Part shown: piece by piece, positions 1 to 64,000 of the stretch | How positions within the stretch are numbered: position 1 is the first letter of the stretch | Layout of the letters: each line of letters opens with the position of its first letter | Source of the DNA: Amoebophrya sp. A120 | Lineage: Eukaryota; Protista; Dinoflagellata | Direction: 5' to 3' | Assembly: GCA_905178155.1 (NCBI GenBank) | Contig: CAJINV010000022.1 | Span: forward strand, 641,073-705,072 | Length of the DNA stretch: 64,000 nucleotides | The notes under the pieces: generated by a model | Database searches by the model: none | Seen by the model: only the letters and a program-made list of their open reading frames with translations | Told to the model about the DNA's origin: nothing | Position numbers and translations under genes: made by a program

Positions 1-1
1 G

Positions 2-619
2 ACCGTTGGCCCCCGCCTGGAGGGTCACGGGGCAGGAACGGCGACCGAAAGCCCCCCGACAAGCGCTGCTGGAATCACCCTTCCACACGGTGGCAGCCTG
101 AGTGCGCAGGGCGAGTCCTTCATTGCTGTGCACAACGACGTTTGGGCAGATGACGGATCATTACATGGGCCAGACATGAGCGCAACCTCCCGGGCCCGCT
201 TTCTGGAGCAAGTCGTGCGAGAGGATAATCCAAGTGCATACTACCCGAGGTTGTTTGTTTCGAACCCCGATTATGACCCTGACGCCCGTGTTCGTCCCGC
301 GGGCGATCGCAGCCGCCAGACGGGCGATCGCATAGCGTTGCGGCACAGGCGCACATTTCGGGGGCGGTACGCATACAGCGACGGTGGAGTTCATTCTACC
401 TCCAGCAGTGGCGGCGAGACCCTGCATTACACCACTGACTTCGACGCCACACGGGATGTCCTGAACGTTACCGCCGAGGAAGTCCATTTTGTCATCGTAG
501 AGTCGCCGACGGTTATGACGCATATTCGCTGCAAGCCGAGAAAAAATTGGGAATGCAAGCTGCAGATTTGTCAGCACAGCAGCAACGACCCTTTTTCGCA
601 GGGTCAAGGCAGGAATTGA
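2..619 (+). CDS. 3' part of a hypothetical protein, paralogue of the gene at 6902-11481; free of introners over this stretch; 5' end lies outside the window
   Basis: Frame open from nt 2 to TGA at 617-619. Translation (GGSLSAQGESFIAVH...FLEQVVREDNPSAYYPRLFVS...LRHRRTFRG...FDATRDVLNVTAEEVHFVIVESPTVMTHIRCKPRKNWECKLQICQH) aligns by eye with the spliced exons at 9626-11481. Confidence 0.8.
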   Translation, partial: TVGPRLEGHGAGTATESPPTSAAGITLPHGGSLSAQGESFIAVHNDVWADDGSLHGPDMSATSRARFLEQVVREDNPSAYYPRLFVSNPDYDPDARVRPAGDRSRQTGDRIALRHRRTFRGRYAYSDGGVHSTSSSGGETLHYTTDFDATRDVLNVTAEEVHFVIVESPTVMTHIRCKPRKNWECKLQICQHSSNDPFSQGQGRN

Positions 620-2034
620 CCCTTTTTTCGATGGTGCACCGACTACATTTTGGACTTCGACAGCATAACATTTGCTGTGCAGCTCAGCGTGGTCAGACTA
701 AATGGAGCTGCAGGTCCTGCGGGACCCTGATAATAGCACTTGTGATGTCTGCTGCTGCCAATATCCTTCAGCTAGCGGCCTTATCTTTCCGGAAAAGAAT
801 ATGATCCCAGCTAGGATATTAGATTACGCATACACGCCAGCTTTCGACGTATACGATTTTTTTATTGCAGAATGCCTTATTCCTCGATTGTGGCGCGAAC
901 GCGATCGTTTCTATGTGCATTTCTTTAAACCGCAGGAAAGCCAGCACGTGCTTCTATCATCAAGGCCGGGGCACATAGGAAAGGTTGTTTCGACAAAAAA
1001 CCTATCACAGCTTTGAACAACTAATCGAAGTATAGTAGCTGCTGTTCGGCGCTGACGCAGCAGTAGCTGTTGTGCATATACTATACTTCGATACAACGTT
1101 GTAGGTCCGATTTTTGGAAACCCGAGTAGCAGCATGTACATAAACGCACCTTGCAACAGCATGTACAACCGCACCTTCTTATAGAAAAAATTTAACTCTA
1201 TCATCACTTTGCTAATTTTGAAAGCAATATTGCAAAAAATTTCGATAATTCAGGGTTGTGCGCGCAAGCGCAGCGCGCAGCTTGATTTCATTTTTGTGCA
1301 GTCCATTCTACAACAACCTTAGACAGCACATCAGTAGGCTACTACTGGTAACTTTTAGCCAAAAAATAGCACCGCCGAGGTTCTACTTCTCGCTAGAACT
1401 TATGCGCTATGTATTTTGACCACTGCCGCTAGCCACGGTTTGATACGCACTGGGCCGACGACTATGCCATGTTGTGCTGGATCTACAGCTCCCGCAGGTG
1501 GCGCGGTGCTTGATCGACCTCGAGCCTGTTCGCGTCAAGTAGTACAAGTCCTGGTATTCCTTCGGGGGACAAAGCAACCCCGAGCGAAAGCTCGATGAGA
1601 TCATTTCTTCGATTGATATCGCCATCACCGAACTGTAGGACAAATACGCAGATCTGTCATTGTCGTTTTGCGATAAGTTTTCGCGAGATGTCAGTCAAGG
1701 GTGGACCTGCAGTGAAGATCACTGTTTCAACGAATTGCTTTTGTGTGATGAGACATTTCTTTTGCAAATATATAATTTAACACCCCAGAAATGCCAGCCT
1801 TTTAGTTTTATGCACCTTTTTGAGGCAAATATCGCGGTCGTCTACTACTTAGTTCATTTCTTATTTCTTACCTCACATAAGTGCCAGCACCGGCTTCTTT
1901 CCTTAAATATTTTGTCCATATTTTTCTCGTGCGATTTCACTAAGCGCAGAACAAGGTTTGTTCTGTCATCAGTACGCGCCGCGCTCTACTTGCCGCAACT
2001 TCAACATCTCTAGCTGTAATATACGGATAGAATT

Positions 2035-5000
2035 ATGTTCGCCTTTTTGAAGAAAAAGATGCTCGGGTCAATGTTGGGCCCATGCATCTTATTCAGCGTA
2101 GGAGCCCCTCGCGTCGCGCTGGCTGCCGTGCCAGGAGCAGCACCTTCTGGAGGAGGTCATTTTTTTTTTGCAGTAACCGGCATCGAAGATAGAGGCGCGC
2201 TTGAGGTTGTTGGGCGCAGGAGGCCGGCGCCGGCCGCTGGCGAAGATGGTGGTCGCCCAACGAGATTTCTGCGCCGGACTGTTCCTGATCAGCATGCTAG
2301 TAGCGGGTCCAGCTTTTTATGCGACAGAAAAGTACGGACTTATGTTTACCTCTTCAACACGACTGGAAAATCATTTTATTGTGTTTGGCATGCAATTTTC
2401 AGCATCACAAAAAAATTCCTGTTGTCTGTTCAACATGGCAAGCTTTTTCGGTTCTTATCGTTTTGCATGACAAATCCAAATTCCGTTGTGCATGGCGAAA
2501 ATGTATCGGCAAAATAGTTGTCTCTGCATGGCAGAGTTTTTAGCGGCGCGAATTTTGGTTGAGCAACACAAATCACACAACAGAGATTTATGTTTTTTGC
2601 TGCCATGGCGATGGCCGTACTTTTCTGTATGATAGTCTTCGACGACGCAGCCAGAGATCGGAATTGTGAATCCCAACAACCTGTGCTGGATGATCAGCTT
2701 GTCGCAGAGTTTGGTCTACATTCCGTCCCTGCACGAGGAAGCCGCGGCGGTGTGCGCGCGAAGAGATGAGGAGCAGCGATTGCTAGGTGCGAGGTCTTCC
2801 AGGACGAGCAGTGAAGATTCGCAGCAACGCAGCCCGGAAGATAACGAGAAACTCACGCACTGGTGCGCCTTCTTCCGTGCCATCACTGGTCAACAGAATA
2901 ACATTGTTGCGTACACCGATAGATTCGCCTGGAACCGGTTGCAAGGGGTAGAAGCACTTCTGCATTTTGTCGTGCAGAAGGGGAATTGGCCGGGCCTCAG
3001 AAGTTACGGGACTCAGTGGCTACAGCAGGACGCATCGGAGGGCATGAGCAGACTTATCGAAAATGTGCTGGTCCGGGAGTTACAAAATCTCTTCACTTTC
3101 GAGATCAAGGAGGAATTCTTTGCGATTGATACCCAAGGGAATCCGATCAACGTGCACGAGGGCGGTTGGGTAAAGAGCGACCACACCGGGAATGCGTGGT
3201 ACCCCGCATCGCAATTCATGCTAGACTTCGACGAGGACAGGCACACTTATGGCGTTCTCAAATGTTACATTCTCAACTGTTACATGAATTTGTAATGCAA
3301 GACTAGCACAGGTGAGAGGGAGAACCTTGCGCGTCTTGCATTACACGTTTGATCCGGATTACCGTGCTATTTAGCCTTCCGAGAATTTGTAATGCGAAGC
3401 AGCTTGATCGTCTGGCGGGTCATGGTCATTTTGCATGACAAACCATGTAACAGTTGAGAATGTCACGTTTGAGAACCCCATAACACTGACATTCTACAAG
3501 CACTGCGGAACGCAGGCTTCGAGCCAGATCACGGTGTACTAGATCCAAACGTCGACTCCCTCGTGTATGAACATGGAAAAAAATTTAAGTCAACCAGGAC
3601 ACAAAGTTTTTGATATCCAGAGCTCATCGATAGTTCATGTAAAAGAGGAGCTCTCAAACTCAACTTCTGCAGCGGGTGCTCATAAACTGCTCCGTAATAA
3701 GTAAGTATAATAGGCTTAGGCTCCTGCGCAACAGGAGGCGCTGAGATAGAATCTTGAATGTAGTTGCAGCTGCTTGACTCCTCCCAATTTTCCCACGATT
3801 CTGCAGTGGACGATGACGACCCTCGGCCGACCTGGTTGGACGGTGTGGAGACGCGGACCAGGCAGGTGCATTATGCTGTGCAAAAGTATCGCACTCTTAT
3901 TGCAATCATGCATTACAAATCTTTTCGTTATAGGGAAATCCGCATTACAAATTTTAGTTCTCATGCTGAGAAAATTTGTAATGCATTTATACGAGTACGA
4001 TACTTTTGCAGTTCATATGCATGCGCAGCGGACAATCCGAGATAGCACAGGACAACCTCGGACTATTCGCTACACCGAGTACGGCCTGCACCGCAAAGTT
4101 CACCTCCGCAAACTGCCAGAAATTTTGCCGCTCCACGTGAACAGCTTCACATACCAGACTGACGGAACAAGCAACACCAGGAAAAAAATGAAATATCTGG
4201 ACATTCCCTTTCTATTCTACATCGACGCCCAGGCGCGAAGAAATGGTCCAAGCGGCATCAACACGGAGTTTGAACGTATCAACTGTAAAAATGTCTGGGT
4301 CTGGAAGATTCTGACACTTGTCATGCACGGTTTGCGTGAGCCCTGATGTCTGTGATACATGCCCTAGCATCACAGATTTTTTGAGAGCTTCCTGTTGCCT
4401 ATTCCGCATGACAAATGCCCTCTCCGCGTAGCAAAAATTACGTTCCTTTTGGTACTCATGCAATACAGATTTTTCTGGAATCCAAATGCAGCATCACAAG
4501 TTGCAATCTTCCAGACCCAGACACTTTTGCACTTGATAGAACGTGCGCGAGTGCGAAATCCCGAGTCCCCTGAGGACGCACGCGACTACAGAGATATCAA
4601 ATGCAAAAATGTCTGGGTCGTCTGGAAAATTGCCAGGTTTGTCATGCATATTTTGAATGACCCAGGATGTCTGCGATGCATGCCCTAGCATCACAGATTT
4701 TTAGAGGACTTTGCGATGCCTCCACCGCATGAGAAATGCCCTCTCCACGTAGCACAAACTGGAGTCCTTTTGCTGGTCATGCAATACAAATTCTTCTAGA
4801 ATCCAGAGACAGCATTACAAGTTTAGAATCTTCCAGACCCAGACATTTTTGCGTTTGATAAGAGAGTGGGAAAGGCAAGTGCAGGAACGGGGCATGGACG
4901 CTGTGTCGCAGGCGTACGAATATCCTCTGCAAAAGTATCGTTTTCGTATAAATGCAAATCTCGCATTACAAATCTTTTTATTAAGGCAAATCCGCATGAC

Positions 5001-5629
5001 ACATTCCATTTCTCATGCAGCTAAGGAAATCTGTATTGCAATTAATACTAGTACGACACTTTTGCAATGCATAACGAACTGCATGCGGTGATTTTGCACC
5101 ACGGTCCAAGGGCCAATACCGGCCACTACACGGCGGTTGCGAACATCGGTACGCAGCAATCTCCGCAGTGGCGACATTTCGACGACGGGCGTGTGATAGT
5201 CATCCCGACCACTACTGGCTCTTTGTATCAAGTGCCAGTATTTGTTTGGGTGTCGAAGAAGATTGCAATGCTTGCACTATTCAAGTTTTCCATGCCCAGT
5301 GAGGTCTGGAAAAATGCGGGGCGTAGCATGACAGATTCTGTGCGGTCTTTCTCTTTGTCATGCCTGTTCTGCATGACAAACTCCTTCTAACCTTGAGCAA
5401 AATTAATAGGGCAAATCTTGGGTGTCATGCACAGGATGCATCACAAGTTAGCGCCGTTTTTCGTTTATTTCCAGACCCAGACAAATGCGCAGTGCATACT
5501 TTGAGCGGATACCTGAAAGAACGAAACGCGGAGGGAAAGACTGTATGCATGCTTCTGTACAAAAAGCCCAGGCATAGCACTGGTTTCGTGCTCTCTGGGC
5601 CAAAACCGGTCGCACAGCAGCGACGGTGA
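2035..5629 (+). CDS. Ubiquitin-specific protease (peptidase C19/USP family), multi-exon, with a hydrophobic N-terminus
   Basis: Cys box GIVNPNNLCWMISLSQSL (Cys codon 2684-2686), QQDASE box, LPEILPLHV, His box YELHAVILHHGPRANTGHYTA, WRHFDDGRV and terminal MLLYKK. Exons join in frame after removing introners 3248-3482, 3872-4017, 4277-4538, 4595-4860, 4921-5073 and 5226-5498 (each plus one TSD) and probable introns ~2318/2332-2635 and 3563-3763. Confidence 0.88.
3248..3482. mobile_element. Family E introner (235 bp; second copy 16006-16240 in opposite orientation)
   Basis: TIR TATGGCGTTCTCAAATGTTACATTCTCAACTGTTACATG; TSD ACACT. Removal restores ...DRHT|DILQAL in the USP gene. Confidence 0.9.
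3872..4017. mobile_element. Family B introner (type copy; ~22 copies, mostly ~140-165 bp)
   Basis: TIR TATnnnnTGCAAAAGTATCG(C/T)ACTCGTA; TSD TGCAT. Other copies: 4921-5073, 11295-11435, 37356-37504, 40945-41152, 43434-43578, 43595-43783, 44587-44731, 44921-45070, 46163-46326, 47229-47381, 47911-48059, 49070-49216, 51271-51418, 51500-51686, 54618-54778, 56791-56930, 57263-57407, 58166-58316, 58972-59124, 59472-59622. Confidence 0.95.
4277..4538. mobile_element. Family A introner (type copy; ~29 copies, ~235-290 bp)
   Basis: TIR TATCAA(A/C)TG(C/T)AAAAATGTCTGGGTCTGGAA; TSD GAACG. Other copies: 4595-4860, 5226-5498, 7176-7427, 7498-7753, 8526-8802, 9740-10010, 10401-10662, 13364-13625, 13706-13981, 14322-14572, 17010-17261, 43104-43372, 44122-44383, 45150-45412, 45829-46091, 46396-46684, 46931-47179, 47571-47832, 49700-49952, 49996-50256, 50770-51022, 54185-54435, 55137-55397, 56470-56731, 57464-57740, 57803-58064, 59184-59445, 60250-60483. 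Confidence 0.95.
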
Positions 5630-6901
5630 ATCTCGCTGCAATTTTTCTCCGAAACATGATCAAACGGGTTACGGTGCACACGGGCCGTCGCGCGAGGAAG
5701 AGAAAAACCCAGAAGAGGAAAAGCTGGGAAATAAAATGGTAGCGCAGATAGAAAATCAGCACATGAACCGGGTGCAGCAAAGTGGTGGTGGTGGATGAAG
5801 TCTTTACTGACCTGAACTTCAAGATGAAAATATGCCCTTGTACGAGGTCGTACTGAGCTATTTAGTATGCTGCACCGACAATAATTTTATATGTAATTGT
5901 GTTTCGGATGACATTAGCAAGTTGCTGAGATGTTATCCTGCCCTTGAGAAGTAGATGTGAGAGTCTATTAACAATTGCTACTGCAGCTGGTCGTGCTGCG
6001 TACGGCAAAGGACCCTTGCGTCATTCTGGTATCAAGGAGAACCGTTTCTGTTTCGGACAATGAAAAGCAAAGCAGGAATACAGCTGCCAGCTCTCATCAC
6101 AGCCCCCTTTTAATACCATTTGGAGGGACCGCCACTGCAGCACGCTTGTAGCCACCTCGTTGCGACGAGTTCGCTGTGTTTTGTGACGGCGACTGAAAGA
6201 AGTACCACATAGTTTCTTTTCCTATAACGAAAGCTGGATCAAAAACCAAAACTAAGAGGTTGTTGTACTAGCACGGTGTAAAAACGCTAGATGCGGTTGA
6301 AACTCCTCCAAGTAATGGGAAGATCATGAAGAAGCTATTCCTACTACAACATGATGAACAAGCGTCGGTTAATAATTTCATCGGGATAAAAATGGAATTG
6401 TAGCCACCTTCGTGAAAGACTGCAGAATCTTGAAGCTTGTGGCCGTCGAAATATGGATGTGGATCTAGAAAAATGCAAGATGGAACAAGCGCCAGCATGG
6501 GCTGGTCAGCATGTAGAAGTTGTAGCGGGATTTTTTGCTTATGTTTCCAGTGCTGGAACGTCAAAATGCAATATTTTTTTCAACAGGCGAAGATTAGCTG
6601 CATCGAAGCTTTTCAACCTCATCTTCCATGTTTTTTTTATACGATATTTTATTTCAAACTCTACAAACAATGCAATTTCTACTTCTTAGTTGATACAATA
6701 TTTTCGACATTTCCGCACACGATATCAAGATTCAATGTACTTGATTTAGAAAACTTTAACTTGTCGGCCTTGCTGAAAAATTTTGTTTTTCCTTTTATCT
6801 ACTAGTCCCAGTAGTTTGCTGCGTACAATTTCATTTTCATCATTGATTCGACTGCAACATACACACGCCTGAAGCCTGTGTCTCTTGCAGATTCAAAAAT
6901 A

Positions 6902-9900
6902 ATGAAGCACGCACTGGCATCTCGGGCGCTCCTGCTTCTATGGAGCACCAAATCTGTCCTGGTCGCCGCATCGGCCTCCAGCGACTCGTCGCACACCAGA
7001 AGCACTGACGGGCAGCAGCAGGTGAACAACCTTCAAACGGCGCAGGAGTCTCTTGCGGGAGCTGGTGCAGGCGCACCTCCCAAAGCTACCGACGATGTGG
7101 TCCTCGAACACGACAGCAGTACTTCTTTGACACCCAGCACGAGCGGCGCGGAAGGTCCCCTGCCAGACTACGCCTTATCAAAAGTAAAAATGTCTGGGTC
7201 TGGGAACTTGTGATGCTGGGTAGCGTCTCATGATGAGGCTACAAATGCTGGCTCAGCATGACAAGTTTCAGAGCTCCTAGGTGTTGCCTATTCTGCATGA
7301 CAAACTGCGCTTCTGCATCACAGAGAAGCGGAGCTCTTGGGTAACGTGCATGACAGATTTAAGAGTCATGCCAGACAAGCATGACAAACATGAATTCTTC
7401 CAGACCCAGACATTTTCACATTTGATACGCCTGGGACCGGGTTTATTCGTTCTTGGCCGGCAATGGGGTCGCGTCGGGCTCCTTCGATCAAAAAGCCTAT
7501 GCATTGCAAATATGTCTGGGTCTGGAAACTTGTGATGCTGGGTGGCGTATCATGAGGAGGCCGCAAGTCCTGGCTCAGCATGACAAGTTTTTGAGCTTGC
7601 TTCTAGGTGTTGCCTCTTCTGCATGACAAACTGCGTTTCTGCATGACAGAAAAATGGGGCTCTTGGGTAAAGTACATGACAGATTTAAGAGTCATGCCAG
7701 CCAAGCATGACAAACATGCACTCTTCCAGACCCAGACATTTTTGCATTCCATAAAGCCGACCGCAAAGCAACTGTGGAAAACCTCGAAAGCCACCACGCA
7801 AAGACCAAGCAGGCGGCTGTGGTGGCGGCCGACCCGGGAACAATCCGTCCGGCGGTTTCTCAGAAGTGGCTCCAAGCTGCGGAAATCGTGCGCGCTGCTG
7901 GCCACCGTGGCGATAGTGGTGCACGAGGAAGCCAAGCTGTGCTTACCGATGCTCATCTTGGCACCGCGACGAGAGACACCATGCTGCAGAAAATTCTGAA
8001 GCGGAAACACCGGCTGGGCCCAGAGCAGACTGCCGCGACCGCAAGCCTTGCTGCCGCAAGCAAGGCGAGTCAGACGTTTGTGGAAAACAAGAAGAAGAAT
8101 TATTTGCAAAACTGGTACAAGAACGCGACTGCAGGCACCGATAGAGCCCCCGGTCATTATCCTTTCGTCGCAAAGGGACTGTTTTCTTGCACGGTGGAAG
8201 ACTTTTACGACCTGCTCGCCGAGGCTATCCTGAGTAAAAACGTACCCACACCAGAGTCAGGATGGGGATTTTGCAACACAAACCTAGGAGTTTTGTGAGT
8301 CACGCATGACAAGTTGCACTATGCAGTGTAGTGCAGGTCAGCAAGTGCAGCCGCATCACAGATTCATCTGCTCGTCCTGTTCACAGCATCACAAATTCCA
8401 AAACAGGATTGGAAATGGCTCTCATGGGGATGCGCATTACAAGTCTTCCTGTCTTTGCAAATCTGCATTACAACTCTGGTGTGGGTACGTTTTTACTCAG
8501 GATAGAGGCTCCGGAGGACGAGATCTATCGAGTGCAAATATGTCTGGGTCTGGAAGGATGCAAGATTTGTCATGCAGGTTTTCCATGACCCGTAAGGTCT
8601 GGAATGCAGCACCTAGCATGACAAACTCTGATGTGCTGAGATCTCTACTAGCATGCCTATCCTGCATGAGAAATTTCCTCTCAACTTGGTAAAAAAGGAC
8701 GGCTGTTGGTAATGATGCAACACAGTTTTTTTGCATGATTCAGAATTAGCATGACAACTTGCAACCGTCCAGACCCAGACGCAGACATATTTGCAATGCA
8801 TAAGATCATGACCGCACTGATCCATGGCGACGTCATGCCGGGCTGGCTTTTATGCGTGGTCATGACGCCCTCATCCCAGACTTGTCGTGCTAATCTGCAT
8901 GCTCAGAGCATCTGTCATGCCGGTCCGCATGACGGGCATTTATTTCTAATCGTGTAGAAGTTTGGTACTCTGTAATGCGCGAATCACGATGAGAAAGTGG
9001 ATTTGTGATGCGTCCGGTCTACCTAGTAGGCAGGGCTATGCTACGTCGCCAAAGATGTAATGCGCAAGCGCCGAAACTTGTGGATTTGTCTAGCAGATCA
9101 TTTCCTAGCTCGACTATGGGGTGGCGGCGCTTTTCATCAGAATAGCTCTCCGCCAAGATTTTGCGCGAAAAACTCCGCCCACTAATCCAGGGAGCGCGAG
9201 CACATGGTAACCAAGAAACTGGTCGTCCTGCTCAACATCAGGAAAGCACCGCAAGCGACGGTCGTCCTGATCGCGAAGTAGATGGACCTTCGACCGCCGG
9301 TCCGTCAAGCAATGCTGGAGTGAATCCTCGAAACGGCGTATCATTTGTAAAAACGTCCCCACCCCATAGTTGTAATGCAATTCTGCATGCTGAAGATGTT
9401 TCTCATGCGGAGCCCCATGAGAAGCATTTTCTAGCTGCGTTTCGGAATTTGTCATGCTCCAATCAACATGATATGCTGGAGTTGTGATGCTGGTGAACTA
9501 GCTCAACAGGATTACACTACGACGCCAAACTTCTCATGCGCAACAGCCAAGCCTGGTGGATTTGTCTAGCAGACTTCCCACCTTGACTCTGGTGTGTGGG
9601 CCCCGTTTTTACTCAGGATACGGCGGCCGTCTGAGTGTGCAAGCCGACTCGTTTATTTCTGTGCACACTGCCTGGGCAGGGCTGCAAGCGGGGGACGACA
9701 TGAGCAGAGAATCCCGTGACCAGTTTCTCGAGCAAGTCGTATGAAATGCAAGTATGTCTGGGTCTGGAAGGATCCAAACTTGTCATGCTGTGTTTGGATT
9801 CCAAAAAGATTTGTATTGCATGACCAGCAAGAGGAGGCCAGATTGTGCTACGCGGAAAGGGCATTTGTCATGCGGAATAGGCATCAGGAAGCCTTCCAAA

Positions 9901-11481
9901 AATCTGTTGTGCTAAGTCATGCACTACAGGCATCATGAGCCTCCATGCAAAATATGCATGACAAACCGCGCTAAAATTTTCCAGATCGCCAGACACTTTT
10001 GCATTTGATGAGTCGTGCGAAATGACAATCCAAGCGCGTACTATCCCCGGCTTTTTGTTTCTCAGCCCGACGGCGCAGCGCGGTACCATGGACTGGACTA
10101 CATGGCCTTACGGCATTGGAGAACGTTTCGTGGATATCGCAGGAAAAGACTGTTTCACTGTGATGATTTTGCAAGATCTGCAACACAAGTTTGTTACACA
10201 TGGCACAGAAAATTTGCCATGCGTACTTCCCAAGGGAAAACACCAGTAAAAATCCAATGTATTGCATGTGTAGCAAGACACATAGCTGTGTGTTCCATTC
10301 CATGTATCACAAGTTCACAGTGAAACAGTTTTTTCGTGGGATAGTGGACAGCTTCGAGGACATTACACGACCAGCAAGTACAACAGCCTTTCGGTTCAAT
10401 TATCAAATGCAAAAGTGTTTGGGTCTGGAAAAATGCGCGATTTGTCATGCAGCTTTTCCATGACCCATGAGGTCTGGAATGCAGGACCTAGCATGACAGA
10501 CACTGTGCGATCTCTGTCATGCCTACCCCGCATGAGAAACTCCCTCCCGACTTGTTCAAAACTAGACGACATTTGGTAATCATGCAACACAGATTTTTGC
10601 ATGCTTCAGTCTTAGCATGACAAGTTGCATCGTTCCAGACCCAGACATTTTTACATTTGATATCAATACTCCATATGCAATACAAATTCGTTTTCGTTTC
10701 CGTCCACGTACAAAATGCATGACATATTTCGCCAACATAGTACGTAGAATTATGTAGTGCCACTTGTCATGCTGAATACGATTGAAGGCTAGTTTTATCA
10801 TGCAGAAACCCCATTCACCGCATTTGTACGTTTACGGAAATAAATTTGCTGTGGATAGGCTACGGGCTTCGATGCCACGCGGGTTCTAAACACGACCGCT
10901 GATGTGTATTCTGAGCAAAAATCTCCCGAGTCTAGAGTCTTCAGCTTGGCAACTTAGCAACACAAATCCAGAAGTTTTGGGAGTTGTCACGCAGGACAAG
11001 GTCCTCTCTGTCGTGTAGTGTGCATTTTAGCAAGGCCAGCCGCATCATAAACCCCTCTACTTTTCACCATCTTTACAGCATTGGTGTGTGAAAATGCCTC
11101 TCATGGGGAAGATGTGCATTACAAGTTGTCCTTGTCCTGTGATTGCAAATCTGCATCACAACTACCCTGGAGTCGTGGGGAGGTTTTTGCTCAGGATAAT
11201 GTCGTGAACTTTGTTATTCTAGAATCCCCGACAATAATGACGCGCATCCGGTGCAGGCCGACACAAAATTGGGAATGCAAGCTGCAGATTTGTCTATCCG
11301 GTGCAAAAGTATCGCACTCGTACTCCTGAAAGTGCTACTTATGGATGCAGAACTGCATGGCGTGAAATCCATTTTTCATGTTGAGCTAATTTGTACGCTT
11401 GTATCTTGACTGCTACGATGCTTTTGCAATGCATATTGTCAGCACATCAGCAATTTTCCCGTCCCCAGCACTGAACCATGA
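6902..11481 (+). CDS. Hypothetical secreted protein (signal-peptide-like start MKHALASRALLLLWSTKSVLVAA) split by ~12 introner-type insertions
   Basis: Frame reconstructed across inserts starting at 7176, 7498, 8226, 8526, 8851, 9339, 9740, 10135, 10401, 10674, 10907 and 11295; ends CQHISNFPVPSTEP-TGA (11479-11481). The C-terminal half is supported by the uninterrupted paralogue at 2-619. Confidence 0.8.
8226..8504. mobile_element. Family C introner (type copy; ~8-9 copies, ~280-330 bp)
   Basis: TIR TATCCTGAGTAAAAACGTACCCACACCAGAGT; TSD GAGGC. Highly similar 279-bp copy at 50428-50706; others at 8851-9144, 9339-9620, 10907-11198, 14835-15162, 36591-36887 and 40594-40900. Confidence 0.92.
10135..10343. 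mobile_element. Family F introner (209 bp; related copy 52056-52277)
   Basis: TIR TATCGCAGGAAAAGACTGTTTCACTGTGA / TCACAGTGAAACAGTTTTTTCGTGGGATA; TSD GTGGA (CATGG for the copy at 52056). Confidence 0.85.
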
Positions 11482-13237
11482 TGATGATCTGGCGCATCGA
11501 CAACTTCCATTATGAGAGTGCACCTCCCCCATCATCAAATTTGCCGTGCAAAATCCCAAATCCAAGTGCAGCCTTGTGGCACCACAGTTTGCATGACAGA
11601 TTCTGGAAGCTGCCCAAAGAATACTACACCAGGCACAGAAGGAAGTTGTCATGCACAGGCTCCACGTGTCATACTGGTGGTTGTAATGCTGTTCATGCCT
11701 CCATATGAATGAGAGCTTGGGGGAGTTGCCATATCCATCCTGCATGCACCATAAGCAACGAAGACTAAACATCTTGGAACTTCTCATCGTGAAGCTGGCT
11801 GTCCATCTTTCTCAGCGTTAAGCTGTCGAGTTTTGTTCTCAAGCACCTTCTGAGCCGCGGAGGCAGGAGCAAAAAATAAAAACCCACCGAGGTCGGGGGA
11901 AAAATAAGCCGTGATGTAGAAGCAAGTCCAAGAACTATATAATGATTGCATCACTTTAAACGGCTCTATTTTTTATACTGCTTGCACGAACTACAAAAAA
12001 TGCATCGAACTACACGTCATTCAGAACCTCAGCTTCATGTGCAACGCTGAGGTCATCTGCTTAGCTTAGCTTTTGTACTGATAGTATTTTCATCAATTTT
12101 GCTCGCTGGTTCTATCCGATAGCAGCCTTATTTTTTTTGGAAAAGACTTTGACTCAGGTTCCGCCGAAGCGCGGCGGGATTTCTGCAGGTTGAAGAGAAT
12201 GTAAAATATTGAGTCCCAGGAACAATACTTTTCGCCCGTGGCATTTTTAGTGCCAAGGAACAAGACCACTGGCGGAACTTCTGAGCTTGATACACGCGGC
12301 GTACACGACTTCTATCGCCGCTGTTGTCATCCTCATCGAAAAGCTGTGATGCCTGGCACATGTTGCGCTCGGTCCAGTAAGGCGATTGTTTTGTCGTGTC
12401 TAATATCATAGTTCATACCGCGATGTACTAGTACTACCCCATCCCTACTTCTGCCGCCACGTTGGTCTCGTCGGTCTCGCTGTTTTTTTCTCCTACTCAT
12501 TACGACTAGGTTTCTTTACGCGGTCAAAGCACCAGATGAAAAGAAAATCTACTTCAAGAATAAATCGAAATCGTGCTGTATACGCACGAAAAAAACTATG
12601 AAACGTCTGTGCAAGCGAAGCCCCATCTGTGCAAGCGAAGCCCAAAAAAACGGCCGGCGATCTTCCTTCGGAATCCAAGCGAAGTACAAGTGGATCTGCG
12701 CTTACTTTCACTTCATCAAAAGATGAATGTACCCACGATCCGAGACTGAGTATGGGATCCAGAAGATCGTCTGCGAATTTTTTACCAGAGCAGATAACTT
12801 CGTAGAGCTCACAGCAACAAGAAGACGGATAAACATTACCGTATGAAGCACATCCTCGCGGACCTGAATTTATCTATTGTGTATGTTGATGCACTGTTTC
12901 AGGTTGCAGGGTGGTCACGCTCCGCTTGTTTCGCCAACTAATTTTCCCGTCCATTTCGATTTTATGTACAAGCAGCAGCATCACACTTGACACAATTTTT
13001 TTTTTTCTACCCACTGTCGTAGATTTTCAATTTGTTATCCACCGGCGCGGTGTACTGATCTACACCAATCTTTTTTCTCTAGGTTTTGTTCACTGCGACT
13101 GGCGGTAGCATTGCAATACCACGTAGTTGTGGTTGTACTTGTTTCGGCGACCGCTGTTGAACAATACAGCATCCTATTACATTTCCCAACGAGCACTTCT
13201 GTCTGATACTAGAACCACGGCGACACAATCTACCATA

Positions 13238-16200
13238 ATGGCAGTACAACATAAAAATTCTTCGACAGGAGCTGCCGCGAAGCTTCTTCGCAGTAGAACA
13301 AACGGGCTGCTCTTCTTCAGCTCCTTGTGCGTGGTCACAATGCAGTTACTATGGCCGGTACTGTATCAAATGTAAAAATGTCTGGGTCTGGAAGAATGCA
13401 ACTTGTGATGCTGTATTTGGATTCCAAAAAAATCTGTATTGCATGAGTAGCAAACAGAATGCAATTTTTGCTACGCTGAGAAGGCATTTGTCATGCGGAA
13501 TAGGCATCAAGAAGCCCTCAAAAAATCTGTATTGCTAGTGTATGCATCACAGACATCATGGCTCATGCCAAACGTGCATGACAAGTGTCAGAATCTTCCA
13601 GACCCAGACATTTTTACATTTGATATACTGGCCCGCGCGGCCAGTGGTGGGGGAAGTAACACCGCAAGCAGTAGTTCCTCCTCGTCCGCCGGGAGCACAG
13701 CTACATATCAAATGCAAATATGTCTGGGTCCTCTGGAAGATTGGCATGTTTGTCATGCATATTTTGTATGATGGATGATGCCTGTAATGCATGATCTAGC
13801 AACACAGATTTTTAGAAGGCTTCCGAATGCCTATTCCGCATGAGAAATTGCCTCTCCGCCTAACTACACAAACTGGACTGCTGTTGCTGGTCGCGCAATA
13901 CAGGTGTTTTTGGAATTTTGGAATCCAATGACAGCATCACAACTTGCAACCTGCCAGACCCAAAAATGTTTGCAATGCATAGCACAGGTGATGCTGCCGC
14001 TCCACCTCCCGCTCCACCATCTCCTGCGGGCGGTAGATTTTCCACCGCTACACTGAACCAAGCACTGTCAGAAATTGAAACTGAAACGGATCATGTTGAG
14101 AACAACGGAGTTCGTGGAGTAGAGATGCGTACTAGCGAAGCAGCCCCGTCGACGAAGACCCATGAAAATGTTGAAGATCCAGAAGTTATTTCTTCATCCG
14201 TCGTCGTGGCAACCGAAACTGCGCGTGATGCAAGAGGATCAACGGACGAATTTAGTAGTACCCTGGTGGCTCCTTCCCCGGCGCCGGACTACACGGCCGG
14301 CTTTCGTACACGTTCACACGCTATCAAATGCAAAAGTGTCTGGGTCTGGAAACTTGTGATGCAAGGAAGGGAATAGTGATAACACTGTAATGCGCTGCCC
14401 AGCATGACAAGTTTTGCCGTGGTTCTGAGTTGCGTTTCGCATGAGAAACAGGGTTTTTGCATGACAGGCAAGAGCAGCTCTTCGCGGCCGCGCAATACAG
14501 AGTTCGGAGTCATGCCAGACTAGCATGACAAAGCTCGGAATCTTCCAGACCCAGACATTTTTGCAGTTGATACTCACGGGATTTTTGGCCCCTCGGTGGC
14601 AGAGCGTCCGCGTCGTAGAAGAGCCTCCGAAAAAAACCAGCTTTCTTCAAAACATGGAATGGATTAAGAAATATGGGGGCTTTGAAAAACTCCAAGCCAT
14701 CGGTCGTGACCTAGAAGGCGCAGCAGCAGAAGTACGACACCAAGCGCCCCCCGCCGGTCATCCTTCATCTTCCAGTAACTTTTCTGGGACGCCAGCACAC
14801 GACGAGGAGCACGATGGAGCGGAAGAGCTTGCACTATCCTGAGGAAAAACGAGGCCCACACGACCCCAGTGTCTCAAGATGGGAATTTTGCATAGACAGT
14901 TCCTGAAATTTTGTGAGTCACGGATGATAGGTTTGGCTCTGTACGTAGTGTAGCCGTGCCCAGCTAGTAGTTGTCCAGACGCATTATAATTACAGATCCA
15001 ATCTGTTCATGCTAATTAGCGCATGACAGATTCCCAAAACTCATGAAAAATAAGCGCCCCTCATGGAGAATATCCGCATGAGAAACAACATCGTCCTTAG
15101 CATGCAGAACCCTTGTAAGTACTAACACTGCGGTCGTGGGGACATCATTCTTCCACAGGATAAAAGCTAAGAAATAACGACGATCCTGGCATGACTCCCG
15201 CTGGGACGTCGAGTGGCCTCATGTTCATGGCACAACAACTTCCGCTGGTAGCCTCGGGGCCGTTCCGCACTTCCTGCATTGGTTTTCCCTTGATGCGGCT
15301 GCAGGCAGCAGAATTATCGGTAGTAGAGCCCCCGGATCGACGCCCGATTCCTTTTCTCGACAACATGCGTTTCTTTAACCAGTATTGCTATTGGTTGAAA
15401 AAATTTCAAGCCACTGCTCGTCGCCCACAATTAGAAGACGCCACCGAGGGCCACGCCGCTTCAGCTTTCGGCGGAACGTCGAGGGAAGATGATCGCGGAA
15501 CAAACAGGCCTCCACGTGCTCCCCAAGTACAACTAGTCCCTGCTTTTAGAGGAGGAGCTGCACCACCGCAAATTCTTTCGCTTTTCCCAGCTAGGACAGC
15601 AGAAGGTCCCGCTCTGAAGATCGTTACCGTGGGCGGCAACGTTATCACAAGAATCCCGTATTACGAATGGAAAAATACCAAAGCTCGCCACGTGCTCGAC
15701 AGGCTCTCCGGTGCGGACTCGTATCCAGCGCCACATGATATGCTCGCCAGCCCTGGGACCGGCCCGCAGCTTTTTACAGCTCATGGTCCTACTCCGGTCG
15801 TGCGTATCGGTACTGCTGCAAATCGCGACGAAAAGTTGGCAACGTTACTTGAGAAAGAGCTGCAGCAGCTGGTGCAATATCATCAGCAAAGCGCTTCTTC
15901 GTCTGCTGACACGACGACACTTCCGCCCCGAGCAAGGACCACCATCGACCTCGTCTTTGTCGCGGGCGGGCGAAAGATGCCCTTTGCCTCGCTTCTGAAC
16001 GTCCTTATGGCGTTCTCAACTGTTACATTCTCAGCTGTTACATGATTTGTCATGCAAATTTGCCACCAAGATCGCCACGATTTAGCTGCTTCGCATGACA
16101 AATATCCGAAGGGCTAAACAGCATCTAACTCCGTGCCAAATTTGTAATGCAAAAGGCGCAATCTTCCCCCTTTCACTTTCGCCGTTCTTGCATTACAAAT

Positions 16201-17331
16201 TCATGTAACAGTTGAGAATGTAACATTTGAGAACGCCATAATCCTTCGACCGAAGATATACGGTGGCCCCTACCTGGAGGAGCGCAAGTCCGCGAATATT
16301 GTCCACCTACCGTCCTTGGCGCAAAGCGAAATGGAAAAACTTTTCCAGCACCTGCGAAAAACTATTGCCTCGGACGAAGGGTTCGTGCCCGGGAAACTAG
16401 AGCACGACGTGCTGGCCTTTACGCACGCACTTGCGTCATCAGAGCGCGCATTTTTAAGGGGACCACAGCCAGAAGGTACTTCTTTGGAAGGCGATTATCC
16501 ACTGCTTTTGGAGCACTTCACGCACAGGTTACGCTGTCTTAACCATGACGCCGACGGAGCGGTTGTTGAGTCACCTTGGGTGCAACTAGCTACCCCTGAC
16601 ATGTCCCGCTGGCTGCTGACAGAGGTGGAAAAGGCTTTCGCCTTGGCCCGGCATCAAACGCCGAGAAGAATTCAACAAGAGTACAATACCTTTCTCAAAT
16701 ACGGCATACCCAACGCCAGCGTCTTATTTTGGCATTGGTGGACAGGGCGACTTTCCGCACGGATGGGGCCCTCTGTCACTCTGCTCGCTCGTGGTATTCT
16801 GATAGACCTAAGCGACGCCACTTCAGTGCCATTCCTTCCGGACGACGCACGCGAGACGCTCCGCACTGGGGGTGTAGTGGAAATGGAGTTGATCTACGTG
16901 GCCGACGGGGAACGCGGCGAAGGGGAACCTGTCCGAGAAATCAAATACAGGTTTAGCATAAAAAAAGACGTCACATCTTCACCCGATCCGCTGGCGCAGC
17001 CGCAACACGTATCAAATGCAAAAATGTCTGGGTCTGGAAGAATGCATATTTGTCATGCTTCTCGGGTGTGACTCTTACATCTGTCATGCACGTTACCCAC
17101 GAGCCCCCTTTTTCTGGCATGCAGAAACGCAGTTTGTCATGCAGAGTAGGCAACACCTAGAAGCTCAAAAACTTGTCATGCCGGGCCAGCACTTGTGGCC
17201 TTCTCATGATACGCCGCCCAGCATCACAAATTTCCAGACCCAGACATATTTGCATTTGATAACACGGCTCTTTCCAAATCGATTTTGATGTTTTCCCATT
17301 TCTCTGTGCAGCAGTTCCTGAGCAGCCTTAA
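13238..17331 (+). CDS. Hypothetical protein with N-terminal hydrophobic segment and an internal repeat; 6 introners
   Basis: ORF pieces from 13238, 13918, 14525, 15191 and 16316 join after removing inserts 13364-13625, 13706-13981, 14322-14572, 14835-15162, 16006-16240 and 17010-17261; stop TAA at 17329-17331. Two junctions have degenerate TSDs, so their exact boundaries are uncertain. Confidence 0.7.
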
Positions 17332-17880
17332 CTTTGTTTTCGCGAAGGTCATATCGGGGGTCCGATCCAAGACCAAGATAAAGATTTATGGTCACTTTCT
17401 CAAAGATCGGAGATACTTATTATCCGACACCAAATGGACAACTTTTCAGATTCTTCTGATATAAAATCGGAGTTCACTATATAGTATTTATCAACACCAA
17501 CATAATTTTGGTGATGAGGAGCGAATCGGCGAGGATATTTTCTTTATAGTGGTCCCTGATAAACTTACCTTTCAACCAACAAATGTATGGTAAAAAATCC
17601 CTGTGTGCAGATGAACGCGCTTTCTTTCATCAAAACGGCTCCTGACAGCTTGTGAAGAACGCGAGCATGGTATCAAAAGGAAAAATCCTCCCTCCCCATA
17701 TCAAAACGAAGTTTCTGATGCAGGATTTGCGTATTACAAGACTAATAATGATCATTAGCGCTATTCTGGGCCTCAGGCCCCCCCTTAGGCCCCCCCTCAG
17801 GCCCCCCCTCGACCCCTAAGGCCCCCCCTAAGGCCCCCCCTGAGGCCCCCCCTAAGGCCCCCCCTGAGGCCTCCCCCAGG

Positions 17881-18130
17881 CGAGTTCTTTTCTTTGAAGT
17901 AAAGATCTGAGAGCCAGATGTCTTGCCTTTAGGAACTTGCAAAGGAAGAGCCAGAAACCGGAAACCCGCGCCCCGGCTTGAGGTCGAGGGCGCGCCCCCC
18001 TGAGGCTTCCCCCACGCGAGTTCTTTTCTTTGAAGTAAAGATCTGAGAGCCAGATGTCGTGCCTTTAGGAACTTGCAAAGGAAGAGCCAGAAACCGGAAA
18101 CCCGCGCCCCGGCTTGAGGTCGAGGGCGCG
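17881..18130. repeat. Two direct copies of a unit with ~137-bp period
   Basis: CGAGTTCTTTTCTTTGAAGTAAAGATCTGAGAGCCAGATGTC...GAGGTCGAGGGCGCG starts at 17881 and at 18018. Confidence 0.9.
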
Positions 18131-18619
18131 TCTATAATTCTCACTAGGAAAAGTTCCAGAAAAGTGAAGGATGGCGCCCGGCTTTTTTTTGAGCCCTGCC
18201 GTCGTTGCTTCCCCGGCCGGGAGCCCCTTCGGAAGCCCCTCTGAAGGCCCCCCCCCGGCAGAGGTCCCCCCTGGGGCCAACCCCTTATGGCCGCCGCCGC
18301 CTGGGGCCTGCCCTGCAGTGTTAAGGCTGCGTGCGCGCCCAACCCTTCTCATGCGCCGGCAAGGCCTGCCTTTCAGAAGTGAAAGCCACGCCGGCCGGTG
18401 CGGGTCCCGGCATTCGCCCCTTCGCCTTTTGCCCTTCGGCTTTACCCGATTTCGATTGCCCGCGGCAAATCAATCCGAACAGAAGCCCCAAAAGGCAACG
18501 GGCCCACTGGGCCAAGCAACCCGGACCATGTTCCCCCCCCGCCGCAGCCAAGGCGCAGGCCGCCCTTGAAAACCTAGGCAGCCAGGGTCTTTCTTCCGGC
18601 TTCCTATCTGGTCCGTCGT

Positions 18620-21365
18620 TGTAAGGAGCCCCAAACGCCTGCGCCCAAGGGCCCCCGTAAGGCCCCCCTCCTTGCGGGCCCACCCTGTATGGCATGCCCT
18701 GCAGCCCTGCTGGACAGTGCCCAATCGCGGGCGCCGGAAGGGCTCTGCTGAATGCTTTGGCATTTTTATAATATTGGCAAGCCGGGCCCATACGAAAAGC
18801 CCCAGGCGGCCCCCCTCTAGGAACATAAAGAGGACCCGCCCAAGAGGCCCCCGAGAGGCCCCCCGAGAGGCCCCCCCCCGAGGCCCCCCCTGCGGCCCCC
18901 CCCTGAGGCCCCCCCCGGAGGCCTTCCCTTGGGCCGCCCCTGTGGCCCCCCCTTTGGCCAACCCGACGTGGCCCTCGCTCCCTGACCTTCTGCCCTGAAG
19001 CTTGCTTCCTTTATTCTATTTGAGGGCCCGCCAAGCCTTTGCGCCGGCAAACGCCTGAGCCTGCCTCAGGGCCCCCGTAAGGCCCCCCTCCTTTCGGGCC
19101 CGCCCTTTATGGCATGCCCAGCGGCCCTGCTGGACAGTGCCCAGTCGCGGGCGCCGGAAGGGTTCTGCTGAATGCTTTGGCACTTTTAGAATATTGGCAC
19201 GCCGGGCCCATCCGGAAAACCCCAGTCGGCCCCCCTCTAGGAACACCCTAAAGACCCGCCCAAGAGGCCCCCCGGAGGCCCTCCCTAAGGCCCCCCCTTT
19301 GGCCAACCCGGCCCCCCTGATGCCCCGCCTTTGGGCAGCCCGGCGTGGCCCTCGCTCCCTCGGGCCTTCTGCCCTGAAGCTTTGCTTGAGGGCCAAGCCC
19401 CTGCGCCGGCAAACGCCTGCGCCGGAGGGCCCCCGTAAAGCCCCCCTCCTTTCGGGCCCACCCTGTGTGGCATGCCCTGCAGCCCTCCCGGACAGTGCCC
19501 AATCGCGGGCGCCTGAGAGTCTCTGCTGAATGCTTTGGCATTTTTAGAATATTGGCAAGCCGGGCCCATCCGGAAAACCCCAGGCGGCCCCCCTCTAGGA
19601 ACACCCCAAAGACCCGCCCAAGAGGCCCCCGGGAGGCCCCCCCTGAGGCCCCCCCTGAGGCCCCCCCTAAGGCCCCCCCTAAGGCCCCCCCTGAGGCCCC
19701 CCCTGAGGCCCCCCCCTGAGGCCCCCCCTGAGACCTTCCCTTGGGCCGCCCCTGAGGCCCGCCCCCCCTTTGGCCAACCGAACCCGGCGTGGCCCTCGCT
19801 CCCTGACCTTCTGCCCTGAGGCTTTAGTCTACTTGAGGGCCAAGCCCTTGCGCCGGCAAACGCCTGCGCCCGAGGACCCCCGTACGGCCCCCCTCCTTTC
19901 GGGCCCGCCCTGTAAGTATGGCATGCCCTGCGGCCCTACTGGACAGTGCCCAGTCGCGGGCGCCGGAGAGGTTCCGCGGAATGCTTTGGCATTTTTAGAA
20001 TATTAGCAAGCCGGGCCCATCCGGAAAGCCCCAGTCGGCCCCCCTCTAGGAACACCCTAAAGACCCGTCCAAGAGGCCCCGCAGAGGCCCCCCCGGACGG
20101 AGGCCCCCCCCGCGGCCCCCCTGATGCCCCTCCTTTGGCCACCCCGGCGTGGCCCTCGCTCCCTCGGGCCTGCTGCCCTGAAGCTTTGCTTGAGGGCCAA
20201 GCCCTTGCGCCGGCATGCGCCTGAGCCTGAGGGCCCCCATAGTGCCCCCCTCCTTTCGGGCCCACCCTGTATGGCATGCCCTGCAGCCCTACTGGACAGG
20301 GCCAAGTCGCGGGCGCCGGGGAGGTTCTGCTGAATGCTTTGGCATTTTTAGAATATTGGCAAGCCGGGCCCATCCGGAAAACCCCAGGCGGCCCCCCTCG
20401 AGGAACACCCTAAAGACCCGCCCCAGAGGCCCCCCCCTGCGGCCCCCCCTAGGGCCCCCCCTAAGGCCCCCCTAAAGCCCTTCCTGAGGCCCCCCCGATG
20501 CCCCCGCCCCCTTTGGCACACCCGGCGTGGCCCTCGCTCCCTCGGGCCTTCTGCCCTGAAGCTTACTGTCTTTGCTTGAGGGCCAAGCCCTTGCGCCGGC
20601 AAAGAAATGCCTGAGCCTTTGGGCCCCCGCAGAGCCCCACTCCTTTCGGGCCCACCCTGTATGGCATGCCCTGCGGCCCTATTGGATAGTGCCCAGTCGC
20701 GGGCGCCGGAGAGGTTCTTCGGGGCGAGTGCTTTGCTGGCGCGCATTTTCATAATATTGGCAAGCCGGGCCCATCCGGAAAACCCCAGGCGGCCCCCCTC
20801 GAGGCACACCCTAAAGACCCGCCCTGGAGGCCCCCCCCGGGGCCCCTCCTAAGGCCCCCTCTGTGGCAAACCCGGCGTGGCCCTCGCTCCCTCGGGCCTT
20901 CTGCCCTGAAGCTTTGCCTGAGGGCCAAGCCTGCCCTTGCGCCGGCAAATGCCTGAGCCTGATTGAGGGACCCCGTAAGGCCCCCCTCCTTTAGGGCCCG
21001 CCCTTTATGGCATGCCCCGCAGCCCTACTGGACAGCGCCCAGTCGCGGGCGCCCGAAGGGTCCTGCTTGATGATTTGGCATTTTTAGAATATTGGCACGC
21101 CGGGCCCATCCGGAAAACCCCAGGCGGCCCCCCTCTAGGAACGCCCGCCCTAAAGACCCGCCCAAGAGGCCCCTCAGAGGCCCCCCCCCTTGGGATCCCC
21201 CGAAGGCCCCCAATGGGCCCCCCCCGGCGGCCCCGCCTCAGGCCCCCCCTTCACTCCCCCTTTGGCCAACCCGGCATGGCCCTTGCTCCCACGGGCCTTC
21301 TGCCCTGAAGCTTTTCTTGAGGGCCAAGCCCTTGCGCCGGCAAATTCCCGAGCGAGCCTGAGGCC
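18620..21365. repeat. About 7 tandem copies of a ~335-450 bp GC-rich unit containing a variable (CTGAGGCCCCCC)n microsatellite
   Basis: Marker GGCATTTTTAGAATATTGGCAAGCCGGGCCCATCCGGAAAACCCC recurs near 18770, 19190, 19550, 20000, 20350, 20755 and 21090. Confidence 0.9.
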
Positions 21366-23088
21366 CCCCGGTACGGCCCCCCCCCTGGAAGAAGCCGCAG
21401 GAGGGCCCGCCGGCCGGGCCAAGAACCCGGACAACCAATATTCCTCTTCAATTCCCCCCTCCGTCACAGCCGAGGCGCAGCCCGCCCGCAAGCATTCAAA
21501 AACCTAGCCGGGGCCTTTTCTCAGGGAGGCTGCCTGGTCGCTGGAATGAGCCCCGAAAGGGGCAAGGAACGAAAGGGAGCCGACGAGGTCGAACAACCAA
21601 CCTGGGGGGGCTCTCCTGCTTCCAGTCGGGCCCCGGCCAGTCCAGTCGTGGACCCGACCAGCGTCGGGCGCGTCAACAACTGCAGCCCCCACGCCCCGGG
21701 GGTGTGTTGGGTGTCGAAATAAGGCCAGCCCGCCGCAGTGCGAACACAAAACCCCGGCGAAGTTCTGCGCCGCAGCATTCTCGCACTTGCCCCATCGGGG
21801 GGCCCTGTTTGTTTCGTCCGCGTATTTTTCCGGCGTGCAGGTGCCCATGATCAGCGGAGCCGCTTCGCAGTGCTGTTTTGTTAGTTTACCCGGCACCGGA
21901 AACGGCGCCGCGCCTTGCTTGAGCCTTCGGGCTGCCACATTTCTGCTGCGCTTCCCTCCGCTGTGCAGGTGTCCGGAGGCCTTTTGGCTTCTTCAGAGCT
22001 GGCAGGCAGCTGCCCTGTCTGTATCCGCGGCGCCTTGCTTTCTGTCTACAGCTGCTGCCCCTACCACTTTTCTTAGAGCTTTGCGCTGATCTTCTGGCGC
22101 GCTACTCTTCCCTAACGCTTGCTACCCCTGCCCCACCCGTCCCCCTTCCCAGAAAGCCCAGCCCAACACTCCTAATGATCATTTTATTGAATGCGAAAAA
22201 ATCAAGCTCAAGAAAGGGTCGCCCTTCAGGGCGACCCGTCTTCTTGTACAAATAAGATTTGTCTTGCTGGAGAGGAATGCAGCCCCATACTAAGCCTAAG
22301 TAGAGAGGTTCTGGGTCTGGCCTAGGCGTCTAGCATGAGAAACGTCCGCGCTGTAGGCCCATCAGCATCACAAACCGCCTGCACAATGCTGCGGAGCTTG
22401 TGGAGTTGCCTTCTTGCAAGACAGACGTGATTTGAGGTCTCAAATCAGCAACACAAATTTCCGGAAACATACCGTTTCGATATGGGGAGGGGGGATTTTT
22501 CCTCTCAATACATGGGCTGCATCGGTGGAGTCGTTGCGCGAGCGGGGTAGGGGTTAGGGGTTTTTTATATCGGATATAAAAAAATCTAGATTTTGATTCG
22601 AAAATTCGCCCTGCGGATGAACATGAGCAGCTGCCGCGACGACTAGAAGTAAAACGAAAATTATACGATAAAACAAGATGAGCAGCGTTTTCGTAAGTGT
22701 ATGATTCTTTACTCTATTTGGAGATGAGGTTTTGATGCAACATCTTTCTTTCAAAGCAGGAATAACTATGGCACTCATATTCGTGAAAATGGATTTATTT
22801 TACTTATATCCAGCTTGCGGCGGATGCGATAAAGTTGTAAACGATCCGGCATCCTTACCTCCACGGATGAACTTACCTTTCAAACACAAATGCTAATTTT
22901 GTTGCGCAGAAATCGCTTTCATCGGCCCCTAACAGTATGCGAAGGCGAGCTGGGGGGCTATGCGCGAGGAAGGGGGGAGGAGTTTGCTCTTCACAAAAAT
23001 CTTTATTTTGACGCAAAAAATTCCATTTATGCTGTGGAACACGATGAAAAACGGCAGGAACGACTAGGACTATACGGAAAGATGTTCA

Positions 23089-23238
23089 TATAACAGGAGC
23101 AGCTATTAAATCGATTGAAATTTTCAAAAATTTGTTCTATTATAAATATGCATGTCAAAACCACTTAGTTTATGGTTAATTAGCTAGCTGATAGTTAAGG
23201 TAAAGTAGCTAGTTGTCTTGCGGCTGTGTCTCGGAACG
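23089..23238 (+). repeat. Left terminal inverted repeat of the 11.7-kb element
   Basis: Reverse complement of 34678-34827 in two conserved blocks; contains TTGTCTTGC at 23213-23221. Confidence 0.9.
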
Positions 23239-23612
23239 CCGCGCGGAGTCGTTGATGAAGTAGTTCCGGCGGCCATTTTGCTGATTCTACTGACAACAAT
23301 CCTCAAAGAAATCTGACAACAGCTAAATCCTAAACCCTTCGGTGCCTAGAGTGGTACATTTGTGAATTGATTTTCGGTATGGCAGAGCGGTACGAAATTC
23401 GGAACAAATGTAGGCTACTTCTGGTCATGTGAAGCTCTTATGGGACCTGTTTTGATTGAGATTCTGGCACAACTTTGCAGGGCATATACGTTTCTAGAAC
23501 CGGACCCCGGATCCCTTCTAGTAGCGTGCGAGTTTTTGGTTGTCGAGTCAGTGTCTTAGAACGTCTTCTCCTCACATTTGCACGAACATCTTCCGACTTC
23601 TCCTCTCTCAGG

Positions 23613-24509
23613 ATGGAGTTTGATCCGAAAGCTATCGAGCGCGCATCTGTACAAGAAATCAAAAGGCTGTTGGAAGATTCTTTCGAGATTGTTATGATTT
23701 TCGAGACCGGATGCGATTTTTTCATAGCGCCGCTTCCGCATATCAGGGCGGAGCTGGGCATCACTCAGAAATGGTATCTCGGCATCCAGCTGAAGAGCAC
23801 CCGCACGATGTCCGCCGCCTGGCAGCGCAAACTGCGGTATGTTCTGAATCATTACAAGAACTTGTACCACGGAACCGTTCTGCTTGGCTGGGCCAACGAT
23901 TGTATGGACGTCTTCGTGCAGCCGGTGCATCGTGTGACGAACTACACCAAGTTCGACATCTGCGACGGTCTGTACAATCGCAACACAGTCATCAAGCGGC
24001 TGACGGATCTTTGGCAGAACCCGGTGTGTACCCGCCATACGGATACGATGGCGCTGTTGTCCTCCTACTCGCAGGCGACCTTAACGGAGAAAACTGCCCG
24101 CCGTATGTTCCTGGATTTGGTTGCTGGAAGTGATTTCGTGTATGCCCCCGCGGAGCGGGAGTTTGACAAAATTGACGGGCACATTTGGTGCAAGCAGGAT
24201 CCGCTCAAGAAGTATCGGGTGCAGGAGAAGGTCCTTTGCCTTCGTAAGGAGCGCGGGCTCGCTATCGGACTGCGCTGCAACTTCCACCGCAACTCCAAAG
24301 GACCGTACCACACCACCGACGCCGATTTCCTGCTTCTCCACGCTCGCTCGGGAGAAACTTCGGGGCAGTTTCTGGGCCTGCATGGATCCGCCCTGATCCC
24401 GTTTTCCACACTGCAGGAACACGGCTACACCGCCGACGAGACGACGTACATAAGAGCTTCATGGTTTTTGATTAGCGAATTTGCTGTTTTAGCCGGTAGG
24501 TGCGAGTGA
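23613..24509 (+). CDS. Intronless putative endonuclease with two tandem PD-(D/E)XK-like domains (298 aa from the ATG at 23613)
   Basis: Motifs E...CDFFI...GIQLKST and EK...DKIDG...RVQEKVL...YHTTDADFLLLH...LIPFSTLQEHGY fit the restriction-endonuclease fold. The ATG follows a pyrimidine tract plus AG (CTTCTCCTCTCTCAG|G-ATG). Family assignment is by motif recognition only. Confidence 0.65.
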   Translation: MEFDPKAIERASVQEIKRLLEDSFEIVMIFETGCDFFIAPLPHIRAELGITQKWYLGIQLKSTRTMSAAWQRKLRYVLNHYKNLYHGTVLLGWANDCMDVFVQPVHRVTNYTKFDICDGLYNRNTVIKRLTDLWQNPVCTRHTDTMALLSSYSQATLTEKTARRMFLDLVAGSDFVYAPAEREFDKIDGHIWCKQDPLKKYRVQEKVLCLRKERGLAIGLRCNFHRNSKGPYHTTDADFLLLHARSGETSGQFLGLHGSALIPFSTLQEHGYTADETTYIRASWFLISEFAVLAGRCE

Positions 24510-25415
24510 GAATATAGGCAACATAGTACTAATCGTTTTTATTCTAGAAACCAAGAAACGAATCACAAACGGAACCTCAACAGCGGACAACCGGGGAAGA
24601 AGACGATCAACTTCTATCCAGACGCACCCGGAGTCGGGCACCCCCGTCGCGACGGTGCGCTTGAGAAGTCGTATTGTAAGTGTGACGATCGCGAAGCTTA
24701 CACGCAACACCTGCTGAACATTTTGAAGAAGCACATCGATGAAGACATGTGATCCACTTCGTCCTGTAGCTCGCGGACTAACTGATCGCACAAAATTACG
24801 AGGACGAACGAATACTACAACCCGGAGAACACAAAAAGGCGCAGACACTGACAACGACATACGTTTTTGATTCAATTTGCATAGATAAAAGAACTGGTTC
24901 GTACAAGCAGAGAAACGCATCATAATGCATCCAAGTTTAAATTTCTCCTCTACGGAAGGGCGCCAGATGGGAGCTTTCTAGTAAAGCAAATTCGTCGTGG
25001 AGGTTCTATATTATGTGATTTCTTATATCATAAAAGAGCATGATAAATCCATGGTTTGTCTTTCAAACATAAATAAAATTCTCTTTTGCATAGTGTTGAC
25101 GTTAAGCAGCTTCCACAGCTGCAGACTGGGTTTCTGTGCAGGTGTATTAAACCTTCATAAAGAAGAAGCGTACTACTTTTCATTTTTTCATAATCTAATT
25201 TTGCATCATTCCACGTTGGGATGCTTGGAGAAGTGCTGTAAAAGTGCTCTTTCGAGTTTTTTCTAACAAGAACATTCAAAATTGATGAAACTAAACGTGC
25301 CGATGGTCTCAAGTTTCCCTAGCTTTATTCTCATGTAGTGGGCAAAGAGCTGATAACTCTGGAGACGCAAGTTTGTGTCTGTAGCGTTGATTTCATAACC
25401 AGAGTGTGTCTCATT

Positions 25416-28400
25416 CTACTTTCCATTTGCACCGCTAGAACTGGAAGCACCACCCGCCTTCTGCTGCATGTGGGGCGGCAGTCCGTGTTCGTAGTAGACC
25501 CCTTCAAACCACATCGGGTGGTTATATCCCATATCCCCAGCATTGTCTTTCGGCTCTTCGTCCGGCTCGACCTTTTCGTCGTCCTCCTCCTAGTTGGAAG
25601 TGAAGGTGAGGTTGGAATTAGATTTTTGCATGACAATCTGTATGATGTGGAAGCTGCAACGCATAACCGCATGACATACGCATGACAATCTCTGTAAAGA
25701 AACAAAATGCAAACTGTAAGAAAGCACAATATCGCTGTACCTTATCATCACCCTCAGTTCCCACCTTGTCGAACCAGTCCTTCCCCCGCCGCGTTCCCTT
25801 TTTGAGTTCGGGAAGCAGGGCATTTTCGAAGGCCTTGGCGGGAATCGGTAAACTGACGTTCGCTTCTGTGCCCGCGTTCGGATCGGAGCGGCAAATCTGC
25901 ATTGACTGCGCCTGCAAGTCGAACTCCGCAATCACGAAGGGGAGTAATTCCAGCATGATCCTGTTTTCCAGATTCCCCGACGTTCCACACTCCGGCGCGA
26001 GCTTCACTTTCACCGGCGCATACCCATTGGACCAGAACTGTAGGTTTTTATTTGGAAAATGTGACGAGGGAGAACGAGGTGGATTATGCAATACAAATTT
26101 ACGCGTCACGGCATGATGCGGTGGAAGTTTACACGAGCTAGACATTCACTAGAACAAACAGTACCAGTCTCATGGTCGGCAGCTTTTGACCAGCCTGATT
26201 ACGGTGCGAACGAAACTGCGCCACTTCCGCCACCGGGTTGGTTTTCGACACTGTGTAGACGAAGATGGCTGGGTGGCGCTCCAGGTTTTCCTGCATCGTG
26301 GTGTGAATACCCGGCGGCCGACCCAGGTTGGGTTGCGGCGTAAGCTTGCGCTTCTTGGTTCTGTCCATCTTAGTGTTAGCGAGAGCTGCGCTGCCCTGCA
26401 CGATCCGCTCCTCCTCCTGCATCGCGATGCGGTACGCCTCCCGGCACTTATCGGCGGTAGCAGTCCCGTAGACCATGTGGTGGAAGAGGATGTGACGGTT
26501 CTCCTTGGACAGCTCCGGAATGGCCTTCAGCAAGACCTTGTACACGCGCGTGAGCGGCGTAAACAACGCCATCTGCTTTTCCAGCGAAAGGGACGAAAAG
26601 CAGTCCACCAGAGTCGTATCAGCACGGATCCACAAATCGTCGAGGAGAACGATTTCCGTCCGTTTACAGATGTCCATGGACTGCCTGCGCAGAATCCTAC
26701 CGTCGTACAGATTCAGGTCGTTCAACAATCCGCCAGTTTTTTTGAAATCCCCCTCCGAAATCGGCATGGAGAACACGTTCACGTCGTACCGATTCAGCTC
26801 GAGACCCTGGTACCGCCCCATCTTCACCGCGATGACGCGCTCCATGGTGGGTGTACATTCATCGGGTGTTTTCTTGTGGTATCCGATGACCCAGTAGTTC
26901 GGGTTCTCCTCGAGAAATTTTTCCAGCTCACGCTCGTTGAAGGCCATCTGCCCGACGTACGCCAAAGCGTTGTAGTGATCTATGGAAAAAATATCTCCTC
27001 GAGTCTATCATGCTAAAAGCAGTAGTGCAGACATACTCCCTGACAGCAATAGGACTACGTTTGTCATGCGTCGCGATGTATGTGTAGTGTGTCTATATGC
27101 AGTCGAAGCTGTGATAAAAGAATCCTCTTCATGCGAATTATCTGCACGACTGTTTTTTGCAAGATAGCATGACCCTCTTCGCGTCCACGGCACGAAAGCC
27201 AGAGTCATGCCCGGACATCGAGACGAACTCGGGATCACCGGTGCAGTCGATGACGGACTGGATTTTCTTGTCGTTTTGGGTTTGGTTTTGCCACATGTTG
27301 GTAGCGACCCCCTTCATCTGTTTGTACAGCTGGTTGAGTTTTGTCCCTCTTCCGCCCCCGACACGACGCTCCTCGTCCTGATCCAGCAGTAGTGTGTGGA
27401 AATCATCCTTCGTCGGATTTTCGTGTGTAGCAGTGGTGATACTCAGGACAGAGTCTATTTCCCTCGGCGACAGCAGCGGCAGCTTCGTCACATCGCGGAC
27501 ATGCGGAGCCGGGTAGTAGCGCGCACCCTGCTCCATGTGGCGCTGGCGATCCACCTGGCGGGAGATGAGGGTCTGGTCCGCACGCGGCTTTTTGTTCTGC
27601 GCCGGATTTTGCTCCCTGTGCTGCTTCTCCTGCCAGACCTCGGTGACGGTAATTGTGCGGCACCGGTTCGTGCAGTACGGCTGCAGGTACTTGAGCGTGT
27701 CCACGCCGAGGTTGAAGATCTTGCACATTTGTTTCGCGGTGATGCTCAGCGGAAACGGGCACAAATCCCCCAGCAGCTTGCACGTGTTCTTGTTGAGGAG
27801 GATGTTGTGGTTCTGATAATCCTCCCAGAGGCCATATTGCGGGTCCCCAACTTCGAACCAGAAACAGTTCAGCGTGTTCCTGAGGACTTTGATGGCCGGA
27901 ATCTCGTACTCCTCGCCATAATGGTACACAGCGCAGGCGTCGCCGCACAGGCACCTCCACAACCGCTGCCGGTTCTTGGACATGTTGTCTTGGATCTTTT
28001 CTATGCAATTGAAATACTTTCTGCAAAGCCCATTGGTGCGCGCAAGCTTGCGTTGCTGGAACAGCAACGCAGGTTTCCATGTTTTTGCATGACAAACTCG
28101 ATGTATTCCAGCTGCTTGTTTGCAATCCCATCGGCGAGAAGAAGTCTTTCAATGGATAGCAGCAGTTCCCAGTGAGGTGGCGTTGGAAGTGCAGGGGTCG
28201 ATAAACCGCTTGTACGTGCACAGATAGTCGCCACCAATCAGCGACACATCGTGACGGCCCGTATGCTCGAGGTGGAAGAACAGCTCGTTGAGGCGGACGG
28301 TGGACGCGACGACCTGGCCGTGGACTTTCATCATCTTATCCTCCGAAATATGCAATAGAAAACAATGCCTCTGTTGAAGCATAAAACGTAGCTCATCGCA

Positions 28401-31225
28401 GTGAAACTCAGTGTCGTCCTGTGCTGAGAAATACTATGTAGATGCAGCACACTCTACAAAAAATGCATGACAGATTACGTGCCTATCAATAGCAGGGACA
28501 TTATTTTCAAACTCATATATCGACAACAGCTCCCGCAACATCTCCGGATGATAACCCAGCCACCCCTTCGTTTTCTTCAAATCCTCCAACTGCACCAGCG
28601 GGTCCGGCTTCTCGATGAATTTCACCCCGTTTTTCAGCAAGAACTTCTCGATTTCTTCCTCGGATTTTTTTATGACGAATTCACCGGCGGCTTGTTTTTT
28701 TTTGCGCTCGGCCTCGCGGAGGGCGCAGTCGTTCAAACTGAACGCAAAACGCCACTTCCACTTCTGAAAAGTGCGGCGGACGAGGTCCGCTCCCTGGAAC
28801 CGGGACTGCGTGCAGTGGAAAATGTTGGGTCCTGGAATGTTATGTAGCATGCGGATTAGCAATGATTTTATAGCTGAAAAGGAGGTCGTTTGAGGAGGTC
28901 CCTAGAGGACCTCCTAAATTGTGCAGCTTTGTCATGCAAAAAAAAATTGAATCTGCATGGTATGATGCGATTTGGAGACCTCCCTAGAGGACCTCCCAGA
29001 AGGACCAAAGAGCATTCGTCCTCAGCGATCGTCTTCAGAGAGTAGTTTTTCTTGACAAAATTAAACAAAGAGATTACAAAACCAAACAACAATACGGCTC
29101 TCCAGCGCCAACACCAGGGTGGGTTTGTCAGCTTCCGCTTTCACTTCCTTCGCAAACTCGCGTTTTGCGCACTTTTCCGGTTCCTTCTTAGCTTCCCGCT
29201 GGAGCTGCTTGTCGATCTCGAAAAAATCAGCTGCATTTTGCCCGCGACCCGCCGGTCCCGTCGCCCAGTCCGATACCATCACGCCGAAGCTCTCGACCAG
29301 TGGGACGCAGTTCAGCGTGTTTCGGTGGAGCCGATGGAGGATTGGCATCGCCCAGGTTCCCTCGATCATGCGCGTGGTGGACTGCACATGGCGGGTTTCG
29401 GGACTGCCTTGATCGAGGAGTTGATGCACGATCATGACATACTCCCGTTGCTCCGGGCACATGATGCTGGACACGTCCACATCCCGCCACGGAACGTCTT
29501 TATCCTGGATTGCGGCTTTGACGGCATCTACACCGAACTTGACGATCAGCTGGGACATCATGTACGCGGTGAGAAACTGGCTCTTCGTCTGTTCGACATC
29601 GGATGACAACAGCGACGAGTTTCCGGCCTGGATCGGAGCGGGTTCGATAACCAAATCGGTCCACGGCTCGCGGTCTCCATTTTTGTAGTCCTTTGGTCCC
29701 GGAGACTGTCTTGCACGGTACGAGAACTGTGTATTTTTGGTGGAGGTTCCGCTGCAGAAGAATGCTATGCACGATGGGCTCATAGTAGTTTTGATTTGTC
29801 CTGCAGAGTCCCGTGGTGGATAATCTTATTCACGATGGTGCTGCACATGCAAAGAAAGCGACTTTTCACACTGAAATCCTAAGTCATGTAGTACCAGTCC
29901 TCCCTGCCCGGCTTGCTTCCGCTGTACGGCTCCGTCAAAGTTGAAGCAAACGTGCGGCGGCTTTGCTCCGATTTCGTGGTCGTTGAAGAACTTGGAAAGC
30001 AATTCGGACTTCTTGTTGTGCTTATTCTGTGCCCACAAACGGCCCAGGACTCCGTACTCCAGTTTATGCAATGAAAGCCAGTACCCAGCATCAGTTTCTT
30101 GTTGGATTTTGTATTATCGTCAGCATTACAAATCTGTCTGCTATCAACTAGAAGCACGACGCTGTGTACTTGATTTCAGTATGGATACAGGTATCTGCGC
30201 GCGCCGGCGCACTGTTAGCATCGTGTATAATGTTATTCTGCATGGTATGCTTTTGCATTACATATTCGCTCTCAATGCCATGCAGGATAACATTATACCC
30301 GATGCTATCACTGCGGTCAAATTGTAGCTATCCGAAGGGAAAACAGCCAGTATGTGGAATACCTTGGCGCGGTAATTGCAGTCGTCTGCGCCCATCCGAC
30401 CCAGCTTCTTGCAGGCGGCGTCCTTCAGAGCATCGTATGTGAACTGCAGATTGTTGATGTTGACGCCCATCAGGGTCTGATTGAAGTCGCTCGTTCCGAA
30501 TTTCGCATGTACTTGAATAGGGTCTTTCTCCATCCGCCACCACAAATAACAGTTTACCTGCGTATTCGCGTGTATCTCGCTCATTCGAAAATTCATTATT
30601 TTCTGATGCAGAAAACGCATGATATGCAGTGTGTCATGCATAAAGAATCAAACCTGTACCACATCCTCGGAATCCACGTTGTCGACGAGGATCGGCTTGA
30701 TCCTCACCTGGATCTTGAACAGTAGATCCCGTGGAACTTGCTCTTCAGCCCAGTATTTGTAACTACCGGGAGACGGCGCCATCGACTTCAAACAGTACTT
30801 GGAGTGTATGCACGGAAGAAAAAATAGTTTTAGGGTTAAGGTTTTGCTCCAAACTGATTTCTGGATGCCTCGGAGAAATAAATGACTTGTCAGAATTCAA
30901 ATTCTGAAATCAGTTTGGGACAAAACCTTAACCCTAAACTCATTTTTCGCATCGTATGGCCTCCGGTGAAAGGACACCTCACCGGCTTGTCCCAGAAGGT
31001 GGTCTTGCTTTTGTGTCCCGGTCTGACGTAGTCCTCGTCTGGGTCGCTACCGTCATCGTCGGTATCAGTGTCAAATGCGAACCACGCAGCATCCTTCTTC
31101 TTCTGTCCAATCGGCGAAGGGAGTTCCGACTTCTTCTTCGCGGGAGAAGAAGCGAGAAGAGACGGAGATTCCTCCATCTTGGGCGCTCTGTACGGCGTAT
31201 GATTGTCCTCGTAACCACTCGGCAT
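25416..31225 (-). CDS. Large multi-exon protein (well over 1000 aa) containing a divergent pogo/Tc1-mariner (DDE_1-like) DDD transposase core
   Basis: GC3-rich exons matching ORFs 30890-31282, ~30654-30800, 30258-30641, 29826-30071, 29061-29783, 28434-28862, 28149-28382, 27138-28067, 26138-26965 and 25618-26145, plus last exon 25416-25589. Motifs PPHVCFNFDG (D 29934-29936), IAFFCSGT, VHQLLDQGS (D 29412-29414) and PNIFHCTQSRFQGADLVRRTFQKWK (D 28785-28787). In-frame GT-AG introns at 30558-30653, 28832-29095 and 25590-25740. Other junctions, the start codon and an in-frame TAA at 29826-29828 are unresolved. Confidence 0.65.
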
Positions 31226-31351
31226 CACGAGGTCATGTTCACTCACAAGTCGGTCAGTTTCTACGGGTGATTCACAAAACAAACTTCGAACTCAGCGTAG
31301 GGAGGCTGCGAGCGATGATACGACAAAGGTTTACTCCACTTCGCTCTACTG

Positions 31352-32222
31352 ATGCCATCAAGCGACCCCATCTACAGACGCAAACCGCTCACAAACCGAC
31401 ATCTTCGTGCTGGTATTGCACATACCACGTCTGCTACTGGCGAGTACGAACATCCACAGACCGAGTTTCTGACCTACGTGACCGATTTGCGTTGCAGAAC
31501 AACCACTTCAGACACGAGCCTTCACAGGAGCAACTTCAGCTGTTCTTCTTCTGATTTTTCAATACCAAATGATTAAGAGCATCTTCGTCACGGTGTGGAA
31601 AGTGCAGCTCTTTTCCGTCATGTTTACGAAGCTCCACCACTTCAAGGAGAAAATCATTGTTGACCGCCTAGTGTTAGTAAAGCGAACGATCTGCGCGGCC
31701 TACAGATCGACACTATTCGATGGGTGGAGAAGCAGGTAGTATTGGTGATTTGCTACAATATCAATGATGAGAACTTCATTTTGTGTATATAGAAACAAAT
31801 ATATATTTTTATATTCAAAACTGGGGTAGCCTCTGTGCAAATTGCTGGAGAAATACAACAACCTCCCCAGCTTAAAACTGATAATTGTTTTATCAACATA
31901 AAGCAGTAGAATAGAAAACGCTTCATAGCAAGTACGAAACTAACCCTATTCACAACTGCTGAAACATAGAAGGTCCGAGTTGCGATATCAAATGAAAAAA
32001 GCGCGCATCGCACTTGATCCATTGCTGCCAAAAGGGCCTCGCTCAAGTGCTGATCATGCCAATACGAACAGGGGCAAAGGCGTCTGTTCTCAACATACAA
32101 ACGGGTACTGCGATGTGCGCTATTTTCGCTTCGATATCACGCTCACGTGGACAAGGACCGACAGAGAATTTTTTACGAAGTACGACGCCCTACATTGGGC
32201 GACGCGAAGATTCACGTTCTAG
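31352..32222 (+). CDS. Possible small spliced ORF inside the element
   Basis: Coding-looking segments 31352-31576, ~31570-31737 and 31980-32222 separated by an AT-rich stretch; splice structure not resolved. Confidence 0.2.
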
Positions 32223-32237
32223 AAGCTAACCGAAGAA

Positions 32238-34543
32238 TTACTTCTTTTTCATCACTTTCATGGCCGGGGTCTTAGCAGCCTTCTTCGCGGCCGCGGCCGG
32301 CTTCTTAGCGGCCGCTTTCTTGGCCGCGGCCTCCGCCTTCTTAGCGTCCTTCTCGGCCTGCTTCTCCAACAAGGCCTTGACCTTCTCCTCGTCCTTCAGG
32401 CGCTTCGCCTCCGCCTTGGCCACCTTGTTGTTCTCCTTGGTCTGCTGCTTCTTGAACTCCTTGTTGGATTCCTCGATGTCCACGATCAACTTATCCTTCT
32501 TCTTGCTCAGGGACAACAGCAACGCGGCGGCGAACGGGGACTTCGCAGGAGCCGGGGTCAGGCCGGTGATGTCGTTGCCGAAGCTCAAGGGGGAGATGGG
32601 CTTGCTCAGAGGGGTGAACCCCAGGGTCTGCGGGGCAATCGACTTCTCGCCCAAGGACAGCTTGGCGGGCTTGACCGCAGTGGCGCTCACGATGGCGTGC
32701 CGCTCGGGGATGGACTGCATGGACGGAAAGTTGGACGGGGGCATGCCCGTGGAGGAGCCCGGCAAGCCGGTGGACGAGCCCGGCATTCCCTGATATTAAA
32801 GCATTGTGAAGTTCGAACGTGAGGTACTAGATGGACCGACGATCATGCTGCAGCTACACTTACATCAGGTGTTTCACATAAAACCAGTCACATCTTCAGA
32901 CAGCATTAGAATCAATTCCTGAAACATCGTATAGGTGGCGCTAAACTGTACCTGCATGTTCTGCATCGCCAGGTAGTACGCGGGGGACTGCATGGGGTTG
33001 GGCAAGCCGGTCATGGGGTTGGGCAAGCCGGTTCCGGGGACCATCTGCTGGACGATATCCAATACAAGCCTCTGCTTTGTAGTTTGTCATGCAAGACATG
33101 CATATATTCGATCTGGATGAGGTCGTTACTGAGCGCGATTATTGCGTTGTAAAAACGAACATGCACAAATGCCGAGGTTGCATTGGATACTACATCGGAG
33201 TCGGCATGACAGACGTCGGCGCGGGGCCACCCGCACCACCCGCACCGCCGTTACCGAAGTGGGTCGGGCGGGACAACCCGCAAAGGTGCGGCTTCGGGCA
33301 CTCGAACACGGCCTCAAACCACATGTCCTTGAGTATGCAAACAAAATCTTCAGCGAAGTCATGCTTGTCATGCAGAAACGAGCACTACAGAGCATGACAC
33401 TGGAATGCATATTATCAAGGGCTCAAGGCGTGAACTCTGCATGCAAAATACGGACCTACTGTGACTTCGCTGAAGGATGACGTGCATATTGGTGCCGGCC
33501 TTGGACAAGTACTCGACGGAATGCTGCAAGGTGCGGTACTTGCGGTCCGGATCACGGGGGATTAACTGATGAGTTTTACGTTGACATTGGAAACTGGACT
33601 CATGACGCACGTACCGATGTGCCGATATGTTCACACTTCTCTCGGATAAGAACAAAACGAAAAGTGCTACCATGTGGGGGTTGACACCCATCCGGACGTA
33701 CACCTCATTGACCTGGATGGCGTCGTAGATGCACTGCTTCACCTTCATGGGGCAACTCTCGGACAGGGTGGCAAAGAAGTCGGTCGAGATGTCGTGGCCG
33801 AAGAGGTACCAGCCTGTGATGATGAAGAGAGTTCATATTCATGATCGTATAGTTGTGTTTCATGTATGGTTTTCATGTCATGCAGGTGTAGAAACAATGG
33901 TCACAGTGATATACTCATTTGCTGAAGATCATGAACTACAAACTCAGTAACGAAAGCAACATACTACAGAAAAACTCTATACGGTCGATGTTTCCGGCCA
34001 GCGCCGCCTTCGAATAGGACAAGATCAACAGAAAGCCGATCTGCTTCGCGCGGAGAACGGTCTCGTACTCGGAAAGGGCGTCACGCATGGCGTTGACATC
34101 ACTCTGGTTGAAGCTGTTCACTTGTGCATTCAAGAATGCAGAGACAGTCTTTGGCATCTTCGACAACGACATTTTTGGTGTGATGCAAGAGTACTTGCAC
34201 AAGTTTGCAGTAAGGCAGAGTGAAGTCTTCACTTCGTAAAAAAACGGCTACGGGTTCGGTCAACAATGTCCAATGGTGGAAGATCAGCAACGACGCCCAA
34301 GATTAACAACAAGTCTTCAGGTGAAAGATCCGGAATCATTTTTTCAAACAGTTGGAATTGGGTTTCAACTTCACACTCAACTCTGCTGAAAGACAACACG
34401 CGGTGAGCTTGGGGATTGTGGAATTGTGTGAGGAACAGACAGGTAAAATCGTTTAGTTGGTTTGTGTTCGCAAATATGTTCTCAACTCTAGCACAGACAG
34501 TCGGGATTGCTTCGCGGTATTGATTGTCAAGCATTGAATTCAA
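32238..34543 (-). CDS. Multi-exon hypothetical protein with a Pro/Met-rich linker and a histone-H1/DVNP-like Lys/Ala-rich C-terminal tail
   Basis: Exons MSLSKMPK...AGNIDR, FIITGWYLFGHD...GVNPHM, RDPDRKYRTL..., ILKDMWFEAVFECPKPHLCG... and DIVQQMVPG...MQNMQ; last exon ends AAKKAAAKKPAAAAKKAAKTPAMKVMKKK-TAA at 32238. 5' end uncertain. Confidence 0.65.
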
Positions 34544-34677
34544 TTTTCTACAAAGCAGCTCATTCTTCTCATCTCTGTTTCACATCGCAACGCAGATCAC
34601 AACACAGCCTCAAAAACCTCTTCTCCACACCAGCATCTTCGCGAAGGGACCATGCAGCATAGCCTCGGCGGCCAAAC

Positions 34678-34827
34678 CGTTCCCAGACACAGCCGCAAGA
34701 CAACTAACCACATTAGCTATAAGAAAACCTAGATAGTTAATCATAAAATAGCTAGATAATCATAATAGTTTTACAATAAAACAGATTTTTGAAAATAGTT
34801 TTCGATTTAATAGCTGCTCCTGTTATA
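34678..34827 (-). repeat. Right terminal inverted repeat of the 11.7-kb element
   Basis: Contains GCAAGACAA at 34695-34703, the same 124-nt distance from the end as the motif on the left. Confidence 0.9.
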
Positions 34828-35884
34828 GTTCATGAAACTACATTATAGCTGCAGCCTGATCGAATAGCAATAAAGTGTATGATTCTTCGCATTACAATAC
34901 TTACGAATCCGGAGATGTTGAGAAGACGCAAAACGTCTTTCTTTGAACAAAGCAGCAACTCATTAGCACAACCCACGTCGACCCGGGAGAAATGAGTGTG
35001 GTCTACCCACAAACTACGAAATTCGTAGATGAAAAACCTTACATGTAGTTGCTGGAGTGGTTGAACAAAAATGTATGTATGTTTATATTCTGCAACTGCA
35101 CGTGCACCAATATTAACAACTGCAGACTTTACGACCGTTGGACAGTCTTGTTGTGGCTATGCCAGGCATAGAATTCGTTCTGTGCCTCTTCCAAGGCTTA
35201 AGACGGAAAGGGAAGGGGCGCCAGGGGCACCAGAAAATGGGTTTTCTAGCCTCGATCAACGTTGGCCACTAGAAGTCGACGTGTAGCCTGATTTCCAAAC
35301 AGTCGCACTATTGATACTCGAATCTTCTGTGTTCATCCTCCTCACGGGAATTATTTATTTTCCCGCTGAATTCTCGCTAAACAGCGGGTATTAAAGCTAA
35401 GGTATAACGGTAACCTAGACTTGTTCTGCTATATGATCACTCATTCTCTTTAGCTGCAGGCGTTTAATTTTTGTTCTTTTTTTGCAAGCGCCGGGCCGCT
35501 ACGATCATTTCCCACTTGTTGTGATCGACACACGCGGGTTTTTTTCCTTTCCAGCAGCGGGTCTTGATCTCTTTGTTGAGATAGAAAAAAGCTTCACCAC
35601 ATTGATATTCTCGCGCAAGCAGTGATGTCCGAGGCGCGTGCTTCATCCCGATGTTGATGCAGGACCAAGAAAAGTGTTGCGACTGCAGCAATGCTATCAT
35701 GAGTTCGGCGCCGACAGTACGGCGCAAAGGAAGCTTGACGACCTCCGAGCAAGATTTTTTGTTTCAATCCAAAACGACAGGTTTAGGAGTTTTTTTTCTA
35801 CCTGATGACACACATACACGACATACTTGAGCTCTTAGTACTATATACAAACAAACATTAGGCAACGACTCGAAGTTATCTTTG

Positions 35885-38800
35885 ATGAACAGAAATCTAC
35901 CTAAAACCCAAACAACGATGCTGGGACGAAAAAACAAAACGTCTGCAGCTTCCAGCGGAGAGAATGCGTCACAGGAACCCCCAGCGACTACCTCACCAAA
36001 AGAGGCGTCGCCAACAAGCGCAAAGCCTGCCAAGCGAGGCCGAGGGCGGCCGAAGGGTAGTAAAAACAAGTGTAATAAAGAACCCACTCTAGCCCCAACG
36101 ACATCCAAACCGTCGCCGGGGACGCTGAAAAATATGACTTCAAAAGCGAACGAAAAGAAACCTTCTTCAACTACCTCCCAGAAAAAAAACCCACAAGTGA
36201 TCCAGAAACTGCCTGGCGGTAAAACTTCTGCAGAGAGGAGTGTGCAGCAAAACGTTGTGCAGCAGAAAACGGAAATTATTGTAGATGCAGCAGCTGAAAG
36301 TAGAAGTAGTGAGACCACTTTTTCTTCTTCTAGTACCGGTCAAGCAGGCGGGGCTTCTTCATCTTCCGCTTTATTCTTCCCTACCTCCTCCGGCAGGCAA
36401 AAGCACGGTTTGCATCCGGCAGGAAACAAAGACCACGCCGGCGATCTTGTTTCATCGGACAATGAGATCTCGACGACGCAGAAAGACAAGAATCCTCCGT
36501 CCTTCGAGCCACCCAGTGATCCTCCAACAAGTTCGACGGTTGGCGCATCCTCTGGAGTGGGTCTGAATTCGCAGACGAACTGCAGGATAATATCCGGAGC
36601 AAATAATTCGTCCCCACACAAGGGTCAAGATGAGGACTTTGCAACACAAATCTAGAAGCTCAGGAAGTCACGCATGACAAGTTGTAGTCCGTAGTGTAGA
36701 GTGCAGGTCAGACCACAGGACAGCTCCATTACAAATCCAGCTACTTATCCCCTGTACAACATATGCAAATTTAAGAACACGATTGACAGTTCCTGTCTTA
36801 GGGTTAGGGCTGCGCGTGGTCAGAAATAATCTTATCATTGCAAATCTGCATGACAACTCTGGGGTGAGGGCATTTTTCACTGTAATAGAAAATTCGCAAC
36901 ATCGCCGTCAATCCCGCAAAGAACCTGATTTATTTGAGTCCTCGATTATCAAAGTGAAAAAAATCCCGACGATCCCATATTCGAGAGACAATTTGTGTTG
37001 CTGGATTTGTGTACATCACAAATGAAGAACTTTGTATTGCAGCAATTGCTTCTTGCCGGCACATGCGAAGCCCGTTTGGGTAGTCCGCATTCGGCGAGTA
37101 GCTGAGCATGAGAAACAAGTCTAACATAAGCGATGGAAATGCATGACAGACTCGCTGCTCAATGCGCCACAATGTCAATGGTGCCCTTTGCCTTGTACGC
37201 AAGAAGAAGCTGCACTGTGGCCACAATAAATCAGCATCACAAGTTTCCTTTTCAATATGGGAGGGGGGATTTATTTTCCTCAGCATATTGGTGGCGCGTC
37301 GACTCCAACGGCAAACCAGTTGAACGACAGAAACTAATCGGTGAAGGATATCATTTATGAACTGCAAGAATATCGTACTCGTATAAATGCATGACAAATT
37401 CCCCCAGCATAAGAACTAAAATTTATAATGCGGATTTCCCTTGAGAAAAAAATTTGTAATGCAGGACTTGCATTTATACGAATACGATACTTTTGCACAG
37501 GATATCATTGGCGCCCGCCAGTCAGACGATGCAGCGATTACCCTCAGCTTCACCGCCCTCAATGCATGAACAAGTACGCGGTTATATCGAATAGAAAATA
37601 GATCCCCCCTCCCCAGCCATCTCAAAAGCAAACTTCTGGTGCTCAATTTGTGTACACAAATCCGAGCTGTCTTGCTGGAAACTGCTGCAGGCTGATACGA
37701 AATGTGAGTAGAGAGGTTTTACTAGGCGCTTTGCATATAAAATGTCCGCGCTGTAGTCCCAACAGCATGACAAACCGCCTGCATGATGCGGCGGAGCTTG
37801 CGGAGTTGCCTTCTTGCAAGACAGACACGATTGGTGACCACAAATCAGCATCACAAATTTCCAAAAGTGTACCTTTGCAGTATGGGGAGGGCGGATTTTT
37901 CCTTTTGATACGTTACACCACCACCGAGCTTTTCTTTTGATGCTGGTTTTCCACGACCAGGCAGTACAGACGACGAAGCAGGTGGTGATGAGAGTAGTAG
38001 TACAACTCCCGTCAAATACTACTACAACTACGCACAGCAGTCTTCTTCTTCCGAATTATCTTCTTCGACCGCTAGAAGTAATTCTTCAGGTGAACAAGAC
38101 GAGGAAGAACTTGAACTTCTGGAAGGAAGCGAAATAAAGGAAGAACATCGATTCGCTTCGGCGGCCTGCGAAATCGAAGAACAGCGAATGGAGGACGAGG
38201 AAGCCGAAGCTTCTCACGCCACCCCAGTAGCGAAACAAGAAGAAAAAACTAGTAAATCTTCGGCATTGAATTATAATTCTCCTTCCCTACTTCTATCGGA
38301 CGACACAAGATCACTGCTTGGAGACGCGGAGTTGGTTGGTGCGCTTGATCTCGAAGAAGACGAGGGTCATGAAGGGCAGTTGTACAAGATGAACGTGGCT
38401 GATGCAAAGACAACCTCCACGGGAAGATCCTTCACCTCGCAAAAATCGGCCAGCACCGTCGCTACAAATGTTCATCCGGTTGTCGAAACGAATTCTGGTA
38501 AAACAACCTCATCGACGACCTGTTCGACTTATTGCCTGAACGAGTCTGCTTCGACGACCTCTTCGTCTTCCTCTGGAGGTCTGCACAAAGCTAGTGGTTC
38601 GAGTCTTCCCTGCTCATCCGCTGCGAAGAACAGCAACCTCCCGGCTGTGTGCAAGCACGACGAAAAGCAGCGTAGTTCAGGAGTTCCAGTTGTTGGCAAG
38701 CACGACGAAATAAAGCGACATGATCTGAAAACTATTCCCGTGTCGATACAGCGGATGACGCAGCGCATGAGAAAGGCGGGTTTTATTTTGCAGCCGTCCA

Positions 38801-41576
38801 GGGCTCCTGGGACAACTACAGCTGCTGCTGCCGAGGTGAAGAATATTAAGCAGGCTGCGAAAGGAGGTGCTGCGCAGATGAATGAACTTCGAGAACGCGC
38901 TCCTGTCGCTGGACGCACCACGAAAGCGGTGCCGCCGAGCGACCACAAGGAACAGCTTGTGCCAGTGGTGGAGAGGACTAAGAATAGTGGAGCATCAAGT
39001 ACTTCTTCGTCTTCTTCCCCGGAACAAAAACGACAAACGACCAGTTTCTTGCAACATCAAACCATGGCTACTTCTTCGGGACTACAATCGATGAAACGAG
39101 ACCGGTACGACGAAGCTGCCCCAGATCGTGATCGCAAACTGTTGAAAAAACCTCGGACAACAACTTCCTCGTCGTGTGCGGACGAGTCTGGACCTGGAGG
39201 GGAAGGAACGAAAGATTCCACGAAAAGTCCACGTTCTACCGCTAGAGTGGCAAAAGGAATATCAAAGGGAAACAAAGCCGCTACTGTAAAGGAAAGCGCG
39301 AACCGGAACCTACAACCGGATGATCAGCAGGAGGCAAACCACGTCGGAGTTCCGCAGAAAACATCTTCGTGGAGGTCTGGCCCACGACCCGGGAGCAGCG
39401 GGCAAGGGAAAAACGCAGAGGGGAGGTCTTTGGAGGTTCAGAACGATTTGAGGACGACGATCGCCACCACCACCACCCTCAAGGTCGCCGGGACCGATGT
39501 TTTCAACGGCAAGAGGGGCCGCGCGGGCGACAAGAACAACCCCGTGGTAGAGAACAAGGCCTCTCAGATGAACTCCTCCTTCGAGAAGGCCGGCGCGGGT
39601 AAAGGCGGTGCGGAAGTTCTTGTTGTGGAAAAAAGTGTAGCTCAACAGGGCAAGGAGAACGAGTGCAAAACCGTCGTCGCGAAGATGGAAAGCACAGCCA
39701 CACGACCAAGCAGTGCGACGATTAAAGGTAAAGTCGCTGATAGAAGTACTAAGATGCAAGAAGGAGGACGGGAGCAAAGTGGGACTGACGTAGCGTCGTC
39801 GTCGAAAGAAGTGCGGGTGAACGTAGAAAAACGTTTAGTTCAACTATTTCTTACGGAACAAGGAGTGCTTTAGCATCTTTTTGTGATTTTGCATGAGCAA
39901 AGTGCATCCAAGTACAAGAAAAGGAGTTTGTGTTTGATATTGTTGTGCAAATTTGAAATGAATTGAATCATGGAACAAATAAAACCAAACAAAAATGAAA
40001 TAAACAGGTTGTTACTACCCTGCCGGCTGACACCACAATGAATAACGCTGTCCTGCTGGAGAAACAAGTCGACTTTCTTTACCTGATGTAAAATTGCCAT
40101 CACGAAAAACAACGCTCTTTCACTTTGTCGTGCATGTATGCAGGTAGACATTGACGTCTTTTTTGCGCAAAAGATAACAATTTGAGCATGAGTTTTGCAT
40201 TTCCTTTTCCATCCATGAGAAATCCCAAAACAATATTAAAACAATGATGTCAATTTCGCACCGCATAGTCCGCTAGAGCATAATCCGCTGTATCGGGGGC
40301 CCCCGCCGGGAATTCCGAAGCTCCGCGAGGACGCGTACTTACTTCATGTTGGTGAGTTGTAATGATGCGAGATGGCAGCAGTTTGTATGATTTTTTTTAG
40401 TGTACAGTACAACTAGAACTACCGCCGCGCTTTATTATTTTCAAGCGTGGTGGGGGGTTATCAATCACAGCTTGAGCTACCAATCCTTACCTGGAGAACA
40501 GACCGCTGCATGAAATGAAATTTGTAATGCCATCAAACTCGACAATACACAGGTTGCGCAGTTATGTGGCCAAGGACATTCTCGCGAACACCGTATCCTG
40601 CGTAAAAACGTCCCCAGCACCCGATTCGATAGTCGAAGTTGTCATGCAGATTTGCAATTGCAGGAAAACATTTATCATGCGCATCCCCATGAGAGCCATT
40701 TTCGATCGTGTTTTGAAAAAATTCGTAATTCTGTATAATAGCATGAGGAGATGGATTTGCACTGCAACTGTCCTTGCTAACCCCCACTAGTACTACACTA
40801 TGGATTGCAACTTGTCATGCGGCTGACTCTCAAACCTTCCAGGTTTGCGTTGCAAAACCCCCAGCTTGACTGCGGAGTGGGGATGTCTTTGCTCAGGATA
40901 CACCCCCCTCGAGAAGCACAACTCTGTGAGCACCGCCATCTCCATATCCTCTACAACAGTATCGCATTTGTACATGTAAACCCCAGCTAATAAAGTGGAG
41001 TTCGACATGGCAGATCTGGCTCAGTACTGCACTTTGGCATTACAAATTCAAATTTCCTTTCTTCTATTGTAGAAAAATAGAAAATAAATTTGTAATGCAT
41101 AAAATTGCAATCTCCATGTCAATGATGCGTCAGATACTTCTACGAATGCATATCCCACAAAAAACCCAGACCTTCTTCGGTGCGTTGGCCAGGTACAGCA
41201 AGTCCTGGGGTTTCATCAAGATGTATTGCAAGGAAAAATACCCCCTCCCCATATTGAACAGGTATGTTTCTGAAAATTTGTGTTGCTAATTTGAGGTCAC
41301 AAATCACATTTGTCTTGCAAGAAGACAAGGGCAGAGGCTTCCGTCCCATTATGGAAGCGATTTGTCATGCTGTTGGGCCTAAAGGGGAGCCGTTTCCCAT
41401 GCTGAACAACTAGACCCTGGGGATCTGGTCGCAGTGCCTCTCTGCAATACAAAGCTGATTTGTGTAGACAAATCCAGCATGAGAAATTCCGTTTTGTTAT
41501 GTGGAGGGGGGATTTTTCCTTGCGATAAGATGAGTGGGTCGTCGAAGACATCACGCTGACCCTCCGAAAACGCTAA
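35885..41576 (+). CDS. AT-hook-containing, largely low-complexity Ser/Thr/Lys-rich protein; multi-exon
   Basis: AT-hook KRGRGRPKGSKNK. Frame restored across 36591-36887, 36947-37287, 37356-37504 and 37585-37910 into the 561-aa ORF (38188-39873). Probably continues through degenerate introns (~39845-40235, ~40335-40560) and inserts 40594-40900, 40945-41152 and 41224-41527 to ...EDITLTLRKR-TAA (41574-41576). The extension beyond 39873 is less certain. Confidence 0.65.
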
Positions 41577-42930
41577 ATATGAACTGCAAAAGTATCGTAC
41601 TCGTAGTAATTGCAGTTATGCATTACCAATCTTCTTCTTAAAGGTAAATTAGCATATAGCAACAAAAGACGAAAAAGTAGTACAATTCCACCTTCTCTCA
41701 CAAGTTAAGACTTATTATCATTAAGCGTTCCTTTCGAATATAGGCTCTTTACAGCAAGACGTTTTTGCACTACCAGTTCTGCTTTTCTCATGAACGAGTA
41801 CGAAGTGGCTCTGTCAACTTCAAGCTGGTCTTTTTATTAAAGTAGCGACGGGTTTTCCCCTCTGTTCAAATACGACGATGAAGTAAACACACTTGAAAAT
41901 GCTGTAGATGCAAGCAGTGTAGTGGAGAAACCCTGGATCACGGAACTACGTGTATGTAAAATAATAAAGACTGTTGAGAGCTGCACGACTTTTGGTTTTG
42001 TTACAGATCGCTATGGAAATAGTTTCTTCTTCTACACACGATATCTAAAAATATTTTGCTCTTGCTCTCGCTAGAAAGCTACAGAATGATTTTCGGAAAC
42101 GTCAATGGTCAAAAGCTGGAAAAATCTAAAGAGCGATAAAGCTCTTGTTTCGTATTGCGAGGTCTCGGTTACTGTAGTGGCTGAAATAGAAGACACCAAG
42201 AAAACACAATAGGAATCGCAAGCTGCATTCGCGCTCCCTCGAAATGGCTGTACAAAAGAATACGTACACTTTTATTCGTTGCTTTGCCCTAATATTCTGA
42301 AACTGTATCATAGAACTATCTTCACCGTGTACTACTATCCTTTAATGCGAAGTCGTGCCAAGCTCCTGCGCCCTCTTGAAGTAAATCTCTGATGAGGGTG
42401 CATAGAGCTGGCGCGATATGCGTTTAAAAAATGTTAATACAGGGCTTAAAACGATTTCTTCTTCAAAGTTTGATTTTGTAGTTTCTACAGCTGATGAAAA
42501 AGTCTAGAGAATATCAACAAAGAATAATTTGTATACCTTGGAGGTACAACTACAAGTCTATGATTTTCACCTGCTTCAAGAGGAATAGACTTCTCGCGGT
42601 CGGTCCTGAGAGACGAGTAGGACAACCGCGGGTCAAAAAGTGCACCACGATGCGCTGCGCTTATTTAATAGAAAGCAGGTCCGAAAATCAAAATTCCGTT
42701 TAACTATTGCAAGAAAATCAGCAGAGAGAGGTGCCTCCTGCACAAATGTCGAGAGGACGTAAATCGGTGCCAAAAACAAGTCGGTTCCAAAGATCTTTGT
42801 CTCATCTCGTGTACTTTTCGTTTGATCATGATTTTGTGTTTTGACGACGACGGCAAAGCCAGAAATTATCGCCTTGATACTAGGGCCGAAGAAAGCAACC
42901 TGTCCTCACTAACCCGTCGGAGACGAGGTC

Positions 42931-45900
42931 ATGCGCAAGCCAAAGCTTGCCCACAGGATCTTCGAAAAATGGCAAAACTCGAAGGCGTCTCGTGTCTTCA
43001 CTGTCTGTTGTTCCCTTTCGTTGTTCCTGCATGACAAGTTTTTGCTTCCCTCGTCGGCTTTGACGATCCGAGCCGGGCGCTCCGATGGCAACAACGAAGA
43101 ACCTATCAAGTGCAAATATGTCTGGGTCTGGAAGAGTGTAAACTTGTCATGCAGAATTTCCATGCCGCCCCATGAGGTCTGGAATGCAGGACCTAGGATG
43201 TTGACAGATTCTGCGAGGTCTCTACCATGCCTGTCCTGCATGAGAAACTAACTCTCATGGTGTTCAGAAAAGGGCGACTTTTGGCGATCGCGCAAGACAG
43301 ATTTTTGTGTGATCCACCGGACGCATCACAAGTTCGATCCTTCCAGACCCAGATCGATATTTGCATTTGATAGAACCCGCGGTCGTGTACTCGGAGGACG
43401 TGTCATACCCGAAAGAGCGGTCTCTGAGCGGTGTATCCTGTGCAAAAGTATCGCACTCGTATTGCAATCATGCATTACAAATCTTTTTCTTGAGGTAAAT
43501 CCACATTACAAATTTTATTTCTCATGCTGAGGAAATTTGTGATGCATTTATACGAGTGCGATGCTTTTGCAGTGCATACGGTGGGGCAAGCTCCTATCCT
43601 GTGTAACAGTATCGCATCAGTACTACATCTGCCAGTGCAACTGCAAATTACAGTCGTGCATGACAGATTAGCTTTTTGACGTAAATCTCCATTACACATT
43701 CTTGCACCTTTGTCTTTGTGCTACAAAAAATTTGTAATGCCATTTTGACTTCTAGCACTAGTGCGATACCTTTGCAATGCATAAGTCCACCGAAGCCGAC
43801 AATCCCGCCCCGTATGACGGACAGTACTGTCGCGGCGGTGCTTGCCGTATGAGCGTGCACCACCCCCCCTCGTCCCCCCAATTTGTATGGAATGAACGGC
43901 AGGCAATACAGCCGTCGGCAAAAGTGCAGGTTTTGCATGACAAATTCACTCAGGATCATTGTCATGCTGTTTGAGGAGCTGCCAGAAATATTACAAAAAC
44001 CTGGCATGCAAAAAGTGCCAAGAGGCATCAAAGGGTGGATTTGTTACTTCGCTTGACAAACGAGGGGGAGCAGGGGGGGTTGTCCACTCTTATATGCCAG
44101 TACCGAACCCCACCGCCGCCATATCAAATGCAAAAATGTTTGGGTCTGGAAGAGTGTAACTTGTCATGCTACATCTAGATCGTGGAAAAATTTGTGTTGC
44201 ATGATTACCAAAAGAGGTCCAGTTTCGAACAAGTTTAGAGGCAGTTTCTCAAGCAGGAAAGGCATGATAGAGATCTCACAGAACCTGTCATGCTAGGCTG
44301 TGCATCCCAGACCGCGTGGGTCATGGAAAACCTCCATGACAAACCTAGCAATCTTCCAGACCCAGACATTTTTGCAGTTCATACACCAAAGCCCAAGCCG
44401 AAACCAGACGAACCACCCACCGTCGCAATTCCACCGGCCTTTGACGCTCCGGACAAGCGCGAGTTCTGCACCGGGCTGGGCTGCCTCGGCGGAATGGGTT
44501 TTCCGGTTGCGGCCAGCGCCGCAACCTTCAACGAAAACTGTGTGGAGCTGACCGATGTCATCGCCGGCGGATTCGAGGTCGACCCGTATGAAAAGTATCG
44601 CACTCGTATATAATGCATTACAAATTTCCTCAGCGTGAGAAATAAACTATGTAATCAATGCTGATTTACCTCAAGAAAAAGATTTGTAATGCAGGATTGC
44701 ATATACGATTGCGATACTTTTGCAGTTCATAACCCGCACTCCAAAACGGTCCGCTTGCGGCAAGCGCTTGCGAACTTCAACAAGTGGTGCACGGCGCGGG
44801 TTACTGCAGACGAGGCTGGTGCCTGCGCAGTGGCCTTCACCGACGATGCAAAGACGAAGAATGGCGAATATGCAGATGTGATGACCATGGCGCTTTCCAA
44901 CGTCGCAAAAGCGTCTGCGGTATGCATTGCAAAGGCATCGTACTAGTATGAATTGCATTACAACTTCGCTTAGCATTACAAATTGAATTTGTAATGCGGA
45001 TTTGCCTTGATAAAAAAATTTGTAATGCGTAAACGCAATTAGTACGAGTACGGTACTTTTGCATAGGATATGCGGTCGGGGACGTCTGCAGTGCTCTGGG
45101 CGGATTTTTGGGAGCAGCGAAGGCGGCACAGGATAAGCTCCAGCTGACATATCAAATGTAAAAGTGTCTGGGTCTGGAACATTCTAAACTTGTGATGCTG
45201 TCTCTGGATTCTGAAAAAATTTGTATGGCATGACCAGCAAGAGGACTCCAGGTTGTGCTACGCGGAGAGGTCATTTCTCATGCTGTAGAGGCATCACAAA
45301 GCGCTCTAAAAATCTGTGGTGCTACGGCATGCATCACAGACATCATGGGTCATGTAAAATATGCATGACAAATCTAGAAATCAATCAGACCCAGATATTT
45401 TTACATTTGATATGACAATGGAGAGCCTGAAATCAGCCGGGAATGCCATGCTGGATATCGGAAAGAAGATGAAATACAGGTACGGATGTAGGTGGGATGT
45501 AGGTGGGTACGGTATTGCTACTAGCGTTTGAGGGGCCACCCCGTCAAAAATTCGCAAGCATAGTGGCGGGGGAAGGAATGGCTAAGTGGGTCGCCACCCC
45601 GTGCAAAATCTCCAAATCTGCTGGAGGTGTTGCTACTAGGATTTGGGGGGTCACCCCGTCAAAAATGCGCGAGCATAGCATCGGGCGAGGGACTAGAAAC
45701 GGTAGTAGCATCGGGCGATGGGGCTTCGAAAAAAAAGCCACTTTCCCAGCTCCAAAGCACGGAAGAAAATCAAGTAACACACCATGCAAAATTAAAAACA
45801 GCGACGATTCGACAGCCACTTCTGCGCATATCAAATGCAAATATGACTGGGTCTGGACGAATGCAGGAGGTTGTCATGCAGGTTTTGCATGACCTATGAG

Positions 45901-48111
45901 GTCTGGAATGCGGCACCCAGCATGACAAATTCTGTGACATCTCAATCATGCCTATCCTGCATGGGAAATTCTCTGGCAGCTTGGTAAAAAAGGACGGCTG
46001 TTGGTAATCATGCAACACAGATTTTTTGCATGATTCAGATTTAGCATGACAAGTTGCCATCTTCCAGAGCCAGACATTTTTGTATTCCATAGTGCAGTCC
46101 GGAAACCAAGCCAGCGCCGTCCCGACCTCCAAGGCCAGTGCCAAATCCCAGATCGGGCTGACTATGCATTGCAACAGTATCGTCGCGCTACTAGGAGGAA
46201 TAGCATTACAAATTTTTCCCGAAGTAAAAATAGAATTTGTAATGCTGAATTCGCTAAGAACCCAGATCTGTCATGCATGCATGACTGCAGTTTACATGAA
46301 AACTACGGTACTTTTTGCAGAGCATACTGACCTGGTGGCAGCAGAAGCCTGGGCAATACGTGGGCGCGCCGCCGTGCGACACCTACGACGCACTCTATGC
46401 TTTGCAAACGTTTCTGGATCTGGAAGGTTGCAAGAAGAACTTGTGATGCCGCCTTTGGATTCCAAAACGATCTGCATTTTTGCATGACCAGCAAGAGGAG
46501 TCCATGTATAGTGCTGCGCGGACTGGGCATAGCGGGCTTTTCTCCATGAGAAGGACGACGGCCGCTGCTTAAAAATCTGTGATGCTAGGGCATGCATCAC
46601 GTTCACGGACGTCATGGGCTATAATGTGAAATATGCATGACAAACTTTGCACTTTTCCAGACGCAGACATGTTTGCAGCGGATACAGTCAAGTCTCCGCC
46701 GAAATCCTACCTGATCCGGGCATACGGAACAAAAAAGAAAAGTTTCTTTGATGCAGAGCTTGTTTGTCATGCGGGTTTTGCACCGCACTACAACTACTAT
46801 GTGAGCTTCAATTTGTCATGCTGTCCTTCGATAAAAATTGCGTGACGTTCTTACCAATCGCCCCCCTGCGCATGACGAACAGAGCAAGTAAAAAAAGCTA
46901 AAACATTTTCCTTTGCATATTGCTGGCCTGTATCAAATACAAAAATGTCTGGGTCTGGAAACTTGTGTTGCTGATACTTGCATTGCAAACTTGTTGCGTG
47001 TACGGCATAACAGCATGAGAAATTTCCCTCGGCTCCTTGCGGATTCATTCGTGTTTAGCACTACAAACTCCCACCCAGCACGACAAAAAAACTGGCCACT
47101 GGTATCCATGCATTACAGATCTTGTTGTCCTTGAAGTCCTGCATCACAAATCCAGACCCAGACATATTTGCAATGCATAGCCTGGAGATCTCGAGCCCGC
47201 TGTACGAGTTTTGCAACAAGCAGTTTGCTATGCTGTGCAAAAGTAGTATCGCAGTCGGTTTCCTTCTGCTCTACCCAGTTGTTCTGCATGTTGATAAATT
47301 GCATAATGTTTCCTTTTGGACAAACAGCACAAACTGGTCATGCATGTTAATACGAGTGCGATATTTATTTTGCAATGCATATTTGGGGAAATTTTCGGTG
47401 CTACGCCAACTACGGGCGAATCTGCGGCAACGAAGGTCAAGAACTGGTGTCGCTGGAAAGTCGCCAGCCAAAAGGTGGGGAAAGCGATATCGGGCGTCAG
47501 TGGTGACGGCTGGAGCAATCGCGACTGCAATGGCATGGTGAAATTTGTCGGGTTCGCAGTCCGGCACGAGTATCAAATGTAGAAATGTCTGGGTCTGGGA
47601 GTTTACCAGGTTTGTCATGCATATTTTACATGACTCAGGATGTCTGTAATGCATGATCTGGCATCACATATTTTTCGAGGCCTTCGTAACGCCTATCCCG
47701 CATGACAAATGCCCTCCCCGCGTAGCACAAACTGGGCTCCTATTGCTGGTCATGCAAGACAGATTTTTTTAGAGTCCAAAGTTAGCATCACAAGTTCCAA
47801 CCTTCCAGACCCAGACATTTTTACATTTGATAACGAGCTAGATCAGCCGATGAATCCGATGAAAATCTGCAAGAACCTGTTTGTGGCGCAGTCACTGACC
47901 AACCGGGTCCTATCCTGCGCAAAAGTATCGTACTCGTATTGCAATCATGCATTACAAATCAAATTTTGTTTATAGGTAAATCCGCATTACAAATTTTATT
48001 TCTCATGCTGAGAAAATTTGTAATGCATTTATACGAGTACGATACTTTTGCAGTTCATAGGTCCAAAGCCTCGTCGACAATGCGCTCAGTGCGCCAAGTC
48101 GCGAACGATAA
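42931..48111 (+). CDS. Hypothetical Cys-rich, probably secreted protein split by 15 or more introners
   Basis: Spliced translation includes YDGQYCRGGAC, AFDAPDKREFCTGLGCLGG, FNENCVELTDVIAGG, FNKWCTARV, LYEFCNKQF, VKNWCRWK, WSNRDCNGM and MKICKNLF; stop TAA at 48109-48111. Two junctions (~45480-45790, ~46720-46920) unresolved. Confidence 0.72.
43848..44094. mobile_element. Family G introner (247 bp; degenerate relative starting at 11511)
   Basis: TATGAGCGTGCACCACCCCCCCT...GGGGGGGTTGTCCACTCTTATA; TSD TGCCG/TGCCA. Confidence 0.75.
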
Positions 48112-49005
48112 GGATATAAACTCACTCATCGCAAATAGCATGACAAATAGCAGCAGAAGTAGTAAATATGTAGCTATGGTGCACACGACCTCCGCTGCAT
48201 ATGATGCATTCATTTTTTCCAGCTGAAGTTGTAATTCGAAAAAACCAATAAGGTTTGCTCTTTTCCAGGACGAAGTAAAAATTTAGAGCTCATGGAGCTA
48301 CAGCTAGTGCTAGTGCTACAGTATACAAGTACAAGTAAAACAACTCCTGCTCATTTATAGCTTTGTGCTTGTTAGCAGCAGCGGCTTCAGAATGTGTAGA
48401 TTCTGGTGCTGCGTTGAAGCTACTAAAAGATCAGCTGTTCATACTTCTTGTGTTCACGAAATATAATAGCCAAACCAGGCGAACGCAAGGAAGAACGGAA
48501 GATTGCTGTGCTGTGATGATGTGGTTTTGGTTTTAGTGATGCTGAAATCGAGAAAGACAAAATGATCCTTCATCTTTGTTGAAACTACAGATCCTGCTTC
48601 CCGTTTTTCGTTTGGGTGCAGATAATTGCCCACCTTCGTCGTTCTTGTTTTTTGATGAACAGGGACAAAGCATCGCTTCTTCACTCATAAGGCATATTTG
48701 ATGAAAGAAGTACTTACTTAAGCGATTCCTCCCGCTGTTGCGGCGTCCGCCGAGAGGCCGGTAGGAACCTCTCATGGGCCGTGAAGGACATACCTTCCGC
48801 GGCTCCGGATTTTTGAAGACCATGTAGCAGCGGAATAACGTCGAGGGTATTGTATCCAGGAGCAAATGAAACTGTGCCTCGCTCAGTGTGAATCTTTCCG
48901 AAGTTGAGTGAAAAGAACCACAAATTTTTTGTCTTGCATAATTAGCGGCATAAACGTCTGTCTTGGAGGGCTGGTGCGACGAGAAGAAGTACAAATATGT
49001 CTTCA

Positions 49006-52000
49006 TGAAAAGAAGCACATTTACACTCCAAGAACACGGAAGGTTTTTTCCCTGCATATTGGCCCGGGATATGAACTCGCAAAAGTATCGTACTCGTATA
49101 AATGCATGACAAATTTCCCCAGCATGAGAAATTAAATTTGTAATGCGGATTTAACTTAACAAAAAGATTTGTAATGCAAGACTTGCAATACGAGTGCGAT
49201 ATTTTTGCAATTCATACGGGAAGATGAAAGACGACTTGATCGTCTGTGCGCTGCTGTACCGTTCCTTGTTGTATCGGATGTAAAACTTGTCATGCATAGA
49301 GATGCATCAGACCTTCAATTTGTCATGCATGAAACGCAAAATCATTATACCCGACACACATACAATTCTTCCTCTTCATGTGCAATTATCGCATAACAAA
49401 TTGAAATTGAAGGAGTTCGTGATCGTGAGCAGATAGGTTTTACACGGGACATCCTGGTGCTTCAAGCGAAGCGAAAAATCCTCATCGTAGATGCCGATTC
49501 TGAAGAGGAGGAAGAAGAACAGGAAGATGACGGCCAGCCTGGAGCCAAAGCTGCCAAGGTGGACTCCGCCGAGAACAAGTATCTGCATCTCCTACACGTG
49601 CCAACGCTCCTGAAAGCGGTCGTCGATTCTTCAGGTCATACAACGATCGCTGCAGCAGCAGATGACTCCGCGACCACGACGCTGTCCTACCTCTCCTTTT
49701 ATCAAATGCAAATATGTCTGGGTCTAGAAACTTGTAATGCTGTGTTGGGATTAGCGAATGCTCTGTAATGCACAGCCAAGCATGAGAAATATCTTTGCCT
49801 CTTAGTGTTGCGTTTTTCGCATGACAAACTGCGTTTTTGCATGCCAGGCAAACGGGTCTCTTCTTGGACACGCATCACAAACTTTTTGGTCATGCCAGAC
49901 AGGCATGACAAATCTCGCAATCTTCCAGACCCAGACATTTTTGCATTTGATACCTTTCCGGATTTTTACGCACTGCTCTGTGCGCCCGTCCCAGCTATCA
50001 AATGTAAAAATGTCTGGGTCTGGAAGATTGCCGGGCTTGTCATGCATATTTTGCATGACTCCTCAAGTCAGTGATGCATGCCCTAGCATCACAGATTTTG
50101 CGAGGGCTTTCTGATGCCTATTCCGCATGACAAATGCCCTTTCCGTGCTGCAAAATTTGGACTCTCTTTGCTGCTCATGCAATACGGATTTTTTAGAATC
50201 CAAAATCAGCATGACAAGTTGGATTCCATCAGACCCAGACATTTTTACAGTTGATACCAGCGGACAGGATACCAAGATTGGACGAGGTACTGCTGCGACG
50301 ATGTAGTGCGGATCAGCACGATGACATCAAAGTCGGAAAGAACCCGATGGTGGAGCTGCTGGAGCGGGTTGGCCAGCAACTTTTGTTCCTCACCGTCGCC
50401 TTCATCTACAATGTGCAGGACTGGGAATATCCTGAGTAAAAACATCCCCACACCAGAGTGAAGATGGGGATTTTGCAACACAAACCTAGAACTTTTGGGA
50501 GTCACGCATCACAGGTTGCAGTCCGTAGTGTAGGCCAGGTTCGCAAGGCCAGCCGCATCAGAAATCCATCTGCTCATCCTGTTTACAGCATTACAAATTC
50601 CAAAACAGGATTGGAAATGGCTCTCATGGGGATGCGCATTACAAGTCTTCCTGTCTTTGCAAATCTGCATTACAACTCTGGTGTGGGTAGGTTTTTACTC
50701 AGGATAGAGAACGGAAATTCGTCAAGATCCGGCAACAAACCGCCAGCGACGACAAGAAGGCGAAGCGCGTATCAGATGTAAAAATGTCTGGGTCTGGAAA
50801 CTTGTGATGCTAAAATGTGCATGATGAAAACACTTTCGAATGCAGTCCGGCATGACAGTTTCCCAAAACGCTTTCTCATAGGGAATCCGCATGAGAAGCT
50901 GCGTTTTTGCATGACAAAAGAGGCTGCGACTTTTGTTGGTCACGCAATACAGATTTTCTAGGTATGGAAAGTTAGCATTACAAGTTCCAACCTTCCAGAC
51001 CCAGACAGTTTTACATTTGATAGCGCGAGGGACAGTTCGATTTGCTGGACCTGTTCCAGATTTCGAAAGAGAAAGAGGTCTATTTGTTGCGGAAATACGG
51101 CGTGGTCACGACAGGAGACGACGGATCACGCGGTGGATCTTCTTCTGCCCTACAGCGTGCAAGAACCAACCGGCGGAAGTACTACATCACGCCAAATGCC
51201 AGCAAGACCGCGATGAGCACCACGCTCGCATCAATTCCGCGCTACCACGACATTGTGAATTTTCCAGACTTATGAACTGCAAAAGTACTATCGTACTCGT
51301 ATAAATGCATTACAAATTTCCACAGCATGAGAGATAAAATCTGTAATGCGGATCTACCTTAAGAAAAAGATTTGTAATGCATGAGTGCAATACGAGTACG
51401 ATACTTTTGCACAGAATAAGATTTTTTGGAAGTGCTCTTTACGGATTTTTCGGCGGCTGCAGGAGGGGACCATGCGATGCTCTACAATTCTGTTGTTGTA
51501 TCGTGTGCAAAAGAAGTATCGTGCTTGTGCTAATTGTATATTGTAAGTGTGCATCAAGAAAAACTACGAGAACAGGTATGGCTGTAGCTGTATATCTGAA
51601 CCTGCATGACAAAATCAAACTTATTTCGGAAAGGAGATTTATCATGATATGGATGCTATAATGCGATACTTTTGCGAAAATGCATATGCTGGTACGGTTG
51701 GCACAGCTGCAGGGGGAATCCCGCAGATTGGCCTTTTCAGCCGAGCTTGCTCCCCACCATGGCGGGGGTCGTCGCTGCATTTATTACGCCAGTCCAATTC
51801 TCCTGCTCTCCCGCACGAAAAAATGGATCCGGTCTACACTGAGCTCTTCCACGCCTTGAAGTCGGCAAACACAGCTGCCGCAGGGGCTAAGGCACTGGAA
51901 ACACTGCACGAGCAGACGTTGACTATTCACGACTTTGTCAACAATTTGTTCGTCGCGGGGAGGTACCAACAGGCCGAGAAAAGTGGTACGGCTGGCGACG

Positions 52001-55000
52001 GGAAGCACGCAACGAAGCACACCGCAGTGCAGGAGATTGTGGATGACGTGCATGGTATCCAGGAAAAAAACTCTGTAAGAAGTGGAACTTTCTTTGTAGG
52101 AAGATCAGCATTACAAATTCGTTTTGCATTACAGGGAACAAAACCTGTCATGGGCAGCTAGTATCAGTGGAAACACGTATGAAAGTGGCCTCTGACGCAC
52201 CTCTAGCATGACAAGTGTAACAGCTTTAGCATTTCCTGCATCACAGACTTACACTTACACAGTTTTTTTCTTGCATACATGGGTTTCTCAATCTACTGGG
52301 CGATGAGACGGCGGACGAACCTTGCGTCACCATAGAACACTTCGCGGTCATTATGGACAACCTGTTGCATTCTGGAACAGTAACCTCGAATACCAGATTA
52401 AAAAAAACCGTCGTATTAGGGCCAAATCGGTTTTTTAATCTACGGAATTTGTACTAAATGCCGTTTTGTTGCCAAGCAAGCAAGTAAAAAACGCAATATG
52501 AGTCTGTAAATTTGCAGGTCGTTTTGCAGAGTTGTCTGTGTTGTATCCTCTACGCCAAAAAATGCAGGAACGCAACATACTTACACGTACACGATTTAGG
52601 CCCCGATAGAAGATGTTACGCCACGATAGCATATGGGCAGTTCACGCTCCAGCACCAGGAAGACCACGGGCACATGACACTCTTCGCCCTGAAGTCCTAC
52701 CTGAAGCTCTACCTCCTTTTCAAAGACAGAATCGAGGCTGCGATCCTCGGGCAAACGCACGCACAGCTGCAGGACACGGTGAAAAATCTCTACCGGGTTA
52801 TCGTAAGGAAAAATCCCCCCTCCCCATATTGAACACGCACGCGCCTGAAAATTTGTGATGCAGATTTGTGACCACAAATGATCCTGTTTGTTTTGCAAGA
52901 AGGCAAATCTAGAGAGTCCGCCGCACGGTTTAGGCGGTTTGTGATGCTGTTGGGCCTACAGCGCAGACGTTTGTCGTGCTAGGCACCTACGTCAAAACCT
53001 CTCGCCTCAGGCTTTGCATATGCCTGCAGTCCTCTGCTGCAAGACAAACGCGATTTGTGTATCCACATCCAGCATAGGAAGTTCCGTCTTGATATTGGGA
53101 GGGGGGATTCTTCCTTTTGATACGGGTGTCTCTCCCACACCTAGCGGGCGAAAATAGCGCGTTCGCAGTCCCGCGACCCTTCCAGGGAAAGAGAGGGCGA
53201 AACCCGGGCGTCGGAACGGTGGTGGGGCTGAACATGAAGTGGGCCGATATCAAAAGGAAAAACCGCCCCTCCCCATATCGAAAGCGAAATCTGTGGTGCT
53301 GTATTTGAGTACATGTACACAAATCAACTTGTATTGCTAGAAGACAAAGGGGCGCAGTTGTGGCCTCGTTTGCAAGCGATTTGTCATGCTGTTTCCCATT
53401 TGCAGCTGCCTCGTGTCATGCTGAGAATGCCAGGCTTTCCCGCGCAGCCTAGCACTACAGTCCGCATCTTTTTCGTTCTAGCATGACAAAGCTGATCTGT
53501 GACCACAAATCTGCATCACAGATTTCCGTTTTGATATGGGGAGGGGGGATTTTTCTTCTTGATAGCCGAGTTTTGGCATTTATCAGGTTTGATAGCATTC
53601 CCGTATTTATCCCCTGCACTTGCGAGAGCTTCTGTGCCCAAAATTTGAACAAAGAATAAAATTACACCAACAAAAGAAACAGCACGCACGCTGTTCCGCG
53701 AGTAGGTGTAGGGCGGACAGTGGACGAGCGCGCATTGTTCATTTTTTCCCATGAGCAGCTAGAGCGCTCCGTGTTTAGCTCGTTTTTTATTTCTTGACCC
53801 GAAAGTAGGACTTTTTTAGGCCACAAGCGCTGCAACCGTGAGGCCGAAAAGGCTGCGCCGCGCAGCTCTTGTTCGTTGTCTGACTGTAAATAGGGAGCGC
53901 ACAATCGGCTTTCTCTGCTTTGTGCCGAATCGTCAAGGCATGTTTGTGCCGAATCATCTATCAAGGAACTTTTGCCTTCTACTAGCCTACTCTAGAAAAG
54001 GCGAAAATTATGCGAAGTTGTTAAACCTGATGGAGCTCGCATGCGCATTACAAACCCAAATCCGGAATTACGTCGGAGTCAGCGCACGTGAATTTGGCGC
54101 AGCACTACCCAGTATTGGAGCAGTTTGCCGATAACACCAGCTGGACGGAGCAGTGCAAGAAACTTTTTCCGAAGGGCGCTCCAATATCAACTGCAAATAT
54201 AATGTCTGGGTCTGGAAACTTGTGATGCTGAAATGTGCATGACTAAAATCCTTCCGAGTGCACCCAAGCCTGACACTTTTGCCGAACACTTTCTCATGCG
54301 CAGTGCGCATGAGAAACTGCGCTTTTGTAGGAGGCCTCGTTTTGTTAGTCATGCAATACAGATTTTACAATTACAGGAATGTCGGACTTGCATTACAAGT
54401 TCAATGTTTCCAGACTTGCATATTTGCAATTCATATCCAACCTCCTCTCTCGACATTGTCTCCCTGGCGGTCAACCCGAAACCCGGAGAGCATTTTTGGC
54501 GACTGCTCTACCGATTTCTGGTCACGATTGACGGGTCGGAGAACGCAAAGGCCGAAGCGTTGGAGAAGCAGTTTTTGGAGGTCAAGAACATCTATGAAAT
54601 CGCTGCCAGGATGGGGTTATGCACTGCAAAAGTATCGTACTAGTATACCTATACATTGCAAGACAAATTCCCTCATCATGAAAAATGAAATTTGTAATGC
54701 GGATTTAACTTGACAGAAAAATTTACATGATGCATAAATGCGATCAGTACGAGTGCGATCATATTATTGCAGTGCATAGGGGTTTGCGCACGAGAGTGTG
54801 GTCCCGGGGACGACACGCCGCGCCGCGCCAAGCATTCAGCAACAAGGGGTCAACGTTAAAGTGAAAATATCTTTTCACGAGTTTCTGCAGTTCAGCACAG
54901 CGGATTTACGGCAAGCTCACACGCAAGCTGGCCGTAGCGCAATGTACAACGGGCAGAACCCAATTCCTGGCAAGCCCGTGGTGAACTTCTTTCCCTACCT

Positions 55001-58000
55001 GCGGATCTTGTTCTCCCTCTTCCTCCAAGCGGGAGGAAGTGCTGGATACGCACTGACAGCTGCGGAGGTTGCTGAGTTTCTGGACAAGCTTTCTGACGGG
55101 TCGAGACCTGTGGCGGGGGCGGGGGAGGTCCTGAATTATGGATTGCAAAAATGTCTGGGTCTGGAACATTGCAACTTGTCATGCTCAATCCGAATCATGC
55201 AGAAATCTGTGTTGCATGAGTGCCAAAGGCTGTCCACTTTCGACCAAGTTTGGATGGAGTTTCTCGTGCAGGAGAGGCATGCGGGAGACCTCACAGACTC
55301 CGTCATGCTAGGTCCCGCATTCCAGACCTCATGGGTCATGAAAAACTTACATGACAAGTTTACACTCTTCCAGACCCAGACATATTTGCATTTCGTATGA
55401 ATTCATCCCACACGAAAGTCTACAGCTTTTTTGACTTCCACGATTTGCTGATGGGCCTCACAATATCCCATGAGACAACATGATCATCTTCGCAAAAATG
55501 AATTTGCATTTTTGCAAGAAGTCCTACGAGGGATGCAGTAGCAAAACCTAAACGTAAACCTTGTATTCCACGCATGACAAATTGAAGTAGACTCGGCGAA
55601 TTTACTTATTCACATTGGATATTTGAACCCAACGGCGATAAACACCAACTTTCATCTATCAGAAGGAAAAATTCCCCCTCCCCATATCGAAACGGCATGC
55701 TTCCGGAAATTTGTGTTGCTGATTTGAGGTCACAAATCACATTTGTCTTGCAAGAAGACAATGGCAGAAGCTTCCGCCCCGTTATGGAAGCGATTTGTCA
55801 TGCTGTTGGGCCTAAAGGGGGGCCGTTAGCCATGCTGAAGAACTAGACCCATACGCCCCTACCTAGCCTGCGGATCTGGCCGCAATGCCTCTCTGCAATA
55901 CGAAGCTGATTCGTGTACACAAGTCCAGCATCAGAAATTCCGTTTCGATATGGGGAGGGGGGATTTTTCATTTTGATTCCATCTCTCGGCCGCGGTGCAG
56001 GAGAAGCTGTTCGGCAAAACAGATTCGCCATCCTATCAGAGTGAAAAATCCCCCCTCCCCAAATCAGAACGGAAATCTGTGATGCGGTATTTGTGTACAC
56101 AAATCCAATCTGTTTAGCAGTAGAGGACTGCAGGCAGATGCAGTGCCTGAGTAGGGGCGTTTTGCTGTAGGGCCCCAGCAAGGCAGGCATATCCTCTGTG
56201 GGCGATACAGCATTACAAAGTGCCTGCAGAACAGAGCTGATTCTCTGCCTTTGCCCTCTTGCAATACGGGGGCGATTTATGGCCACAAATCAGCATCACA
56301 AATTTTCAGTAGTGCCCCTTTTTGGTATGGGGACGGGGGAGTTTTCCTCGCAATACATCCGCTCGCGAAAACACGATCGCCGCAAGGTCTATCGCCGACA
56401 CCTGTGCTGCGCTTCTTTTTGTGAAACGCGCCTTTCAACAAAGGCAGCGGTTGACCGGCGCCCTGGCGTTATCAAATGCAAAAATGTCTGGGTCAGGAAG
56501 ATTTCGAGATTTGTCATGCATATTTTCCATGAGCCATGATGTCTGTGATGCATGCCGTAGCATCACAGATTTTTAGAGGGCTTTCCGATACCTCTACTGC
56601 ATGAGAAATGCCCTCTCCGCGTAGGACAAAATGGAGGCCTCTTGCTGGTCATGCAATACAAATTTTTTTAGAATCCAGAGACAGCATCACAAGTTCCAAC
56701 CTTCCAGACCTAGACATTTTTGGATTTGATAGGCGTATGACGAGGACGATGAGACGAAGCACACGGTGGAGCACATCCTGGCTTTGACAGTATCCTGTCC
56801 AAAATTATCGTACTCGTATTGCAATCATGCATTACAAACTTTTTTCTCTTGGGTAATCCGCATTACAAATTTGATTTTCATGCTGGATTTGTAATGCATT
56901 TATACGAGTACGATACTTTTGCAATGCATAGACAGAGCACGGGAACAACAATAACCCGCACTACAACGTCACCCCCTTGGACAAGCAAACTGTTATCGAA
57001 AAGCAAGCGGAAATTTCCATGTGGCGGCAGATGGATTTCGTGAATATGCTAGCGGCGTTGATGGGCAACTACCAGATGGGCGCGGGGAGGGCAGCAGCTC
57101 GAGGAGCACCAAACCCGGGTAGTTCCGCCGCTGGCGCGACATCCACCTTAGTGCAGCTGCAGGCGGAGGCACTCTGGGCGTCTTTGCTGCCGGTTCTGAT
57201 GAAGCTGAACCAGCAGCACCTACGTGACGGCGACTTTGGTACAGGCGGACAGGAGGCCAGTGTATCAACTGCCAAAGTATCGTACTCGTACAAATGCATG
57301 ACAAATTCCCTCAGCATGAGAGATAAAATTTGTAATGCTGACTTACCTTGAGAAAAAACTTTGTAATGCATGATTGCAATACGAGTGCGATACTTTTGCA
57401 CAGGATACAGTGGCGACGATGACGATGGCACGTATGTGAACGTGATCGAGGAAGAGACCGAGTTATGCATTGCATCAAATATGTCTGAGTCTGAAAGGCT
57501 GCAAACTTGTGATGCGGATTCTGGAACAGGCAAAAATCTGTATTGCATGCCGAGCAAAGGATGTCCGATTTTTGTCTCGAATGGATATTTATCATGTGGG
57601 CCAGGCATGAGTAAGCAAAAGCATCTCAAGAATTTGTAAATGCTCTGCGTGCATTCGAGACCTCCGGGAAATGAAATGCAGCAGCAGTAGCATGACAAAT
57701 CTCCGACTTCTTCCAGACCAAGACATATTTGCATTCGAGACGGTTACCCGATTCTCGTGGTCGCGGAACTCTTACACACGAACTTTGACGCAACGAGCGG
57801 CGTATCAACTGTAAAAATGTCTGGGTCTGGAAGATTGCCAGGTTTGTCATGCACATTTTGCATGACTCCTGATGTCTGTGATGCATGCCCTAGCATCACA
57901 CATTTTGTGAGGGCTTCCTGAATCCTATACCGCATGACAAATACTCTTTCCGTGTAGCAAAACTCGGACTCTCTTTGCTGCTCATGCAACACAGATTTTT

Positions 58001-60793
58001 TTCGAATCCAAAATCAGCATGACAAGTTGGATTCCTCGAGACCCAGACATTCTTACAGTTGATACGGCGGCGCCGTGGTGGGATCTTCAGACGGGATTGC
58101 CTCGCCGTATCCGACTAGCGGTTACGAGTTTTTGCACTCAGTTCTCGATCTGTTCTTTGACGTGTTATGAATTGCAAAAGTATCGTACTCGTATAAATGC
58201 ATATACAAATTTCCTCAGCGTGAGAAATCAAATTTGTCATGCTGATTTACCTTTAAGAAAAAGATTTGTGATGCATGACTGCAATGAATACGAATACGAT
58301 ACTTTTGCGCAGGATACGTGTTTCTTCCCTGCTTCGGGCTCTCAGCTGGAGGTGGAGCTGCTCCCGGCGCTTCAAATATGACCGCACTTCTACTCGGGTC
58401 GACAACGGCATCGCCTGGGACCGCGAAAATATACTCGGAAAAACTGCAGTCGTACTTGACGTTCCCAGAATTGGTGGCAGCAGTACCGACCGGTGTGCTG
58501 TTCGGCGCCTCACCCAAGCAGGCAGACCCACTTGCCCGGGCGCAAGCGCTGCAAACCGTCACGCACCTGCTCAAGCTCGGGAACCGGCGAGCCAATGGCA
58601 ATGCAGAACTCTCCAACCCCGCACACCAAATTTCCTCGGGCGGAAATTCCGCCCATGTTCCCAAACGCGCCAAAAAGCAGGCGCCGATCTTTACGACGTG
58701 CATGGCCCGGCTCGTGGAAGGGAGGGTGACAACCCGCGTGCAAATTGGCCTGCTCGCGGTGACGGACACTACCGGCACCCTGGAGAATTCCTCCGCGGCT
58801 GGAGGTGGACCTCTGCAACAAGGTCAGAAATACTTCCTTTTTTCCTGTGACTACCTGGACAAAGCAGCGAGGGAGAAACGGCAAGCCGACACGGCGGCCC
58901 CGCTCCCTTTCGAAGCTGTGGTGGAGGATACCGAGTTTACCGTGATGCAGGAAACACGCACGGGGCAGTCTTATGAGTTGCAAAAGTATTGTACTAGTTT
59001 AGTAGAAGTAAATGCATAACAAATTTTTCTCAGCATGAGAAATGAAATTTATCATGGTGAATCAGCCAAGAAACCAGATTTGTCATTCATGATGGCGATT
59101 GCTACGATGCTTTTGCACTGGACAAGTCTGCACTGTTGGTCAAGAACCCCATGCAGCGACAGGTGTTGCTCGCCCTCTTCATTTATCAAATGCAAATATG
59201 TCTGGGTCTGGAAGGTTGGAAGACTTGTCATGCAGGTTGTCCAACACGCGTGAGGTCTGTCATACATGACCCAGCATGACAGATTCTTCCCGACCTCTAT
59301 CATGCCTCGTCTGCATGAGAAATTCCCTCTCAGCTTGGTCAAAAGTGGACAGCTTTTGGTAATCATGCAACACAGATTTTTGCACTATCCAGAATTAGCA
59401 TGACAAGTTGCCTTCTTTCAGATCCAGACATATTTGCAATTGATATCATTCCCCAGCAGGTGCTCGCGCACTATCCTGTGCAAAAGTATCGTACTCGTAC
59501 AAATGCAAGTCTTGCATTTAACAAATCTTGTTTCCAAGGGAAATCTGCAGTACAAATTTTATTTCTCATGCTGAGGAAATTTGTAATGCATTTATACGAG
59601 TACGATACTTTTGCACAGGATACGCACTTCCTCCAGTTGGTAAGAGCCCACAGCTTCGGCGGCGGGAAGATAAGTTTCGCCGAGAGCAAGCAAGTTCTCG
59701 AAGAAGAAACGACCGCAGACCAGCTGGACGACTTGCTCAGCCTGTGGACAAGGGAGTACGTTGCCGACCAGGTTATGCCTGCCACGCAGGCCCAGCGCTG
59801 CGTCATACTGCCGAGCGAGAAGCAGACGGAGCTGCTGAGGAAGCAGATTATTAGTACAGCGGGAGAACGAGGTCGCGATGCAAATACCGTGTTCGTCGCA
59901 GAAGATGATGATGATGTGTCACGTATGCAACCTAACCGCGGCCACAAGCTGATGAAAGCGGAGTCTGCTGCTTCGAAGGCACTCAGCGCGCCAGAGTCCA
60001 AGGAATCTACGCCGCGAATGGAGCGACCAGAAGTGTCAATCCGGAAAACGGTTTTCGAACTTTTTTCGAACACGCCGGTGCCCATGTTCGGACCAGAGTC
60101 GGACTACTGGCAAACTAACGTCGTTCACGCGACGATCAGCTGGGAAGCTTTCTACCAAGAGCAGTATCTGCGAAAGGTCACGGCGGCCACGCGTGGAGAC
60201 AGCTCGGGAACTAGCAACTTCCAGTCCGATATTGATTTCCTTCACACGGTATCAATCGCAAATATGCCAGGGCCCTCTGGAAGATTCATTGCGAGATTTG
60301 TATATGAATTTCGCGAACCACACACATCGTCTGGAAAAATGCGCACAGAGAGAAATCCCCCTCGTTCGTCTAACAAGCAGTTGGCAGCTTTTGGTGCTCA
60401 TGCAACGCAGATTTTTTTGTGATGGAGATTTCGCATCACAAGTTGCAATTTTCCAGAGGACGCAGACATATTTGCAACGCATACACGGTTGCGAAATTCA
60501 CGGAAGCTGCAGTGGTTGCGGCTAATGCGTTGGGGGACGAGTTTGTGTACAACAAGAAATTACATCAGGCGAATACGTCTTATGCGCAGGGCGCATCGCA
60601 GACCAGATCTCTGATGCAGAATTACAAATCGGAGTGGAACCGGATGAGCAACAAGGCCACCGGGCTCGCCATGTTTGAAGACGATATCACGTTCACGGGC
60701 AGGTATGCTGTGCAAAATCGTCCACGCACAAAAATTTGCTTATCCACGCCATGGGAAATTTTACGGCCCTATGACGTGCTGCTGTGCCAGTAA
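49006..60793 (+). CDS. Very large hypothetical protein (possibly two genes) split by ~25 introners
   Basis: Consecutive GC3-rich exons join in frame on removal of element plus one TSD (e.g. 49700-49952, 49996-50256, 50428-50706, 50770-51022, 52799-53122, 54185-54435, 56470-56731, 57803-58064, 59184-59445, 59472-59622, 60250-60483). Start codon and region ~53650-54070 unresolved. Confidence 0.6.
52799..53122. mobile_element. Family D introner (type copy; ~8 copies, ~305-340 bp)
   Basis: TIR TATCnnAAGGAAAAATCCCCCCTCCCCATAT; TSD CGGGT. Others at 36947-37287, 37585-37910, 41224-41527, 53248-53564, 55657-55978, 56034-56355 and the split copy 17671-22510. Confidence 0.92.
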
Positions 60794-61114
60794 AGTTTCT
60801 CGCTCTCGAAGTGCAATCAGTGCAGTGCAATAGCTTAGTGATGCGGCCAGCGGAATTAGTAAGCGTGACTAGGCTGAGGATCCAACTTTGTTATACGTGG
60901 GCACTCGTCTCTGGTGAGTATGATGATGATCGCAGAGTTCCCTATATGAAGTAGCTGTCAGGGCGTTTTTCCACAGCACAAGAGGGGCTTGGTTCTCATA
61001 GTCGTCTTACGAGTTGTAAATATGTCAGGAGGCTGGGGGAAGTAAGATCAAGGCTGTTTATCTTTATCCATGTTGCATGAAGATAATAGTTAGTCACGCT
61101 GCGCAACATATGAA

Positions 61115-61470
61115 TGGCCTTCGCCACGCCGCAAACAAACAAGCCAGCAAAGGCTGGGATAGCCTACCCAAGGCTGCTGCATTTCCTCCGCCCCGACGCA
61201 AATAAACAAGCCAGAAAGGAATGGGAAAGCCTACGCAGGGCCGTCGACCTGCTTTGGGGGCGCTGGTTGTCCGCATTCCCTTCGCCTCGCCGCAAACAAA
61301 CAGGCCGGCAAAGGTTGGAGAAGCCTACTCCGGGCCGCTGCTCTGGCTGGGGCGCGTTGGCTTTTCACCTTCGTACCCCCTTCGCCCCGCCGCAAACAAG
61401 CAGGCCGGCAAAGTAAGGGTGGGGAAGCGTATTAAAGGGAGGCCGCTGCCCTGGTTTGGGGGCGCTGGGG
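61115..61470. repeat. About 4 degenerate tandem copies of a 70-100 bp unit (GCCGCAAACAAACA(A/G)GCC(A/G)GCAAAGG) preceding the satellite
   Basis: Motif visible near 61128, 61197, 61289 and 61388. Confidence 0.75.
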
Positions 61471-61471
61471 A

Positions 61472-64000
61472 CATGCCGCGGGAAGAGATCGAGAATCCTC
61501 CCCGGAAGAGTTGGAGAAATCTCGCCGAAAGAGATCGAGAAACCTCGCCGGAAGAGATCGAGACACGACGCGCGAAGAGCTCGAGAACTCTCGCCGGAAG
61601 CGATCGAGTGATCGAGTGAGAAATCTCGCCGGAAGAGATCCAGCAATCTCGCCGGAAGAGATCGAGAAATCTCGCCGGAAGAGATCGAGACACGACGAGG
61701 GAAGAGATCGAGAGTTCTCGCCGAAAGAGGTGGAGCAAGGTCGCCGGAGGAGATCGAGAATTCTCGCCGGAAGAGATCGAGAAATCTCGCCGGAAGAGAT
61801 CGAGACATGACGCGGGAAGAGATCGAGAATTCTCGCCGGAAGAGATCGAGAAATCTCGCCGGAAGAGATCGAGACATGACGCGGGAAGAGATCGAGAATT
61901 CTCGCCGGAAGAGATCGAGAAATCTCGCCGGAAGAGATCGAGACATGACGCGGGAAGAGATCGAGAATTCTCGCCGGAAGAGATCGAGAAATCTCGCCGG
62001 AAGAGATCGAGACATGACGCGGGAAGAGATCGAGAATTCTCGCCGGAAGAGATCGAGAAATCTCGCCGGAAGAGATCGAGACATGACGCGGGAAGAGATC
62101 GAGAATTCTCGCCGGAAGAGATCGAGAAATCTCGCCGGAAGAGATCGAGACATGACGCGGGAAGAGATCGAGAATTCTCGCCGGAAGAGATCGAGAAATC
62201 TCGCCGGAAGAGATCGAGACATGACGCGGGAAGAGATCGAGAATTCTCGCCGGAAGAGATCGAGAAATCTCGCCGGAAGAGATCGAGACATGACGCGGGA
62301 AGAGATCGAGAATTCTCGCCGGAAGAGATCGAGAAATCTCGCCGGAAGAGATCGAGACATGACGCGGGAAGAGATCGAGAATTCTCGCCGGAAGAGATCG
62401 AGAAATCTCGCCGGAAGAGATCGAGACATGACGCGGGAAGAGATCGAGAATTCTCGCCGGAAGAGATCGAGAAATCTCGCCGGAAGAGATCGAGACATGA
62501 CGCGGGAAGAGATCGAGAATTCTCGCCGGAAGAGATCGAGAAATCTCGCCGGAAGAGATCGAGACATGACGCGGGAAGAGATCGAGAATTCTCGCCGGAA
62601 GAGATCGAGAAATCTCGCCGGAAGAGATCGAGACATGACGCGGGAAGAGATCGAGAATTCTCGCCGGAAGAGATCGAGAAATCTCGCCGGAAGAGATCGA
62701 GACATGACGCGGGAAGAGATCGAGAATTCTCGCCGGAAGAGATCGAGAAATCTCGCCGGAAGAGATCGAGACATGACGCGGGAAGAGATCGAGAATTCTC
62801 GCCGGAAGAGATCGAGAAATCTCGCCGGAAGAGATCGAGACATGACGCGGGAAGAGATCGAGAATTCTCGCCGGAAGAGATCGAGAAATCTCGCCGGAAG
62901 AGATCGAGACATGACGCGGGAAGAGATCGAGAATTCTCGCCGGAAGAGATCGAGAAATCTCGCCGGAAGAGATCGAGACATGACGCGGGAAGAGATCGAG
63001 AATTCTCGCCGGAAGAGATCGAGAAATCTCGCCGGAAGAGATCGAGACATGACGCGGGAAGAGATCGAGAATTCTCGCCGGAAGAGATCGAGAAATCTCG
63101 CCGGAAGAGATCGAGACATGACGCGGGAAGAGATCGAGAATTCTCGCCGGAAGAGATCGAGAAATCTCGCCGGAAGAGATCGAGACATGACGCGGGAAGA
63201 GATCGAGAATTCTCGCCGGAAGAGATCGAGAAATCTCGCCGGAAGAGATCGAGACATGACGCGGGAAGAGATCGAGAATTCTCGCCGGAAGAGATCGAGA
63301 AATCTCGCCGGAAGAGATCGAGACATGACGCGGGAAGAGATCGAGAATTCTCGCCGGAAGAGATCGAGAAATCTCGCCGGAAGAGATCGAGACATGACGC
63401 GGGAAGAGATCGAGAATTCTCGCCGGAAGAGATCGAGAAATCTCGCCGGAAGAGATCGAGACATGACGCGGGAAGAGATCGAGAATTCTCGCCGGAAGAG
63501 ATCGAGAAATCTCGCCGGAAGAGATCGAGACATGACGCGGGAAGAGATCGAGAATTCTCGCCGGAAGAGATCGAGAAATCTCGCCGGAAGAGATCGAGAC
63601 ATGACGCGGGAAGAGATCGAGAATTCTCGCCGGAAGAGATCGAGAAATCTCGCCGGAAGAGATCGAGACATGACGCGGGAAGAGATCGAGAATTCTCGCC
63701 GGAAGAGATCGAGAAATCTCGCCGGAAGAGATCGAGACATGACGCGGGAAGAGATCGAGAATTCTCGCCGGAAGAGATCGAGAAATCTCGCCGGAAGAGA
63801 TCGAGACATGACGCGGGAAGAGATCGAGAATTCTCGCCGGAAGAGATCGAGAAATCTCGCCGGAAGAGATCGAGACATGACGCGGGAAGAGATCGAGAAT
63901 TCTCGCCGGAAGAGATCGAGAAATCTCGCCGGAAGAGATCGAGACATGACGCGGGAAGAGATCGAGAATTCTCGCCGGAAGAGATCGAGAAATCTCGCCG
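61472..64000. repeat. Satellite with a 69-bp higher-order unit of three 23-bp monomers; ~32 apparently identical copies, running off the window
   Basis: Unit GGGAAGAGATCGAGAATTCTCGC-CGGAAGAGATCGAGAAATCTCGC-CGGAAGAGATCGAGACATGACGC; degenerate monomers at 61472-61750. Confidence 0.97.

Follow-up and report, generated by a model that had tools for sequence, protein, structure and literature searches.

About 30,000 repeated, mostly non-canonical, MITE-like introns have been described in Amoebophrya sp. A120 by a study that found no transposase in this organism, argued against transposase-mediated spread and concluded that it was ruled out (Farhat et al. 2021, PMC7789003); most introner families were still unclassified after later surveys (PMC12130899). 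The window analysed here, a stretch of 64,000 nucleotides from this genome, contains an 11.7-kb element bounded by inverted repeats. It raises the question of whether A120 harbours coding transposons with introner-type ends, and whether these could be the source of the introners.

Boundaries and siblings of the element

The element occupies positions 23089-34827, or 23084-34832 including both copies of its target-site duplication (TSD). It begins with TAT, ends with ATA and is flanked by a perfect 5-bp TSD, GTTCA, which is followed by TATAACAGGAGCAGCTATTAAATCGA at the left junction and preceded by TCGATTTAATAGCTGCTCCTGTTATA at the right one. The ends comprise the following features.

23084-23088, no strand: left TSD copy, GTTCA, read from the junction letters
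23089-23238, plus strand: left terminal inverted repeat (TIR) arm, starting with TAT, its first 26 nt identical to the right arm
23213-23221, plus strand: 9-mer TTGTCTTGC, 124 nt from the left end
34678-34827, minus strand: right TIR arm, pairing with the left arm
34695-34703, minus strand: 9-mer TTGTCTTGC, 124 nt from the right end
34828-34832, no strand: right TSD copy, GTTCA, read from the junction letters

The TIRs match perfectly over 26 bp and remain imperfectly complementary out to about 150 nt, with 86% identity between 23089-23146 and 34770-34827 and 78% between 23166-23238 and 34678-34750; overall, the arms are about 76-86% alike beyond the first 26 nt. A subterminal A/T-rich box at about 23115-23131, kept in register across sibling elements, reads AACTATTTTCAAAAAT in the right arm and has diverged to TTGAAATTTTCAAAAAT in the left. 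The insertion site lies outside any ORF, so that the 11.7-kb copy does not qualify as an intron itself, and its interior is single-copy in the genome at the DNA level.

A profile search with the nuclease encoded by the element (gene F, below) revealed about 20 loci in the genome, which are diverged siblings. Eight TIR-bounded elements were delimited; they are 11-18 kb long, start with TAT, carry perfect 5-bp TSDs and have the same gene order. All 16 of their arms start with TAT(A/G) and are 150-405 bp long, and in three siblings the two arms are 98.5-99.3% identical. No TIR was found within the 20 kb examined at the paralogue loci C3:10.76 Mb and C1:11.46 Mb.

The general form of the 9-mer, TTGTNWTGC, occurs 206 times in the window against 6.4 expected. 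The arms of three siblings (C17, C6 and C14) and a 797-bp derivative of the C17 sibling lack it, and it was therefore rejected as a transposase site in the sense of a conserved end feature. Since it is not conserved at sibling ends, the 9-mer is more likely to be a module of the intron body.

A first-pass annotation, made from the sequence alone, had proposed the 26-bp perfect and approximately 150-bp imperfect TIRs, the TAT...ATA termini and the perfect GTTCA duplication, all of which held when the ends were re-read. Its caveat that the TIR beyond TAT is unlike the abundant introner families of the window (A-G) stands. The 9-mers do lie 124 nt from each end, as it had stated, but the motif failed as a shared end feature. 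A genome search for further copies had been set as a check beforehand, and it returned a 5-bp TSD in all eight delimited elements and no other TSD length. One finding that would have refuted the proposal, namely that the internal genes are host genes lying outside TIR pairs, is opposed by the presence of the gene set between TIRs at eight loci.

Gene content and predicted folds

Three genes are conserved across the siblings: those for a large transposase-like protein and a putative nuclease, which are convergent, and a third gene, A. Their positions in the window are as follows.

23613-24749, plus strand: gene F, predicted tandem PD-(D/E)XK nuclease; main ORF to 24506, conserved piece 24510-24749
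25621-27004, minus strand: transposase block E, C-terminal exons conserved among homologues
27141-28901, minus strand: transposase block D, helical insertion domain and helix with an invariant E-x-x-x-E, from conservation and the model
29064-30113, minus strand: transposase block C, predicted RNase-H-like core with an invariant DQGSxExR; candidate second catalytic Asp at codon 29412-29414
30261-30896, minus strand: transposase block B, beta-1 region; candidate first catalytic Asp at codon 30486-30488
32241-34579, minus strand: gene A, function unassigned, largely low-complexity and basic; block 33939-34247 conserved and common to siblings

The transposase, encoded on the minus strand, is a protein of about 1100-1650 aa. 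Homology searches used separate exon pieces, exons were joined only for reading-frame continuity, and the many-intron gene models are putative. The long conserved exons show no frameshifts with respect to homologues, and the in-frame stops are located where conservation is lacking and the intron 9-mer is present; in block D, those at 28149 and 28434 are inside putative introns.

The fold of this protein was predicted with AF2 (pLDDT 76, pTM 0.74). In a Foldseek search of the PDB with the resulting model, the best nine matches were all Hermes, and VIA likewise matched Hermes (PDB 8edg/6dww/4d1q) with Z of 12.3-14.6 over 350-390 residues, followed by ISCth4, retroviral integrases, TnsB, the P element, Tn5, Transib and Mos1. 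The sole credible match in BFVD (probability 0.90, rank 2) was a Pandoravirus hAT-domain protein. Two candidate catalytic aspartates emerge: D87, near-invariant, is located in beta-1 and corresponds to D64 of HIV integrase by aligned ranges, and D208, invariant, directly follows beta-4. Candidates for the third residue of the triad, whose glutamate is unresolved, are E589 and E593, both invariant and both in the helix after the insertion. The spacing from the second Asp to the Glu is about 385 aa. In block D the E-x-x-x-E codons are at 27639-27641 and 27627-27629, and the E of a DPxYGLWE motif is at 27822-27824. All of these candidate residues (D87, D208, E589/E593) are present in the window copy. 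I conclude that the large protein is likely to be a DDE-fold transposase with, as the model predicts, a large helical insertion dividing the RNase-H-like core in the way seen in hAT/Hermes.

This assignment rests on structure prediction. The alignments used for fold assignment were shallow (33 rows for one protein and 8 for the other, the 33 consisting of 24 homologous proteins and 9 exon translations), and Z values of 12-14 can occur by chance for largely helical models. Sequence comparison gave no support: no Pfam family was matched by six full-length homologues at E<=0.01, the 33 alignment rows had no recurring transposase family at E<=1, PDB sequence searches with single proteins and profiles returned no match, and the ESM Atlas returned nothing informative for the transposase exon or gene A. 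A protein homologue search with the 581-aa transposase exon found no match, for which the length window is probably to blame. Two other readings of the protein were rejected. A pogo/Tc1-mariner-like DDD reading relies on a W-x-D-x-D that precedes the DQG Asp by only about 21 residues, a distance too short for an RNase-H core, and is also opposed by the fold search pointing to Hermes; an rve-integrase reading of HxxSDQGSPE suffers from the same short spacing and has no rve match.

Gene F is the best-conserved gene, is present in all eight families, and varies among them neither in position nor in orientation. A putative short intron separates its main ORF from the 24510-24749 piece. Its AF2 model (pLDDT 70) matches I-Ssp6803I (Z 12.0), MepB (Z 9.6) and Hjc (Z 8.1), the C-terminal half resembling I-Ssp6803I and the N-terminal half Hjc, with motifs D...QxK and D...ExK. 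D45, Q63 and K65 are invariant, as are D213 and the QEK that follows; in the window the motif sites are D at 23715, Q-L-K at 23787-23795, D at 24174 and E-K at 24225-24230. The predicted protein thus meets the test for a PD-(D/E)XK nuclease, an alpha-beta-beta-beta-alpha-beta core with D...(D/E/Q)xK, its catalytic activity being inferred. The only Pfam hint on it is a sub-threshold DUF4365, and TnsA is absent from its 50 best structural matches. Gene A ends in a Lys/Ala-rich tail (32241-32795, GC3 0.91). In Pfam, every long ORF piece from the window and the siblings came back without a meaningful family, and searches with all ORFs and homologues gave no rve integrase, polymerase, capsid or packaging ATPase.

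Homologues of both the transposase and the nuclease were found only in Amoebophrya (A25, AT5.2, Ameob2), MMETSP transcripts included, and the transposase is present as transcripts in one Amoebophrya strain. A protein homologue search with the nuclease returned two AT5.2 proteins only; in that strain a nuclease-like and a transposase-like protein bear adjacent gene numbers, g2353/g2354. Three RNA runs under the same species label gave 0 reads on 23300-29299 and are uninformative on expression.

MITE derivatives in coding sequence

A 284-bp deletion derivative of the 11.7-kb element, the only MITE in the genome derived from it, is located at C3:10485361-10485644 and flanked by the TSD CTACG. Its arms are 96-97% identical to the right and left arms of the parent, which are about 75% alike between themselves. 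This MITE splits a reading frame of at least 759 aa. The frame comes back solely when the MITE is taken out together with 5 nt, with 261 and 299 aa open on the two sides as against 22-56 aa at other offsets; a frame this open would arise by chance with a probability of about 4e-9. A protein homologue search with the interrupted ORF found no match, the length window again being probably to blame. Since the frame is recovered only when the MITE and one TSD copy are removed, the 284-bp derivative behaves as an introner, an inference drawn without observation of splicing.

Similar derivatives accompany the siblings. The 44-bp termini of the 18-kb C17 sibling recur at 89-98% identity in a MITE family of about 252 bp, with at least 247 first-look candidates. 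Perfect 5-bp TSDs flank 12 of 16 copies, and for 5 of the 16 an offset of +5, and no other, reopens at least 80 aa on each side. Two MITEs of this type lie in the window.

3248-3482, no strand: second window copy of the C17-type MITE, from the inverted-repeat search
16006-16240, no strand: 235-bp MITE with termini like those of the C17 sibling; once it and 5 nt are removed, an ORF is restored that extends at least 199 aa to either side

The C34 sibling has derivatives of about 760 bp at five sites. Within the window, there are 78 inverted-repeat pairs within 600 nt, and a strict filter retained 11 short TAT...ATA elements with perfect 5-bp TSDs; ORF restoration was run on 13 short window elements, the exons being too short for a verdict in most. 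The GTTCA duplication of the 11.7-kb element cannot be put down to chance, because perfect 5-bp TSDs are also found in the eight delimited siblings, at its own MITE and at the 12 related MITEs.

Interpretation and comparison with known systems

The explanation that best fits these data, and that I consider likely, is that the 11.7-kb element is a full-length cut-and-paste transposon of autonomous type, that it represents the parent type of at least one introner, and that it belongs to a lineage known only from Amoebophrya, a superfamily that is the best candidate engine for the TAT-type introners. The TIRs, the duplications, the siblings and internally deleted derivatives that have moved are seen in the sequence; the activity of the enzymes and the mobilisation of the main introner families are inferred. 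In the proposed mechanism, the transposase would bind the arms through the TAT tip and the subterminal AACT...CAAAAAT box, for which there are no binding data, excise the element and join it to a target cut with a 5-nt stagger. The nuclease might act on the second strand, cutting it in the manner of TnsA in Tn7, or open the hairpin or cruciform intermediates expected of a hAT-like enzyme. Any short derivative with its ends retained would be mobilised in trans; after insertion into an exon, such a MITE would have to leave the transcript along with one copy of the TSD, which is the anatomy of A120 introners. Since the interior is single-copy and only one MITE derives from it, the activity of the 11.7-kb copy remains unproven.

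The first-pass annotation fares well on gene content: its count of three to four encoded proteins held, three being conserved among siblings, and its transposase-like protein held at the level of predicted fold, with a Hermes-like DDE model and conserved D/D/E. Its claim that many short introner-type elements share the TAT/TSD end grammar also held. The inference that the element or a sibling could mobilise introners is supported as far as the sequence goes; mobilisation of families A-G by this copy is not shown. Its statement that no autonomous partner had been characterised must be corrected, an ORF-bearing TIR introner family in A120 being described in PMC12130899. A bolder reading, which I judge slightly less likely than not, is that of a new eukaryotic superfamily (Hermes-like DDE enzyme, 5-bp TSD, TAT ends, obligatory tandem PD-(D/E)XK nuclease) with a TnsA/TnsB-like two-nuclease design, and the source of A120's non-canonical introners, which number in the tens of thousands.

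Could the element instead be a very divergent hAT member with passenger genes, its nuclease and gene A idle in transposition and its introner link that of an ordinary MITE-spawning hAT? Hermes leads the structural matches by a clear margin, BFVD offers a viral hAT-domain protein as its one credible match, and the spacing of about 385 aa is close to that of hAT enzymes. Against this, the TSD is 5 bp, not 8 bp, in all eight elements and in the MITEs, the termini are TAT... and not YARNG, and neither a hAT dimerisation domain nor a BED finger was found in any of the 33 members. The nuclease, moreover, is unlike a passenger gene, given its conservation and its constant position and orientation in eight families, and it lies beside a transposase-like gene in AT5.2. 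This alternative is unlikely. That the 11.7-kb copy is a dead relic of a once-mobile family, any current introner spread proceeding via siblings or another mechanism, remains possible: past 26 nt its arms are only about 76-86% alike, as against 98.5-99.3% in three siblings, and its single derivative MITE is 3-4% diverged. However, the arm asymmetry is inherited rather than due to decay, because the two arms differ in the same way in the MITE, which preserves each at 96-97%; the conserved exons are free of frameshifts, the candidate catalytic residues are intact, and in-frame stops are confined to unconserved stretches with the intron 9-mer.

It is very unlikely that there is no transposon unit at all, but two MITE-like repeats bracketing host genes or a virus-like integrant of the Polinton/virophage type. 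The single-copy interior would fit, and there is no explanation for gene A or for the C-terminal domains of the large protein. Yet at eight loci the same gene set is enclosed by TIRs and perfect 5-bp TSDs, the 284-bp MITE joins exactly these two arms, Pfam detects neither a polymerase nor a capsid protein, packaging ATPase or rve integrase, and the large protein has a transposase fold in the model.

On the preferred reading of a transposon lineage, coding elements with introner TAT ends, a 5-bp duplication and exon-borne derivatives alter the no-transposase picture of A120. The question of intron spread becomes testable with named proteins, binding sites and a donor MITE, and the eukaryotic transposons gain a DDE lineage that is an orphan by sequence and has an unusual, conserved nuclease as its partner. 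Published A120 introners have inverted repeats starting with TAT and 3-5-nt direct repeats (PMC7789003), a criterion that the 11.7-kb element meets, and its derived MITE interrupts an ORF in their manner, as an element plus one repeat. They are, however, 40-1000 nt long and gene-free (PMC7789003), whereas the 11.7-kb element is coding and not itself an intron. The A120 introner 'family 38' is TIR-flanked and contains Copia/Gypsy-like ORFs with homology to LTR-retrotransposon integrases (Gozashti et al. 2025, PMC12130899). It shares with the element the organism, the flanking TIRs, the ORFs and a link to intron gain, but judging from its description, without sequence comparison, it is integrase-like, whereas the element has no rve or Pfam match and a Hermes-like predicted fold.

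Among transposons at large, hAT/Hermes offers the closest fold: the criterion of a DDE core with an all-helical insertion is met, in a predicted model only, as is the long second Asp-Glu spacing. The Amoebophrya protein nevertheless has no detectable sequence similarity to these enzymes and is twice as long, and its elements are 11-18 kb with a conserved partner nuclease. hAT elements have short TIRs with YARNG termini, unlike the 150-405-bp TIRs starting with TAT found here; nor are the criteria of an 8-bp TSD (5 bp in all eight large elements, in the 284-bp MITE and in 12 of 16 related MITEs) and of a dimerisation domain (PF05699) and BED zinc finger (Pfam) met. Tn7 also pairs a DDE enzyme with a nuclease of restriction-endonuclease fold and makes a 5-bp TSD, and TnsB and TnsABCD structures are among the fold matches of the transposase (Z 6.6-7.3). 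Tn7 is bacterial, however, its transposase is Mu/rve-like while the Amoebophrya one is closer to Hermes than to TnsB, its ends are TGT...ACA and not TAT, and no TnsC-like ATPase was found in the Amoebophrya element. Transib/RAG1 shares the 5-bp TSD and a DDE core with an insertion domain, but HzTransib is a weak match (Z 6.4), there is no RAG1 match in Pfam and the termini are not CACAATG-like. By Pfam, the criteria for Ginger/integrase-type elements (rve) and for Polinton/Maverick (protein-primed polymerase, capsid) are not met. The relation of the elements to their derivatives recalls that of Ping/Pong to mPing, the 284-bp derivative keeping only the two arms of its parent and other MITE families sharing only about 44-bp termini with a large sibling; what sets the Amoebophrya MITEs apart is that they would serve, splicing being inferred, as introns in coding exons.

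Element ends and sibling elements

The left end of the 11.7-kb window element (23089-34827) reads GTTCA|TATAACAGGAGCAGCTATTAAATCGA, and its right end is the exact reverse complement followed by GTTCA. Re-reading the sequence upheld the ends as described in the first-pass annotation: TIRs perfect over the 26 terminal bases and imperfectly complementary out to about 150 nt, a GTTCA TSD, and a TTGTCTTGC motif exactly 124 nt from either end. Immediately upstream of the AT-rich insertion site, the window has a very high GC content (0.64-0.69 at 20000-22000).

At the DNA level, the interior of the element is single-copy in the 115.5-Mb assembly searched, of which the window is G000:C22:641073-705072. 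A 336-aa ORF piece (27141-28148, minus strand) retrieved about ten diverged genomic paralogues (22-44% identity), and 10 kb on either side of nine of them was examined. Seven of these nine loci, and the window copy, sit between inverted repeats that are 150-405 bp long and 11.2-18.0 kb apart. All eight delimited elements start with TAT and are flanked by perfect 5-bp TSDs (GTTCA, ATGCT, CTTTA, AGTCC, AAAGA, TTTGT, ACGCG and TATCG); reading the TSDs of other full-length copies had been proposed as a check, and no copy with another TSD length or without a TSD was seen among the eight. The 16 arms align without gaps, with T1, A2, T3 and A13 invariant and a conserved box, AACT...CAAAAAT, at arm positions ~27-42. 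None of the eight elements is inserted in a clear ORF, the flanking DNA being AT-rich, which may reflect selection against 12-kb exon insertions. A genome-wide search with a profile of the nuclease gene (gene F) yielded about 20 loci, of which only part have been delimited. Three siblings are young:

C1 at 13.08 Mb, young sibling
C6 at 2.20 Mb, young sibling
C17 at 1.08 Mb, young sibling

Two further loci, G000:C3:10.757-10.764 Mb (L017/L023) and C1:11.463-11.469 Mb (L031/L032), carry transposase and nuclease paralogues with no TIR detectable within 20 kb; decay, truncation or a greater element length could each account for this. The 18-kb C17 element contains an additional uninterrupted 627-aa ORF (L026:1893-3773), without Pfam match or counterpart in the other siblings, which might be cargo or a fourth gene.

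A putative transposase and a putative nuclease

Six-frame comparison showed that the elements are collinear: low-complexity gene A is followed on the same strand by a long intron-rich gene, whose conserved exon groups are called blocks B-E, and gene F lies near the opposite end in convergent orientation. In the window copy these last two are:

25621-30896, minus strand, large gene (blocks B-E)
23613-24749, plus strand, gene F

Codon-position GC supports the assigned reading frames. The in-frame stops of the window copy lie in stretches that are unconserved and carry the intron 9-mer discussed below, and are therefore most simply read as introns. Two compact hairpin elements (30208-30315 and 30820-30947; arms of 41 and 47 nt, 85-88% complementary) lie between conserved transposase exons, so that the autonomous element's own introns look introner-like. 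Gene A (window 32241-32795, minus strand; L020:2539-4011 in a stretch taken from the genome) has an extreme GC3 (0.86-0.93) and a low-complexity, Q/M/N-rich product with a Lys/Ala tail; Lys/Ala-rich tails also end the transposases of other strains.

A Pfam search gave no match for any of these ORFs. When a block D profile was run against 1.84 billion representative proteins, 27 proteins were found; 17 of the 20 looked up belong to Amoebophrya (A25, AT5.2 and strain Ameob2, the last represented by MMETSP transcripts among the cluster members); three bear no organism label. The presence of these transcripts indicates that the family is transcribed in at least one strain. Judging from homologues, the full-length product has 1100-1650 aa. 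An AlphaFold model of a 1133-aa homologue, built from a 33-row alignment (pLDDT 76, pTM 0.74), displays a beta-beta-beta-alpha-beta-alpha core at residues 80-230 followed by a long helical region. The top nine Foldseek matches in the PDB are all the hAT transposase Hermes, which was also the top match in a VIA search, independent of Foldseek (Z 12.3, 364 residues aligned), and reached Z values up to 14.6 upon re-alignment; ISCth4, retroviral integrases, TnsB, P-element transposase, IstA, Tn5, Transib, Mu and Mos1 followed it in the VIA ranking. The sole credible match among viral models was a Pandoravirus protein with a hAT domain (probability 0.90, rank 2).

In the alignment columns, D87 in beta-1 is kept in 14 of 15 sequences and D208, immediately after beta-4 in the motif DQGSxExR, in 22 of 22, while E589 and E593 (26/26 each) belong to the motif PxxEKxxExQF, in a helix after the insertion. 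D64 and E572 are catalytic residues of HIV integrase and Hermes, respectively, in their usual numbering; the aligned ranges place the former onto D87 and the latter near E593. The window copy has equivalents of all four residues, and its long exons align to the homologues without frameshift. Since the match list consists almost exclusively of transposases and integrases, and since the conserved acidic residues are suitably placed, the large protein is probably a DDE transposase with a predicted Hermes-like architecture. Helical models may, it must be said, score Z 13-14 by chance, and the choice of the catalytic glutamate, E589 or E593, is inferred without a view of the model coordinates. The earlier claim that the element encodes several proteins, one of them transposase-like, thus held, the transposase reading resting on predicted fold and not on a sequence family match.

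Gene F is the best-conserved gene (E-values down to 1e-65 between siblings). Its alignment contains the nuclease motif twice: the first half has an invariant D...Q-x-K, the second half D-G...Q-E-K, and both halves of an AF2 model of its product (pLDDT 70) match PD-(D/E)XK enzymes: residues 15-150 the Holliday-junction resolvase Hjc (Z 8.1), residues 173-363 the homing endonuclease I-Ssp6803I (Z 12.0) and MepB (Z 9.6). In a word-based search, relatives were found only in Amoebophrya AT5.2, where the relative g2353 adjoins, by gene number, the transposase-like g2354.

Short derivatives and introners

Both arms of the window element recur jointly only once more, in a 284-bp element (G000:C3:10485361-10485644, or L002:1358-1641; hereafter the C3 MITE) made of nothing but a right-type and a left-type arm. 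Identity to the parental arms is 96% and 97%, that between the two arms only about 75%, and a perfect 5-bp TSD, CTACG, brackets the element. Having parental arms only and a TSD of its own, the C3 MITE arose from the parent by internal deletion and has moved by transposition. Evidence for these elements covers TIRs, 5-bp TSDs and trans-mobilized derivatives, together with DDE-type and PD-(D/E)XK folds, both predicted by model.

The C3 MITE splits a long ORF. If the MITE and a single TSD copy, 289 nt together, are cut out, the frame stays open for 261 aa on the upstream side and 299 aa on the downstream side (759 aa for the whole locus), as against 22-56 aa when 3, 4, 6 or 7 extra bases are removed; read through, the MITE contains many stops. 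Unless the gene is dead, the MITE must be taken out of the mRNA as an intron consisting of "element plus one repeat", the anatomy published for introners (Farhat et al., PMC7789003). I favor the view that the C3 MITE behaves as an introner, splicing being inferred from the reading frame alone and a dead gene remaining the alternative. The split ORF (at least 759 aa) has no Pfam match and no homologue detectable within the length range allowed. Obvious GT-AG boundaries are absent from the implied 289-nt intron (C3 MITE plus CTACG).

Siblings are likewise linked to short elements. The terminal 44 nt of the 18-kb C17 sibling are common to a ~252-bp MITE family (89-98% identity) with at least 247 first-look candidates. 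Among 16 copies examined, 12 have a perfect 5-bp TSD and the other four match at 4/5 positions; in five of the 16, 80 aa or more are restored on each side solely at the +5 offset, compared with one copy per control offset. The arms of the C34 sibling occur, with 90-100% identity, in non-autonomous derivatives of ~760 bp to 1.3 kb at five sites.

Window 3248-3482, ~252-bp-family MITE
Window 16006-16240, ~252-bp-family MITE
G000:C3:10139189-10140515, C34-type derivative
C11:430767-431520, C34-type derivative
C8:1445494-1446262, C34-type derivative
C6:3109914-3110676, C34-type derivative
C5:659231-659993, C34-type derivative

Short TAT...ATA elements abound in the window, and 11 of them have a perfect 5-bp TSD under a strict filter. 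The TATCAAATGTAAAAATG and TATCCTGAGTAAAAAC families are abundant introner types in the genome. No match was found between the window element's TIR and the abundant introner families nearby, so that this copy has not been shown to move them. The proposal that this element or a sibling mobilizes introners is supported so far as sequence evidence goes: the element's own MITE and the sibling-linked MITEs support it, mobilization of the window's short families A-G by this copy is not shown, and the caveat that its TIR is unlike theirs held.

The 9-mer TTGTNWTGC (mostly TTGTCATGC) occurs 206 times in the window against 6.4 expected, a roughly 30-fold enrichment. Examples are:

13403, 16047, 47612 and 57844, 9-mer sites
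25628, 25680, 27061, 28087, 28929, 30123, 33084 and 33365, 9-mer sites in the element interior

It lies at fixed distances from the ends of short introners (~40 and 124 nt in a 262-bp family, 51 and ~145 nt in the 252-bp family) and also within the transposase gene, in its putative introns. The arms of C17, C6 and C14 lack it, as does a 797-bp C17 derivative. The first-pass annotation's reading of the 9-mer as shared end grammar consequently failed, and a role as transposase site was rejected for want of conservation in the large-element ends. Judged by its positions, it is probably a module of the intron body and may serve as a signal for splicing or intron recognition.

Proposed mechanism and known systems

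In the mechanism I infer, the transposase would bind the arms, excise the element and integrate it with a 5-nt stagger. The nuclease may, by analogy with TnsA beside TnsB in Tn7, make the second-strand cut; Tn7 also gives 5-bp TSDs. Alternatively, a hAT-like enzyme and palindromic MITEs would both be expected to give rise to hairpin or cruciform DNA, which the nuclease might open.

Farhat et al. (PMC7789003) noted that A120 inverted repeats start with TAT, found no transposase and argued against transposase-mediated spread, and Gozashti et al. 2025 (PMC12130899) reported diverse A120 TIR introners, with one ORF-bearing, integrase-like family. No paper describing the transposase and nuclease pair was found in the literature searched; overlap with the unclassified families of Gozashti et al. 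cannot be excluded. Among known systems, the element resembles the cut-and-paste hAT type, but does not fit hAT in TSD length, termini or signature domains; like Transib it has a 5-bp TSD, with termini and sequence of another kind; and its predicted pair of nucleases recalls the design of Tn7, of which it is probably not a relative.
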